In this document: positions 1-64,000 of the stretch, in pieces | Layout of the letters: each line of letters starts with the position of its first letter | How positions within the stretch are numbered: position 1 is the stretch's first letter | From: Octopus vulgaris | Lineage: Eukaryota | Direction of reading: 5' to 3' | Assembly: GCA_951406725.2 (NCBI GenBank) | Contig: OX597816.1 | Coordinates: 94,674,001-94,738,000 of the forward strand | DNA length: 64,000 bases | The notes under the pieces: generated by a model | Told to the model about the DNA's origin: nothing | The model's database searches: none | The model's input: only the letters and a program-made list of their open reading frames with translations | Translations under genes and position numbers: made by a program

Positions 1-92
1 AATATTTCTCTTCTTATCTAATTGTTGTTATGTGAACCTTTGTGAAAGATGTTTTTTAGTCAAAATATTGTTTATCTTCTTTTTCATACCAG

Positions 93-255
93 GTTCACCA
101 AGAATCTATCACCTGACAAAATCAGTTTGAGTGCTCTGCGAGGTGAAGGAGAACTTGCTAATTTAGAGCTAGATGAGACTGTGTTGATGGATATCCTTGA
201 ACTTCCTACCTGGCTCAAATTGTCCAAAGCTATTTGTAACAGGGTGGCCATAAAG
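93..255 (+). CDS. BLTP3: BLTP3 exon (chorein N-terminus, FTKNLSPDKISL...NRVAIK)
   Basis: Pyrimidine tract plus AG at 91-92; GTGAGT donor at 256. Confidence 0.93.
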
Positions 256-3200
256 GTGAGTCATTTTCATAGATTTTAAAAAAATATTTGACCTGATTCA
301 GTCATTAGACTACAGCTTTATTGGGACACTACTCTGGAGAGTTTCATTGGTCAAATGGACTCCTGTACTTATTTTATTGGTCACTTTTTGCAAAACTACT
401 AAGTTATGGGAGACATAAGCAAACCAATGCAGGTTGTCAAGGGGTTAGTGATAAACACAAAGATGCATATATGAACACACACACACACACATATGCACAC
501 TAAAGCATACACTCACATGTGATAGGCTTCCACTCCTTTTCCATCTTCCAAATTTACTCACATGGCACTGGTCAGCCCAGGGCTATAGTAAAAGATAGTG
601 TGCAAGTTGCCATTCATTCATTGATCCCCACCTTACACGCCACTCTGTTGTTCACTCATTGACTCGCTACCACCACCACCACCACCTTACTCTTCACACT
701 GTTGTGTCATTCATTCATTGCCTTTCCTTAACTTTATACACCACTCTTGTATTATTCATTCTTACCCTGTCCACAGCCTTCCCAATTCTGATGTGTTTTT
801 CATTCTTTGTTTCCTCACATTACACATCTTTCTGTCATGTTGTCTATCCATTACCATATCTTATATTCTATGCCACCCTTTCTTGAATGTAGTCCTGTTG
901 TCCCACTTATATTTTTCATTTATGGTAGGTATATCATGCTATCTGGTTCAACCAGTAGCTGACCTATTAGTGTCTTTAGTTTTTTTAGTATTTGTTACTT
1001 GTATTCAGGCCAAGCATTACTTTGATCTGCTGGTGCATTAACATCCCATATACTTCCTTAGTTGTCAAAAATTAAACCCACTGACAATTCTGCCTTCATT
1101 TTTCTAACATTTAGAAGCCCCATTCCAACCTAGATGCCATACTTCAAATCTTTCATCTGAATTCTCTGCGAGACACAAATCTCAGAATCTCTCTCCACAA
1201 TTCATCTCTGCTATCCAGGCTACAATCTACAATTAAATTCCACTTTGAAGGTGGTATGTGCCTCTGTGTAGATTCCACCCTCATTGTAACTCATCTCTCT
1301 ACCTAGGTATCAATAACAAAGCCTTCTAGTTTTCTGGTTCAAAGTCTCCCTCATTCACTTCTCTCAATACATCTGCTTCCTTACCACTCTCTGAACTTTT
1401 CCAACTACCAACAATTTATCGATCATATTTCTTTCTGTATCAAACACATCTATCTCATTCAGTCTTCTCTAAAGTTATTGGTGTCTCTGACTTCAGATTC
1501 TCTTCTCAGCTTTCACACTTATACTACACTGATGCTGTTAATGTAGAAACCAAATCTTTTGCTGTCTTCTGCTCTCTACTTCATAGTCTGAAATACTTAG
1601 AGAAAATTATCCGCACCTGCAAACTAGACAGCTCTTATTCAGTATTGCAATTCCTGCAAAACCATCATCTAAACTATGACTCATGCCTCCATGCATTGCA
1701 CAGCTCTAAATCAACCTCCCAAATTGCAACCAATCCTTTTGCTCACTTCCTGTGATGATTCTGCAAACAACCCATCAAATAATGAATCAAAGTTGCTAAG
1801 ATTTTAATGAAAAATAATATAAGACAATACTAGACTACCCATGACTTGTTGGGTCACTGACGGTTCAGATTATAAAACATTGAAGCTGATTTCCACATTG
1901 ATTATTTTACAGCAGGGGTCACCAAACTTTTTTCATAGTGGGCCAGATATAGCTAAAAGAATACCAAGCGCGGGCCAGATAAATAGTTTGTTTAATTCAC
2001 TGCAATATAGAATACACTGAATGTACACAAAAAATGAAGACAGTCATCCTATTTATTTATCAATACATAAAATACACAAAATAATAAAAACAATAAACCT
2101 ATTTTACTTTGTTCGATGTATTGGCTTCACACACTTCATTTTTGAAAAAGTTTACTCACAAACATAAATTGTTTCAAAAACTGATGCCATACCTGAGGCA
2201 AACTTTTTCAATTTTGAAAACTCATCAGCTGGCAAGCAGTGAATAAAATTCAATGAGTTTTCCTTCTCTGTGCTTCTCTTTCAACAAGGTATTAGCTTGC
2301 AAGTCAATAAGTTCTAGTTGTAGTTCAGTTGGCATGTTATCAAGATAACAGCCAAAGGGATTCTCAAACAAAAGAATTTCATTCTCAATTCTGTCAAGAT
2401 CTGAAAATCTTTGAGAAAAATGCTTAAAGTCCTGAATAATTTTTTTCTGAAACTCAAGGTTAACATGTTCCACATTTTCTGTGCAAAACTCTTGAAAACA
2501 CTGAAAATGAGAGAAGTTTCCTCCTTCAAGTTGTGCTTCAAACAATGACAGCTTTCTCAAAAATGCTGTAATAATTCTGTAGAGATCACAGACAAGGTTA
2601 TTCTTTCCTTGCAGTTTTAAATTCAATTCATTCATATGAGAAGTGATGGCAACTAAAAATGACAACTTTGATAACCGAGAAGGATCTGACAACTGTGAAT
2701 CAGCTCTATTCTTTTCGGCGAGAAAAAAATCTATTTCTTTTTGGAGCTTATAAAAACGAAACAGGACTTTACTGCAACTGAGACATGTTACTTCTGTGTA
2801 GTCAGGCAAGTCACAGAAATTAGAATACATTTTTTCAAAGAAAGCCTGGGATTGTTGGTGATTAAACCAATGTTTTTCTGAATATAGTTCACCACACTTG
2901 TAACCGGTTTTAGTATTCAAGAAATATCTAAGTGTTTTCCACAGAGTGCTTGCTGATGTATAATGAAGTGTATAAACAGAGCTCTCAGAAGTTGAAGCTC
3001 CTCCAACTTGGTCTGAATCCACCCTACCAAACCCTTCCTCACTCCTGCCATGTTTTTTTCCTCCATCGACTGTAACACACTGAAGCTGATTCCACTGAAG
3101 GTTATAGTTTTGCAAAGTTTTCTGCACCTCTATGATAATATCTTCTCCAGTTGTTGTTCCATGTATATTGCAAACGGATGCCATTTCTTCTATAATCTCA

Positions 3201-5495
3201 AAGTTGCAATTAACACCACGAATGAACACAAGAGGTTGTGCCGTACTAGAGAGATCACTAGACTCATCCATTGCAAGAGAATACCACAAAAATTTCTTAA
3301 CTTTCTCATGTATCTGTAACTGTATATTCTCTGTATATTATGGCACATAAAATATATAGCGCATGATGAGACTGACTCAGTATACATATGACATGCGTAA
3401 TCTAAGAAGTGTAAGAAGCAGTATAAAAGCATGTTTATTTATTTCAGCATATGACGGCAGGCTGGACAAATTGACATCGCGGGCTGGATCCAGCCTGTGG
3501 GCTATTGTTTGGTGACCCATGATTTACAGCATCTAATAGAAATAGAACTTCTGGGATAAACTTGAACTCCAGTAACAACATTTATTTATGGCAAATGTGC
3601 ACACTTCTACAAAAATGCAAAAGGAATTGTTATATAATGTAAACATAAAATTAATAGAAGCAATTTTTCCATTTCAGGATTATGTTACTTTTGGAGTATT
3701 TTCTCATTATGCACTGTTTTGGCTATTTGGGAAGGTACTCCCCCCAAAAACCCTGCGTCTTGGGAATCTGTGGTCTGATTTACGTGAAACTTGTTTTATT
3801 CTGTTTGTATTAACATTTCAGGGGTACCTTACTTTCAGAGTATTTTCCTATCATGCACTAGTTTGGCTGTTTTCAATTCCAGACAAGCGCACAAACAAAA
3901 CTGGCATGACTACAGATGTGTACCCTCACTGACTTTGTTCCTCATAGCTTCCAGAAAAATGGATTCTTTTTAATAAAATTTTCAACAAATACCACTTAGG
4001 TACTGTGGATTTAGATTATTTAGGGATTTATGGGAAAGAATTTTTTGAAGGGGTAGGGAGAGGAGTTTCAGAAAATTCACATGGTCTGACTTTTTTCCCT
4101 CATAACTTTTAGGAAAATGGATATCTTTTAATGAGATTTTGTACAAATATCTTTCAAATGGCATTGGTTACAATTATAAAGAAATTTATGGGGAAAGTCT
4201 TATGGGAGAATCTTCCAAAAAATGGAGTTTGGGATCAGGACAACCAAATATATTGGAATTACTCTGTTTTGACAGGGATTTTCTCCATTTTTTTAAACCA
4301 CAGCCTTCGAAATGATGTGGGTGGGGAACATCTTTTTATGAAAAAATGGTTTTCAAAATTTTTTTTGTACAACTTATCATCCCACTCTTGACTGATTTTG
4401 GCCAATTTTTTGCACTTCAAAACCATGGAATGAGCCTTTTTGGTAAAAAAAAAAAATGTTAATATTTTCAGAGGAAAAAGTGAGTGGTTTGAGGGATTTC
4501 ATCACCTTGCTCTCCAGAATTCTTCATTGCCAGCATAAATCAGCTACTGATGAAATGGCAAAATCGTGTCGATAATTTAGGTGCATACTTTGATTAACTG
4601 CATTGCTTTTTGTTGAGATAAAGTAAAATAAACTTTCAGTTTAAAATCAGACATTTCATTCTTAATGACTTGATATGTAGAAGCTCCCTGCTGGCTTGTT
4701 GAGAGTTAAATGTGTACTGTCATCTTGATGGCTCTGCAAATCAGATGTATTATTTAAACTGTCAAAACTGCCATATTTACTGTTCAAGCTGTCAATTTGA
4801 TCAGATGTACTCTTTGAAAACTACTCTGTGTGTGGTTTAAATTACCAGCTGAGTCTGAAATTGAAAGGAATTTGGTTCACTATAATTTGGTGTGTTTCTT
4901 TTTAATTTGTAATTTACTCACTGTCATTTTTTTCTATACTTACTGACATATTTATATATACACAGATCCTATCCACATACACATTATTATAACCACACAA
5001 CTCATAACTGTAAATGTACATAAAACATGTCAATATGTATATGATATTAATTGGCCTATATTTATATATATATATAAATAAGATAGTGGTACGACATTGC
5101 ACCAATATTTACTTGAAATAGCAGTCGATAATATACAAGGCTATAGTAAAGCTTCACTATATATATATACTGGCAAACTTGTTAGTGAGTGGTGAACATA
5201 AAAAATTTCATCTTACCTGTAGGAAGAACATTAAATAAATGTACAATCCAGATGCAGATAATCTAGGTTTTGAAGTTTGCAAATTATGTTTAACATAAAT
5301 TTGATTAGTCCTCATTGGCTAGATTCACCTAGACAAAATCTCAAATGTCACTACATCAATACCAGTATATACTTGTCTGAGATGCCTAGCCGTTAACAGA
5401 CCGAAAACAGTGAAAAAGTTTTCAAAGAAAATATTATTAAATAGTGCAATACAGTAGTATTGCTTCCCAGTAAAACAAAGCACCATCAGGTTAAA

Positions 5496-5540
<45 letters not shown>

Positions 5541-6397
5541 TAAATGTATAATGGTGTGTGTTTCGGGTTACTCTAACTCCTCCCACACCGTCCAACTGAT
5601 TTTAATGATTTTTGGCACATAGGTAGATCACATGCCATGAAGTTCAAATAATGCCAACATTTTTTGAAAACTTGCTAATGCCCAGTTGACATCAATTTTG
5701 TGAGCTCAGTTGGGCATCTGAATGGAAATTCCCATAACAATGTTATTTTTCCTGCAGCTTTTGCATTTTTTGTCTGATTTTAATGAAAATTGATGAGTGA
5801 GCAAGGCTCAGGGCAGTGAGTTGATGTCAGTATATTGCATTGACAAAAAATTGATAATTGCGCCTGAGCAGTGGTTTTATAAAATCAATAGGTTTTTTGC
5901 ATGCAAACACCCAGAGGGATTTTATTTTTGGCCGTAACTTTTATATTTTCATGTTAATGGTCACATAGATTCTATTTTATGACATAACCTTAACACCTTT
6001 CTTTGGATTTTGCTGAAATTGGACTTGCTGATCAATTTTGTATAGAGGGTGGCATTAAGGGGAGAGAAATAAACATCACTTTCAACGGGTCGAGGTACAA
6101 CCAAAAGTTTGACTGCAATTTCAGACGGTCCAGTATGTAGGAGTATGTCGAAACCGTTAACCAGATAAAATCCCTGCCAAACTAGATATAACATCTTAAT
6201 GGGTAATAGTTAACATGAGGAACGTAAAAGATTTCAATACAAGTTCAGAGTTAGGCTTAACTTCAACATGGAAAACACGAGTTCAATAGCTAGGATACAC
6301 ACACACACATACACACACACACACACACATATATCATCATCATCATCATCGTCGTTTAACGTCCGTTCTCCATTAAATGACGATGATGATGATGATG

Positions 6398-6439
<42 letters not shown>

Positions 6440-6498
6440 CCTATATATATATATATGAAAATTATTTTAATATCTGCTTTTCCATGCTTCGATGGGCC

Positions 6499-6540
<42 letters not shown>

Positions 6541-9500
6541 GGTGGGGTTTGGTATGTATGTAGATACATACATACATAGACATTGTGTGTGCATGTATGT
6601 GTGTATGCATAAATGTTTTCGATTTGGCCTGTAATTACAGAAACAGAATGTATGTGTAACTGTGTGTGAAGGTTTTCAAATATCATCTGTTGTCATACAA
6701 TGATATCTTGACCTTTTCAAAGCCAATGTTGTGTTGTTAATGATAGTCCTCTACAAAGTAATGTGTGTCCACTGTAGACCAACAGGATAATGCTAACCTC
6801 CATTCTGTATTACTACAGTTAATGTCACGTTGCTGCACTTTTGTGAATGGCATTTGTATTTTGGTAGTTTAGTAGTATTTTATCATTCCTCATCACCACC
6901 ACCACCACCACCACATCTGCTGCTGGTGTCTCTATTATTGCTGAAGTAACACAGCCACTGCTGCCAACACCACCATGCTCCCTTCCTCCCCCTACTTTCC
7001 CTTCTCCTCCTCCACCACTCTTACCATTCCTACCAACCACTGACTCCAGTACCACTGCTGCCATGACCATTGCCATCACAGCTACCACCACCTTCACCAC
7101 TGCCTTTGGTGCTGTTGCACTACCACCACCTTAACATAACTAGAATTTTTGTTTTGTAGTTTTTCCTTTTAGTTTCTCTCCCAACACTTCCTTTCTCCTT
7201 CCTCCTCTCCCATCTCTTTCTTTCTTTTCTGTCTTCATTTCTTTTCAATTTATTCAGTTTCAGCCATAATTAGTTCTGCTGTCACAGCATTTTTTGCTAA
7301 AATGTCCTGGAGTGATTTTCCTCATAGACCTGTCTGCCACGTCAGAATTGATGATGGTGGTGGTGCCACATAAAAAGCACTGGTGTTGGTTCTACATAAA
7401 AAAATCACCTGTGCTGGTGCTATGTTAAAAGCACTGGTGCTGATGCCATGTAAAATGCACCCAGTATGCTCTGTGAAGTGGTTGGCATTAGGAAGGACAT
7501 CCCACTGTAAGAAGCCATGCTAAAACAGACAATGGAGCCTGGTGAAGCACATGGTTTCATCAGCTCTGTTCAAACTCATGCCAACATAGAAAACAGACAT
7601 TAAATGATTATGATGATGATGATGACATGGTGTGTATGGCACTCCTGCTTTTGATGGCTGCATTAGCAACATAAATAAAGTAGAATGTACACCACTTGAT
7701 CATGGTGTATATCTTGCACTCTATGGTGCTTGTATATCCCTCAGTACCTCTGCCAGTCACTGTACTGTATGTCATGGCCAGTTTTGAGAGTAGCACTGCT
7801 ACTCACATGGTTATTAGCAATTAGTCAGTAATGTAGTTTTCCCACCACTTTTAGTGATCAGTGAATGTTATAGCTTGTTGTTTAACCCCAAGTCATCCCT
7901 GTTTGCGCCGATCTATGAGCAGTGGGAATTCAACTGTTTCATCCTGTCTGTAATTTAAGGAATACATTATCTAAAATGAACTTTTTTTTAAAGGTAGTAT
8001 GGTTGATTTGATTGAGATTTGGCTACTACTGCTAGTTGTTCAAGAGATTGTATGGAAGCCTTTTAATTGACCATAAGGAAGCTCTCATACAAAGATGAAA
8101 TGTCATATGTACTTTATTCATTGAGTAATTATTACATGTATTACCACACACACATACCAATAATATTTATTAGGTTGTCAAGGAAGTTCTTGCGGTTTTT
8201 AACCTTTAAATTCAGATGCACATATCTTGGCTCAAACAAAACTTTATTAATCGAAATAAACACCATCAGAATCAACACACTTTTGCCAATGTGAAACAAG
8301 TTTATTTATGCCAGTAGCATAAAAATCCTGTGTTCTGGTGGTGATGAAGTCGTTGAAGGCATGTTTGGCATCATCTTGGTTTTTGAAGCATTTCTCACAC
8401 AGGAAGTTGTCAAGATGTTTGAAAAAGTGGTAGTCGGTAGGTGAGAGGTCTGGTGAGTATAGCAGATGAGGCAGAGTTTTGTAGCCCAATTTGTTCAACT
8501 TCTGCAGGCTCAGTTGTACAACGTGTGGCCGAGCGTTGTCATGGAGAAGAATTGGTCCTTTTCTATTGACCAATGCTGGCTGTTGTCAGAGTTTCTTATG
8601 CATTTCATCCATTTACTGACAGTACTTCTCTGCCATAATGGTTTTGCCTGGATCCAAAATACTGTGATAGATGAGACCGGCTGCAGACTACCAAACAGTT
8701 ACCATGACCTTCTTTTAGTGCAACTTTGGCTTTGGGAAGTGCCGTGGAGCTTTGTCGGCGTCCAACCACTGAGCTGAGCGTCGTCGGTTGTCATAATGAA
8801 TCCACAGGTCATTCTTGTTGCGTAAAAGAAGGGAAGACGACGCTTCAAAATGGCAATTTTTTTGGTTGTCGTTCAGTTTGTGCGGCACCCATTTCACAAA
8901 TATTTTTGTTTTTCCAATCTTTTTCAAGTGTTTGGAAATTGTCGTATGCATTACGTCTAATTCAGAAGCAAGCTCTCGAACAGTTGTGCGTGGATTGGCT
9001 TTGACTAAGGCTCTTAGTTGATCGTTGTCAACATCTGATGGCCGACCACTATGCTTATCAACTTCAAAACTCTCATCACTGCTATGAAATTTCTTGAACC
9101 ACCATTGTGCTGTACATTCATTAGTGGTTCCTGAGCCAAACGCATTGTTGATATCGCGAGCTGTTTTAGCAACTTTTCGACCTAGCTTGAACTGGAAAAA
9201 GAAAATTGTGTGAATTTGTTTTTTGTCCATGTTGTATTCAATGTTCTGGAAAAAATGGCCTAATTATTCAAAAAGAAAAAGAGTAAAACAATTAGATAGA
9301 GCAAAAAAAAATAAACGGGCTTTAAAATGATATATAAAGTCAAAGTAATTTAATGAAAATTAATTTGAATATACATCGTTTAAAACCAAAATTAAAAATT
9401 CTGCAAGAACTTTCTTGACAACCTAATAGTTTTTGGCTGAGTGTCAGATCACAGCACATTCTTTGTCTTTTCTAAGGTTTAACACTTTGATGTGTGATCC

Positions 9501-10447
9501 CTTAGAAAGAGCTGATTTACTTTTAGGACATTGGCATATGGAGTGGAAGATGCTATCTTGATACCACACAGATGAAGTGATTTCATCTTCAAAGTAGTAA
9601 ATTGGGTCTGTGTTAGTTGGCCTCATAAAAAAAATTCCATGATGTAAGTTTGGGTTTGGAAATGAAATCTATCTTCAGAAATGTTAGTTTAATGTTGTCA
9701 GACTTGTTCTTGGATAAACTGGAATTTAATATGTAGTTGTGATTCTATGCTAGTAGTTAATATTTGTTCATTTGAGTTGTAATAAACAGTCTGTTCCAAA
9801 GGACATTTGGGCCGATGACACTGGATAACTTCCAAAAGTCTCTGGCAGTGTTACCGAGGAGCCTTACCCGTTCGGGATAAGCTCACTAGACACAGCCATC
9901 CCGGCACATCGGCCTGTCCAAGGTGCGAGCAGGACAGGGAAACCGTCCTGCATGCTATCATTCAGTGCCTAAAAGTGTCAGAAGTATGGGCTTATGCAGA
10001 ACACCTGTTGTCAGATGCAGGAAGAGTACAGTTGTCATCTGAGTCAATTCTAAAAATTGACCCACCGGATTTCCTTATGAAAGAAGGTTAGAATGGTTTT
10101 CTCGTGGTAATAGCAATTGCAAAGGAGGTGATATGGAAGTTGAGAATGAAAGGATTGGTGACAGGCAGCTTCATCTCTGGTCTCGGTTTGGTAAAATTTT
10201 TCACCTTTCACCTGAAAAGGAATGTGGGGCTCGAGAGAAGATGCCTTTCAATGAGAATTTACAAAGATAGATGGGTATATGTAGCACGAATGCTGTGTGT
10301 GAAAGATACTGCATGAACATGTCATAAAGCTTACCAACAGGTAATACAGTTCTATATTTACGCCATGTGCCCATCGGCATATGGCATAGTGATTAAGAGT
10401 GTGGGCTACTAACCCCAAGATTCCGAGTTCGATTTCAGGCTGTGACC

Positions 10448-10492
<45 letters not shown>

Positions 10493-11057
10493 TCATCATC
10501 ATCATCACAAAATACCTTAGGAATGAGAACCCAGGTTCAAAATTTCCCCAAGACATCTGATGAAGGGTGGAGGGTATATCAGCCGAAACGTTAACAACAA
10601 ACAAGATGAGGACAAATATCCGTCAAATGTAAATAATGTAAATAAGTTACCAAAAGGTGTCAGTAGTGGAACAGAGCTCATGGGGTTGGAGCTAAAACCT
10701 GTTCTCCTGCCTCATTTCTTGTTTGTCAATTTGTTTTGTAATTTGTGTTACCATCCGATTTTCCATTTGATTTCATTGTAAATTTTTATCTCTCATTTTG
10801 TGTGTCTGACCCCAAATCAGGCTATATTGTCCCCTCTATGTTGTCCCCGTGTGGGCAATAAAAAAACAAGTAATAAATTAGTTATGGTTTTCTTAAAATG
10901 TTATCTGTTTCTTTTATAGATTCAATGGACTAAACTGAAAACACAGCCCATCTGCCTGGTAAGTAACTACATGTATGTATGTGTGTATGTGAAAGAGAGA
11001 GAGAGAGTATATTGGTATGTGTGTGTGTGTGTGTGTGTGTGTGTTTCAGTGGGTTTG

Positions 11058-11092
<35 letters not shown>

Positions 11093-11335
11093 CAACAAAT
11101 TGAGGAACAGCTATAATAGGCCGTTCGACCCACTAGAAAAAGCAGCCAGGGCTCCAACCGCAAATAGTAGTAATTCCGGAATCAGATGAAAAATTAAAAA
11201 ACATTTACCCTATTCATCTTTATACAATGCATTGTTTCAGGGTTTTTTTAATGGTAAACCAGCCTGATTAAATTAAATCAAGTCAATCTTCCAAAGGCCA
11301 ACGCAATTCATCAGTAAAGGAGCCAGGAGGGAGAG

Positions 11336-11380
<45 letters not shown>

Positions 11381-14300
11381 CATCTGTATATATATACATC
11401 TGTATATATGATTTTGTGTAGATTTGTGTAGGTTTTGCAAAGTTTTATTGCTTGATCCCTCAATTTATGCTTATCTTTCTACTCTGCTGTAAATTATGAG
11501 ATTTTCCGTATATGACATATGTTTTTAATTTCTGAAAGAAAGATATATTCAATTTTAGTGAGGTAATCCACAAAGTTGTGGCGGATTTATAGTATAGAAA
11601 ATATGATATAAAACAGCAGAAACAGAATTCACTTGATGTAGCAAATCAAATATGTATGGATGGATTAGGATAAAGTTGCTTCTGAATAAGCATGATCTTT
11701 TGGAAAACTTTCTGTACTCTGTAGCAAAAATACAGCTATGTATGATCACCTTTTACGAATGTTGATGTATTTATGTATTTTCTTGTAAATTCTAGTACCT
11801 GGATGAAGTCGTTTTGGAAGTGGAAACATGTGAAGAACCAAGATCTCCAAACAATCCTCAAATGCCGACTTCTAATGTCAGGTGAGTAGTTGAATTAGTG
11901 TTTCCAAATAGAATGTTATATAATGATAATAATGAAATTATTGTATACAGTGCTCTGGTGCACCACAACTTGTCAAAAGTGCATATAAAGCATATGCAGT
12001 AATGTACAAATGTCTGGAAAGTGAACAGTGTATGAGTCAGATACATGCTTGTGTGTGCATGGAGGGGAGAAAATCAAGTGCAGTGTTGGCGAATCTCAGG
12101 AAGCATGGAAGTTTTGAAGGATGCAGTGCTCCAACAACTAACAACTGATGCCGGCAAGTTGTTCCATACTTCAGCAACTCTTAGCGTGAAAAAATGTTTC
12201 CGAAAGTCATGGGAGCTGTACTGTTTTCTGACTTCATTGTATGTATGCTGTAGTAGCATGCCTTTCCCTGATATCATTCTGATAGTGAATTTCACTCTTT
12301 CTAGAATGAATTCTAACTTCAGAAAAAAAAAAAACGGTATAATTGGACCAACTTAAAACTGAATCCATTATTTCAAAAACACTTCTCCCATTGATATTGT
12401 GATTCTAAATCTATTAAGTCCTCATTTTGGCATAGAATATTAACCAGCTTCCATCTTACATTCCTCTTCCCTTTTAGCTAAATAGACCTGATGCATCATA
12501 TCATATTTAATTTCTAATCTTGATAACATTTATATCTTCTTTTTTTTTACATGTAGTTCCCAGTTATCCATTTACCAGCAACTAATCTGTGTTGGTTCAA
12601 AAATGAACATCAAAACAGCTAATTACTCTTGCTTATAAACCTGAGATATTCTGTGTATGTAAGAAATCAATACTCTTTTTATTGGTGGTGGTGGGTGAGC
12701 ACTGACAATGGAGCACTCATATTTAGATCAGTTTCTTTAACACTCTGCGTTCAGCTTCGGCTGGGGTTAATTTTGACTTTGCCATTCATCTCTCAGGGGT
12801 TGATAAAATAAACACTAGTAGTTTGTGAGTGTGTACTACCGATAAAAGTACTTGTTAATAAAAAGTATTGATCAATAAAAGTACTTATCTCAATCTATTA
12901 GTTCTGAAATAATCTCCAGTTTTGTGTGTCCTGAGAGTGTTATTTGCTATTGTTGTTATCACCATCTGTCTCTTTGCTCTTCTGTCTGTCTGTCCATTCC
13001 TCTCTCTCTCTCTCTGTCTATGAATTAGATGACATCGCTACTTACTTAGGCTCTTGTCACTTTATCTTGTGAAGCCCATCATCCCGAGACTTGACCTCTA
13101 TCCTTCTATTGACTTCATTATTCTTGTTCTATATGTTGTTGTTGCTATCACATTCATTCATTTAGGAGTGGTACTAGTCAAGTTTGTAATAGTGTTACCG
13201 TGTCACTGAAGACTGAGTCTTTGGATTCTCCTCTACCACATTCTTAGCAATAATCATCATTGCTACCGTCACCACACCACTACCATCACCACCATCACTT
13301 CTACAACCATACCCCACCACGATAATTTTCTGTTCATTTTCTTCCCCAAATTAGCATGAGTTGGATTAAATTTATTTAGGTAGTATCCTATGGCCAGATA
13401 ACTCTTCCTATCACCAATCCTTGTTTTCAAGTAAGATATTTTTTGCATTGGTTTTCACTTGATAGAAATTATGAAACCATCAAGCTTTGTCATGTTAATT
13501 TATGGGAGACATAAACAATATCACCATTTTGCTCAAACAGTATCTTTGTGAAGACTTGTGGAAAGCAAATATTTCTATAAACATATATGCACATGCACAC
13601 CCACCTACACACATATACATATCTATTAGTCGACTGACTGATCAATTCATTGATTGATCCATCCATCCATTGATCCATCCATCTGTCCCTCCGTCTGTCT
13701 GTCCATACATACATATAATAGGCATCACAATGTGTTGACTGACCTGAGGCTAGAGGACTAGGCTACCCAGCAAGACTAAACCTGAAACCACATAGTTGAG
13801 AAGCGAACTCCTTACTCCATACAACCATGATACAGTGGCAATAACATTCTTAATTCTTTCCAAAGCTTTTATTGTTAGCTTGCTTTTAAAAGTAAGATAA
13901 ATAAATGCCAATAGACATATCCCAAGAGAGACAGAAGCATGGTAGTCCAAAAACAAAGTGGAGAAGATTCACAGAAACTGAAGCACTGACAGCAGTTACA
14001 TCTGGGCACAACTGCAATGCATTGCCAAAGATCGAGACAGATGGAGATCTCTTGTTGGTGCCCTTTGCTCCACATTAGGTCAAAGGAATGGATGATGATG
14101 GTGAAATACAATTAGTAGTGTTAAAAAATGCAGAGAGAGGAGGCTGGTATTTATTTTACTGACACAAGGAAGGATGAAAGGTTAAGTTATCTCCAGACAG
14201 AATTTGAACTCAAAACAGAGATAGATGAGACTAAATTCTTGTCAAAAATTTCATATAGTTTGTTGTGTATAACATATGGACATAGCTTAGTGTGTAGCAC

Positions 14301-14888
14301 ATAACACAGAGACTTAGTCACATCAGCTAAATATATAAACACACAAGGGTGGGGGCATTATATGTGTAATACAAAGGGTGTAACACAGACCTAGGATCTT
14401 ATTTTTTGTACAAATGAAATGTTTATCAGTATTAAGTTGAACTGACTGAAATGTGATGTGTATGTGTCATTTGTCCTTTGCTTTCATCTGATTCTATACT
14501 TGAAGGCCGGGGAAATATGGTTTTGTGGAACGAGCTATCGACGGAATCTATGTTCACATTAATTCAGTCCAAGTCAACTTCCGCTCGAAAACATTCCAGG
14601 CATCCTTGCAGGTGAGTAAAGCAGTTTTTATTGTTAGTGACTAAATATGTAAAATATTTCTGTGTACTTTGCTGGTCTGTAAGACATCAGTCCTGGTGAG
14701 AGTGGGAGAGTGTGGCATCCTCATCATTTTTGTTGTCATCACCACCCTTACATGAACATCCATGATGTGATGTCATACCTCTGAATAACCACTCACTGTC
14801 CTGCTTTTGACATCACCTTTTGGCCTGTCAGACATAGCTTCCAATCTTATTCAAAACCCTTCCTCCTTCTGACTGAGCTATAAATATA

Positions 14889-14975
<87 letters not shown>

Positions 14976-16188
14976 CTTTGTTCAATTCTCTCCAAAAAAG
15001 CTCCTCAGTGTTCAATCATAAACATATCTGTTGTTGATAAAGGTTTATATCCAAATTTGCAAACTTGTTTAACAAGAAAAAAAAACAAAACAAAACAAAA
15101 GAACAAAAACGAAAACAAACAAACTTGAAAAATTAACGAAAGAAGATGCAATAAAGACAGTTTCTGGTTGTTAAGACAAAGGTGTAGCTCCAGTTTGAAT
15201 ATTAGATTTGATTTCTTTTGAAAATCATTTGAAACTTAGTGTATTTGGACTAATATCATCTGAAGTTAAGCTTTTGATTTTTATAGCAAAAAACAAAAAA
15301 CAAAAACAAACACGAAGAACAAGGGCTATTCCATGAATGGCCTGGAACAAAGACTGCCACAATTCACAAAGAACAAAGAGTTGTTGCAGAAATCCCATTA
15401 TTTTCGACTGAGACCAAAAAAAAACAAAAAAACTCATTAGCATCATCATCGTTGTTGTTGCCTTTAATATTTTATATATCCAAATTTACAGTTGAGACAT
15501 GTAATGACAATCTGTTTTACTGTTTATTTCCTTTTTCTTTGGTAGATGTCTCGGGTGAAAGTTCACAGCGTGACCCCAACCTGGCAGGTCACATCTGACC
15601 TCCGTGTTACTCGCTTAAAAGATATTTCTCGAGGGGAGGTGATAATCTTTAAAGAGGTTGATTGGCAAGCAACTCGCATCGAAGCTCAAGCAGTTGACAC
15701 GATGATGAAGGGAGTGATAACTCAAACACCAATTAGACTAATTGCCAATCAGGCCAAATTAAGGATTGCTGTGAAGAAAAATATGAATGGTAAGAGTATT
15801 CCAGATTTTTCATAATTTTATATCTTTAGAGTTTTGTTTTGTTTTGTTTTCTTTGTGATATCATAGAGAATCTATGTATGGAATGATAGTCGTGCACTTT
15901 GCCTCACTGATACCCAGAAAAGATGCATAGAATATAGGGGTCGGTGCCACTTGAAAAGTACCTTTGCTGGTGCTGCGTAAGCACACTTTTGCTAGTGGCA
16001 CATAGAAAGCACCCAGCACACTGTAAAGGGATTGTCGTTAGGAAGGGCATCCGGCCATAGAAACCATGCCACAACAGACAATTGCAGTCAGGACAGCTCC
16101 TGTCAAATTGACCAACCCATGCCATCATGGAAAACAGATGATAGATGATGATGATGACGACGACGACGGCGGCGGCGACGACGACGAC

Positions 16189-16219
<31 letters not shown>

Positions 16220-19200
16220 TAATGTCCACATTCCATGCTGGCATGGGTTGGACAGTTTGACTGAATTCAATGGGGCCAAGGACTGCATTATGCTTCAGTG
16301 TCTGCTTTGGCATGGTTTCTATGGCTGGATGCCCTTCTTAATGTCAGCTATTTTACAGTGTATAATGAGTGCTTTTTTTAGTGCTATCGGCACTAGTGAT
16401 GTCATCATGTACCTTGCAAATCTGTGAAATCCAAGGAGAAGTGGGGTGGGGGTGTCTTTATGCTAGGAGATGAAGATTAAGGTATAAGAGAAGAGTGGGA
16501 ACAGGTTGTTGTAGAGGAACTATATGGCTGCTTGTATTTAAGAGAGAGAGTGAGATTCAATTTAACAGTAGCTACAAAAAGAGAAATAATGGTGATGTGC
16601 CTTGATAGCACTTCAAGCTATGAGATAAGTAGTAGTGAGTTGGGACAGAAAAGCTAAGGGAGTGTGTGATGAGAGTTTGCAAAAGTGTATGGTAGGGGAC
16701 AAGAGATAGGGGAAATGGGGAACAATAAAGTAGGCAACGGCTGTAAAAGATTGGGTAGGGTTTGAAAGGTGGATGGAAGGAATGATGGATATGGGAGTTG
16801 GGGAGATGACCAGTGTTGTAATGGTAAGCTATGTAACAATACCATTGCATGCTTGTATACAAGTGAGACATGGCTACTTTGAAGAGGACAGAATATCAAT
16901 TCACTCTGATGCAAAGTGCCATAGAAAGATCCATGCTTGGCATATCATTATGAGAGCACATTTGAAATGAGATAATTTGAGAATGGATTAGAGTTAACGA
17001 TGTGATCAGAGAATACTGAAAGCACAAGTTCCACTGAGCCAGCCATGTTGCAAGGTTCACAGACAACAAGTGGACCTGTGCACAAGAGATCAGAAAAGGC
17101 CACTTGGAAGGCCTTCACAATGGTGGGTAAATGATTTATTTAAGCAATTTGGGTCAAGATGGAAAATATCAAGACAGAATTGGAAGCACATTATGATCAG
17201 CAGTGTATAACAGCATCTGATGCTCTGGTTGAAACTGTGATACTGTGACATCATTGTACATAAACACATCCATATGTATGTTTATGTGTCTTGTTTCAGA
17301 TTGTAGTATTGTTTCATCCCGAGTGATCCTGTTGCTAGATGATCTGCTATGGGTGCTAACTGAAACACAATTGAAGGCAGCTTTGCTGTATGCAACATCA
17401 CTACAGGAAGTCATTGAGAAATCTGCTCGGCAAAGCAAGCAACTAGCAGCAGAGAAGTTAAAGGTATGTTATTTTTTTCTCTTTATCTCTATTAACTTTC
17501 TCTTATTGTCTCATATTTAACCCTTTAGCATTCAGATTACTCTGTCAGATGTAATGCATATTTATTAACATTGTTTCAAATGCATTATTTCATAGTAATG
17601 AGATTTCAATGATATGATTGTTTAATATTTACTATGACATAGTAGAATGGATGTGTGATGCTGGATCTGGCCAGTTTGAACATAAAACATAGAATATTTG
17701 GGCAGGATATGGCTGGTCTAAATGCTAAAGAGTTAACATCCCATTTCTTATTTTTTTGTAGGTTTGTTTTTGGAAGATAATAGAGTAGAGTAATAGTAGA
17801 GTACTAGATTGAATACCTAACATTTTTTTGTCATTGTCATTCATTTTTCTGAGTTCAAATCCCACTGAGTAAATTCTTATTGTAGCACTGCCTTTAATGG
17901 AACAAATCGATCCCTGAACTTATTCTTTGTAAGCCTAGTACTTATTCTATCGGTCTCTTTTGCCGAACCACTAAGTTATGGGGACGTAAACACACCAGCA
18001 TCAGTTGTCAAACAATGGTAGGGGGGCAAACATAGACACACAAACAAACACACACATACACACACACACAACGGGCTTCTTTCAGTTTCCGTCTATCAAA
18101 TCCACCCACAAGGCTTTGATTGGCCCGAAGCTATAGTAGAAGACACTTGCCCAAGGTGCCACACAGTGGGACTGAACTTGGAACCATGTAGTTGGTAAGC
18201 AAGCTACTTACCACACAGCCATGCCTGCACCTATGCCATGCCTGCGCCTATGCCATGCATGCGCTTATGCTGAGTTCAATGAAATAAATACCAAGTTTAT
18301 TGGTGTCTATTCACTTGATTATATTTTTGTTTTATAGTCATAAAATTATATAGAATTATATTTAACATTGTGCTTTGTGGGGACTGGCCTGTCAAAGAAA
18401 AGACTCAACATTTCCTCTGCATGTTGTAAAAGGCAATTAAAAGACATAGAGGTAGAGTTTGCACTCTGACCTTGTAAAACCCTCACTGGCAACGACTACC
18501 AACACCAAACCAACCCATTGGTTGGAGGGTTGTCGCCTAAGTGGTGCTAAGGTATCACCCACCAGAAGTAGGGAATTACCAACAAATAGTGGTAGATGCA
18601 GCAGCACACTGTTACAGTGCATGCCTCCATACTGCTACTGCTGCTACAACAACAACGACAACAACAACAATAACATTTAACATTGATCTTGCATGACATT
18701 GACTCATTCATGACTTGAATAATTATTCTCAATTGACATTTAGCTATTGATATTGTTTCATAGGGTAATTAATATTGATTGTGTCATTGAGTGATTAATA
18801 TTGATTGTAATTATTGTCATCAAAAACTTGAGAAAGCACAGTCTAATATTGAGTTCTGTTATTCTCATGTAAACTGGGGCTACAGATTTTCACTTTAATA
18901 TTTTCAGAAACAAGGCCATATTGCTTCAGACCAACTGAAAAGAATTCAGATGATGAAGCAGGCCAAAGGTGTTCATCCATCGAAGGCTTCTCGTGTGTTT
19001 ACCAAGTTTGATGTTCTATCTACCTCGTATCACCTCATCACTAGTCGTATTGACTTGCATCTCTGTGATGATATGCAACCACGCAAAGGTAATTGATTAA
19101 CTTCTTTCTGATTTCTTTCATTTTTCAATTACTGTGTCTCAGATATTTCTGTCTGAATCTACTTCAGATTCTTCAACCTGGCTGAATCTGCAGAACGCTT

Positions 19201-20020
19201 ATCTACCAAACTGGAGGCTTATTAATTCCTATCTAATCACTCACATTGCAAATTATGAATGGCAGGTTCAGTTCATCTAATTACAAACAACAATACTGCA
19301 CAAATAGAGGAGTCTATTCAAGGTTACTTGACCTCTGGAAATAGCAGTTAAATTTCCCTTAAATAACACCATATTATCTTTGATAAGTTGTGATGCTGTC
19401 TAAAACTACATTGGATTTTGTTGTATTAGATACTCAATGCTTGAATAAAAGAGATAAAAGCCTGGAATACTTTTGATCATAGGCTTCCTCGGTTAGGGTT
19501 GACTTGGGTCTAAACAGCTACAGCAGAAGATAACACAGGGAGGTATAATTTAATGTAGAATGTAAGATAGACATAATAATTGATCAGTATTTCAATAGAT
19601 TGCTGTTTTGGCTCAAATCTTCTCTATGATATAACCTAGAGAAGTGATTGACTAACAATAATTTACAGTGTAGCTAGACACTAGCTGTATTCTAGAATTA
19701 AAGATATGCCGATGGCATTGCTTCAGTGCTTTTCCTTTGAGTTTAAATTACTATTGATTGAAGAATCAATCATTTCTAAAAAGTGATATTTTGTTAATAT
19801 TTCTGTGGAATATGTTATTTGTAGGATATTCCTAAATATTGGTTGTATGTCTTTGAACAAGACTGATTAGTAAAGTTGTTTAACACCTATTTTCAGTGTC
19901 TCTTCTTAATGTTTTGGTAGATGAAACTATTTTTTACTTTGCTACCTTACCAGCTTTAGTTGCATTTGAGAAAGATGTGGAGTAAATTCACTGACTCCAT
20001 CTTCAGTGACAGTTGAATGC

Positions 20021-20074
<54 letters not shown>

Positions 20075-20468
20075 TAATCATTTCTACTGGAAGCACAAGG
20101 CTCCAAATTTGGTGGAAGGGATTAAGTTGATCACATCAACTCCAGTGCATAACTAGTACTAATTTTATTGACCCTGAAAGGATGAAAGGCGAAGTTGACC
20201 TTAGCGAAATTTGAACTCAAAACGTAATGGCAGATGAAATATCGTTATGCATTTTGCCTGGTATGCTAACGGTTCTGCTGGCTTACCATCTTATTCAATG
20301 ATAATAATAATAATTTAAATAATAATGTCCTTTTTGAGAATTCCTTGAGAGTGCTGAATTTGAAGCTCAGGACTGCATGGCACCTTGGGCAAGTGTCTTG
20401 TACTACAACCCTAGGCCGACTAAAGCTTTGTGAGTGGATTTGGTAGATGGAAACTGAAAGAAGTCCAT

Positions 20469-20509
<41 letters not shown>

Positions 20510-23500
20510 ATGTGTGTTTGTGTGTGTGTATTACTGTTGCCTTGCTATAACATCTTGTGATTGAATGTCACTGTCATGTAAAAGTGTCCTTCATTTCCAA
20601 TACTCTGTGGAAATGTGTGGTCATGGGGAAATATTAGCTTAATTGGAAATTGATGAAGGTTGGTATCCTACCTTAGAAAATCTGCCTTAACAAACTCTGT
20701 GACCCATGTGAATCATGGCAAAGTGGATGTCAAAATACTGATTTTTATGGTGATAATGATGACTATATAATTTCCCGTTGCATGCTTATAAGTATATGAA
20801 TTTCTCATCAAATGTTTATAGTTCATTGTTTTGTATGGATTCCTCATTTAATGTTTTTAGCAGTTAATGTTGCAGCCATTCATTATTGTATTTTCCAGAT
20901 TCAGCCACAACATTTTGTTCTAAAATTGAGGGTGGTGCCATGCAGGTGACTCTCAACAAGCTGTCAATTGATTATTATCCCTTCAATCCTGCAGGTAATT
21001 TAACTTATTTATTATATTCATCTTTTGAGTGGACTACTTGGCTGCTTTGTGTGATTTGCTTTGCTTTGTAATATTTCAAGATGTACACAAAAAGTTTGGT
21101 CATCTAACATTATTGGTTTGCATAACCTTTTGTGTATTTCTTTAATTTTGATTAATCACAAATTGGTGACTGAAATATTTGGAATAATTTTCTCTCCTTA
21201 TCAGAAGAGAATGGATAAGTTCCATTGATATGAGATATTATTCTTGTGAGATAATAGTTAGTATGACTGAATTTCATATTGACAGTTTCAAGAATTGTCT
21301 TATAAGTATGGATTAACTATCAGAATTACACTATCTTAGTGGGGATAGCTGGACTCTATGTGGGAAAGTGTCATAATAGTTGGCTCTTGTGTTTGGTCAG
21401 ATTATACGTATGGAACAGCTGTCAGAATAGTTAGATTTTATATGGATCAGCTATCTATATAACTAGACTATGTGTGAGACAGCTGTCAGGTCTTGACTGA
21501 GACAGCTGTGTAAAAGATCAGACTACATGAGCCAAAGTGAGAACTTCTATATAGTCATTTGACTTGCTAGGAGTAGCATTCAAATCTTTCTCTTATTGCA
21601 TCATATTCATTTAAAAAATAGACGCTATTTTATCAGCTTTCACATTATGCAGTCAAGTTGTTGCAGTTTAACCCTGGGTTAACCCTGATCAAGCATACCT
21701 ATGATCAAAGCCATTACAGCCATGACCATTCTGTCCTTCACCAATAATTCATTGTATATTAAATACAATGCTTGATCAGGGTTAAACTGCAACAACTTGA
21801 CTGCATAATGTGAAAGCTGATAAAATAGCTATACCTCTCATTTGTCAGAATGACTTAACTATATGTGGGGCAGTTTTTAGAATGAACAAGCTGTATGAGT
21901 GGGTGGGGCTGCATTTGACGGAATAGCTAGATTCCTTGTGGGCTGGAGTCAGTTGTTACTGTGACCACATAGTATAACATGCCAGACTAAATATTGTGTC
22001 ACTAATTAATGTTAATTTGTTACTTTGATATATCGACTCTGATGTAACACGTTATGAAGTTTCAGTGATGACACTGTCTCTTCTGACCTCATTAATCAAA
22101 CTTAATGACATTTGGGATTGGCTTCAACAATACTTAGTAGATGATTTATCAGAAAATTATTAATGACTAAGAAAGACATTTTATCTCTAGATATGTTTTA
22201 TCAACTTATTCACTAATGCGTCTCAGACACAGTCCTTATATTTTTCTAACAGACTAATTTTATTTCATTAGGCATTTGCAATATACCCCCTTTCCTTTTG
22301 CTTTATAATTTGATGCTTTGCTGATGTAGAATTAGTCATGCTTTCTTTGTAGTATTGCTCTAGCATGGCCAAATGTAGCTTAAATCTCTTACACAACTAA
22401 AGAACACCCTACACATCTTGGTGGGGAAAGAATTCTCCGGACAGGTTTCCAGTTAGTCTGAAATTGTTTTTACAATTACTCTTAACATTTTTTATAACTT
22501 CCAGATGAGGCATTGATAATGAGTAGAGGTGAGTTGATTTAACCTTGTTGTTTCTTGAATGCCTAAATCTCTTTCTCTACGACCCCATTTCATCTGCTTA
22601 AAACTTCTACAGCATTCTGAAGGAATTTTGGTGATATATATTTTAAGGGGAGTGCATTTACTATAGCAGGGACAAGATAGACTGTTGTCATTTGGTTATG
22701 GGATCAGGTTATTGATTAATGATAATGAAGTTCAGTGGTGAACTGATTCTTTTATGAGTCTATCTTAGAAACTGTATATTTGAATAAAAATTGTGATATC
22801 TGTATCTGCAGTTTTAGAATAAAAACAACTCCATTAATTAGGATTAATGGAAAATGTAACCATCTGGGGCAAAAAAAAACTTATCAGACTTTTTAATATA
22901 GGGTAGCCCAAAATTAGGTTTACAGTTATTCAACTATCTCTTTCGCATTTATATATTAACAGTTTAGATCTTAATTATAAAAATATATGAAACCATCATT
23001 CTATGCTAATTTAGTTAATTGTAAGATAGAAGTTTAAATGTAATAAAATGTTTTAAAAGAAATTTAAAGTGCCTATGTGATAACTGTAAACCTACTTTTG
23101 GGTCACCCTGTAGTATTTAGGTTCCAGATATTCTGTTATTCCTGACAATAATAATAGGACTTAGTATAAATGGGCTTTTGAACAAGGTTAAGTTAGATAA
23201 ATTTGAATATTTACACTAACTGTATAGGAAGATTTGTGGAAGTAGAGAAAATGTAAATACTGAGATATTTCTACTGGCCTCATTAAAAGCACTAATTTCC
23301 TCAGATTCCACTGTTTAATTAAAAATACCATAGCTTCTTCTAAGCTGGTACTTTAGAAGAAAGACAATAACAAGTAGTATATGCATCACTCAGAGAAAAT
23401 GTTTTTTTAACTCAATACTAATAGGTTGGAGCCCGGATGGGTAAATAGAGGTAAAGAAGGAAATAGGAATTCTATAAACTATACTAATGTCCCTCAAGAG

Positions 23501-26500
23501 GTGACTTAATCCCTTATCCTTTGATTAAGTTCATTAAAATAATTATCCTAACACATTGTCTTGTGGTGCCTTACTTTTCTTATTGGAAACTATAAAAATC
23601 AGAATATTTCTAGCATGAAGCTCTGCTACACACTCTACCAAAACAACCCTTGCCTTCCCAGCATTCCATTTCCCATCATATGTTTGTAATGTATATCTAA
23701 TTACTTATGATCAAGCATAAGTGATAATCTTATCAATCATTGTACTTTGGTAGAGTCAAAATAGTCTCCTCTCCCATCACTACATTATTTCCTTTGCATC
23801 AGGCATCTTCAGCTTAGATAATTATTCCCTCTTATTCCATTGGTAAAACCATATAAAACATCATTGACCAAACCCTACATCTATGATTTAACTTTTTAAT
23901 ACTCTTAGGGTGGTGTAAATAGCAGTATTTTGTGTGTGTGTGTGTGTGAGCGCATGTCCGCATGTTTAGTTAATAGCCATTATGACTCTACCAAAATACA
24001 ACATTAACTGTTTCAACAAATAATTTCACACCAGATCTCTTCTGAAATATACTGGAAAGAAATCATCTTCATTATTTTACTAAAATGTGGAAACCTACTT
24101 AACTTTGATTTAAACTAATAACATTTATTCATATTTTTTTATAAACTTGGTTTTCAGTTTTCTATAGTACACATATTGAACGAGGAAATATTTAAATAAA
24201 TTTATGTTTTTATTAATATTTAGCAGAAGCAACAGAGTGATTCAAGGGCTGAGAGTTTCATGCGTTCCTATGAAACTCTTGCCCCTTGAATCACTCTGTT
24301 GCTTCTGCTAAATATTAATAAAAATATACATATACACTCATGTTTTGAGATCTATTTTTCCTGTTTGCATCACCAAGCCTAAATAAATTGATATAGATAA
24401 AAATAGATAACCGAATGGGAATTAATCCTACATCACTAGATTTTATATATATTCAAACTGAAACCTTTAACTGAAAACATTTAAAATTATACATTACTCT
24501 GCTCTAGAATGTTGAAATATAGTTGATCAATTGGACAGCCTAATTAAAATGTGCATAAACAGTGCAGCAAAATAACTTAAATTTCCAGATATACCCAGCC
24601 CACCGAAAGCCAAATTTAAAATATTGAAATAGTTTCTAAATTCATGCAACAGATGTGGGCATGTCCATGTAGTTAAGAAGTTTGCCTCAGGTTTCAGGTT
24701 TGACTTCTCTTTGTAATACCTTGAGTAAGTATCATCTATCATTGTGTAAAATTATTTCTTATATTTGTCAGAATCAGTGGAAGTTTTTGATAAAGTGCAG
24801 ATATTGTCTTACAGCCTGCATCGCATTGTCCTCCCCTATCATATTGCTTTTCTTCCCCAAGCTTTTACTTTATTTTGATCTGCTGAAGGGATTGTTTGTT
24901 TATAGGGATTATTTCTTTTTGGCTAAAAAGGCTTCTAGCAGTGACTGATGCATTCTACATATATGTATATTTTGTGTGTGTGTGTGTGTTTGGATCCTCT
25001 GTATGAGTGTACTTTGGATAATTGAGCATGAATTATTTGTTTGAGTCTTTTACATCTTAAAATTCCCCAGATATCATTTCCTTCATTTCTCCTCCTTTTT
25101 TCTTGTATATTATTCTTTCAATCAATCCAGCTTGGGAAGTGGTTGCCAATTTTTTTTACTGTGGCTGGTGACACTATCAACCAAATGAGCTGGGTGCATT
25201 GTTTCATAATTTCAGGTGTTTTATGTTTCTGTGTAAACCAATGTATTGCAAAAAACTGATGTTACAACACCAATGAAAGTTTCCAATTTCCACCTCAGAG
25301 TTTAACATATTTTGTTTTTGTCATTTGTAGGTGGAGAACGAAAGCAATGGTACCGATACAGTGACCAGGTTGGTTCACGAAACCATTGGGTTGGTGGATT
25401 GTTTGCTAGTCACAAAAAGGAGGTTCAAAGAGCCAGAGCAGCATTTGGAATGTCATCTCCATCACAGTCCCCTTCACACTCAACAGGTAATTCTTCATAC
25501 ACGAACACTTCTGTATAATGTTGCTTTCCTGTTGGATTTGATATTTCAAATTAAGATAGACTTAATTTTCATCTCTTCACCATAGTTTAATGTCTATTCC
25601 TATTAAATGTTGGAATTAAAAAAAAAAAAGTTTTTATTCAGAGAAGTGGGTGAAGTGCTCTTAACTTTTGTGGCAGGCCTTCTCAGAACAATGATATTGC
25701 TGTTGTTGATATTTAATGTGAACATGCATCGGTTGGAGTTGGTAGTAGGAAGGGTTGTTCTAGTAAGGGCTGGGAAAAATACTTATTGTGAGGTCTAAGT
25801 GGTGAAAGCGAGACTGGTAAATGTGAGATTGGATAAAAGGGCTTGGGTGAAGAGCTAATTCAGAGGAGTAGAGGCTATTCTTTTTGAAAAAGAAGTGACA
25901 ATGAGTGGAAACAACATATTTGTGAGCTAGTGAATCAGATTTGATTGGATGCAGTCTAGGATGTTAGTATGCAAACAGCAGTACTGTCCCATTGATGTAT
26001 TCCAATGTATCTATTTATTTAAATTTTGTTGATAATCAGCAACTAATTAGGGCTGTAGTATTTCTTGATTCTAAAATAGATCTCCTAATGCTTAATGACA
26101 TGGTTTTGGCAATATTATATGTGTTGGGTCACCATGAAAAATTATATCTGAGATTGTGTGGGTTTTAGTTGTGAGTGGTTCAAGATTAGAGAGGGTGAGA
26201 AGCAAGATTGTTACTTTGGTGTGAACAATATTTGAGTCTTTAAGACTAGGCTGTTATGTCCCTATTGAAGGCTGCTTTCAATGTCTTTATTCTTGGAGTC
26301 ATTTGATGAGAGGAGGGGGTAAGTTGATTACATTGACCCCAGTGCTCTACTCGTATTTATTCTATTAACCCTGGAATGATGAAAGGCAAAAGTCGACCTT
26401 GGCAGAATTTGAATTCAGAATGTAAGGACAAATGAAATACTATTAAGCCTCTTGCCCAGCATATAATAATGAAATTATTGTATACAGTGCTCAGGTGCAC

Positions 26501-28216
26501 CACAACTTGTCAAAAAGTGCATATAAAGTATATGCAGTAATGTACAAATGTCTGGAAAGCGAACATTGTATGAGTCAGATACATGCTTGCGTGTGTATGG
26601 AGGGGAGAAAATCAGGTGTAGTGTTGGCGAATCTCAGGAAGCATGGAAGTTTTGAAGGATACAGTGCTCCGACAACTAACAACTGATGCTGGCAGTCTGT
26701 TCCATGCTTTAGTAACTCTTAGATTCTGCCAGCTCATTGCCTACAGTTTAGAAATAATGATATAAAAGAGAGAAAAGAGAAGCATAAAAAAAGCGGAACG
26801 AGCAGAAGTGATGACATCCACAGTTCTTGAATGGTGAACATTGCTGCCATAAAAGTAGAAGGCTTTATATAATCTCTTATTAAATTTTTGTCCTCTTTCT
26901 AATATTAAAATAATGTTTGACAATTTGTAGTATCCATCATGTTCAGTAATTTATGTGTATTGATTAACTATTTTACAGATCAACCTCAAGGTACATCATC
27001 CACACCATCATCATCTTCAACTGGTAGTAGTATGAATCCAAATAGTAGTAGCACTAAACCTCAAATGTCATCCACAGTCTCTAGTGCCAGTGAGAAAGTG
27101 ACTGGATCAGGAAGTGGATCAAGTGTGCCAAACCGATCTTCTCATGGTGGGGAGAAGAGGTTGTGTTTACTTGAGAGCTGCTTTGTTCTTGAAGTGGACG
27201 AGTTCACAATTTTCTGTATCTCCACAGCTGATAATAAGAGAAATAACCCTCACAAATTCTTCTCTTCAGAGAAGAGGGTCTTACATTTACCTCAAGATAT
27301 GCCAATTTTACACATGGAGTTCACTGAATATTATTATCCTGAGGGAGTCAACTTGCCAGGTAAGTAACCTTTACACTCACAGTTGTTTTGTCTATTTGCT
27401 CTGCAACAGTTTATTGTAAAAACTGCATTTGTTCACACAAGGTTTTTTGGTGTTATTTTATTCTTTTACTGTTTTGTCAGAGCTGGAAAAGGTAGTATTA
27501 TGACCCTTTTCAAGGCCTCCAAAACTAGTGAAAGAAAGGTACCTTAAAACAAGAAACCTGGGTTGAATACTTGCAAGACTGTACTTTGCTAAAGGTACCC
27601 ATGGGCCAGGGGAAGGTGCTAAACTGGGCAGCAGGTTAAATCTACCACACGAAAACAGGAATAGCCTTCTAACAAACTTCCACATAGTTTCTATTTACAA
27701 ACCTTCAGTTATTCTGAGGCTATAGTTGTAGACAAACGCCTCAAAGTGTTGTGCAGTGACATTGAACCCAAAACCATGTAGTTGCAAAGTGAACTTCTTT
27801 ACTATACAGCCATATCTATGACTGAACACAAACATGGACACATGCAATTACAGCTACTCACAGCCATACATATGAGTAAATATACTTGATCGTACTCAGA
27901 CGTGCGTGCACACAAGCGCATGCACGCGCACACACACACACACATGGATACATCTATATACTGAGTAATGATGTCTTTCCAACATCAGTAATTCAGTTGC
28001 ACCAATCCGACCGTGGCCGATGCCAGCCTCGCCTGGCACCAGTGCAGGTGGCACGTAAAAAGCACCCACTACACTCACGGAGTGGTTGGCGTTAGGAAGG
28101 GCATCCAGCTGTAGAAACATTGCCAGATAAGACTGGAGCCTGGTGCAGCCTTCTGGCTTCCCAGATCCCCGGTCGAACCGTCCAACCCATGCTAGCATGG
28201 AGAACGGACGTTAAAC

Positions 28217-28247
<31 letters not shown>

Positions 28248-29406
28248 CAACCCTTTTGTTACCTTAATTCTATTGATATATACCACCTTCTTTCCATTTA
28301 TTTTTGAAAATAATGAAGAATTAATTAAATAATTTTTTCAATTTAATTTGGTGTTTGGAATATAAATTAACATGAAATTTTGATGGAAGGTTTGAATTTA
28401 GATCACTTTGACCTAGAGGAAAGCCAAACAAATTCTATCATGTCCATTAATCCCCCTTATCGAGCCTTCATGAAATTTATTCACTACTTGATAAGTAGAA
28501 GTTTATCCAGATCATAGATAAAAATAAAGAGGGAAATTCTGGTTTGTTCTACTTCTTTATAACCAATCATTGAATCAGTTTTGTTTTATATGAATTGATT
28601 TTCTTTTTGTTTATTTTTCAGTGCCACATGCTAATCTATATGTATTGTTAAACCCTGTACAGCTGAGAGTCGACTATCTTACACTCCTCTGGCTTAACTA
28701 TTTTGTGTTGCAGCTGTCCAAAAATCTGGTTAGTATTTATGTTAGCTCTTCTCTTTATCATATTAAATGTATTTTTCTGGTGAACTGCTTCCACTCATCT
28801 GTGTTATAGTAATAATAATGATGGTAATAGTAATGATTTCAAATTTTGGCTCAATGCTAGCAATTGCAGGGGAGGGGGTAAGTCAATTACATTGGCTCTA
28901 GTGTTTAACTGGTACTTATTTTATCGACCCTGAAAGGATGTAAAGCAAAGTTGACCTTGGCAGAATTTGAACTCAGAATGTAAAGACAGACGAAATGCCA
29001 CTAGGCATTCTGCCAGCTTGCCATATTAGGCAATACAATAATATTAGTTTTCTAACGATTTTGTCATGTTTGATCTATGAAATCTTGCCTATTTGGTATC
29101 TTACCTGTTTAAAATTTTACCTGAGATAGTGAACTATATGTTATGATGTAATCTATGAAAGTATCAGTAAAACAGCTGTTGTACCAAAATAGCTGTTGCA
29201 AATTTGTAACACCATTTGTGTTCTACCATGTTAAAAGTACCCTGCACACATTGTAAAATGGTTGGGATTAGGAAAGGCATCCATCTTTAAAAACCAACAT
29301 AAATCAGACTGTAATGTGGTGCAGCTCATCTGCTTGCCAGCTCTGGTCAAATCATCAAACCCATGTCACCATGGAAAAACAGGTGTTAAAGGATGATGAT
29401 GATATT

Positions 29407-29438
<32 letters not shown>

Positions 29439-29538
29439 GCATGACACCTTGGGTGAGTGTCTTTTACTATAGCCTCAGGCTGGCCAAAGCTCTGTGAGTG
29501 GATTTGATAGACAGAAACTGAAAGAAGCCCATCGTATA

Positions 29539-29591
<53 letters not shown>

Positions 29592-32500
29592 AAAAAGTCC
29601 TGGGTTTCTTTTGTTTGACCAGAACCCTTCAAGGCAATGTCTCAGTATGGCTGCAGTCAAATGAGTGATATATATATATATATTTATTTATGGCATCATT
29701 CAGCTGTAGAAATTATGTCACTTCAGAATGGAGTCTAGTTCAGTGCTCCGCCAGCTTGCCAGCTCTGGTCACACCAACCAGCCCACCCCTGCCAGCATGG
29801 ACAACAGATGTTAAATGATGATGATGATGAGAGAGAGAGAGAGAGAGACAGGCAGACAGTGGTGCATATAAACAGGATTAGGCTCGATATATATATATAA
29901 ATATACAAATATAAATATACACATATAAATATACATAGATATATAGAGAGATATGTGCAGATACACATAACTAGGGTCAATTCATTCAACTAAAAAAAAA
30001 TTCTTTTGAAGGCAGTGCCCCAGCATGGCTGTAGTCAAATGACTGAAATGAGTAAAAGATATATATATATATATATATAAAACAATATATAATAATACTT
30101 ATTATATATTTTTTTATTCATTTTTGTACTTTTTGTGATCTAGTTATATGTTTAAAAAAATATATTTTCATCATCATCATCATCATCATCGTTTAGCGTC
30201 CGTTTTCCATGCTAGCATGGGTTGGACGGTTCTACTGGGGTCTGTGAAGCCAGAAGGCTTCATCAGGCCCAGTCAAATCTGGCAGTGTTTCTACGGCTGG
30301 ATGCCCTTCCTAACGCCAACCACTCTGAGAGTGTAGTGGGTGCTTTTTACGTGCCACCCGCACAGGTGCCAGACAGAGCTGGCAAACGGCCACGAACGGA
30401 TGGTGCTTTTTATGTGCCACCGGCACGAGGGCCAGGCGAGGCTGGCAATGGACACGAAACGGGGCGGTGCTGGCAACGGTCGCAAAACGGAAGGTTCTCT
30501 TACAAGCCACCGGCACTGGTAACACATCTGCAATTTCCATTGATCGATTTCGATTCTGATCCTCACTTGCCTCAACGGGTCTTCACAAGTAGAGTTTCGA
30601 CATGCCACCGGCACTGGTAACACATCTGCAATTTCCATTGATCGATTTCGATTCTGATCCTCACTTGCCTCAACAGGTCTTCACAAGTAGAGTTTTGTGT
30701 ATTTATTTTTTATTTATGATTTGGTTTATGTCTATCATTGTTTGAATTGCATAATAGTGGTTTTTCTCTAATTTATATATATAATCATCATCATTTTATG
30801 TCCACTTTTCCATGCTTATGGGTTTAATGGAATTTTGTTGAAGCAGATTTTCTATGACTGGATGCCTTTCCTGTTGTCAACCCTCAATAATTTACAAGTC
30901 AGGTAATAGTTCCACATAACTAGACATGTTTCCTTGGAAGATTGGGAATGAAGGGCACTGCTTGCCTTACAGAAGCAATGACCAAGACCTTTGGCATTAT
31001 GTCGTACTTGAGAAGAAGACCCATCAAGCCAAGCAAAATCACAGTCATGGCAGATACTGGTGTCATGCAAATGGTACCTGTGCCAATGGCAGATAAAAGT
31101 ACCTATTACACTCTCGGAGTGGTTGGCATTAGGAAGGGCATCCAGCCATAGAAAACCATGCCAAATCAGACTGGATCCTAGTGCAGCCTTCCAGTGTGCC
31201 AGCCCAGCCAAACCTAAATGATGATGATGGTTACTAGAGTACAATGGAGTGTTTGGTAACAATCCGATTATATAACCAATAATACTGTATATACTTCGGA
31301 TTATACACTCAGTCTATTGACAGATATACAAGTGCATCTTTTTCTTGACTTATGGACTTTTAGGTGACTTACTTATTTGTGTGTGTGTTTGGGGGTTGTA
31401 TCTCCTTGTCTTGAAATTGTATGTTAACTGTAAATGATTATCACCATCATAGAAGCAGTCATTCTTTTCCAAAATTCTGTGAGAACATGTCTGGCCATGG
31501 GGAATATTACCTTGCTTGTAAATAGGTGAGGGTTGGCTACAGGAAAGGCATCTGATGGTAAAAAATCTGCTTCAATAAACTCTGCTTGACCCTTGGTAGC
31601 ATGGAAAAATAGATGTTAAAATGGTGATGATGATGATGAATGTCCTCTAATAGTTTTGTATGTATTAAGTAGATGTTATCTATTTCTGCCTGTCTTCTCA
31701 CTTTGTCTAGCTGATCAGCAAGCATGGACAACTAAGATACCTTGCACTGTCTCTTGTAAATCAAAGATAACAACATTCGTGTATGTTACTAACAACTGAG
31801 TCACCTTTGTTTTTCAGAAAGAAAATACAGATGGACCTCGTGAACACATTGATATCAAATTTGAAGCTTTAATGCCGAAAGTAAGTTGACTTTGCTGTTG
31901 ATATTACAACTACAACTAGGAAACTTCTATGTGGTCATTCAACTTAGAGATAGTAGTCAAGTCTCCCTCATATCTTGGAAAATGACAATGATTCTGGTTG
32001 GAATGCTTTTGATCATAGGTCTGCTTGATTTGGGCCAAACAAAAACAGTTATTATCTTTATTGCTCCTAGTACTATTGCTGTACTTTGCATTAAATATAT
32101 GTCAAAAAGACTTTATGGTTATAACATTAGATTCTGCACTTATTTAATGCAGAATCAAATTTTCAATGAAGTTTTAAATGCTATTCATTTCACTTCACTT
32201 TCATTACTTGATAGACTTGAGAAAAGCATCAAAGACACACAATCTGATTTCCTTTTGTCACTTATTGTGAGGTATTGTGATCATCAAAAACAGGAATTCA
32301 TCTATGGATAGCCTAATACCTACAGAAATGTAAACAGTTTCACTAGAAATTATAATATTTTAAAAACATAAATGATTCATTTGTGTTTGTAAATAATTGT
32401 GTAACGTATGCATGTCACTCCTAAAGTGAAGGCATGTGGCCTAGTGGTTAGGGGCTGAGTTAACAATCATAAGTTCATGGACTGGGTGGTGCATTGTATC

Positions 32501-35500
32501 TCTGAGTAAGACACATCATTTCACATCGCTCAAAGCTACTCAGCTGAACATGAATACTAGTCGATTGCTGGTGCAGCCCTCTAGTTGCTCCAGCTATCAC
32601 ATCCTTGATATTTCACTGAGTCAAGTATGAGAGAATCAAATGGATGTTTATGTCTGCTTATACCAATAACATATTTGTGTCGCTTGGGCCCCTGAAACAT
32701 CTGTTTACCTTGCATATGTCAATGACATATAATTATCTGGACTACTTTGGTTCCCAAAACATATTTGGGTCTCTTTCGCTCCTGAAATTTATCAAAATCC
32801 ATCAAGATATTTACTTACCGGTGTTTGTTCTTTAGAATTCTGGTTGTCTTCTTGACTACTGAATCAACTATTGTAGATTGTTCAGTACCCACAAAAGTGA
32901 AATTTTTAGTTACATAATTAGATTCCTAAATTAATGAAGTACTTCTTTATTGTAGAAAATGTTTTTATTATTGTAATATTTGTAATGGTTAGAAAGAACA
33001 GCTAAATGCTGATAGTAAGAAATATTCAGTATCAGCATCCAGCTACTATTTCTAAAGACTAAATTTATAAAACCTTTTAATAGGCTTATGGCCTCTTGAT
33101 TCTCCATCTTTTCTCTTCTCACTGATGTATATTCATTGTTTTTTGCTTGATGAATCTTTGTTGGGAGTGGTTGACTATTAGGAACATTGCAGACAGGAAA
33201 TACCAACAAACGATTTTCTATCTAGATTCAAATATTAACTATTTAAAGCTGTGAGAGAACCGTTATATGATCATTCAGCCTGCAAATAATAGTTGCCAAA
33301 TTCTCCTCAAATCACACTCTACAATGTTAAAAGGACACATTGAAATATGTAGTCCTGAATACACTGCCCATAGCAAATAAGAGGGAGTGATCACAGCTAG
33401 ATTGTTTTTGACCATAGGTTTACATGATCAGGGCTAGCCTAGAGCTAAACAACAAAGGCTACTTAAATAACCTCCCACAATATCAACTATATAAATTATT
33501 ATTAGAGAAATAACACTGGATTAACATGATATGTGTGAAAGTAATGAATGTGTTAAGTGAAATACATTAGTAAAGAAGGGCTCTGGTTGGAGAGATCCTT
33601 CTCTTTACATGTTTTACTAACAACCAGTCTAACTCTTCATTTTTCTTTATCTCCAGCTATTAATCCCTGCTGAAAGTGGATCCTATCCACAAGTAGCTGA
33701 GCGACCAGATACTCTGTTAGTTCAAATCTCCAAAATGTCAGCAACCAATAAACAGAGTGAGGAAGAAACCAGTCATGAGAAACTATTACTGGCATTGGAA
33801 GAACAAAGCCAGTGCTGTCTACTTAAATCAACAGAATTCCCAATGGATCAGAACGAACTTTTGGTGTGTCCACAACATGTATGTAGTCATGTCTTAGAAA
33901 AGGACTGTCTTAATGCCTACATAGACTCATATGTGAAACAAGTGTTGACAAACTACAAGTTGTCATTGTCTGGCACGAACACAACTACAAATGCAGCTGA
34001 AATAGCTGACAGGAGAAGATTGAAAACCAACAGTCTCAAGCTGAATGCTGCATATGATATCTGGAATGTACATATTGATCAGATATGGATGGACTTCACC
34101 ACACGCAAGTCTCGCCCTGTTCCTTTTTTAGAGTCTTTCCCAGTGACATTTTGGTTTTGGCGAACTCAGCCCTGTAAAAGTAGGGAGAAGAAGGAAGGAG
34201 AGAGTAGATTTGGCCATAAAGACAGTTCTAAATTGAATGGGAGTCAGGATTATAGTGACACTTCTGAATCAGTTGATAGTGATAGTTCAACAACACTTTG
34301 TGATAATGATGGCCACACTGACATCTGTGCAATAGTATGTATCAAATCAAAAGTTCAAGTCCTACTCACACATTACCAGTATTTGTTCATGTTACGGCTT
34401 GCTGAGTCTTTAACAACCTTTCAAAAACAACTAGATGCTGACACTGAATATTTCTCCGGAACATTGGCATCTTCATCAATTTCTTTAACAACATTTGTGC
34501 AGGACATTGAAGTAGCGATGGTTTTCCGTAAACCATCTGAGAGTTCATTCCATAATGGAAACATGACTGAAGCTCATAGCAGTACCATAAAAGGAAGTAT
34601 ACCAGAACTGTCGCTTCCTGACCGGCAAGCAGAATTGGATGGTTGGCCAAACAGTAAGTTAATGTGCATGACTGTCATTTGTTTGATCTTGCTTCCCTCT
34701 AGAGGGTACAAATATATATAATACCCTCACCTTTCCATATATACATCATCATCATACCTACACACATCAAACATCCTCTCACCTTCCCAAACACTATCCT
34801 TCCTCCTATAAACACCACTAATATATAATGTGTTATTTCTGTTCTTTTGTTTTCACTCATCTGTCAAATTTCATAAATATTTTGTATTTGTTATCTATAA
34901 CCATTGTAAGTTTAATTATGATCATTATAGATTTTATTAATTCTTCCTAAGAACATGTAATAATTTCCTGCTGTGTTGTTTGTTGATCCATCAATGAATT
35001 TCTATGTTATTTGCAGATGACATGAACAACTATGATGGCAGCTTAAGTTACATCTCAAAATCTTACAGTGATTCTCGTTTAAATATCTCCAAGCATAGAA
35101 GTATGAATGGAGAGATGGTGGAGGGTTTGATCCATGAAGATAGCATGCAACCATTGAATACAGCATTAGAGAACAGTACTCCAAACATTAACCTCTGCAG
35201 TAGTGAAGGTGCATCAGAATGTGCAATGCCTATGTCACTGGTAACATATAGTGCAGCTTCAGACACTGTTTATTCAACAATAAGTTCAGATGCTAAAAGT
35301 GCTGGGCCAGCAGTTACAGCACGCAAATCCAGTTTTAAAAGTGAAAAGAAAAAAGTTCTGTCAACAGCTTGGTCAAATTTTACTGACAAGTTGAGGTCCA
35401 TGAGTGATTTAAATGACGATTCTTTGCTTGGTAGTGAAGACCTGGAACCAGGTCAGACTGATTATTCTTCAGATGATGAGTCATTTGAACATCTGTCATT

Positions 35501-38500
35501 AGAAGACGCTGAAGAACTTCCTGCATTTGAAAAGAAACAAACTCTTGATGCTCAGGGCTCTTTTGAAACTACAAGCCAAGACAGCAGTTTAGAAACTACA
35601 TCAACAGCTCGGGAAAAGCAACTAGTATGTGTTATTTATATTTTCTCCTTTTATGTGGTTAGCTTTGCAATGACTTCATATGAAAGTTTCCTTTTACTTA
35701 TTTTTCCAATATGATGTGGGACAGTGTGTTTAACCCTTTCGTTACTATATTTCTGACCAAAATACACCCCTTATGTGTTTCAATTAATTTCTAACATAAT
35801 CATAAATTTAGTCTGGTTTCATTAAACAACTATAACTTTTTTATTTATCAATATATTAACGTGAATTTTGGAAGATAATTTAATGAAATGTTCTCAACCA
35901 ATTCTATACTATAATTTTTGTCACAAAGTGACTCTAATTGCAGGTAGATACAGGTAAATTCAACAAAATATAAAATTATTAAAATTTTGTTCAAACATCA
36001 CTATAGAAAATGGGTTATTAGCTAATATTCAATTGGGTATACAACAAAATTTTACGATAGAATTTGTTATTCTGGGTAACTTTCTGATACCCATAATAAC
36101 ATTTATGGCAAAATAGTCTTAATTTCATTTAAGGTTATGGGAAACCACTTTCTTTCGTTTTGTTTACATTTAGCGTAACGGTTCGTTTCTGCCGTAATGA
36201 TTTCAAATAGGCTCATTCGAAAAAGTAAAAAGAAATAGTCTAAGGCTTTACTCTTCTGGGAAAGTCTGTGGCTTGGTCCAGTTTCTTCAGAAAAATCACC
36301 GAAAGAAACAGTTTTTAAATTTTCACTCCATTCAGGTGCCAATTCATTTTCTTTATCGCTGTCGGAGCTCTCGGATTCACTGTTTTCACTTTGGAAAATG
36401 AAACATCAGATTCATTATCAAATACCACATGCTTTTTTTTTTTCAGTCATAGAGTTAGATTTATGAAGGTCTTCAGTAGAAAATCCTTCGAATTCTGACT
36501 TTCTGCTTGATATAATGAAATTCGTATCCATTTTTTGTCAGAATTACAAATTTTGAAAACAATAGGAACAAATTTCGGAAAAAAATCTCCCAAAATTCAC
36601 GGAATTAAAATTACACTTCGATTTTTGTACAAAACTGTAGTTGAACTCTTTACGAAGTATAATACGTGTTTTCACGAATGTACTAAAGAGATTTGCTCTG
36701 ATATTCTCATTTAAATATGAATAGGTAAATTCGGGCGGTTTTGGGCGGCTTGGTCACATTAACCAAAATTTTTTTCGGGCGGTTTGGTAACGAAAGGGTT
36801 AAAGTGAAGATGTAAGACTATTGGACATACATCTATGCACTTACTACAGTTAATCATTTGTGTTTGTGACAAAGGCACATAACTTTGCTTGCCTTAGTCT
36901 GCCTTGCTGTAACAAGTTCTACTTTTGTTTCATAGTTGTTAGAATTAAAAAAGACATGCAGCTGTAAAAACAATTAGACCAACAGTATACAGATGTTCAA
37001 ATTAAATAAAATAATCATTCTTTAAAAATCTGTTTAAAAGCTAGAGCGCAAAACTAGTGATGCTGATGAAGTTAATGTTCTTTATGAGATTCATTAACTT
37101 GGCAACTAGTTCAGAGAAACAGATGTTATTGCAGTTGTTATAGAAGAAGCTGGGAGAAAAATACAAACATTTGTGAGTCTACAGCAGTAGTGTGTTGGTG
37201 AGTGTTTGTGTGTCAGTCTTCTCTTGAATGTGCTCTGTTCCAGATATATGAGCAGTTGTTACAATATGAGTTTTAGTAGAGTTTTGTAGATGGTCAGCAA
37301 ATGATCAGAGGTTGAGGTATTTCAAGCCCTAAAAAAGAAACCTAGAGTTTGTGATGTTTTTCTACAGATACCTAGCATGAGCATGTCAAAATAGATGTAA
37401 AACAGTGAAGATAAGTCATAATGTGTGAAGATATACTGGAAGGAGATAGTTCTGCCTGACTAACTATCAACACATCAGTTTAAAAAATGGTAGATTTTGC
37501 TATAGAGAAGAAGTTTCATGTATTAGTGGATGCCTGTTATAAAACCAGTTATAAATTACACATCTGGAAATAGTTTATATTTTCTATCACTCTCCTAAAG
37601 TATGCTAAATATTTATGTTGCATATTGTTTCTTCAAATGCTTACTTATTAATTACAAATTTGTCTTTTTTTAATCCATAATTGGCCTACCACTAACATGA
37701 TGTTTTGTGTATATTACGTTTCTGAATGACTTTGTATGTTTCATTTTTAGTTTCAGATTTAGACCCCATAGGTTACATCCATTGATCCACTGCTATCCCT
37801 ATCACCAACTTGCTATTCATCTTTATCTCCAGCCAATGAAGGAACCTTTATTTAGTCAGTTGACCTGCTAGAAATAGCAGTCAAATCTCTTACATTAGTA
37901 TCATAAAAAAGAAAGGATACATTAGGTAATGTAGTTTGAGGTACACTATTCCTGAAAAAAAAAAAACCTAAAAAAAAACGGGATAGTCATGGCTTGACTG
38001 CCTTTGATTGTACATCTATTTGATGGCAGTTGAATACATCTCTACCAAATCAATATTATTCACTATTATTACATGTCCTCACATTTGCAGCTATTTCAAT
38101 AGCATATAATTTCAAGTCAATTCACAATGCAGGCTCATATTGTGTAAAGCAAAGATAAAGCTACATAGTGAAGCAATAAGTTAATTTTAAACAAGTCATC
38201 TTCTGCTTTTTTTCAGATCAATGTTTCAATCTTCCATTTGAGCCGAACTGAAGCATTTGTCCAGAACTTGAGAAGTGGTACTGTATTACGTTGTCAATTA
38301 GAAAATATTGATGTTGCTGAATCAAGAGGTTTCAGCTGGGAAGGATTCCACCGCAAGTTTACCTCATCAAAAGGTATTTTTCATATATTCTTGTAGTAAA
38401 ATTAGCATTGTTTCCTAAGTGTCCCTATTGTTCTATTCCATTAATGAAGTCAACAGTTTAAATGTATATCACAGTAACCATGTAGTTTCTGGTTCAGTCC

Positions 38501-41500
38501 TACTGCCAGACATCTTTGGGCAAGTGTCTTCTACTATAGCCCCAGGCTGACCAATGCCTTGTGAAAGAATCTGACTGATTAAAACTTGTGTCAAAACCCT
38601 TTGAAGATATATGTGTGTTTTTATGTTTTTACTTGTCTCCCACCACTGCTTGACAGCCTGATTTGGTTTGTTTATGCCTCCATAACTTAGCAGCTTGGCA
38701 AAAGGAACTGATAGAAAAAGTACCAGATTTAAAATAAAAAAAAAAAAAATGTACTGGGGTCAATTTGTTCAACTAAGACCCTTCAAGACAGTGTCTTAAT
38801 ATGGCTACAATCCAATGACTGACACAAGTAAAAGATAAAAGATCCATTTTCTAAAGTGTGTAATTTGAGTAGCAGGTATACGAGTCGATGACATGCTAAA
38901 TTACCAGCTGCAAGGTAACTTGTTCAAATCTTTGACCAGCATTGTTTTGTGTCTAAGGACAAATCACTTAACTTTTAGTTGGCTCATTGATTAGCCATCT
39001 GCTGTGATAGGTGCTGTGTTGTTGGAACATGCACATGACTTGTGTTTTTGAGTTATTGATGTTAAGTCTGCAGTGCATAACTCTTCAACCTATCAGTTTT
39101 CTCCTGTAGATAATCTATCTTTGAGGAGAAGATTACCAAGTCAAGTGTACACTCAAGTTCTAAATGTGAGGGAAAATGTATACATAATACCTCTGATGGG
39201 GTCTTATTGATGATCCATTCATTGTTAATTAAGACACAGATGTGGGAAGAATACAGCCTTGTCACAACTAGATTTCACTGATGTTTCATAATCTTGTGGG
39301 TTGAGTTTACAGAAGGCAAGCAGTGTTTTCTGTAACATCTTCATTACCTAAATCATTATTATCTAACTTTGTCAACATTTTATACTTCTTCCTCTATCTC
39401 AGCTTACATTAATCAATATGTGGGACAGGTTCTTCTGTCTATCAATTAGTAGGTAGCTGAATAGTTTCCTGTTTGTTATTTATTACTTTACACACATTTC
39501 TCATCCAATTTGGCTGGTAAATCTGCTGTTGTTGTTTTGTATTAGGTTTACAGTATGAGACAAAATCAATGTCAACAGCGCAGTTCCCAGTACGACTAAA
39601 GTATATGATTGGTCCTGGTCTGGCTGAATTAAAGAATGATCTCATTGGACAAGAGCGGGGATTTTTACACATTGACTTGGCTGACATCAACCTGACATTT
39701 CAGATGTCAGCTCTTATGAATATAACTGACCTGATTGAGGATGAGCTCCCTCCTGTCTTCATGCCACTCTATATCAGCATCAAAGACCTGACACTGACAT
39801 TACAGGTAAGGCTTTTTGGACAGTTATTGAATAATTGTTTTATTTTACAGTTTCAAGGTGTTGTATCTGACACTACTGCTATAGGCAAGGCTTGTTGGGT
39901 AGCTACTGAACAGATAACTGGCTGTTTTCAGGGTATGGAATGTAAACATTAGGGTTAAGGTAGAGCTGTACGCCAGAAAATAGGGTTCAATAAAATCAGT
40001 ACCAGAAAGTGAAATAACGAAGTTGGGTAGCAGACTTAATCTGTCACATGGTTTAACATCACTGCCCAGTCCTTGGGTGCCTTGAGTGAAGCTCACTCTG
40101 TTTGCAAGTATTCAGGTCAGGCCTCCAGTTTGAGGATATATTCTTTCTTTCCTTCTATGTGTTTCTATCCTCCTTTTGTTAACTCTCTTTCTCTCTGGTT
40201 GGCCAACTTTGTACCTCCTAAGACACCTGTTTCTGTCACACTCTAACCTTTTATCATCTGATGCAAAATTACCTCCTCCAATACTCCCTCCCTTCTCAAA
40301 GATGTTTTATCTTGCAAGTTACTTGGTGACCCTGCAAGTGCTGGTGCCACATGAAGTGGTTGGCATTTGGAAAGGCATCCAGCTGTAAAAACCATGCCAA
40401 AACTGACCTTTCCTGTGCTGATGCCATGTAAAAAGCAGTCAGTCCACTCTGCAGAGTGGTTGGTGTTAGGAAGGGCATCCAACCATAAAACCATGCCAAA
40501 ATAGACACAGAAGCCTGGTGTAGTCTTCTACCTGGCTGGCTCTTCTCAAACTGTCCAACCTATGCCAGAATGGAAGGTGGATGTTAAACAATGATGATGA
40601 TGAAATACCTTTCCTGTTACCAATCCTCACCTGTTTCCAGGCAAGGTAGTATTTTCCAATGGCTGAACATGTTCTCCCAGAAAGTTGGAAAGGAATGACA
40701 GCTTCTATGATGGTGACACTCATTTACAACTGTCGAATGATGTCATATACTGAAAGGCAAAGTTTGCTCAACAGATCGCAAGTACCACTTCTTTATAGTT
40801 GAGTAATTAGTTACTGGAAGGACATCCAGCTGTGAAAACAATTACTCCATGAATATCTTCACTCTTATAGCATAGCAAATATAAGACAACCAGACACACA
40901 CACTTTTTAAAGAATGTCTTATTGATACTTGATTTAGTCAAAATGTATCAGCTGTTTCAATTTATGTAGAATCCAAATATCAAGCTTCTTAATGAGTGCA
41001 AGACATTTTAAGTGATTTTAAATTGTTGTATGTGATACATTTAACCTCTCTGCAATCTCTCAAACAGTTATATGACAATCAGATTCCGTTATGGCTTTGA
41101 TTTGGTCATCATCAACTTCAGTAGATCAACTAGAACATTGGTCATCTTTGAGTGAAAAGTCTCCAGAACGGAATTTTTAAAATCATTTCTGATATGTGCA
41201 TTCTCTTAAGTGATCAGCACCATAAACCTCACATATCTCTTTTTGAGCCTCAGCATACGGTGAAAATGTTCGTTTTTGCACTCTATGCTAAAATTGACAC
41301 TTAACTAATAGCTGTGGACAAAATTACATACAATTTGCTTCTAAAGTAAGCTAAAAGTAACAGCTATTAAATGTTAAAAGGTAAAAAATCATAACATTGA
41401 CAAAAGTCATTCAAGAAGATTGTAACTCTATCTATTTGTGAAAAACGAAATTACATTCTTGCTAACCCAGTATTCTCAATATTGTCCTTAACAAAAAGCA

Positions 41501-42888
41501 AGAAAACCAGTTTTTTTTAACCCATAAAAATTTAAGGTTTAATGTTTATAAATCTATTATACTGAAATGATTTCACATTAGTTATCACTGTTACTATTTC
41601 ACAGGAAGACCGTCCATCCAGCTGTGGCAACTCTAGTCAACCACCAACTGTAATTTCATTGCATCGTTCAATAATTGATCGTGGAGGGGATGGAGTCTTT
41701 CATATCAGAGGTAAACATGTTTGTATTTCTGAATAATTTGGAAGAAGAAGCATATATGTAGTTTTAATTTATTATTTAATGTTGATATAACATGAAGAAA
41801 GGTTCAGAAATGTGTTAACACATTAAGAAAGTAAATAATCAAAGGGAGAAAATGTATTAAAAAAAAAGAGTTGAAAGGCACATTTTAAGTGATATATAAC
41901 TTCTATTTAAATGAATGGGTTTTCAACTAAACAGTGCTTGATATAAATAAAAAGATGAGTTCTCATACTCAAATGATCTGTCTTTGCACATGTACTTGGA
42001 TAATTTCTTGTGTAGTTTTGATTACTGATTATAGGATGTAATACTAAGCTACTTAACACCTAAGTTTTTAGAGATAGCAAATAACTAGGAGGAAGCTCCT
42101 ATATCCATTTTCCGTCATTGTAATATAAATAACCTTACTGCTGTACATTACAAGGAAATTCTCTACTGGTGCTCAGTAATACTCTGTAGCAATTACTGTG
42201 TCCAGAGAAAATTTTTTGAATGATTTTAACTGAGGTGTCCAGTATTGAATCAAACTGACACTTACAGAATGTATGAAAGTAAATTCTGAACTAGATTTGA
42301 ACTTCCTTCAATTATTTTTTTTTAATATTATTTAAAAATGTTAACTCTCATACAATGTGATATTTCTTTTGACCAACAGGTGCTAAAGAGAGTGAATATT
42401 ACAAAAGGATCTCAAAATCATCCTCGATTACCAAAAATTCATCAGGTGAAAATCAAAACACCTTAGAAGCTGCTTTATATGGTTCTGTTAGTACTTCTAG
42501 TCGAATAATTGAACAGTTACATAATGAGAATGAAGAACTGGTATCTGTTAATAGAAAGCAAGCTGAAACTTTAGAGAATTATACAAAGCTTATGGCAGAA
42601 GTTGCCAGTTTGAAGGATGAAAACCAAAAACTTAAGGAATCTTTAGATGAAACAGTCTCTCAGATACAAGATTCTAATCAGAATTTCTCCTCAGAACATA
42701 TAACATCATTAGAAACTGAAAATCTGAAACTATTACAAAAGATTACTTACTTAGAAGAAGAAATACAAACATCTGTTAAAGAAAAGGACTCATTACTAGC
42801 AACAATGCACCTGCTTCAAGAAGAGTTGCTTTCATCAGAGCAACAACGCACCGGTTTCCAGCATCTACAAAGTCCTAATCAAGCATAA
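93..42888 (+). CDS. BLTP3: Bridge-like lipid transfer protein family member 3 (UHRF1BP1/UHRF1BP1L/SHIP164 homologue); 18 coding exons in window, first coding exon upstream
   Basis: Spliced translation follows the BLTP3 N-terminal chorein region (RFTKNLSPDKI..EGEL.NLELDE..LPTWL; WTKLKT.PICL; TCEEPRSPN; YGF.E; FKE.DWQ.TRIEA; LDDLLWVLT.TQLKA). All introns GT-AG with matching phases; exon total 4423 nt; ends in a coiled-coil exon and TAA at 42886-42888. Confidence 0.93.
1913..3521 (-). mobile_element. hAT (Buster/SPIN/GTF2IRD2-like) DNA transposon, internally deleted
   Basis: 15-bp TIRs caggggtcaccaaac / gtttggtgacccatg (1 mismatch); 8-bp TSD ttttacag / atttacag; ORF 2225-3289 has SLA.DES.D...AQL.VF.RG, TTTGEDI and LNLKLQG motifs. 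Confidence 0.9.
5545..6293 (+). mobile_element. Possible non-autonomous Helitron/Helentron-like element
   Basis: Follows a (TA)n/(TG)n tract; carries aactcctcccacacc..ctgattttaatgatttttggcaca (partly repeated near 5775); ends in a decayed hairpin plus CTAG at 6290-6293. Confidence 0.35.
6291..6443. repeat. Fold-back of (CA)n-(CAT)n plus retroposon tail
   Basis: taggata(ca)n..(cat)n gtcgtttaa / 13-nt loop / ttaaatgac(gat)n..(tg)n tatccta. Confidence 0.85.
8170..9426 (-). mobile_element. Mariner transposon, cecropia/Hsmar1-like, with both TIRs; transposase is a pseudogene
   Basis: TIRs ttaggttgtcaaggaagttcttgc / gcaagaactttcttgacaacctaa flanked by TA; WVPHKL, HDNARPH and YSPDLSPTDYHFF motifs; several in-frame stops between 8573 and 8717. 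Confidence 0.95.
9785..10867 (+). mobile_element. Tx1/L1-clade LINE 3' fragment (zf-RVT) with A-rich tail, interrupted by a SINE
   Basis: Translates to WQCYRGALPVRDKL..CPRCEQDRETVLHAIIQC..VW and AIAKEVIWKLR; caataaaaaaa near 10856-10866. Confidence 0.75.
10343..10646 (+). mobile_element. tRNA-derived SINE with (AAT)n tract and degenerate hammerhead core
   Basis: A-box-like tggcatagtga and B-box-like gagttcgattt (10382-10436); CTGATGA...GAAACGTT at 10557-10592; flanked by ttaccaacaggt / ttaccaaaaggt direct repeats. Confidence 0.7.
10920..10958 (+). CDS. BLTP3: BLTP3 39-nt exon IQWTKLKTQPICL
   Basis: ttttatAG acceptor, GTAAGT donor; matches the conserved WTKLKT.PICL motif. Confidence 0.9.
11796..11881 (+). 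CDS. BLTP3: BLTP3 exon YLDEVVLEVETCEEPRSPNNPQMPTSNV
   Basis: ctAG / GTGAGT; TCEEPRSPN motif; phase 0 to 2. Confidence 0.9.
11925..12235 (-). mobile_element. CR1/L2-type LINE 3' end
   Basis: RKHFFTLRVAEVWNNLPASVV....SFK C-terminal motif, 3' UTR and ATT-rich tail; related copies at 26461-26722 and 56400-56965. Confidence 0.8.
14506..14611 (+). CDS. BLTP3: BLTP3 exon PGKYGFVERAIDGIYVHINSVQVNFRSKTFQASLQ
   Basis: AG at 14504-14505, GTGAGT at 14612; phase 2 to 0. Confidence 0.88.
14899..14972. repeat. (TA)n microsatellite, representative of many (TA)n, (CA)n, (AAT)n and (GAT)n tracts
   Basis: Direct reading; others near 5497, 6501, 10450, 11339, 20022, 29550, 43540-43800 and 62405. Confidence 0.95.
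15546..15789 (+). CDS. BLTP3: BLTP3 exon MSRVKVHSV...IAVKKNMN
   Basis: tAG / GTAAGA; DLR.TR.KD..RGEV..FKE.DWQ.TRIEA motif. Confidence 0.92.
17300..17463 (+). CDS. BLTP3: BLTP3 exon CSIVSSRVILLLDDLLWVLTETQLKA...EKLK
   Basis: tttcAG / GTATGT; LDDLLWVLT motif. Confidence 0.92.
17521..17732. mobile_element. piggyBac-type MITE (about 212 bp)
   Basis: TTAA|ccctttagcatt ... aatgctaaagag|TTAA: 12-bp TIR with 1 mismatch and TTAA TSD. Confidence 0.75.
17905..18222 (-). mobile_element. tRNA-derived SINE, family A (other copies about 340-620 -, 20370-20745 +, 27672-27812 -, 29440-29665 +, 38470-38843 +, 55757-55880 +)
   Basis: Minus strand begins tggctgtgtggtaag...gttcagtcccactg (A/B boxes), then ggcaccttgggcaagtgtcttctactatag and a (TG)n body repeated across the window. 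Confidence 0.8.
18908..19088 (+). CDS. BLTP3: BLTP3 exon KQGHIASDQ...FDVLSTSYHLITSRIDLHLCDDMQPRK
   Basis: ttttcAG / GTAATT; FDV..TSYHL....DLH.CDD motif; open frame not listed in the ORF track. Confidence 0.9.
19320..19520 (-). repeat. Interspersed repeat, family D (copies about 7875-8060, 21555-21735, 31940-32040, 33265-33460, 37850-38030, 46235-46380)
   Basis: Recurrent motifs gac(c/t)tgctagaaatagcagccaaatctccctcaaatcacacc and ctttgatcatagg..tgcttgatcagggct; class not assignable; orientation arbitrary. Confidence 0.6.
20075..20293 (-). mobile_element. tRNA-derived SINE, family C (copies about 12660-12820 +, 14140-14230 -, 26315-26743 -, 28835-29025 -, 45120-45290 +)
   Basis: Shared core gaccctgaaaggatgaaaggc.aagttgacctt.gc.gaatttgaactca; B-box gagttcaaatt on the minus strand; (AAT)n tail. 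Confidence 0.75.
20899..20994 (+). CDS. BLTP3: BLTP3 exon SATTFCSKIEGGAMQVTLNKLSIDYYPFNPA
   Basis: ttccAG / GTAATT; GGAMQ and DYYPF motifs. Confidence 0.9.
21624..21829. repeat. Perfect 53-bp inverted repeat (fold-back)
   Basis: 21624-21676 is the exact reverse complement of 21777-21829. Confidence 0.95.
22899..23110. mobile_element. Tc1/mariner-type MITE (about 212 bp)
   Basis: 31-bp imperfect TIRs tagggtagcccaaaattaggtttacagttat / ataactgtaaacctacttttgggtcaccctg, flanked by TA. Confidence 0.8.
24207..24324. repeat. 118-nt near-perfect hairpin
   Basis: 24207-24248 pairs exactly with 24283-24324; inner agagtttcat/atgaaactct stem with an 8-nt loop. Confidence 0.95.
25331..25486 (+). CDS. 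BLTP3: BLTP3 exon GERKQWYRYSDQVGSRNHWV...SPSHST
   Basis: ttgtAG / GTAATT; phase 1 to 1. Confidence 0.87.
26461..26722 (-). mobile_element. CR1/L2 3' fragment nested in a family-C SINE
   Basis: Close match to 11925-12185; the SINE sequence stops at 26460 and resumes (gattctgccagctc) at 26723. Confidence 0.8.
26979..27359 (+). CDS. BLTP3: BLTP3 exon: Ser-rich linker then LLESCFVL...STAD...HMEFTEYYYPEGVNLP
   Basis: ttacAG / GTAAGT; conserved STAD and EFTEYY.P motifs. Confidence 0.92.
28000..28246 (+). mobile_element. RTE-tailed retroposon/SINE, family B (copies about 7365-7625 +, 15942-16170 +, 16215-16400 -, 30168-30695 -, 31050-31230 +, 40335-40602 +, 47235-47390 +, 48520-48945 -)
   Basis: ggttggcgttaggaagggcatccagc..aacccatgctagcatggagaacggacgttaaacgatgatgat tail; the same 3' sequence is joined to RTE coding sequence at 53337-54145. 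Confidence 0.8.
28622..28728 (+). CDS. BLTP3: BLTP3 exon PHANLYVLLNPVQLRVDYLTLLWLNYFVLQLSKNL
   Basis: tttttcAG / GTTAGT; P.NLY..LN and LWLN.F motifs. Confidence 0.9.
31818..31880 (+). CDS. BLTP3: BLTP3 63-nt exon KENTDGPREHIDIKFEALMPK
   Basis: ttttcAG / GTAAGT; EH.D....LM.K motif. Confidence 0.85.
33657..34653 (+). CDS. BLTP3: BLTP3 997-nt exon (LLIPAE...HYQYLFMLRL...GWPN)
   Basis: ctccAG at 33655-33656, GTAAGT at 34654; contains ORF 33735-34721 with PF.ESFP and HYQYLF.LRL motifs. Confidence 0.92.
35017..35624 (+). CDS. BLTP3: BLTP3 608-nt Ser/acid-rich, probably disordered exon
   Basis: ttgcAG / GTATGT; phase 1 to 0; lies inside ORF 35004-35714. Confidence 0.85.
35734..36798 (-). mobile_element. 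piggyBac deletion derivative (1.07 kb)
   Basis: TTAA|CCCTTTCGTTAC ... GTAACGAAAGGG|TTAA perfect 12-bp TIRs; subterminal ttcgggcggttt repeats; ORF 36103-36342 has piggyBac N-terminal motifs (DYFFLLF..ETNRYA..W.PIT..EIK). Confidence 0.88.
38217..38373 (+). CDS. BLTP3: BLTP3 exon INVSIFHLSRTEAFVQ...RKFTSSK
   Basis: tttttttcAG / GTATTT; open frame; phase 0 to 1. Confidence 0.82.
39546..39805 (+). CDS. BLTP3: BLTP3 exon LQYETKSMSTAQFPVRLKYMIGPG...LIEDE...LTLQ
   Basis: ttAG / GTAAGG; GPG, GFL and IEDE motifs of the C-terminal region. Confidence 0.87.
40920..41470 (-). mobile_element. Mariner remnant (second subfamily): 5' TIR plus HTH region
   Basis: TA|ctgggttagcaagaatgtaatttcgttttt TIR; degraded translation EICEVYG..KFRSGDFSLKDD..TEVDDDQIKAI..EIAERLNVSHTTI..KKLDIW. 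Confidence 0.75.
41605..41710 (+). CDS. BLTP3: BLTP3 exon EDRPSSCGNSSQPPTVISLHRSIIDRGGDGVFHIR
   Basis: cacAG / GTAAAC; R..DG.FHIR motif. Confidence 0.87.
42380..42888 (+). CDS. BLTP3: BLTP3 terminal exon, C-terminal coiled coil
   Basis: aacAG at 42378-42379; frame continuous into ORF 42592-42888 (heptad-like E/K/L/Q); stop TAA. Confidence 0.88.
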
Positions 42889-43593
42889 TTTATTTAAATT
42901 ATCCTGCGTAACAGACTTTGAAGGTCTCACAGACTGTTGCTTCTGATTTTACTGGTTACCCATTCAATATCATTTAGTTTTTCCTTTATAGCAAGATATC
43001 TGCCGGAATACAACATGATGTATAGAATGGTTCCTTGGCAAGTTTCTATAATCTATCTTATATTTATTCAATTCTTTAAAAAATGACAAGGTTTTTGTTT
43101 TAATCCCCATTTTGTAATGCAATGGAAATAACATAGAGATAGTTAAGAATTGATAATGAGATTAGAAAGGTAATAGTTTTTCTAACATTTTGTCAGTTAT
43201 ACTATAAGTATTCTGATGAGATCATAATGAATGATTTATTTATTTCAAAATGAAATGCAACACTTGCAGTTTTTCATCTAAATTTCATTCTAATTTTCTC
43301 GGAAGGAATGGAACATTTACTTGTATTGCTATTAAGTAGTACTATTTCTTCTACTACATTTGTTAGGGTATTAAGAAAATTAGAAAATAACCTAGATCTA
43401 TTTTAGTTTCACTATCAGTTTCATGTAAGTGATGCTATCTGGTTGTAGTTCTGAAACAGTTTACTGTATATAGGTGTTTGTGTACACTTTTGCGTATACA
43501 CACTGCTATGTAATATATATTTGGTTGTAAATAGTTGTCTTTGTGTGTGTGTGTGTGTGTGTATGAGCATGTGTGTATGCATGCCTATATGTA

Positions 43594-43627
<34 letters not shown>

Positions 43628-43636
43628 CACACACAA

Positions 43637-43674
<38 letters not shown>

Positions 43675-43763
43675 AGTTTGTAAATACTTTAATATAATTG
43701 AAAGATGTATTTCTGGTGTATGTGTAGTGAATTATGGAAAAAGGAATTCATTTTATATATATG

Positions 43764-43801
<38 letters not shown>

Positions 43802-46800
43802 GAGTTAAAGTGCTGGACTAGAGTCAAACCTTATATCAGCTGTTGTGCTGTGCCCCTGAGCAAAGGACATAACTCTATTCTTTCGATTGAAACTGACAAA
43901 AACAGGTTCTATCCTACTTCATGGTTGAGTGCTTAGTGGTAAAAACAATTGCTCTAATAAAAGAAAAATCATCTTTCGCATGAATGCATGGAAAACTGAA
44001 TGTTAAACAGTTAAATATATTAAGTATGGAAAGATAAAATATATATACATGAAGCAAATGTTTAAACATAAGACAAATGAATTCTTACAAGGTGTTGGGG
44101 AAATTCCTCAAGAATTACTTTGAGCCAGACAATCTTCCATGTGACTGCAGAACTTCTGGACATATCTAATGTAATAGTGAAATACACTGAATACCAATGA
44201 GAGGCTAAGGTACCGGAGAATGATATAAATTCAATGAGAGTGTCACCTCTGTTGGTCCAATGATCAATACATTATGTCACATTTCAAAGATTAGGCTTTT
44301 GCAATTAAAAAAAATATTAAAAAACTTTAAGCAGTGCACTCCACTTGTGACTGGAAATACTGATTGTACTACATTTCTATGCACCTTATCACGCACATAG
44401 ATGATGCTCGCATGTCGGCACTCAGTGTGTAGCAGTGGGAGATGTAGGGTATTGTTTCCAAAGTCTTTCTCTGATATAATTCAATATTTTGACTGAGTCA
44501 GTTGACAAAATAGAATTATTTATCAAAGGTTTTTGGCATATGAAATATGCCAGACACATTTGTTTTACACAAATGCTTCCACTACACTGTCAATGATTTC
44601 AGTTGTGTCACAGTTTCTTCAGAGAAACTGATTAGTGTTGTGTGTTATGTGGAGTTATTTGGTGTAGTGTGGTATGTTACTGAGTAACACCAGTCAACTC
44701 TGCTCCATCAAACTTATGGCAGCTGATTAATCTTATGGCATGAGAACAGAGTGGTATGTGATATAGAATTGCATTTGGTGTGTTGTGTGATGTTTGTGTT
44801 TTGTGAGACCCCCTGTAAAGTAATCAGCTACTATGATATATCAGGGTCCAATATCGTGCAGGAACATGCTGGTTCCTAGTAACTTCAGATGTGGTTGTCT
44901 AAGGTTGCACTAAAGTTCACTGGGTATCTTCTGACTTTCTTTGTCTAAGATGAGAACCACTGCTAAATTTAGTCATTAGAAAAATATGAAGATAAAGAAT
45001 ATCTGATAATAAATTTAGCAGTCACTGTGTTAAATAAGTTACCTCCATAAACACCTAGTCTCTATTCGGCTTTAAAAAAAAAGTTGTCATTAAAGGTATT
45101 ACTATCCATTGTTTTATCAGTGAGGTGGTGTAGATGGTATAGAGCCTGATCAGATGCTTTATGGTTGTTAAATGTCTCATGTTTCTGAGTTTAGATTCCA
45201 TCAAGTTTGATGTTACCCCTTATTCTCTTATTGGGTATTGGTAAAATAAATTCCAATACTGAGATGAAATCAGTTGACTATACCTTCTCTTTCACAACAT
45301 GACTATGTTGGTTTTGATCTTTAAAAAGATTTATTTGGAAATTGGTGAATAATAATTTGTCATCTAGTTGTGTTGTAGTAATTATAAATAGATCAAATCA
45401 GTACAAATGTACACATGTGTGTGTATAATATATAAAATGTAATTTGTTTTGTCTTAAACTTCACGTTCTACTGAAAGAAACTAGTGTTGTTATGAAGCTT
45501 AGACACTTCGGTTAGAAATAACTTCACCCTGTCTGATCTTGTAACCCAGAAGTTTACTAAGCTGAAAGAAGCTGTTGTCCAAATATATGACCCACCCTAT
45601 CACTTGCCTGTATCTATATGAACACTGTACACACATTGCCAAAATATTGCAACTGAAGAAGTTTTAGTGCAGAGTCTACAAAGAAGGTTTCAATAAATAT
45701 TTTTAAAAGTTAAAAGCAGAAGTCTTTCTTTAATTCCACTTTGTGTGAGTAGGCTGAGAATGAGAGAAAAGACCATTTGTGTGTGGTGCCAACTTCACTG
45801 TAGTGTTCATTTCATTTCATTTCATTTGAGTTTGAGTCCATGCTCAGGCCAAGTCGAAGACTCCACCCTCAGTCTGGTGTGGTTGCCAGGTTGTATTCTC
45901 TGTTTAATTTTGACATGTGTAGGAGCGAGTTTGAGTCAGTTTGTGCTCGTTGTGTATATCCTGGGAGATGGGGTTCGATCAGTTATACAATAAAAAACAC
46001 AAATGTTTAATCCCAGTCATGACAAACATTTTGACGTGTCCTGTGCTTAATAAATACTGTGACATCAAAGAAACAGATTCTCTGACAAACGAATTCATCT
46101 TAATTTTCCATATCTTGAGACACTTATAGTTGTCTGTGCATCTCTATTCAATGTAACTAAGTAAGCTGCTTAATTAGATGGAAGAGCATAACCAACTTAT
46201 CTAAATGCAGCCCTGAGCCAACGAGAGAGCTTCTATTCAACAACTTGACTTGCTAGAAACGGGAGCTAAATATCCCTCAAATCACACCCTAGTGGCATAG
46301 GTATGCTGTACTTATGAAAATGTGATTATTGTTAGAATGTCTTTGATCATATCTCTGTGCTATCAAGGCTGAACAACAATTGCTGGTCTAAAGAAGGAAC
46401 AGAACCAAAATGTTACTTGTATCTTTTTTGTATTTCTGTATATTCATCAACAAAAGGAAACAGTAGAAACTACAAAGTATAATTTTCATTTTCTGAAAAA
46501 TCCACGGTACAGTTCCCCTAACTTCTGTTTCTTTTAATGGCTCTAGAGGAAGAAGAGCAACATCAATGTTCTTGTGATGTTGGGGATGAGAGAAGAAAAA
46601 AGCACAACTCTACAGGTGGCAATATAAGTAGGATATTGAGTTATCTTCATTCCAGAGACTTGGTTCAAATATTTGCAACAGAACAGAATCCCCTAAAGGT
46701 ACACGAGCCAGTTGGCGGTGTTAAATGAGGGTAAATAATTAGATCTACTATCCAACACAAAGTGTTATACCTAAAACAAGGTACTCCACTGTGCTACCTA

Positions 46801-49214
46801 TATGAATCAACTAAATTGACCAGTACTGATATATCACCATTGAGCAGCTAATAGTAATCAGGACATCAAGCCCCCAGCTAGTAGTAGTAAGGATATCTAG
46901 TCCCGTTCTTTAGGAGCAATCTATAGTGAGCTAATAGTAGTAAGGACATCAACCCCCACCAGTTAATAGTAGTAAAGATATCCAGCTTCATCCTTTGAGA
47001 GCAATCTATAGTGTTCACTTTTGTTTTGGATATATTATCTGTACATTTAAGGTCTTGTTACATTGTAGTCCCTACTTCAAAAGTTGCAATATGAAGAGAA
47101 GTTTTAAGGAAGATTTGGAAGCTTCAATAACTACATTAGTAACTTCTTCAAGTTCCTAAGTCCCAGTAACAATCTTTCATATAAACATTCAATAATTAGA
47201 AGGATGACTATCTTACAGGTACATGGTAACTTCACAAGTGTTGGTGCTACATAAAAAGCACCCAGTACACTCTGTTAAGTGGTTGGCATTAGTAAGGATA
47301 TCCAGCCATAGAAACCATGCCAAAACAATAAAATGTGGTGGAACCTTCTGGCTTGTGTGTTCTTGTCAAGCCATCCAACCCATGCCAGCTTGAAGAAAAA
47401 GGCAGATCTTTTTCATTTGCTTCCAACCACTTGAAGATTTTTCAATTCTCAATGGATTGTTTTCAAATTTTTCACAGATGTAGTTTTGCATGCTGATGAT
47501 GAATAATAACTAACAAGAGAGAAGTATTTAGTTGTATATTTTTAGTTAATGAAATGAGTTGTGTTCTCACAAGTGGAAGCTGAATATGTCTGCTGCCATG
47601 GCAACTAAGTTGCCATAACTACAAACAATATCATTGAAAATGAAGAAAGGAAGCTTGAGGCTTTTTTTTAAAAAAAAAAAAGAATTTAATGAAAGAAAAG
47701 AAAACAAAAATGGATTTTTTAAAAAGAAAAAAGAATTTAAAAATGTAAATAAGGAAATAATTTTTTCTTGAAGATTTATATTTATATACAATAATAATAT
47801 TATTGCCATAGTCAGTTTTTTGACATGCTGCTAGAATTAACAGCCAAAACAAAACAAAAATATTGAAATTAGTGAATATGAGATATACCTTGCAGTATCT
47901 TTTCAAACAAGTCTTGTTTTGAATACATGTAGCACCACATAAATTGCAGAGATACAAGTCCACTGAAGAATGATGAAAGCCACAGCATCATTTATTTCCT
48001 CATTTCAGACAGGCTCAAATGCTTTCTGCTTATTGAGTATGGGTCCTGTCCTGCAAGTTTACAAACTTGACTCTGTAGTTCACCATTCTATTGCGAAATT
48101 AGTATCCTGGTATCTCAGGAATATGTGAGTATGCATGCCATGGGTCACTGTAAATAGTTGTTCCTAACAAAATTGATTGACAAATGAATTCTTTGAGTGT
48201 ATTATGATCTCAAGATAGTATGGGGAAAAGAAAAACTTCTTGAGTTTCATGACACACAATGCTGAAAACCCACTGTTTGAGTAGCATTTGATCTGTTTTA
48301 TTTTCTTGAAAAGCCCGTTTTGTCTATTTCAACACTTCTGCTAGGAGCACCAATTTCTGTTGGTTTGCATAGCAAATTGTCTGCTGCAGTCACACCAATT
48401 CCTAATTCTAAGTGAAAGGGTTTCCCTTTCCAGCCACATATTTCTTCTGACAGACACAGACTCTCGGCATTGTCTCTTACTACACTTCCAGTATATGCAG
48501 CCATGTTGTTGTTTGTTATATCATCATCATCATCGTTTAACGTCCATTTTCTCAGGTGGCATGGGCTGGACAGTTTGACTGGGGACTGGCAAGCCAGGAA
48601 GCTGCACCAGGCTACAATCTGATGTGGCTATGTTTCTACAGCTGGATGGCCTTCCTAATGCCAACCACTCCACTCTGAGAGTGTAGTGGGTCCTTTTTAC
48701 GTGCCACTAGTACAGGAGCCAGTCAGACAGCACTGGAATTGTTCATGTTCGGATGGTGCTTTTTATGTGTCACCGGCACAGGGAGCCAGTCAGATGGATC
48801 TGGCAGCGACCCATGCATGAATGGTGCTTATTGCATTCCACCAGCACTAGTAATGGCCACAACTACAATTTCCATTTGATTTGATTTTGATTTGACTTAA
48901 TAGGTCTCCTGAAGCATGGATTGTTGCCCGACGATTCAAAGGTACTTTTTATGTTCAAAAGAATTAAGTTGTCATGACAACAAACAGTTTTGACTTCCAC
49001 CGCGAGGGTAGTGGCTTAAATTTCATTGGCTAAAAATACATAACTTTAAATGCTTCTAACTTCTTTATTTAAAAATTTTCCAAAATAATAACTGCAATAT
49101 TTGATATCAGCATGCTAAACTATATCAAATGTACATTTTTTGAAAATGTTCAGATTAAGATTGTTGAAAGCAAATGAAAAAAATCAAAAAAGGACTTTAA
49201 ATGATGATGATGAT

Positions 49215-49910
49215 GATATTTTGTTTGAGTCAGCATCTTGCAACTTAGAGTTTCACTTTCTTCAGGCAAATTGTGAGTGGAAAATCAATGGGATTATCAC
49301 ATTTATAGTTTTCTAGTCATAGGGTGTGAATGTGGGGAGAAAGAATGATAAAAGAAGGGAGAAAGGAAGAGAAAACAGGGAAAAGTAACAGACAGAAAAT
49401 GAGAGTAAAAAGACTGAGAAAGTAGAGTGAAAGGAAGACAAGAGGCAAAAAAATGGAGAAAAATAGAAAAAAGAGAGAGATTTTTTTTCTTTTTAATTTA
49501 TTTTACTTTATTCCTTCTGAACTATTGACCATTTCTCCAGAACAGTACACTCCTAAAATTCTTTGTATCTATTCTACATTTTGTTTACTCTTTTGCCACC
49601 TTACTCATTCTTAATTTAGCATCTCTGCTATTTCAACTGTTATATTTTTCATTCATTACTTCTTGTAGTTCATGTGCTATCCCATCCTGTATGCATCTTA
49701 CACCTGTTTTCTCTTTTCCTTTCCTTTTCTCCTTATCTTCCTTTCATTTCATTTTTTTTTCTATTAGTCTCTTCCCTTTTCCCCTCCTTTATACTTCTTA
49801 CCATTGAAAAGTACAAAGCCCATCTCTTTTCCAGTTACAACATGCCTGAAGATCTTGTGAACCTACAGGTAAAACTCAGAGTAGCAAGAGACTGATTCAA
49901 CCAAAATAAC
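49215..49910. mobile_element. Old inverted pair of Penelope pLTR/retrozyme-like units with degenerate hammerheads
   Basis: Minus 49269-49238: ttgc CTGAAGA aagt GAAA ctctaag TT gcaa. Plus 49843-49886: tgc CTGAAGA tcttgtgaacctacaggt AAAA ctcagag TA gca. Downstream flanks are homologous; purine and pyrimidine tracts mirror each other between them. Confidence 0.55.
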
Positions 49911-49999
49911 ATAACATTAACCTCTATCATGATTTTGACTACTCTTTTTTGACAGTTAATACTAAACGAATATATATATCATCATAAGAATATATATAT

Positions 50000-50404
50000 A
50001 GCAATAATAATTCTCTAAACGAGATATAGACAGTAACTGCTCCATAACAAAAGGGACATTAGCCATTTGAATGTGGCTTAGAGAATTATTATTGCTGTCG
50101 AATAGATTTTCGAAATCAGTAAATGTATTTACGTGAAAATCTATATATAAATATCCTGCACAGAGAGTCGTTCGTTGAGGGGCGGTGCCTACCATACGTT
50201 GACGAGAGGCAAACACCTCGAAACCTGGGTCCGTATGTGGCATCCACTTCTTCGGGGAATGATCTCCCTTTGCAGGATAGAGGACACCGTGAAGGTGTCA
50301 GCCTATCTGGTGACGTTGATGATCGCCTGGGGCTAAATGCATCAGTAACACCCCCACCGCCCTGCCCTGTCCCTAGCCACATTCAAATGGCTAATGTCCC
50401 TTTT
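50000..50404 (+). mobile_element. Retrozyme/Penelope-pLTR-like element (about 357-nt unit with an inverted 5' segment)
   Basis: Perfect interlocked inverted repeats 50000-50018/50078-50096 and 50049-50078/50375-50404; GC/CpG-rich body; hammerhead inside; flanked by (TA)n. Confidence 0.75.
50193..50237 (+). ncRNA. Type I hammerhead ribozyme motif (C3U variant)
   Basis: catacg TTGACGA gagg-caaaca-cctc GAAA cctggg TC cgtatg: 6-bp stem I, 4-bp stem II, near-palindromic stem III, GUC cleavage triplet. Confidence 0.8.
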
Positions 50405-51439
50405 AATATATATATATTCATATATATATTCCATGCTGACATGAGCTGAACAGTTTGACAGGATCCAACACATCAGAGGACTACATCAAGCTCAAAATAA
50501 CAAACACTTTACAAAGTGTGCTGGGTGCTTTATTTTATGGCCCTGGCTCTACTGAGGTCACCCACTTAATTGCAAGACAAAGAAAAAAGTTTCTTGACTT
50601 AGTGGAAGTAGAGGGAGGTGGCTTTATGCCAAGTGTTGAGAAGCTAATGTATGATAATGTGACAAGAATGTGTCTGGCTGTAGAAGAGTTACATGTTTAC
50701 TCTATATAACTGTGGGTGGGAGTAACTGGAGAGATAAAGATGGTGGTGACTAGGTATTGGAGCTTATCCAGGCAGTACTAGAAGGTTGGTATAAGAGAGA
50801 ATATGACAAGAGGATTGGGAAGCATGGGTAGATAGTGCATAAGAATATGGGGAAAAGGTGATATGAAGGTAGAGGTGTATGTAGTGAAAATGTGATTGAT
50901 GGTAAATAGCCATTTGAGAGAGAAGCTGCAAGAAGTAAGAGTGGCTCAGGGAGGAGGAAATGGTGACAATACAGAAAGTGTGGAGAGTAGCAGTATAAAA
51001 CTGCAGATGGATGAGAAATAGGGTGGGGTGGGGATAAGAAAGACATAGTGAAGAGATGAGATCAGAAATATGTAGGGGTAGATATAGTGAGTGGAGAACG
51101 AAGGTGGAGGGAGCATCTATGGCAGATTTGAGTGGGTGATAAGGATGAGGTACAAAAGTCATAAAATGTAATTCAGGAGAAAGGGAGATATGATACTGAG
51201 AATAACGAATCAATGCCAAAAGGAAGTGGTTCCAAGGATAGGGATAACTGGTAGCACAAAAGGGGGTGAATTATGTGCAGTTCTGCTTTCTTTTGAGTAA
51301 AGCAGCAAAATAGTGCCATAGAAGAATGATAGGGTTAGGAAGATGAGAAGTAGGTGGCCAAGAAGTCTTGACAGGGACAGTGTGTATGGACATGAACATA
51401 ATGCTTGTAGAATCTTATTTTCACTATGATGGATAAGTC

Positions 51440-51960
51440 TTGTCAACCATCTCCATCTTTTTTCATCTCACCTGTGAAGTTTAACATCCTGAGGTCAGTT
51501 TTTGCAACTCCATCTTACATCTTCCAGGTTTCACTCACATTTAGCTATTGGCATTTTATGCAGCTCTCATCAATATGCATCAAATGATCATAACAGCACA
51601 GACTTCGCCCTTGTATCATTACATTTGATTCCTCTTACGCTGTTTTCTGTCAACTCATTAACACTCTGAAGTACATGCGCCTTAATGTATCCAACCAACA
51701 GAGCATGCTAGTTTCATTCCTTTCTAGTCTGCCCTCTCTGTTCAGGACCAACATCTCACTAGCATATAACATTGCTGTTCATACAAACTGCTTTTCACTC
51801 TGAGACTTTTTTTTATCAACAGAGGGAATAGCTCTTTGTACTTACATCATCCTATTCTTATTCTAGCAACAATACTTTCAGAATATTCTCCTCCTCTGCC
51901 AATTTTGTCACCTAGGTAACAAAAATGATCTAATCCCTTGAGCAATCCTTCTAGGTATTT
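51440..51960 (-). mobile_element. Degraded RTE LINE RT/C-terminal fragment
   Basis: Minus strand gives LDHFCYLGD and a decayed RTE-like C-terminal region. Confidence 0.5.
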
Positions 51961-51965
51961 GAGTA

Positions 51966-51998
<33 letters not shown>

Positions 51999-52455
51999 TC
52001 CCAGGTGCATTTATGTTTTTAATGCCGTTGACACTGCTGAGTTGAACAGTACTGTCCAGGGGATGAAACCATAGTGATTTCTGTCTGGCAGCTGATAATG
52101 GGACTGTATAATTTGGTATGCTTTGTGAATTTTTTTTTTACATCTTGGGGTCTCCTTATTCTGAGTTGTCCTTCATTTTCATAAGTTGAAAGTGTTTGTG
52201 AATTAATATTGGCTGATTTATTTCATAGATAATCTTATTAGGTTTGGATAATGGTTTCTAATTTTGGTAGGTTATGTGGCATATATATTTATATAGTAAA
52301 GATTATTTGCCAACATAATGTGTCAATCCCAGTTGGGATGAATGTTACTGTTATTTGGACCCAGGAAACATCGTCTCTAGCTGACTATACAACACACTGT
52401 ATCCTTATATTTTCAAACAGGGGAGTTTAGCATCCCCACTTAACACAAAGCAATA

Positions 52456-52500
52456 TCTGTGGACTGCAGTTTCTAGGTTATTTCCCTTCTTCAGCACAGA
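52456..52500 (-). ncRNA. Type I hammerhead ribozyme motif, copy 1 (conserved core nucleotides intact)
   Basis: tctgtg CTGAAGA a-ggg-aaataa-cct-a GAAA ctgcag TC cacaga; palindromic stem III CTGCAG; GUC site. Confidence 0.8.
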
Positions 52501-52824
52501 ATAACTGCTCGGCTAGAGATGGCACTGCTAAATTCCTGTTCAAAAATATAATTTTCAAAGTGATGCACAGTCACTGATCTAATAACTAGATAAATGATAA
52601 ATAAATAAACATTATTATTTCTAAATCTCTCAACGAGACATTCAGTAACAGTACTCTAAAGTAAAGATTATTTGCCAACATAATGTGGTAGTCCCAGTTG
52701 GGATGAATGTTACTGTTATTTAGCCCCAAGAAATATCGTTTCCAGTTGGCTATAGAACATACTATCAGTGATCTTGTATTTTCAAACAGGGGAGTTTAGC
52801 ATCCCTACTCAACACAAAGCAATA

Positions 52825-52869
52825 TCTGTGGACCGTGGTTTCTGGGTTATTTCTCTTCCTCGGCACAGA
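52825..52869 (-). ncRNA. Hammerhead motif, copy 2 (U4C)
   Basis: tctgtg CCGAGGA agagaaataaccca GAAA ccacgg TC cacaga. Confidence 0.7.
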
Positions 52870-53073
52870 ATAACTGCTTGGCTGGAGATGGTGCTGCTTA
52901 ACTTCAGGACTGATACATTATGTTGGCAATGGATCTTTACTGAGTGTCTCTTGTTGAGAAATTTAGAAATAATAATGCTTCTATTTATTAGATCAGTGAC
53001 TGTGTGTCACTTTGAAAACTATATATATTTTTGAACAAGAGCTTAACAGCACCATCTTTGGCTGAACAGTTAT

Positions 53074-53118
53074 TCTGTGCTGAGGAAGGGAAATGACTCA
53101 GAAACCGCAGCCCATAGG
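53074..53118 (+). ncRNA. Hammerhead motif, copy 3 (cleavage site mutated to GCC)
   Basis: tctgtg CTGAGGA agggaaatgactca GAAA ccgcag CC catagg. Confidence 0.65.
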
Positions 53119-53336
53119 TATAGCTTTGTACTGATGCTAAACACCCGTTTGAAAATATAAAGGACACAGATAGTGTCGTATAGCCTCAGGAGAAGATGTT
53201 TCCCAGGGCTAAATAGCAGTAGCATTTGTCCCAACCAGGACTGCCACATTATGTTGGCAAATAATCTTTACTTTAGAGTACTGTTACTTAATGTCTCTCA
53301 TTGAAAGATTTAGAAATAATAATGTTCCTATTTACT

Positions 53337-54145
53337 TCATCATTTAACATCCATTTTCCATGCTAGCATGGGTTGGATGGTTCGACCGGGGTCTGGGAAG
53401 CCAGGAGGCTGCACCAGGCTGATCTGTCAGTGTTTCTACAGCTATATGCCCTTCCTAATGCCAACCACTCCGTGAGTGTAGTGGCTGCTTTTTATGTGTC
53501 ACAGGCAAGGGGGCGGGCAGAGAAAGCTGACTACAGCCATGATCGGTTGGTGCTTTTTACGTGCCACCAGCATGGAAGCCAGTCAAGGCAGCACTGGCAT
53601 CAGCCACATTTGGATGGTGCTTTTTACATGCCACTGGTACAGGTATTACAACTAAAATTTCCATTTGATTTTGAATCTGATGTTGATGTACTTCACTCAA
53701 GAGGTCTCCTCAAGCACAGCAGCTCGTCCTACAATCCAAAGTAAGCACAGCAGGTCGTCCTACAATCAAAGGTACTTTGAATGGGCTGAGGTTGGTTATG
53801 TGAAGCTGGTGGATACGCCATGGACTCACTTTATTTGTTGGGTCTTTGTAGTCACAGCCTATCTCCAGAGGTCTCGGTCTTTTGTCATTGCCTCTGTGAG
53901 GCCCAACCAACATTCAAAGGTCATGCTTGACCACCTCATCCCACGTCTTCCTGGGTCTACCTTTATCATGGATTCCTTCAACTGTTTGGGAGTGGCACTT
54001 CTTCACACATCTCTCCTTATCCATCTGTAATACATGACCATACCAGCGCAAACGTCTCTTGCACGCCACATCCAATGCTTCTTATGTCCAAAATTTCTCT
54101 CAGGATGCTTACAATCCGTCGTGTGTGCATACTGACATTACACAT
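53337..54145 (-). mobile_element. RTE LINE 3' fragment carrying the family-B tail
   Basis: Minus strand RLRWYGHVLQMD...GRPRKTWDEVVKHDL..LTEAMTKDRDLWR, followed by the family-B 3' sequence. Confidence 0.8.
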
Positions 54146-54854
54146 ACTTATATATATGTTTTGTTTTCATTGCCAGAATATTTGTGAATATGTATTTGGA
54201 TAACATCTATTTTAATGTTCAAATCACTTTGCTGTAGTTTCTCTCAGATGCTATGCCAATGAATATTGTCATCATAGTAGTAGTGGCAGTAATGAAGTAT
54301 ACTTGAATTCCTGTTTGGGTAAATAAATTCTTAAATTCACTGCTAGATGAACCTATGTGGTTAGGGGACTATTTAAGCAAAGACTGACTGAGCAGCTTAA
54401 AAAAATTAGTTCCTTCTATGATTCCCACCTCCACCCTTATTAAAGTCAGACACACATGCATACAAGTGTAAAAGAACTATGCATGTAAATGGGTTTACAT
54501 AAATGTCTACATAATAATACCTATAGTTTTATATTTTAGGCACCTCTGTTAGTCTACATATGTCTACAATTACATGAGTTTATATGCTTTTATGCCTAAA
54601 TGAATGTATTTCATATACACACGTGTGTCACCTACTTTCAATATCACTAGAAGTTAACTGATGCTTTTTGACTGCCCTACCCATACCTGCACCATCCCCT
54701 GTTATTTTTGCTGGGTTTTGCCCCTGAAGACTTTGTGAGGTTGGGGGGAGATTGTGGACATTGAGTAGCATATCCATATTCTTCTTCACAGATGTTGACC
54801 ACAGTCATTTACATGCTCTCACACTCTCCAGAAGTCCATAAATTTAGAACAGTC

Positions 54855-55385
54855 ATGATTAATGTCAGCACTATGAAAGGTAGGTTTGGTGAGATTGTTG
54901 AAATTGTTGAGCGGTGAAATGTGGACTTTTGCTGCATGCAAGAGGTACAGAGACCCTCAACTAGACTACTTATGGGTAAGGAGCACAAATATAAATTCTC
55001 CTGGATAGGGAGTAGTGATGGGGTAGGTAGTGTAGGTATACTTTTGGCAGAGAAGTGGGTAGACAAGGTGATTGAGGTGGTCAGGATAATTGATAGGATT
55101 ATCAAGTTAAGAATAGTCATGTATAATGTAACAGCAACATTTATCTTTGCATATTCTCTACATGCTGGATTCACTGCTGAACAGGACTGTTTCTATGAAT
55201 ACCTCCTGCAGACTACCTCAACAATGAAGTCTGCATGGAAATATCAGCTTTGGCATTAGAATGGAGGAGGGAACAAGGCTTCTGGAATTCTGTGATACAA
55301 ATGATTTGCTGGTCTGCAACACAAACTTCAGGAAACCAGCCAGCCATCTAATCACTTATCAGTTTGGTGGGCACTCAAGTCAGAC
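54855..55385 (+). mobile_element. RTE LINE APE-endonuclease fragment
   Basis: NVSTMKGR..VDFCCMQEV..GVGSVGILLAEKW..DRIIKL..FAYS; then EGTRLLEFCDTNDLLVCNTNFRKP..LITYQ. Confidence 0.8.
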
Positions 55386-56399
55386 ACAGAAATATACTTT
55401 AATACATATAAGTACTCCAATCATTACCCAGAATTAAAGATGACTTGGTAGTATGCACCATACTTCCATTAAATGTTTTAGCTGTGTTATCTCAAGCAGA
55501 CATAGACATCCTCTTGACCTGTGCAAAACAGCAGAACATCAAGGATGTGACAGCTGGTGTGAAGGAGGGTTGTACCAGCACTGTATTAATTTCATCTGAG
55601 TAAAATGGATTAATGTGTAATGAAGTGTTATCCTTGAGAGAATACCACACCACTCAGTTAAGAGATTGAACCTATGAACTTATGATTGCAAATCTACTCC
55701 TAAACACCAGAAAACATTCCTGCCCCCACCCAACCATACACATATAGTTGCAGTCCTGACTGTGTGGTTAAGAAGTTCATCTTGGAACTATTTTGTTAAG
55801 AGTTCTGTCCCACTGTGAAAAGATTCTACACTATAGCCGTGAATTGACCAATATCTTGTGAATGAAATTGAAGAAATTTGTTGTATATACATATGTATAT
55901 AGGTATGTGTGTTCTGTGTGTGCTTGTGTGAGTGAGTTTCTCTTTGTCAGTGTTGCTGACTAAAGAAAATAAAAGCCTCACTAACAATACAGGTGTCATA
56001 TGCTTGCAGTCAACTGTGAAAGCAAGTCTGCAATTCTTGGCATGTTGCACAATCTGATTCTGATAATTATCAGTATCAGATGAAAAATGGCAATATTAAA
56101 ATGGAGAGTTAAAACATAAAGCAAGAAATAGAAGGACTTTTGGGAATTTAAGTAACATGTGCTACTTATGATGATTTGAATAGCATAAAAAAATAGCTGG
56201 TTATTTCTAGCAGTTCAAGCTTGTGAAAATAAAAAAATATCTATGGTAGAGTTGTAATTATGCATAATAATAGTGTATGCTGATGAAAAAGATAAGGAAG
56301 GGATGAGTGAGGAGCAGTTGTTATTCTTACTAAAGTATGTGAACATTAAGTACCTATATGCTATAGATCTTTCCTGCAGTCAGACCTGGACGCAACACA

Positions 56400-56965
56400 G
56401 CAATAGATTACTGACTGGCAGTGGACCACCATACATTTTGGGAGGAAAATTCAGCTTTTACATACTCCCTCAACAACACCAATCTCAAGTCTGCTAGTGA
56501 ATATGACCTGGGTATTATTATCAACAGTGATTGGCATTGGACAAACCACGTCTCTAAAATTATCAAGAAGGCTGAGGGAGTCTTAGCATCATTGATAAGA
56601 TCTTTGTCAGCCCCTCTCCAGCTATCTATTTAAAGCTGTATATAGCTGGAATCTTTATCTTGCTCAGTATATCAATCTTCTGCAAACTGTCAAAAACATG
56701 CAATCAGACGACTACCTGCTTTCAGGCATTTACCATACACTGAACGTCTTGCTTCCCTGGATAAACTTACAAAATCAAAACATAACACAGCACCCATGAC
56801 TTTTGGAAACATTTTTTCATGGACACTACAGCCTTCAAAACTCCCATGTCTCCTGAAATTCGCTTATAGTACATATATGGTTCATGCACTTTTACCTACT
56901 TTTTCTTACGATTTGTAGTGCACCTGAGCACTGAATACAATAAGTTTATTATTATTATTATTATA
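56400..56965 (+). mobile_element. CR1/L2 LINE RT C-terminus and 3' end, degraded
   Basis: EYDLGIIINSD.HWTNHVSKIIKKAEGVL motif; ends gtgcacctgagcactgaatacaataa(tta)n, matching the 11.9 kb copy. Confidence 0.7.
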
Positions 56966-59900
56966 CATGTGATCTGATTATTACTTGTAAATAGATTAAA
57001 TTCCTCTTCAACTGAAATATTTCTTAATATAAGCAAGCGATCATTTTATAATTTAGTAAGAAAATTAACAACAAAAACAAAAAAAAAAAATTATTCCACT
57101 AAAGGTTATATTAATTAATGGTTATACAACTGAATTTGAAATCAAATTAGTATTAAACAAGAACATAAAGTAAATTACTGAAAGATTTAAGGCATATTAC
57201 AGTTGAAGATGATTTCAACATTACCCAGTCTTTGATATGTACACAGTAACAACTTCAACAACATGTTTTTTCGATAAGCTTTATTTATTGACAGATCAAA
57301 TCAATGGAAAAGAAATTAAAAAAAAAATATAAAAGGGTGGAAAGAAAGGAAGTAATTTTGCAGCAAAGTCTTATAATAACTAAGAATAGCTGGAATAGTT
57401 TCCTTCCAAATAGTAGAAACCATCAATGAACAACTGAAGTTCTCTGACAATACAGCAAGCTCAGTGAGTGTATCATATATATATATATATATATCATGAC
57501 CAGTGGGCAATGATGATTTCATTACTATAAATCAGTAACCAGGCAATTGATGAAATTATCAGTATCTGATGAAAAATTGACAATATTAAAAGGGAGAGGT
57601 AAACATAAAGCAAGAAATAGAGGGACTTTGGGGAATTTAAGTAACATGTGTGCTGTTAGTAGTTACAAAGAAATTCAATTCAATATATATATTTACAGGT
57701 AAGGTACATAAATATACCAAGGAGTGAAAGACAATAAGTATGGTAGACAGTTAAATTAGTAGAAAAAAAGACAAAAAAAAAAAAACAACCTAAACAAAAG
57801 GATTTTGTCAGAAATGATACTGATACTTGGTGGTTAACAGATATAGGAAGTCATCTACTGCTTATGCATAGTCAGTTTGGAATGAACCTTTCATGTATAT
57901 TCTGACAACATAAACAAGTAATAAAAAGCTACAGCCAGTTGGAATGTATTTTTAAATAATTACTGTCAATAATGGAAAAGTTGTGGAAACAGTATGTAAT
58001 GATAGCTGTAATGACATGAGTAAAGAGATACTGCTTTGATAGTAGTAGTATATTAGTCACAGCCTTTTTACTGAACAACTCAGTCAACACAGCTCTTTAT
58101 ATAGTCTTCTGGCGGTTATATCTCCTGAACCATGTTTAGATGATGAAAGGTGGGTGGGTGGGCAGGTGGGAGGGGAGGTTATGAAGTACATATAAACACA
58201 CATTTAACACAGCAAACCAACAAAATAAACATTGTAAAAAGATAGGTTAATACCAGTTTCAGTCACTGCATAGGTTAATAGTCAATCTGAAGGTAATTGT
58301 GATCTTGCTGGCACTTACCTACATTGTTGAATCTACAAACTGATGGAAAGTTGAATATTCGTATTTAAGCACAAGTGTAACACATTTTATACAAAATATA
58401 TTAAACATTATCAGTATTATTTCAAAGAAAGCAAGTAGAACTGTATATTCCATCATCATATTAAAAAAAAAAAGTTAGTGAGGGAGTTTGGGGTGGAGAA
58501 AGAAATAAAACTTTTGACTCAAGAGTAGACTGCTAGCTAAAACAAAATTACTTCCCATGGGAGAAATGCATCAATTTTCATTGTATTTATAGAGAGAGAA
58601 GGAACATAACACAAGTTGAAACATTGGCACTTATAAATACCTCAATACTTGGATTAAGGACAGACCAAAATGCAGCATTCTAGTCAATGGTATAACTTGG
58701 GTATTAGAGAAGAAAAATTCAATTTCTGGAAACTTTAAAGCCATGCTAGAACTGAATCAAATGAATATTTAAAGGACATACTAAAATATCTGCATAGCCA
58801 TGAAGGAAATTTTAGTTAAATATTTACCAATACAATAATCAAGAAATAATATCCTTAAAATAATGTTTTGTTATCTAATTTAGTGCTGTCATGCCTACAT
58901 GTGTACAAACGCACACACACACACACATAAACATAGATGAATGAAAAGAGCCCTCTGTACACGAAGCAGATTATACAATTATTGGAAAACAGTTAATTCC
59001 ATAGTTACTCAAAGAGCAAACAAATGCATGAAGTATAGGCCTGTGATGCTTCAGATCATATTGTGGATTAATGCACAATATATATATGCACATGCACACA
59101 TATGACATTAGTTCAGTTTACTGAACAAAATAAAGGGCTAGAAACATTTAGTGCTGAGTTAAACTGTTTATCGAATATAATCTCTGCCACACTATAATAG
59201 TGTTTTAGATCAGAGTTAGACCTTGACTAGAGGTTAAAAATAAGAGACAAATTAGTTTTCAAATATAGTTAGAAACCAAGATAATGAAGGCTAAAGAGAG
59301 TTAAAGTCTAGTGTATGTAGGTTTATGTTCTTATAGCAGAAATGGAGTAGGTGAACGAAATGATATAATAAATGTAAATTAAATAAAAATGAATATATAT
59401 ATGTGGATATATTCATAGAGAAATATTTGTGGAGATAATACGAAAAACTCAGTTTTTGTGAAATAAAAGAAAAGAAATATTGTTTACTAGCTAAAGGGAA
59501 GTAACTATTATGAACCGTTAGAAACTTGAGTTGTGTTTATTTAAAAAAAAATCTTTTGTGACTGGATTGTCAAGTCGCCATTCAGGGAAGTTATTGATGC
59601 CTCTGTTCATGGAAAGAGGGAAGGTTTGGCATAAAGTGTCAAGGTTGACTGTGAATTATGCATGTGAGCAGAATATCAAAGAGTAATGGTTATCATCAGC
59701 ATAGGAGTAAGCATTACTAAAAGTGATGACAAGCAATCTTTAACATAGTAATGTTAATAGATTTGGGGATTAGAGAGACTCACACCCCACCCAGCAACAG
59801 CTTATCAAAGAGAGTCTTATGTCACACAAACGCTTACAAATTGTGATGACGTCTCTGAAGATAAGACCACTGATAAGCGATATAGGAGAATAAGGCCCTA

Positions 59901-60739
59901 GATCTGGTATTATGAAAGATGTATTGTAGTGTAATTAAGACTTCAGTTGTTGAGATCAGAAGTGAGAGTGATAGGCAGATTATTGGTAGGATCTAAGAGT
60001 TTACCTTAAACAGAGGTAGGGCACTGTAATATGCTCCCAAAGAAGCATGTCACATATTCTAGTATAGAAAGAAATATTGAAATGTTCAGCAAGACTCAAG
60101 AACATTTGTTTGAGAGTAGTAGAAAATGCATGCATTGTGGAGCTGGCAAAATATAGAGCTGCAAATGTGGAAGATTTTTCTGTAAGAGTACTGCTTAAAG
60201 AGGCACCTTGGTTGAAGAGAGGCAGATAGCAGCGTTTTGCAAGATTAGTAAAAAAGAATAAAAATAACTAGTTGCAATTGGGGATGCTAGCTTTGGGAAT
60301 GCAGTGATGACTAAAACCTATTCAGTGGAATTGAGTGAGTTTCTGCAGACTGGTGGTGTGTGAGTCAGGATTAAGGCTTTGGTTGTGTGAGGGATATGAA
60401 GAGAGATGCTTAGGAGGATGGCTTTGGTTGCTTAGCTGTCTTAGATAGATCAATGGCGAAGCATATTTGCTTTCAGAAATAGAGCAAAACTAGCAGATCT
60501 CTGACCAGTTACTTTGAAGTATTATAGTATTTTAGGGAGTTGGTTTGTTGTAAGAGTAAGTTGATGTATAGCTCATAGCCTTGACTAAACAGATGATTTG
60601 ATAGAAGTATAGAATGGCGACAATTTAGTAAAAGTTAGGTTTGGTGGTGAGAAAGAGATCAATGGCAATTTAAATACCTGTGTGACAGAGATATAAGTGA
60701 TGACATTAACTGTTGAAAAAGTGTTTAAAGTGGCACCTT

Positions 60740-61750
60740 TGCTCTTCTCGACCTTGCTGAATTTATTCCACTCTTAACTGCTTCTCCTTTTCTCAGAATT
60801 TTTACCAGTTGGTCACTGGTGTGTTCATGGGTACCAAGCTGGGCCCTAACTATGCCAATTTGTTAGCTTGGTCACGTTGAATACCAAATCTATTTCACCA
60901 GATCTACAACCCTTACCAGTAAACAGCTTAACTTTTCCATCACTTTTGACAACTCTTTCTACCCTACCTTAGATATCACAATCACCATCACTACTACTTC
61001 TGTGAAATTTATGGACAATCTGTTTCTAATGATTACCCCAATGTCTCCACCTTTTACTACTTTATCACTTACCACTCCACTCACACTAAATCCACTATCT
61101 CTTTCTAACAATTCATCTACATTACTAATCGACTCTGAGGCTCAGTCATACCACATAGTTCACTACTTCTTAAGAGTGGCTGCCCACAACTAATCATTGA
61201 TACTGCTTACCACTGAATGCTCATGCTACTACTCTTCTACTTTGTTTGTTCAACTTCCAACCATTTTCGCTCTTCACTCACCTACATTTCTTCTCTTTTA
61301 CCTCTCCAGAGCACCATCCCATGGAACTTTTGTCTCTTTTAGTCTGACATCACTTCCTACATTTTGCTCTATATAACCTTTCTCTTCCTTCAGTGGATTT
61401 TTCTGTTTGCTCCTGTTGCAACATCTGTCTCTCTACCCAAGACCTTACGACCTTGCACCATGTACACCATTTACTGCATAAGATAAAACTCTGTGGTTTG
61501 TGGTATATTGTAAAGACTAGATCAACAGTTCATTTTGGAGAACACCTTTTAGATGTTCAACACAAGAGCATCAGATTTTTCCAACTTGCAAACTATCACA
61601 TTAATTTTTCTGGTACCTCTGCTTGCATCTCACCATCTTTAATGTTTTTACCCCAAGGATCTCCTGTTTCATATTTGTATTATGAACAATTGATTTTTCA
61701 TTGAAACAGCCTATCAAGTTGAGGTTAATAATCAAGTTGCCTATCTCTAA
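60740..61750 (+). mobile_element. Penelope-like retroelement remnant (RT plus GIY-YIG endonuclease)
   Basis: FYQLVTGVFMGTKLGPNYANLL (PLE RT G.AMG..MGP.YANL motif); later CSCCNIC, YCI..KLCGLWYIVKT..FGEH and EQLIF (GIY-YIG-like); many indels and stops. Confidence 0.7.
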
Positions 61751-62410
61751 TAATATTGCCTTCCCCTTAACACTACCTACCATACACTGATAAATACCCT
61801 CCTGTGCACTTTATCTAGCAAAGCATACTATTATGATTTGTTCATACCACCTGCATAGTAGTACATTACCTCATCACTATTTTCATCTACTCTCTAGAAC
61901 ATACTCAAGCTTATACATCTCATTTATCTCATTCAGCTCTGAAACATTAGGCTGAAAAGCACCATTCTACACACTGCCATTATATCCACTTCAATTTTCA
62001 TTTGCCACAGTCGCTTCGCTGTAAAACATTACAATTCATATAGCATTTTCTTTCTTCTTTAATGCTCCAATAAAAGACTACAGTGTGAAATTCTGGCTCC
62101 TGCATTCCTTCTAAATTTATGTTCCAGATTATCATTATAAATATATGCACACACACACACACACACACACACAGACATAGTTGCACATGTATATTTACAC
62201 AAAGCACACATAACTATAATTAAACATTTCATGATTTAATATCACATTACCTAGTGTAGCCATAGTCTTTCAGATGTGTTTATGAGAGATCTCACAGGTG
62301 AAACTTAGATGCAGTAGTGGATCAGTAATTGTTTATTTACTATTATAAATATAATAAACTCTACAGAATGTATTGATTTTCTTTTGTTTATGGCTGTGTA
62401 CATGTGTGTT

Positions 62411-62471
<61 letters not shown>

Positions 62472-64000
62472 CAGCACAACATGTATTTATAGTGAATGTA
62501 TAATGAAATGTGAAAATTGACGATTTAAAGTCTGTTCTCAACATATTGGCAGAGAAATAATTTTTCTTCTGCCCTTGTTTATAAATAGATTGATAGATAT
62601 GTGCAAACATTTTTACAGGCATAACCATGACATGTTACTTGTGTGAAAATTAGGTTGATAGATGTAATCAATCGAGAAAATACCTTACATTAATTTCTTT
62701 AAGTTGCATCATTAACAAATCTTTATTTTGTTGGTATAAGAAGACTGTGGAGAAAGTGATAGCTGAAGCTTTGATTGGTTTATTGCTAAAGAAGAGCTTA
62801 AAAAGTTTTAATTTTTTTATGCAGAGTATTAGAACTGATTAATTGTTGGTAGTAATTTATGTAGTGGTATGTATCATTTTAGAAGTTACTCATCCACTTG
62901 TAGTAAATAGTGAAATCACATAATAATGAAGTAGGAGAGTACTTCATTGTATAGAATGTATAGATTAGATTGAATTTCTAGGTATAAAGTATATCTTACA
63001 CCATTGACAATGTGCTTTTTTGGTCAACAAATACAGAAACCAAGTATATGAGGAAAGAGTTAGAAAGCCAATGCTTTGACAGAGTTCGTTAACGAAACAT
63101 ACATATAGGGAACATACACATAAAATTGTTCTGGAATGTGATAAAGGTCACCATACATTATTATCATTATTATTATTATTATTAAAATAGTTCTACTATT
63201 CTGACAGAAATAGTAATAACAACAACAAGGTTTCAAGTCTAGCTGATATTAGCTGTAAAGCAGAATTTACAGAATTTCTTGTCTAACTGAACAGACAGCT
63301 ACTTGACACCTAGGTTAAAAAATACAAAGTTTTCTCATCTGGTCTCTGCTAGCTCCTACTCTGTCTCACCAAACCACAATTTAATAAATGTTCACAAGTG
63401 AAAGGGCAAAAAGGGAACTGAAGTATATCAGTTGAATAGTAAGGAAAAAATTAATGATTATATATAGGAGTATAAAGTTGAGTCAGTCAGTAAAATGCCT
63501 GAAAATACTGACATTGAATTCAGAATTGTCACTGAATAAAGAGAAAATTCTGGCCATTAGTGACGAGAATTATCTACAATATCATGACAAAACCGGTTCA
63601 ATTTGACAAAACTCTATAATATTCTATGCTAGTTGTATTACTCGGGATTATAAATGCTAATGGCATCAATTAAGTATTTAATTTAAACCATATAACTTAA
63701 GTGTTCAGAACTGCAAATATGCAATTGTGTATTATTGTCACAGAGAGATAGTTAAATAAGTGTGGTAGGTAGGTGAGTTGGTTACATCTAAATGTAATGA
63801 GATACTACAATTTTATTGCTGCTTACAGCTCTACACATCATAGGAGATTTTTTTTTTTCCGGAAAAGTGAGTCTGATAGTCATTACAATCCAGCAGAATC
63901 AATCGTTGAAAGGTGTTGGTCCAATATTAGTGATGGAAATGATAACAACAGCAATGGTAGATTCAACAGCAAGAGTAACAGCAGCTTTGTTACTACCTAC

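Follow-up and report, generated by a model that had tools for sequence, protein, structure and literature searches.

The three non-coding repeat units that lie close together in the window analysed here (64,000 nt of the Octopus vulgaris contig OX597816.1, positions 94,674,001 to 94,738,000) are dispersed copies of hammerhead-bearing families with a Penelope-like insertion signature, a known kind of element. We consider it probable, at roughly 0.8, that two of the families, here called B and C, are related retrozymes of 355-369 nt copied in trans by the enzyme of a Penelope-like element (PLE), that the remaining family, A, is the truncated 3' end of a PLE, and that the units represent three independent insertions of the Penelope type. 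These insertions likely took place at different times and independently of one another.

Insertions, families and hammerhead motifs

The three non-coding units and six type I hammerhead-like motifs described in an earlier note were located by sequence in the window, where they are arranged as follows (window positions):

49213..49968, no strand assigned: family A insertion with head-to-head arms; junction position approximate
~49213-49473, minus strand: family A minus arm, short 3' end
49234..49273, minus strand: hammerhead A1, likely inactive; CUGAAGA core, loss of stem II by deletion, site after 49242
~49474-49968, plus strand: family A plus arm, long 3' end
49841..49888, plus strand: hammerhead A2, CUGAAGA core, G12A (AAAA for GAAA), site after 49883; likely inactive
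49913..49968, plus strand: family A tail of ~55-60 nt, bounded by the fixed 3' ends at ~+30 and ~+90 relative to the cleavage site
49969..49999, no strand assigned: TA-rich tract between the long ends of A and B, likely the target of B
50000..50078, minus strand: family B inverted arm, covering 144-222 of the monomer, with the long 3' end and its 44-nt tail
50078..50404, plus strand: family B direct arm, covering 204-357 of the monomer and after that 1-~175 (short 3' end), with (TA)n next
50191..50239, plus strand: hammerhead B, UUGACGA (U3.G8 wobble), 4-bp stem II, near-palindromic stem III
after 50231, plus strand: GUC site of hammerhead B; a double-hammerhead fold is predicted
52292..52903, minus strand: family C minus arm, spanning ~1.7 monomers; its short 3' end (position 174) lies at 52292
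52454..52502, minus strand: hammerhead C1, with the full core, a weak stem II and a palindromic stem III; GUC site after 52462
52823..52871, minus strand: hammerhead C2, CCGAGGA (U4C), weak stem II, site after 52831
52905..53335, plus strand: family C plus arm, long 3' end (position ~228-233)
53070..53120, plus strand: hammerhead C3, NUH lost (GCC); likely inactive

The first unit had been taken to end at 49910, but its real extent reaches ~49968. Tandem and inverted copies, one or both of which were said to mark every unit, are indeed present, except that the second unit is not tandem within the window. The expectation that the units are multicopy held, with at least 329 motif matches for A, at least 188 for C and 105 exact matches for B, as compared to 0-1 in reversed controls; copies of B and C are dispersed over many contigs.

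The earlier note regarded the three units as unrelated in sequence. We find instead two lineages: B and C are homologous end to end via a sister family, B2, and only A is unrelated. B aligns to C with a score of 61 (shuffle maximum 40), and again with 61 against 38.5 when the ribozyme is left out, and B2 aligns to C over nearly the whole monomer (score 145.5, shuffle maximum 38.5). The monomer periods are 357 nt in B, 355 nt in B2 and 365-369 nt in C, in arrays of at most 3.5 units; identity among copies is 95-99% in B and ~80-88% in A and C. No PLE-like reading frame lies inside the B and C units. As to the proposal of tandem retrozyme-like families, B and C fit non-autonomous tandem retrozymes and form one superfamily, but A is not a tandem retrozyme.

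All six motifs are type I hammerhead-like, but three are broken, A1 in stem II, A2 by the change of GAAA to AAAA, and C3 at the NUH. Only C1 has the full core; C2 carries U4C, and the B motif has the U3.G8 wobble typical of its family. The full CUGANGA / GAAA / NUH core is also found in many A copies, and U4C is frequent in C. The core is intact in 68/75 B and 28/31 B2 motifs, and all of these core-intact instances (96/106) carry U3.G8. Stem III, previously described as (near-)palindromic, reads as a palindrome, perfect or almost so, in B, B2 and C. The Rfam hammerhead model, a check suggested in the earlier note, gave no match at its gathering score or at E<=10.

Across B, B2 and C, 96% of the cells in stem I are paired, 4/6 of its pairs show compensatory changes, and such changes occur in stem III too; taking the stems overall, 8/13 pairs are changed on both sides and 87.6% of cells are paired, a covariation that reflects few independent events because there are only three lineages. 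In family A alone, 82.7% of cells are paired and no covariation rose above shuffles. The base of stem II is often mismatched (38/59 unpaired), and this mismatch, together with the U3.G8 of B and the frequent U4C of C, may make cleavage slow. For B and C1, cofolding predicts dimers joined by stem III at 6-7 kcal/mol below two monomers; in Xenopus, only 1/9 predicted retrozyme dimers cleaved in vitro.

Insertion anatomy and the RNA template

Penelope mobilisation, as the earlier note supposed, is well supported by two fixed 3' ends, head-to-head arms, (TA)n targets and a co-resident intact PLE of like anatomy. Among the loci analysed, which are the best-scoring matches rather than a random sample, all families (A, B, B2 and C) have head-to-head insertions, for the most part within (TA)n, whose 3' ends fall at two fixed positions. 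For B, 40 unique loci comprise 30 with two classifiable ends, 7 that are one-armed and 3 with an unclassifiable end, and every one of the 30 pairs a short with a long end (0 short+short, 0 long+long; binomial p=2e-9). The same pairing occurs at 13/15 clean two-armed loci of A, the other 2/15 being short+intermediate, and at 9/10 two-armed loci of C by hand count. The tails between the two ends measure 44 nt in B and ~55-60 nt in A and C, and the arms are 5'-truncated, stopping at scattered points.

Divergence in B is 1.35% between the arms and 1.53% between the tandem units of a locus, as compared to 3.56% between loci, and locus-private variants are common to both arms at four loci (L023, L162, L172 and L175). 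The haplotypes shared by the arms suggest that each B insertion was made from one template. We note that gene conversion from arm to arm could also yield similarity within a locus. No A-to-G excess was found among the within-locus differences. The cleavage site is crossed by at least 54/63 B arms and by 22/26 B2 arms, and 39/63 B arms are longer than one monomer; five arms have an apparent start at position 1, three of which continue through the site and two of which lack a mapped upstream match. Since the arms read through the ribozyme site, the template was likely either an uncleaved multimer or a re-ligated circle.

The published retrozyme model favors rolling circle copying, in which a self-cleaved and re-ligated monomer circle is copied repeatedly by the PLE enzyme, and we consider this a serious possibility that falls a little short of even odds. 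It is consistent with arms that reach 3.5 monomers and whose units are nearly identical, with a circular monomer that folds more stably than shuffles (z -3.6 in B, -5.4 in B2 and -2.5 in C), and with the demonstration of mussel retrozyme circRNAs in PMC7229834. Two contigs from sequencing runs tentatively taken to be RNA point the same way: a 390-nt B-related contig has mapped ends overlapping by 30 nt, which would amount to an apparent 360-nt cycle, and a 359-nt contig, known as a contig only, has a depth of 142. Such a cycle, however, can also come from tandem transcripts. Moreover, within-locus shared variants split by monomer register at 5/5 sites (in 3 loci only), where a single monomer circle predicts otherwise, one locus (L188) has an identical register pattern in both arms, and insertion in vitro did not need ribozyme cleavage (PMC11167929). 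In B, arms in matching register differ less from each other (1.06% vs 1.78%, p=0.002), but B2 gave no such effect (p=0.24, 0.37); a triple test of register in B gave 52 vs 50 with a pseudo-replicated p=2e-4. Counting of singletons or unique events gave no significant effect of register (p=0.07 in B, and the opposite direction in B2).

Back-splice junction reads, put forward earlier as a test for circles, were rejected for this purpose: the 357->1 junction is also present in genomic tandem arrays, so junction reads cannot discriminate circles.

Alternatively, and tentatively, at odds clearly below even, we propose that two-armed insertions all result from a PLE dimer priming both target strands at two fixed sites of one uncleaved multimeric RNA. 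In our main reading, the likely mechanism has the following steps. Tandem copies would be transcribed, and the ribozyme, which is weak, would cleave chiefly in dimers formed through its palindromic stem III, a cleavage that may yield ~360-nt circles. The observed ends and in vitro experiments in the literature suggest that the PLE enzyme, likely a reverse transcriptase/GIY-YIG protein acting in trans on B and C and probably as a dimer, would nick both (TA)n strands, and that reverse transcription would begin within a single RNA at two fixed positions separated by 44 nt, each serving one strand. In the products seen, both arms pass the ribozyme site, stop at scattered 5' points and are joined head-to-head, with one short and one long 3' end.

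Candidate helpers and the origin of the cluster

The genome holds an intact young PLE that follows the same end rule. Its ORFs are ~955 aa long, both of its terminal repeats carry hammerheads, and its two ends are fixed, at ~+40 and ~+152, in (TA)n. We regard this element as a candidate helper, albeit one that is not homologous in sequence: comparison of its terminal repeat with A, B and C gave no homology beyond shuffle level, only low-complexity pyrimidine matches. Its tail of ~112 nt does not match the 44 nt of B. A Pfam scan of the intact 956-aa ORF returned nothing at E<=0.01, and a related fragment matched GIY-YIG. An endonuclease query for helpers returned one dominant young PLE family, and a second PLE fragment query returned older copies only, with one short B2-like piece inside another repeat; no autonomous terminal repeat homologous to A, B or C was found in one intact family or near 30 older PLE fragments. 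PLE coding sequence was absent beside copies of A, B and C at 166 loci and in the window, with one exception, in which B had inserted into the end of an unrelated PLE. Two reports on PLEs describe internal initiation of reverse transcription at two sites, matching the tail (PMC11167929), and a tail present at one end only (PMC8557442).

It might be argued that all three units are truncated terminal repeats of autonomous PLEs and that non-autonomous retrozymes are not involved at all, which we consider unlikely. Family A does fit such truncation: its homology extends upstream for 700 nt or more, across a polypyrimidine tract, like the 3' region of the intact PLE, and no tandem return was seen at any of 46 loci. 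An ORF upstream of A was absent at 12 longer loci, where the copies are truncated. Family A likely derives from a longer PLE of which truncation has left the 3' end. The long arms of B, B2 and C, however, enter another monomer and, at the loci seen, never unique sequence or an ORF.

That the cluster is a selected functional ribozyme array, acting for instance on the upstream BLTP3 gene, is very improbable and was rejected: although it lies ~6 kb past the last BLTP3-like frame on the plus strand, and the exact A+B+C triple is improbable under uniform insertion (~0.002, a rough hand estimate), the identities given above imply copy ages that differ greatly, strands are mixed, 3/6 motifs are broken, stacking occurs elsewhere (B is abutted by PLE ends at L004 and L015, and A has C and PLE ends as neighbours at L072 and L078), and one PLE domain alone has 19,174 first-look candidates in the genome. 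Rather than a functional unit, the cluster would presumably represent serial landing in common TA targets, because the elements share TA targets and leave TA flanks.

Known systems and significance

The families are new representatives of a known element type, with unusually clean mechanistic anatomy. Metazoan non-LTR retrozymes (Cervera and de la Pena 2020, PMC7229834) are likewise ~350-390-nt non-coding tandem units with one type I hammerhead and a palindromic stem III as in B and C, and PLEs are proposed there as helpers; in the octopus, by comparison, the PLE tail, the head-to-head arms and the strict short+long rule are seen directly, and the core carries U3.G8 in B and B2 and often U4C in C. 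The terminal repeats of EN+ PLEs, as described in Craig 2021 (PMC8557442), Arkhipova 2013 (PMC3846280) and Frangieh 2024 (PMC11167929), share insertions that are tandem or inverted, a tail confined to one end, targets that are microsatellites or rich in AT, two internal starts of reverse transcription and a hammerhead upstream of the ends. The tail described there is 30-40 bp, as compared to 44 nt (B), ~55-60 nt (A, C) and ~112 nt (the resident PLE) here, and B and C, unlike EN+ PLEs, encode no protein. The minimal metazoan PLE hammerheads of Cervera and de la Pena 2014 (PMC4209133) are dispersed single or opposite-strand motifs from truncated PLEs, which fits A; they are dimer-dependent and of low activity, with U3-A8 as the reported core variant, as opposed to the U3.G8 of B and B2.

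The same conclusion, that retrozymes depend on PLEs, is reached by Li, Clavereau, Pollet 2026 (bioRxiv 10.64898/2026.07.22.740005) from co-occurrence and terminal-repeat homology in 35 animal genomes, mostly vertebrates, whereas the link to PLEs here is insertion anatomy, no homologous autonomous repeat having been found. We found no description of retrozymes in cephalopods in the literature searched, which covers few subscription papers.

The cluster itself is of little weight; it is family B, behind the second unit, that matters. Because B is young, non-coding and represented by dozens of clean insertions, it records how a PLE enzyme integrates, and its short+long pairing, shared arm haplotypes and read-through bear on the question of direct mobilisation of retrozymes by PLEs and on the choice between a circular and an uncleaved multimeric template. 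The strict pairing in this youngest family offers a testable clue to the likely insertion mode of such elements. If two-armed insertions do come from one uncleaved multimeric RNA, retrozymes would hitchhike on PLE enzymes via a structural signal, without sequence homology; the hammerhead and circle would be a side product or regulator and not a transposition intermediate; and the conserved U3.G8 ribozyme would have been tuned down, allowing read-through. The young B/B2 superfamily and its co-resident intact PLE would then provide a test system for the PLE integration cycle.

Family copies and lineages

All six hammerhead-like motifs of the earlier note (named A1, A2, B and C1 to C3 after families A, B and C) were located in the window, and the three units carrying them proved multicopy in DNA searches in which 40 candidates were scored of 1860 (B), 3208 (C) and 330 (A). 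Among those scored, long B matches were 95-99% identical, and C and A matches approximately 80-90%. Motif counts in the assembly are at least 105 for B (exact) and, with up to two mismatches, at least 188 for C and 329 for A. Unit 1 (family A) is real but reaches ~49968, beyond its claimed end of 49910.

A sister family, B2, first showed among contigs aligned to B, and its 26-nt motif has at least 294 matches in the genome. In example loci L177-L206 its 355-nt monomer shares 77% identity with B across 283 nt and has B's two ends, the U3.G8 wobble in its core and a perfectly palindromic stem III. The description of the units as three unrelated sequences holds for A, which matched none of B, B2 or C by alignment, but fails for B and C, which align with a score of 61 (shuffle maximum 40); B2 aligns with C nearly end to end (145.5; shuffle maximum 38.5). 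Judged by sequence comparison, the window units are two lineages rather than three. One B2 insertion occurs twice, inverted and 250 kb apart (L187-L192; contig C2, ~152.13 and 152.39 Mb), likely a segmental duplication. Separately, a repeat at locus L234:2050-2420, with Helitron-like ends, holds a 63-nt piece resembling the B2 pre-tail region.

Hammerhead cores and stems

An Rfam check returned a hammerhead match for none of the six motifs, which differ as follows:

A1: stem II absent
A2: AAAA in place of GAAA
B: core UUGACGA
C1: full core
C2: U4C
C3: cleavage-site triplet (NUH) absent

Stem covariation was borne out for B, B2 and C, with compensatory changes in stems I and III, but not for A, the stems of which are 82.7% paired without covariation beyond shuffle level. 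In the 59 B, B2 and C motifs compared, pairing in stem I reaches 96% and compensatory changes affect 4 of its 6 pairs, stem III switches from C-G to U-A with the palindrome retained, and the base of stem II is mostly mismatched; since the compensatory changes span three lineages, they represent few events. Every core-intact B and B2 motif (96 of 96; 106 motifs in all) has U at position 3 with G8, and this wobble has thus been retained through 23% divergence. The C cores (hand count, 35 motifs) include 14 CTG, 11 CCG, 3 TCG and 2 CCA, a spectrum suggesting that U4C was ancestral and has decayed by way of CpG, in which case the canonical core of C1 may be secondary. According to PMC3088659, U4C reduces hammerhead activity yet is found in nature. 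Modelled cofolding of B and of C1 yields a double-hammerhead stem III, and we treat the A, B, B2 and C motifs as predicted hammerheads. Hammerhead motifs of other, unrelated families occur at L093:7739-7896 (an inverted pair) and L157:7506-7566.

Insertion ends, candidate helper and template

With monomers numbered from the cleavage site, 3' ends are fixed at ~178 or 222 in B, ~174 or 224-247 in C and ~+30 or +90 in A, and mostly abut (TA)n; the arms of an insertion lie head-to-head and their 5' ends are scattered. The B set (30 loci fetched plus 16, minus duplicates) comprises 40 unique loci, which are best matches rather than a random sample. One short and one long end were paired in all 30 with two classifiable ends (p=2e-9), the remainder being one-armed (7) or having an unclassifiable end (3). 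The pairing recurs in 13 of 15 A loci, in 9 of 10 C loci (hand count) and in all three window units. The short/long difference is the tail of Penelope-like elements (PLEs), described in PMC8557442 and PMC3846280 as a 30-40 bp extension at one end only. In vitro, it falls between two internal reverse transcriptase start sites (PMC11167929); the start site did not differ between strands in that study, which makes the strict pairing reported here the sharper finding.

A GIY-YIG fragment adjoining one B copy led to a young autonomous PLE family (150 of 19,174 candidates scored):

L154:2270-7358 (G000:C19:23214500-23223500), also L155-L160: young autonomous PLE

Frames of 970-984 codons occur in six of seven fetched loci and also in the seventh, on the minus strand of L156, the inverted arms of which are 100% identical over 2.2 kb. 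The element's intact ORF, ~955 aa, includes an Asn-rich insert, and a Cys motif precedes its GIY-YIG domain. It also has a hammerhead with long stem II (60-nt region) in both terminal repeats, and ends at ~+40 and ~+152 in (TA)n, giving an unusually long tail of ~112 nt; its look-alikes fall among HTH_animal/GIY-YIG clusters. The final few bases of its long end are like those of B, but overall similarity is at shuffle level; it is no more than a candidate helper. Family A homology continues for at least 700 nt upstream, across a polypyrimidine tract, and this stretch neither contains an ORF nor shows a tandem return.

Divergence is 1.35% between arms of one insertion, 1.53% between tandem units and 3.56% between loci, and private variants are common to both arms in several loci. 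Both arms were therefore likely copied from one RNA, gene conversion being an alternative source of their likeness. This template was not usually a cleaved linear monomer, since, among the 63 arms of 35 simple B loci, at least 54 continue past the cleavage site (39 exceed one monomer) and B 5' ends do not pile up there. A multimer may be favoured over a circle by five split sites in three loci that track monomer register, but unique-event counts are not significant and the trend of B is not repeated in B2.

B- and B2-like pieces were present as contigs in eight presumed RNA runs from four studies. A 390-nt contig (mapped ends overlapping by 30 nt in our own reading of mapping tables) and a 359-nt contig (depth 142), both ~91% like B over aligned parts, suggest an abundant 360-nt cyclic relative in these presumed RNA runs; tandem transcripts are equally compatible. 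Further B- and C-like families show as loose ends in presumed RNA runs, with summed contig depth up to ~1270.

Genomic setting and known relatives

The host genome is 2.8 Gb in 227 contigs, and the cluster lies ~6 kb beyond the last BLTP3 frame. Window features are:

2228-3337, minus: transposase-like frame
8718-9263, minus: transposase-like frame matching the Mos1 mariner HTH domain
26921-39949, plus: BLTP3-family exons (BLTP3A/B, bridge-like lipid transfer protein; Pfam PF24917)
42373-42885, plus: further BLTP3 frame, may be the last exon
48530-48950, 53337-53780, 30216-30700: abundant SINE-like repeat copies with (ATC)n ends, flanking units A and C

Under uniform insertion the exact A+B+C triple is improbable (~0.002, hand estimate), but the units differ in age, B lies in the TA tract bordering the end of A, and comparable stacking occurs at other loci. 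PLE ends adjoin B in 2 of 40 loci, and A is adjoined by C in one locus and by a PLE end in another. A second C insertion lies ~59 kb from the window copy (G000:C3:94785384-94785802).

Retrozymes of comparable size are known from mussel (PMC7229834), and a 2026 preprint argues for their PLE origin (bioRxiv 10.64898/2026.07.22.740005). Our literature search for cephalopod retrozymes found no paper. An octopus repeat annotation assigns 6.83% of that genome to 190 Penelope-like families (PMC13282606); its main text contains neither ribozyme, hammerhead nor retrozyme, and its supplement neither of the latter two, and the families described here may be unnamed entries in its repeat library. Their main value, in our view, is the rule that a short end goes with a long one, together with the U3.G8 core and a helper pair that can be tested.

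Follow-up and report, generated by a model that had tools for sequence, protein, structure and literature searches.

The locus and its insertion

The window, a stretch of 64,000 nt of Octopus vulgaris DNA (contig OX597816.1), carries two exon-sized open frames on the forward strand (33633-35714 and 42373-42888), the first of which matches BLTP3A/B (Pfam PF24917, E = 1.6e-21). The reverse strand holds a decayed mariner-type transposase with a Mos1 HTH (8715-9263) and a 370-aa frame (2225-3337) which we take to be the remnant of a hAT-type transposase and for which Pfam gave no match. About 7 kb beyond the last exon-sized frame lies a 405-bp insertion (Table 1), whose flanks are themselves repeated sequence, as judged from summed contig depth (49836-49903 and 50414-50549). 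An empty allele was sought in four runs mapped to 49700-50700, none of which gave a contig joining both flanks.

Table 1. Features of the insertion, in window positions.
Feature	Position	Strand	Remark
Left copy of the target-site duplication, 11 bp, (TA)-rich DNA	49989-49999	+	identical to 50405-50415; partly ambiguous within TA runs
Right copy of the target-site duplication, 11 bp	50405-50415	+	identical to 49989-49999
Left arm, 79 nt, B-C-A'	50000-50078	-	3' end = site 2
44-nt "tail" between priming sites 1 and 2	50000-50043	-	spacing measured in natural tandem copies
Right arm, 327 nt, A'-D-B	50078-50404	+	3' end falls 5 nt before site 1
Inverted pair A/A', 19 bp	50000-50018 / 50078-50096		perfect
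Inverted pair B'/B, 30 bp	50049-50078 / 50375-50404		perfect; blastn within the window, E = 5.6e-10
Long interrupted stem extending hammerhead stem I	50152-50279	+	fold z -4.4; covariation across subfamilies
Type I hammerhead motif, predicted cut after 50231	50193-50237	+	motif, fold, covariation
Hammerhead core U3-U4-G5-A6-C7-G8-A9 (TTGACGA)	50199-50205	+
Hammerhead stem I	50193-50198 with 50232-50237	+
Hammerhead stem II	50206-50219	+
C17	50231	+
Stem III palindrome, two G.U pairs, for a double hammerhead	50223-50230	+	self-duplex; five palindromes across subfamilies
Short hairpin downstream of the long stem	50283-50299	+

The first-pass annotation had described a circularly permuted unit with a hammerhead and interlocked inverted repeats, and most of that description was borne out. 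Both inverted pairs are perfect and have base 50078 in common, the hammerhead string reads exactly as annotated with C17 at the expected base, and the further hairpin (gacacc/ggtgtc) was located. The proposed extension of stem I is supported by folding, as 50150-50310 reaches -67.5 kcal/mol (z = -4.4), a value attained by none of 200 shuffles. CpG dinucleotides are indeed retained, with an observed/expected ratio of 0.78 in the element against 0.25 across the window, and the 11-bp duplication in (TA)-rich flanks agrees with a (TA)n target. The unit length of about 357 nt corresponds to the spacing of tandem hammerheads at other loci (357-362 nt). The derivation of both arms from a single tandem or circular unit had been staked on the B-C-A' junction occurring in direct orientation elsewhere. 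When looked for, this junction was seen at many other loci, with B joined directly to C and A', and the derivation therefore survives. The supposed youth of the insertion holds in part: it is fairly young, with 323 of 327 bases the same as at two other loci (L002 and L003), but it falls outside the youngest subfamily.

No open reading frame of at least 150 aa overlaps the 405-bp element, and the reverse transcriptase (RT) and GIY-YIG domains of an autonomous Penelope-like element (PLE) are absent from it. This short product (79 + 327 nt) carries one hammerhead and is likely an inert dead end, probably unable to release a new monomer because its hammerhead is single.

A dispersed family of non-coding units

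A search of the genome (2.8 Gb, 227 contigs) with the element gave at least 229 family matches, from 40 scored candidates out of 1,869, and an internal 18-mer had 3,805 exact matches, a lower bound on the number of unit segments. The family is dispersed and made of non-coding tandem units of 355-362 nt, whose repeats adjoin other units and not ORFs. No LTR, PBS or PPT was found and the target duplications exceed 4 bp; the element is of the non-LTR retrozyme type, with a type I hammerhead.

The window copy belongs to subfamily Y, which has a U3.G8 core (153 exact core matches). Subfamily Z has 271 exact matches and includes tandem loci with a U3-A8 core, such as L211 and L212; W is a further subfamily. 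The youngest and largest subfamily is V, with a C3-C4-G8 core and 1,222 exact matches; divergence within loci is 0.39% in the C3-C4-G8 subfamily versus 1.19% in U3.G8. An older sister family, S (3,012 candidates, copies 88-92% alike), came up beside a PLE; it conserves the 44-nt tail at 70-85%, and 25 of its 27 cores read CTGATGA (C3-G8). Two loci, L187 and L276, contain units of two subfamilies in one insertion (23 differences in 208 nt between the two at L187), through either nested insertions or two templates. Four near-identical W copies with the same flanks (L223-L226, contig C29) lie on a larger segmental repeat beside a minisatellite.

A covarying hammerhead with a wobble core

The first-pass annotation had left open whether U3 was a mutation of this copy or a natural variant. 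It is not copy-specific but family-wide: U3 occurs in 35 of 35 cores of the first 25 loci, and across the genome the base that follows exact matches to the window's stem I is U3 in 153 cases and C3 in one. The canonical C3-G8 core is thus not that of the window's subfamily; it occurs in S and, with C4, in V. We take the departure as a variant that does not bar the element from the non-LTR retrozymes. Rfam gave no hammerhead match in the window copy or in four relatives. Both strands were scanned with patterns built from the sense motif, and hammerheads were found on the sense strand of the unit only.

The segment ccuggg is not a hairpin of the monomer but forms part of an 8-nt palindrome suited to a double hammerhead. 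Stem III is palindromic in every subfamily, in five different sequences that pair as 8-bp self-duplexes at -7.2 to -11.4 kcal/mol (-9.8 kcal/mol for the window copy), and none of them forms a hairpin. The minimum-energy fold of a natural dimer (L002) is a double hammerhead. PLE hammerheads reportedly cleave as dimers. Folded in circular form, natural monomers reach z values of -2.6 to -5.8, and the unit folds are branched, with 59-67% of bases paired. A viroid-like replicating RNA would be expected to have ribozymes in both polarities and a rod-like fold.

Twelve chosen, related rows were aligned on the structure drawn from the window copy: 95.2% of the cells are paired and 27 changed on both sides, a result as high being reached by none of 500 shuffles. 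In stem III all cells of these rows are paired and two of the four pairs changed on both sides, as did three of the four pairs in the first helix of the stem I extension across subfamilies. Position 3-8 is always U.G (7 rows), C-G (4) or U-A (1). We built a tree from 89 unique natural fragments, leaving out those without the span from core to B, masking the seven core columns and rooting on S (C3-G8). The 13 C3-C4-G8 copies form one clade (support 95) nested in U3 lineages (nodes 100, 97, 99 and 99; some nodes of the tree reach only 65-85). This nesting implies that C3 was regained, together with U4C. As read from these sequences, the U3.G8 core appears to have given rise both to U3-A8 and to C3-C4-G8. 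Substitutions of the A>G and T>C types make up 25 of 67 on inner branches versus 16 of 84 on tips (p = 0.016); because they show no strand bias, editing is not separable from selection on structure.

The window's U3.G8 core is probably slow yet tolerated. In a deep scan of another hammerhead, every single change in the CUGA turn gave low activity (PMC9901934), and U3.G8 may accordingly fail to cut. Perreault et al. (2011, PMC3088659) list U3-A8 among the active pairs and describe U10.1.U11.1 as tolerated. A CCGA core (a PLMVd variant) was reported to retain activity in the viroid, as cited in PMC9608096. For one haloviral hammerhead variant the published core shows U3...G8 together with 2 inserted nt (PMC7151607). 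A literature search, with key older papers lying outside its reach, turned up neither activity data for a fixed U3.G8 core nor a multicopy animal element described as having one.

Two head-to-head arms and two fixed ends

The copies consist of two arms placed head to head, whose 5' ends meet inside and whose 3' ends point outward into (TA)n. Variable permutation points had been expected across copies. This was not the case: 195 of 210 arm 3' ends cluster tightly at one or the other of two sites, which are separated by 44 nt, and variation is confined to the inner junction. The site-1 end followed by TA repeats has 667 exact matches genome-wide, and the site-2 end 258. Sampling was kept neutral as to shape by taking the first 30 places for each end pattern and reading the opposite free end. 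A second arm was resolved in 22 of 30 and 23 of 30 places, always at the other site; the remaining places were single-armed, or had a second arm too short for BLAST or beyond the edge of the locus. Altogether 122 distinct places comprised 34 single-armed ones or ones without a resolved arm and 88 two-armed ones, of which 82 were site1/site2, none site1/site1, none site2/site2 and 6 had an off-site end. One arm per site was thus found in 82 of 82 scorable young loci. An apparent site2/site2 insertion at L152 proved to be a false pattern match.

In family S, 18 of 57 places were two-armed: eight site1/site2, one more that reaches site 2 after an internal deletion (L330), one with both arms at site 1 (L333), one doubtful that may have them there too (L349) and seven with decayed ends. 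Because of these exceptions the rule of one arm per site is strong but not absolute. Target-site duplications were mostly 8-11 bp in non-alternating flanks, which made 10 of 80 loci informative. The copies thus carry the insertion signature of PLEs, namely two RT start sites delimiting a tail, an inverted truncated arm and an AT-rich target. The annotation had ascribed the arrangement to a 5' inversion of Penelope type. The shared end signature upholds the connection with Penelope but not a fold-back, the arms appearing to have been primed separately.

Penelope-like elements in the same genome

Coding PLEs with RT and GIY-YIG domains are present in the same genome. PLE-A (L061-L070) has many intact 781-aa frames and a minimal hammerhead with a U3-A8 core and a 4-nt palindrome. 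PLE-B (L081-L114; L111 = contig C3:5853000-5862900) is very young, with 76 of 76 scored copies 100% identical in protein, a tandem period of about 4.27 kb and a CCGA-type hammerhead core like that of subfamily V. PLE-E (L387-L416), whose tail measures about 35-44 nt, is young as well (copies 99% alike), and a scan with core patterns found no hammerhead in it. All three lie in (TA)n, each with a tail and a pair of ends peculiar to it, and one arm per site was observed in 13 of 13 two-armed PLE loci (PLE-B 4/4, PLE-A 3/3, PLE-E 6/6).

These architectures agree with published work. At AT-rich targets in vitro, the PLE protein studied by Frangieh et al. (2024, PMC11167929) cleaves both DNA strands and extends them; it is a predicted dimer, and its RT starts at two internal positions, which mark off the tail. 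An inverted arm and a tail at one end were described by Craig et al. (2021, PMC8557442) and Arkhipova et al. (2013, PMC3846280).

Comparison of the unit with PLE-A, -B, -C, -D and -E and scattered GIY-YIG loci (among the best 148 of 6,136 candidates) gave no DNA match; it covered few of the PLE-D 3' ends. An apparent match at L072 was traced to an independent copy belonging to sister family S, and an 11-mer common to the unit and PLE-B, like a 12-mer common with PLE-E, was judged due to chance. At L153:888-1737 an RT fragment of an old PLE-D is fused, in the same orientation, to an S arm between (TA)n flanks and does not continue on the far side; this single hint possibly reflects a template switch onto the partner's own mRNA. 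Retrozyme copies also lie in (TA)n runs adjoining PLE-B or PLE-E ends (L258:625-1490, L286, L268), through either a common target preference or insertion into a run left by the PLE.

The RNA template

Arms cross the predicted cut site in 68 of 82 cases in U3.G8 and 41 of 45 in C3-C4, and arm 5' ends show no excess at this position (6 of 195), as run-off would give. The template was therefore not a cut linear monomer. We compared 67 whole units from 20 V loci, chosen for carrying several hammerheads: the difference is 0.23 substitutions between units of one locus versus 7.1 between loci. Both arms have the same haplotype, and in three V loci a private change is fixed in all units. L313 carries 15 + 8 hammerheads between a site-2 end and a site-1 end, L309 shows an ABAB alternation at one site, as expected from a dimeric circle, and L308 and L313 have one haplotype in common. 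Arm length has a median of 662 nt and a maximum of 5,304 in C3-C4-G8, and of 390 and 1,262 in U3.G8.

Two studies propose rolling-circle reverse transcription for retrozymes (PMC7229834; PMC4209133), and homogeneous V arrays are the pattern that such a process would predict. Linear transcripts of homogeneous donors, or gene conversion, can also yield homogeneous arrays. In the older subfamilies, units diverge by 1.4% within a locus and by 1.4% from the nearest other locus. Among 197 pairs, 62 are closer, 63 equal and 72 farther within the locus, and unshared private changes outnumber shared ones.

Contigs bridging the end of the unit to its start were found in three of four runs guessed as RNA, none of the runs being recorded as such, and one 359-nt contig has letters seen in subfamily V. 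Tandem DNA gives the same joint and assembled contigs cannot reveal circles, so these contigs do not count as evidence of expression. A contig in X12 (depth 4.7) carries nine A>G changes, at most a hint of editing.

A model of two-ended insertion and its alternatives

We propose, with a probability of roughly 0.7, that this non-coding 357-nt hammerhead family forms two-armed insertions through a PLE RT-endonuclease acting in trans, which would prime at two nicks on a circular or uncut multimeric template. The observations behind it are the family itself, its fixed ends, the pairing rule of the arms, the target duplication, the read-through of the cut site, the architecture common to coding PLEs and the covariation. 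For the remaining steps we infer dimer cleavage, circle ligation, recognition by the PLE in trans, coupled priming by two subunits and joining of the cDNA ends. Transcripts of tandem loci would fold as double hammerheads, be cut to monomers and be ligated to circles. A PLE-like RT-endonuclease would then nick both (TA)-rich strands about 11 bp apart, and one cDNA would be primed per nick, one at site 1 and the other at site 2 of the RNA, which may be the predicted circle or an uncut multimer. Two RT subunits, each starting from one site, would travel backwards along the circle over distances between 30 and more than 5,000 nt, after which the 3' ends of the two cDNAs would be joined, with little or no microhomology, into the head-to-head junction. 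At the window copy, reverse transcription would have stopped early, after 79 + 327 nt. More tentatively, a dimeric RT of Penelope type may grip the circular retrozyme RNA at its two sites 44 nt apart and roll from both strands, in which case each insertion would document coupled priming at two ends. On this reading the family would amount to a natural experiment in ribozyme evolution: the wobble U3.G8 core would have borne several subfamilies and have undergone two repairs, one to U3-A8 and a later one to C3-G8 with U4C, which would have triggered the current burst of long arrays.

The same two-ended priming could act on an uncut linear multimer, without any circle and with a largely vestigial hammerhead. 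We consider this unlikely, although several observations favour it. The U3.G8 lineages continued to amplify (153 and 271 exact matches) and the older subfamilies have no excess of similarity within loci. Ribozyme cleavage was unnecessary for PLE insertion in vitro (PMC11167929), and 8 of 9 Xenopus retrozyme dimers stayed uncut in vitro (bioRxiv 10.64898/2026.07.22.740005). However, the stems, the stem III palindrome and the 3-8 pair were kept paired through many changes, a sign that the ribozyme is under selection. Ever-longer templates would be required for 15-unit arms to arise at dispersed loci, and the longest arms belong to the subfamily that regained C3-G8.

Alternatively, the inverted arm could result from a single priming event and subsequent self-priming, either on an antisense template or on the first cDNA, a route put forward in PMC3846280 to account for rotifer PLEs with head-to-head copies. 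One arm could be contained in the other in 47 of 80 simple two-armed loci, and 11 of 80 junctions lie within 10 nt of a palindrome centre, 4 of them exactly at it. In the other 33 loci, including the window copy by its arm lengths, neither arm contains the other and each has sequence that the other lacks, so a fold-back cannot produce those copies and is refuted as a general route. Moreover, in 82 of 82 loci the second arm ends at the fixed site that the first does not use, a rule that a two-subunit model predicts and a fold-back does not. We therefore hold this route to be very improbable. It is hardly credible that the family is a satellite or a unit mobile at the DNA level (MITE- or Helitron-like), with terminal inverted repeats, an incidental hammerhead and no RNA step. 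Such a unit would fit the long arrays and the finding of no coding partner with shared sequence among the PLE families sampled, but the two termini differ in sequence, the inner junction varies as expected from 5' truncation, the copies lie scattered over (TA)n tracts and are flanked by 8-11-bp duplications, and the RNA structure covaries.

The family thus bears the end signature of PLEs in thousands of copies, although the repeat is non-coding and carries a hammerhead. A 357-nt template, two mapped start sites and several young, intact PLE ORFs make the proposed mechanism directly testable in vitro, and the natural series of cores in one scaffold (C3-G8, U3.G8, U3-A8, C3-C4-G8) offers a test of how much cleavage a retrozyme needs.

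Relation to known retrozymes and PLEs

Non-LTR retrozymes and their PLE origin have already been published (PMC7229834 and bioRxiv 10.64898/2026.07.22.740005). As in the animal retrozymes described by Cervera and de la Pena (2020, PMC7229834) and in the preprint of Li, Clavereau and Pollet (2026), which are non-coding tandem units of 150-450 bp (350-390 bp in mussels), the octopus family has one type I hammerhead per unit with a short palindromic stem III, GC below 50%, no LTR, larger duplications and co-occurrence with PLEs. The main text of these two studies describes tandem repeats and monomers, not head-to-head two-ended arms, and the word "inverted" does not occur in that of PMC7229834. 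Xenopus retrozymes share sequence with a PLE (bioRxiv 10.64898/2026.07.22.740005), whereas the octopus unit has no pLTR link among the families sampled. The circular RNA of the octopus family is predicted from folds and arm structure. Unlike EN+ PLEs, the family has no ORF, its tail is 44-46 nt and its arms reach 15 whole units; the PLE tail is given as optional in descriptions of these elements (PMC8557442, PMC3846280 and PMC11167929), whereas the pairing of octopus arms was counted and is nearly strict.

The open literature on octopus and other cephalopod retrozymes, hammerheads and Penelope elements contained no description of this family, and preprint supplements, subscription journals and repeat libraries may hold more; nor did it contain a report of bidirectional priming on non-autonomous circles. 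Within these bounds, the novelty lies in a non-coding retrozyme that has the PLE tail and follows the two-site rule almost strictly, and in a wobble core that extends through the family and was repaired in two ways. The enzyme that moves animal retrozymes and the origin of tandem and inverted copies of tailed PLEs are called open in PMC7229834, PMC8557442 and the 2026 preprint.

The ribozyme itself resembles the double hammerheads of the newt and axolotl satellites and of cave-cricket pDo500 in its weak palindromic stem III, those being active as dimers (PMC7229834 and PMC2837043), and it shares with axolotl HHR_Amex2 a U.U mismatch at the stem II base. The core is U3.G8, U3-A8 or C3-C4-G8 where the described animal retrozymes have CUGA. 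In cricket pDo500, C3 and G8 are changed in only 4 and 2 of 198 sequences, whereas octopus subfamilies are fixed for other 3-8 pairs.
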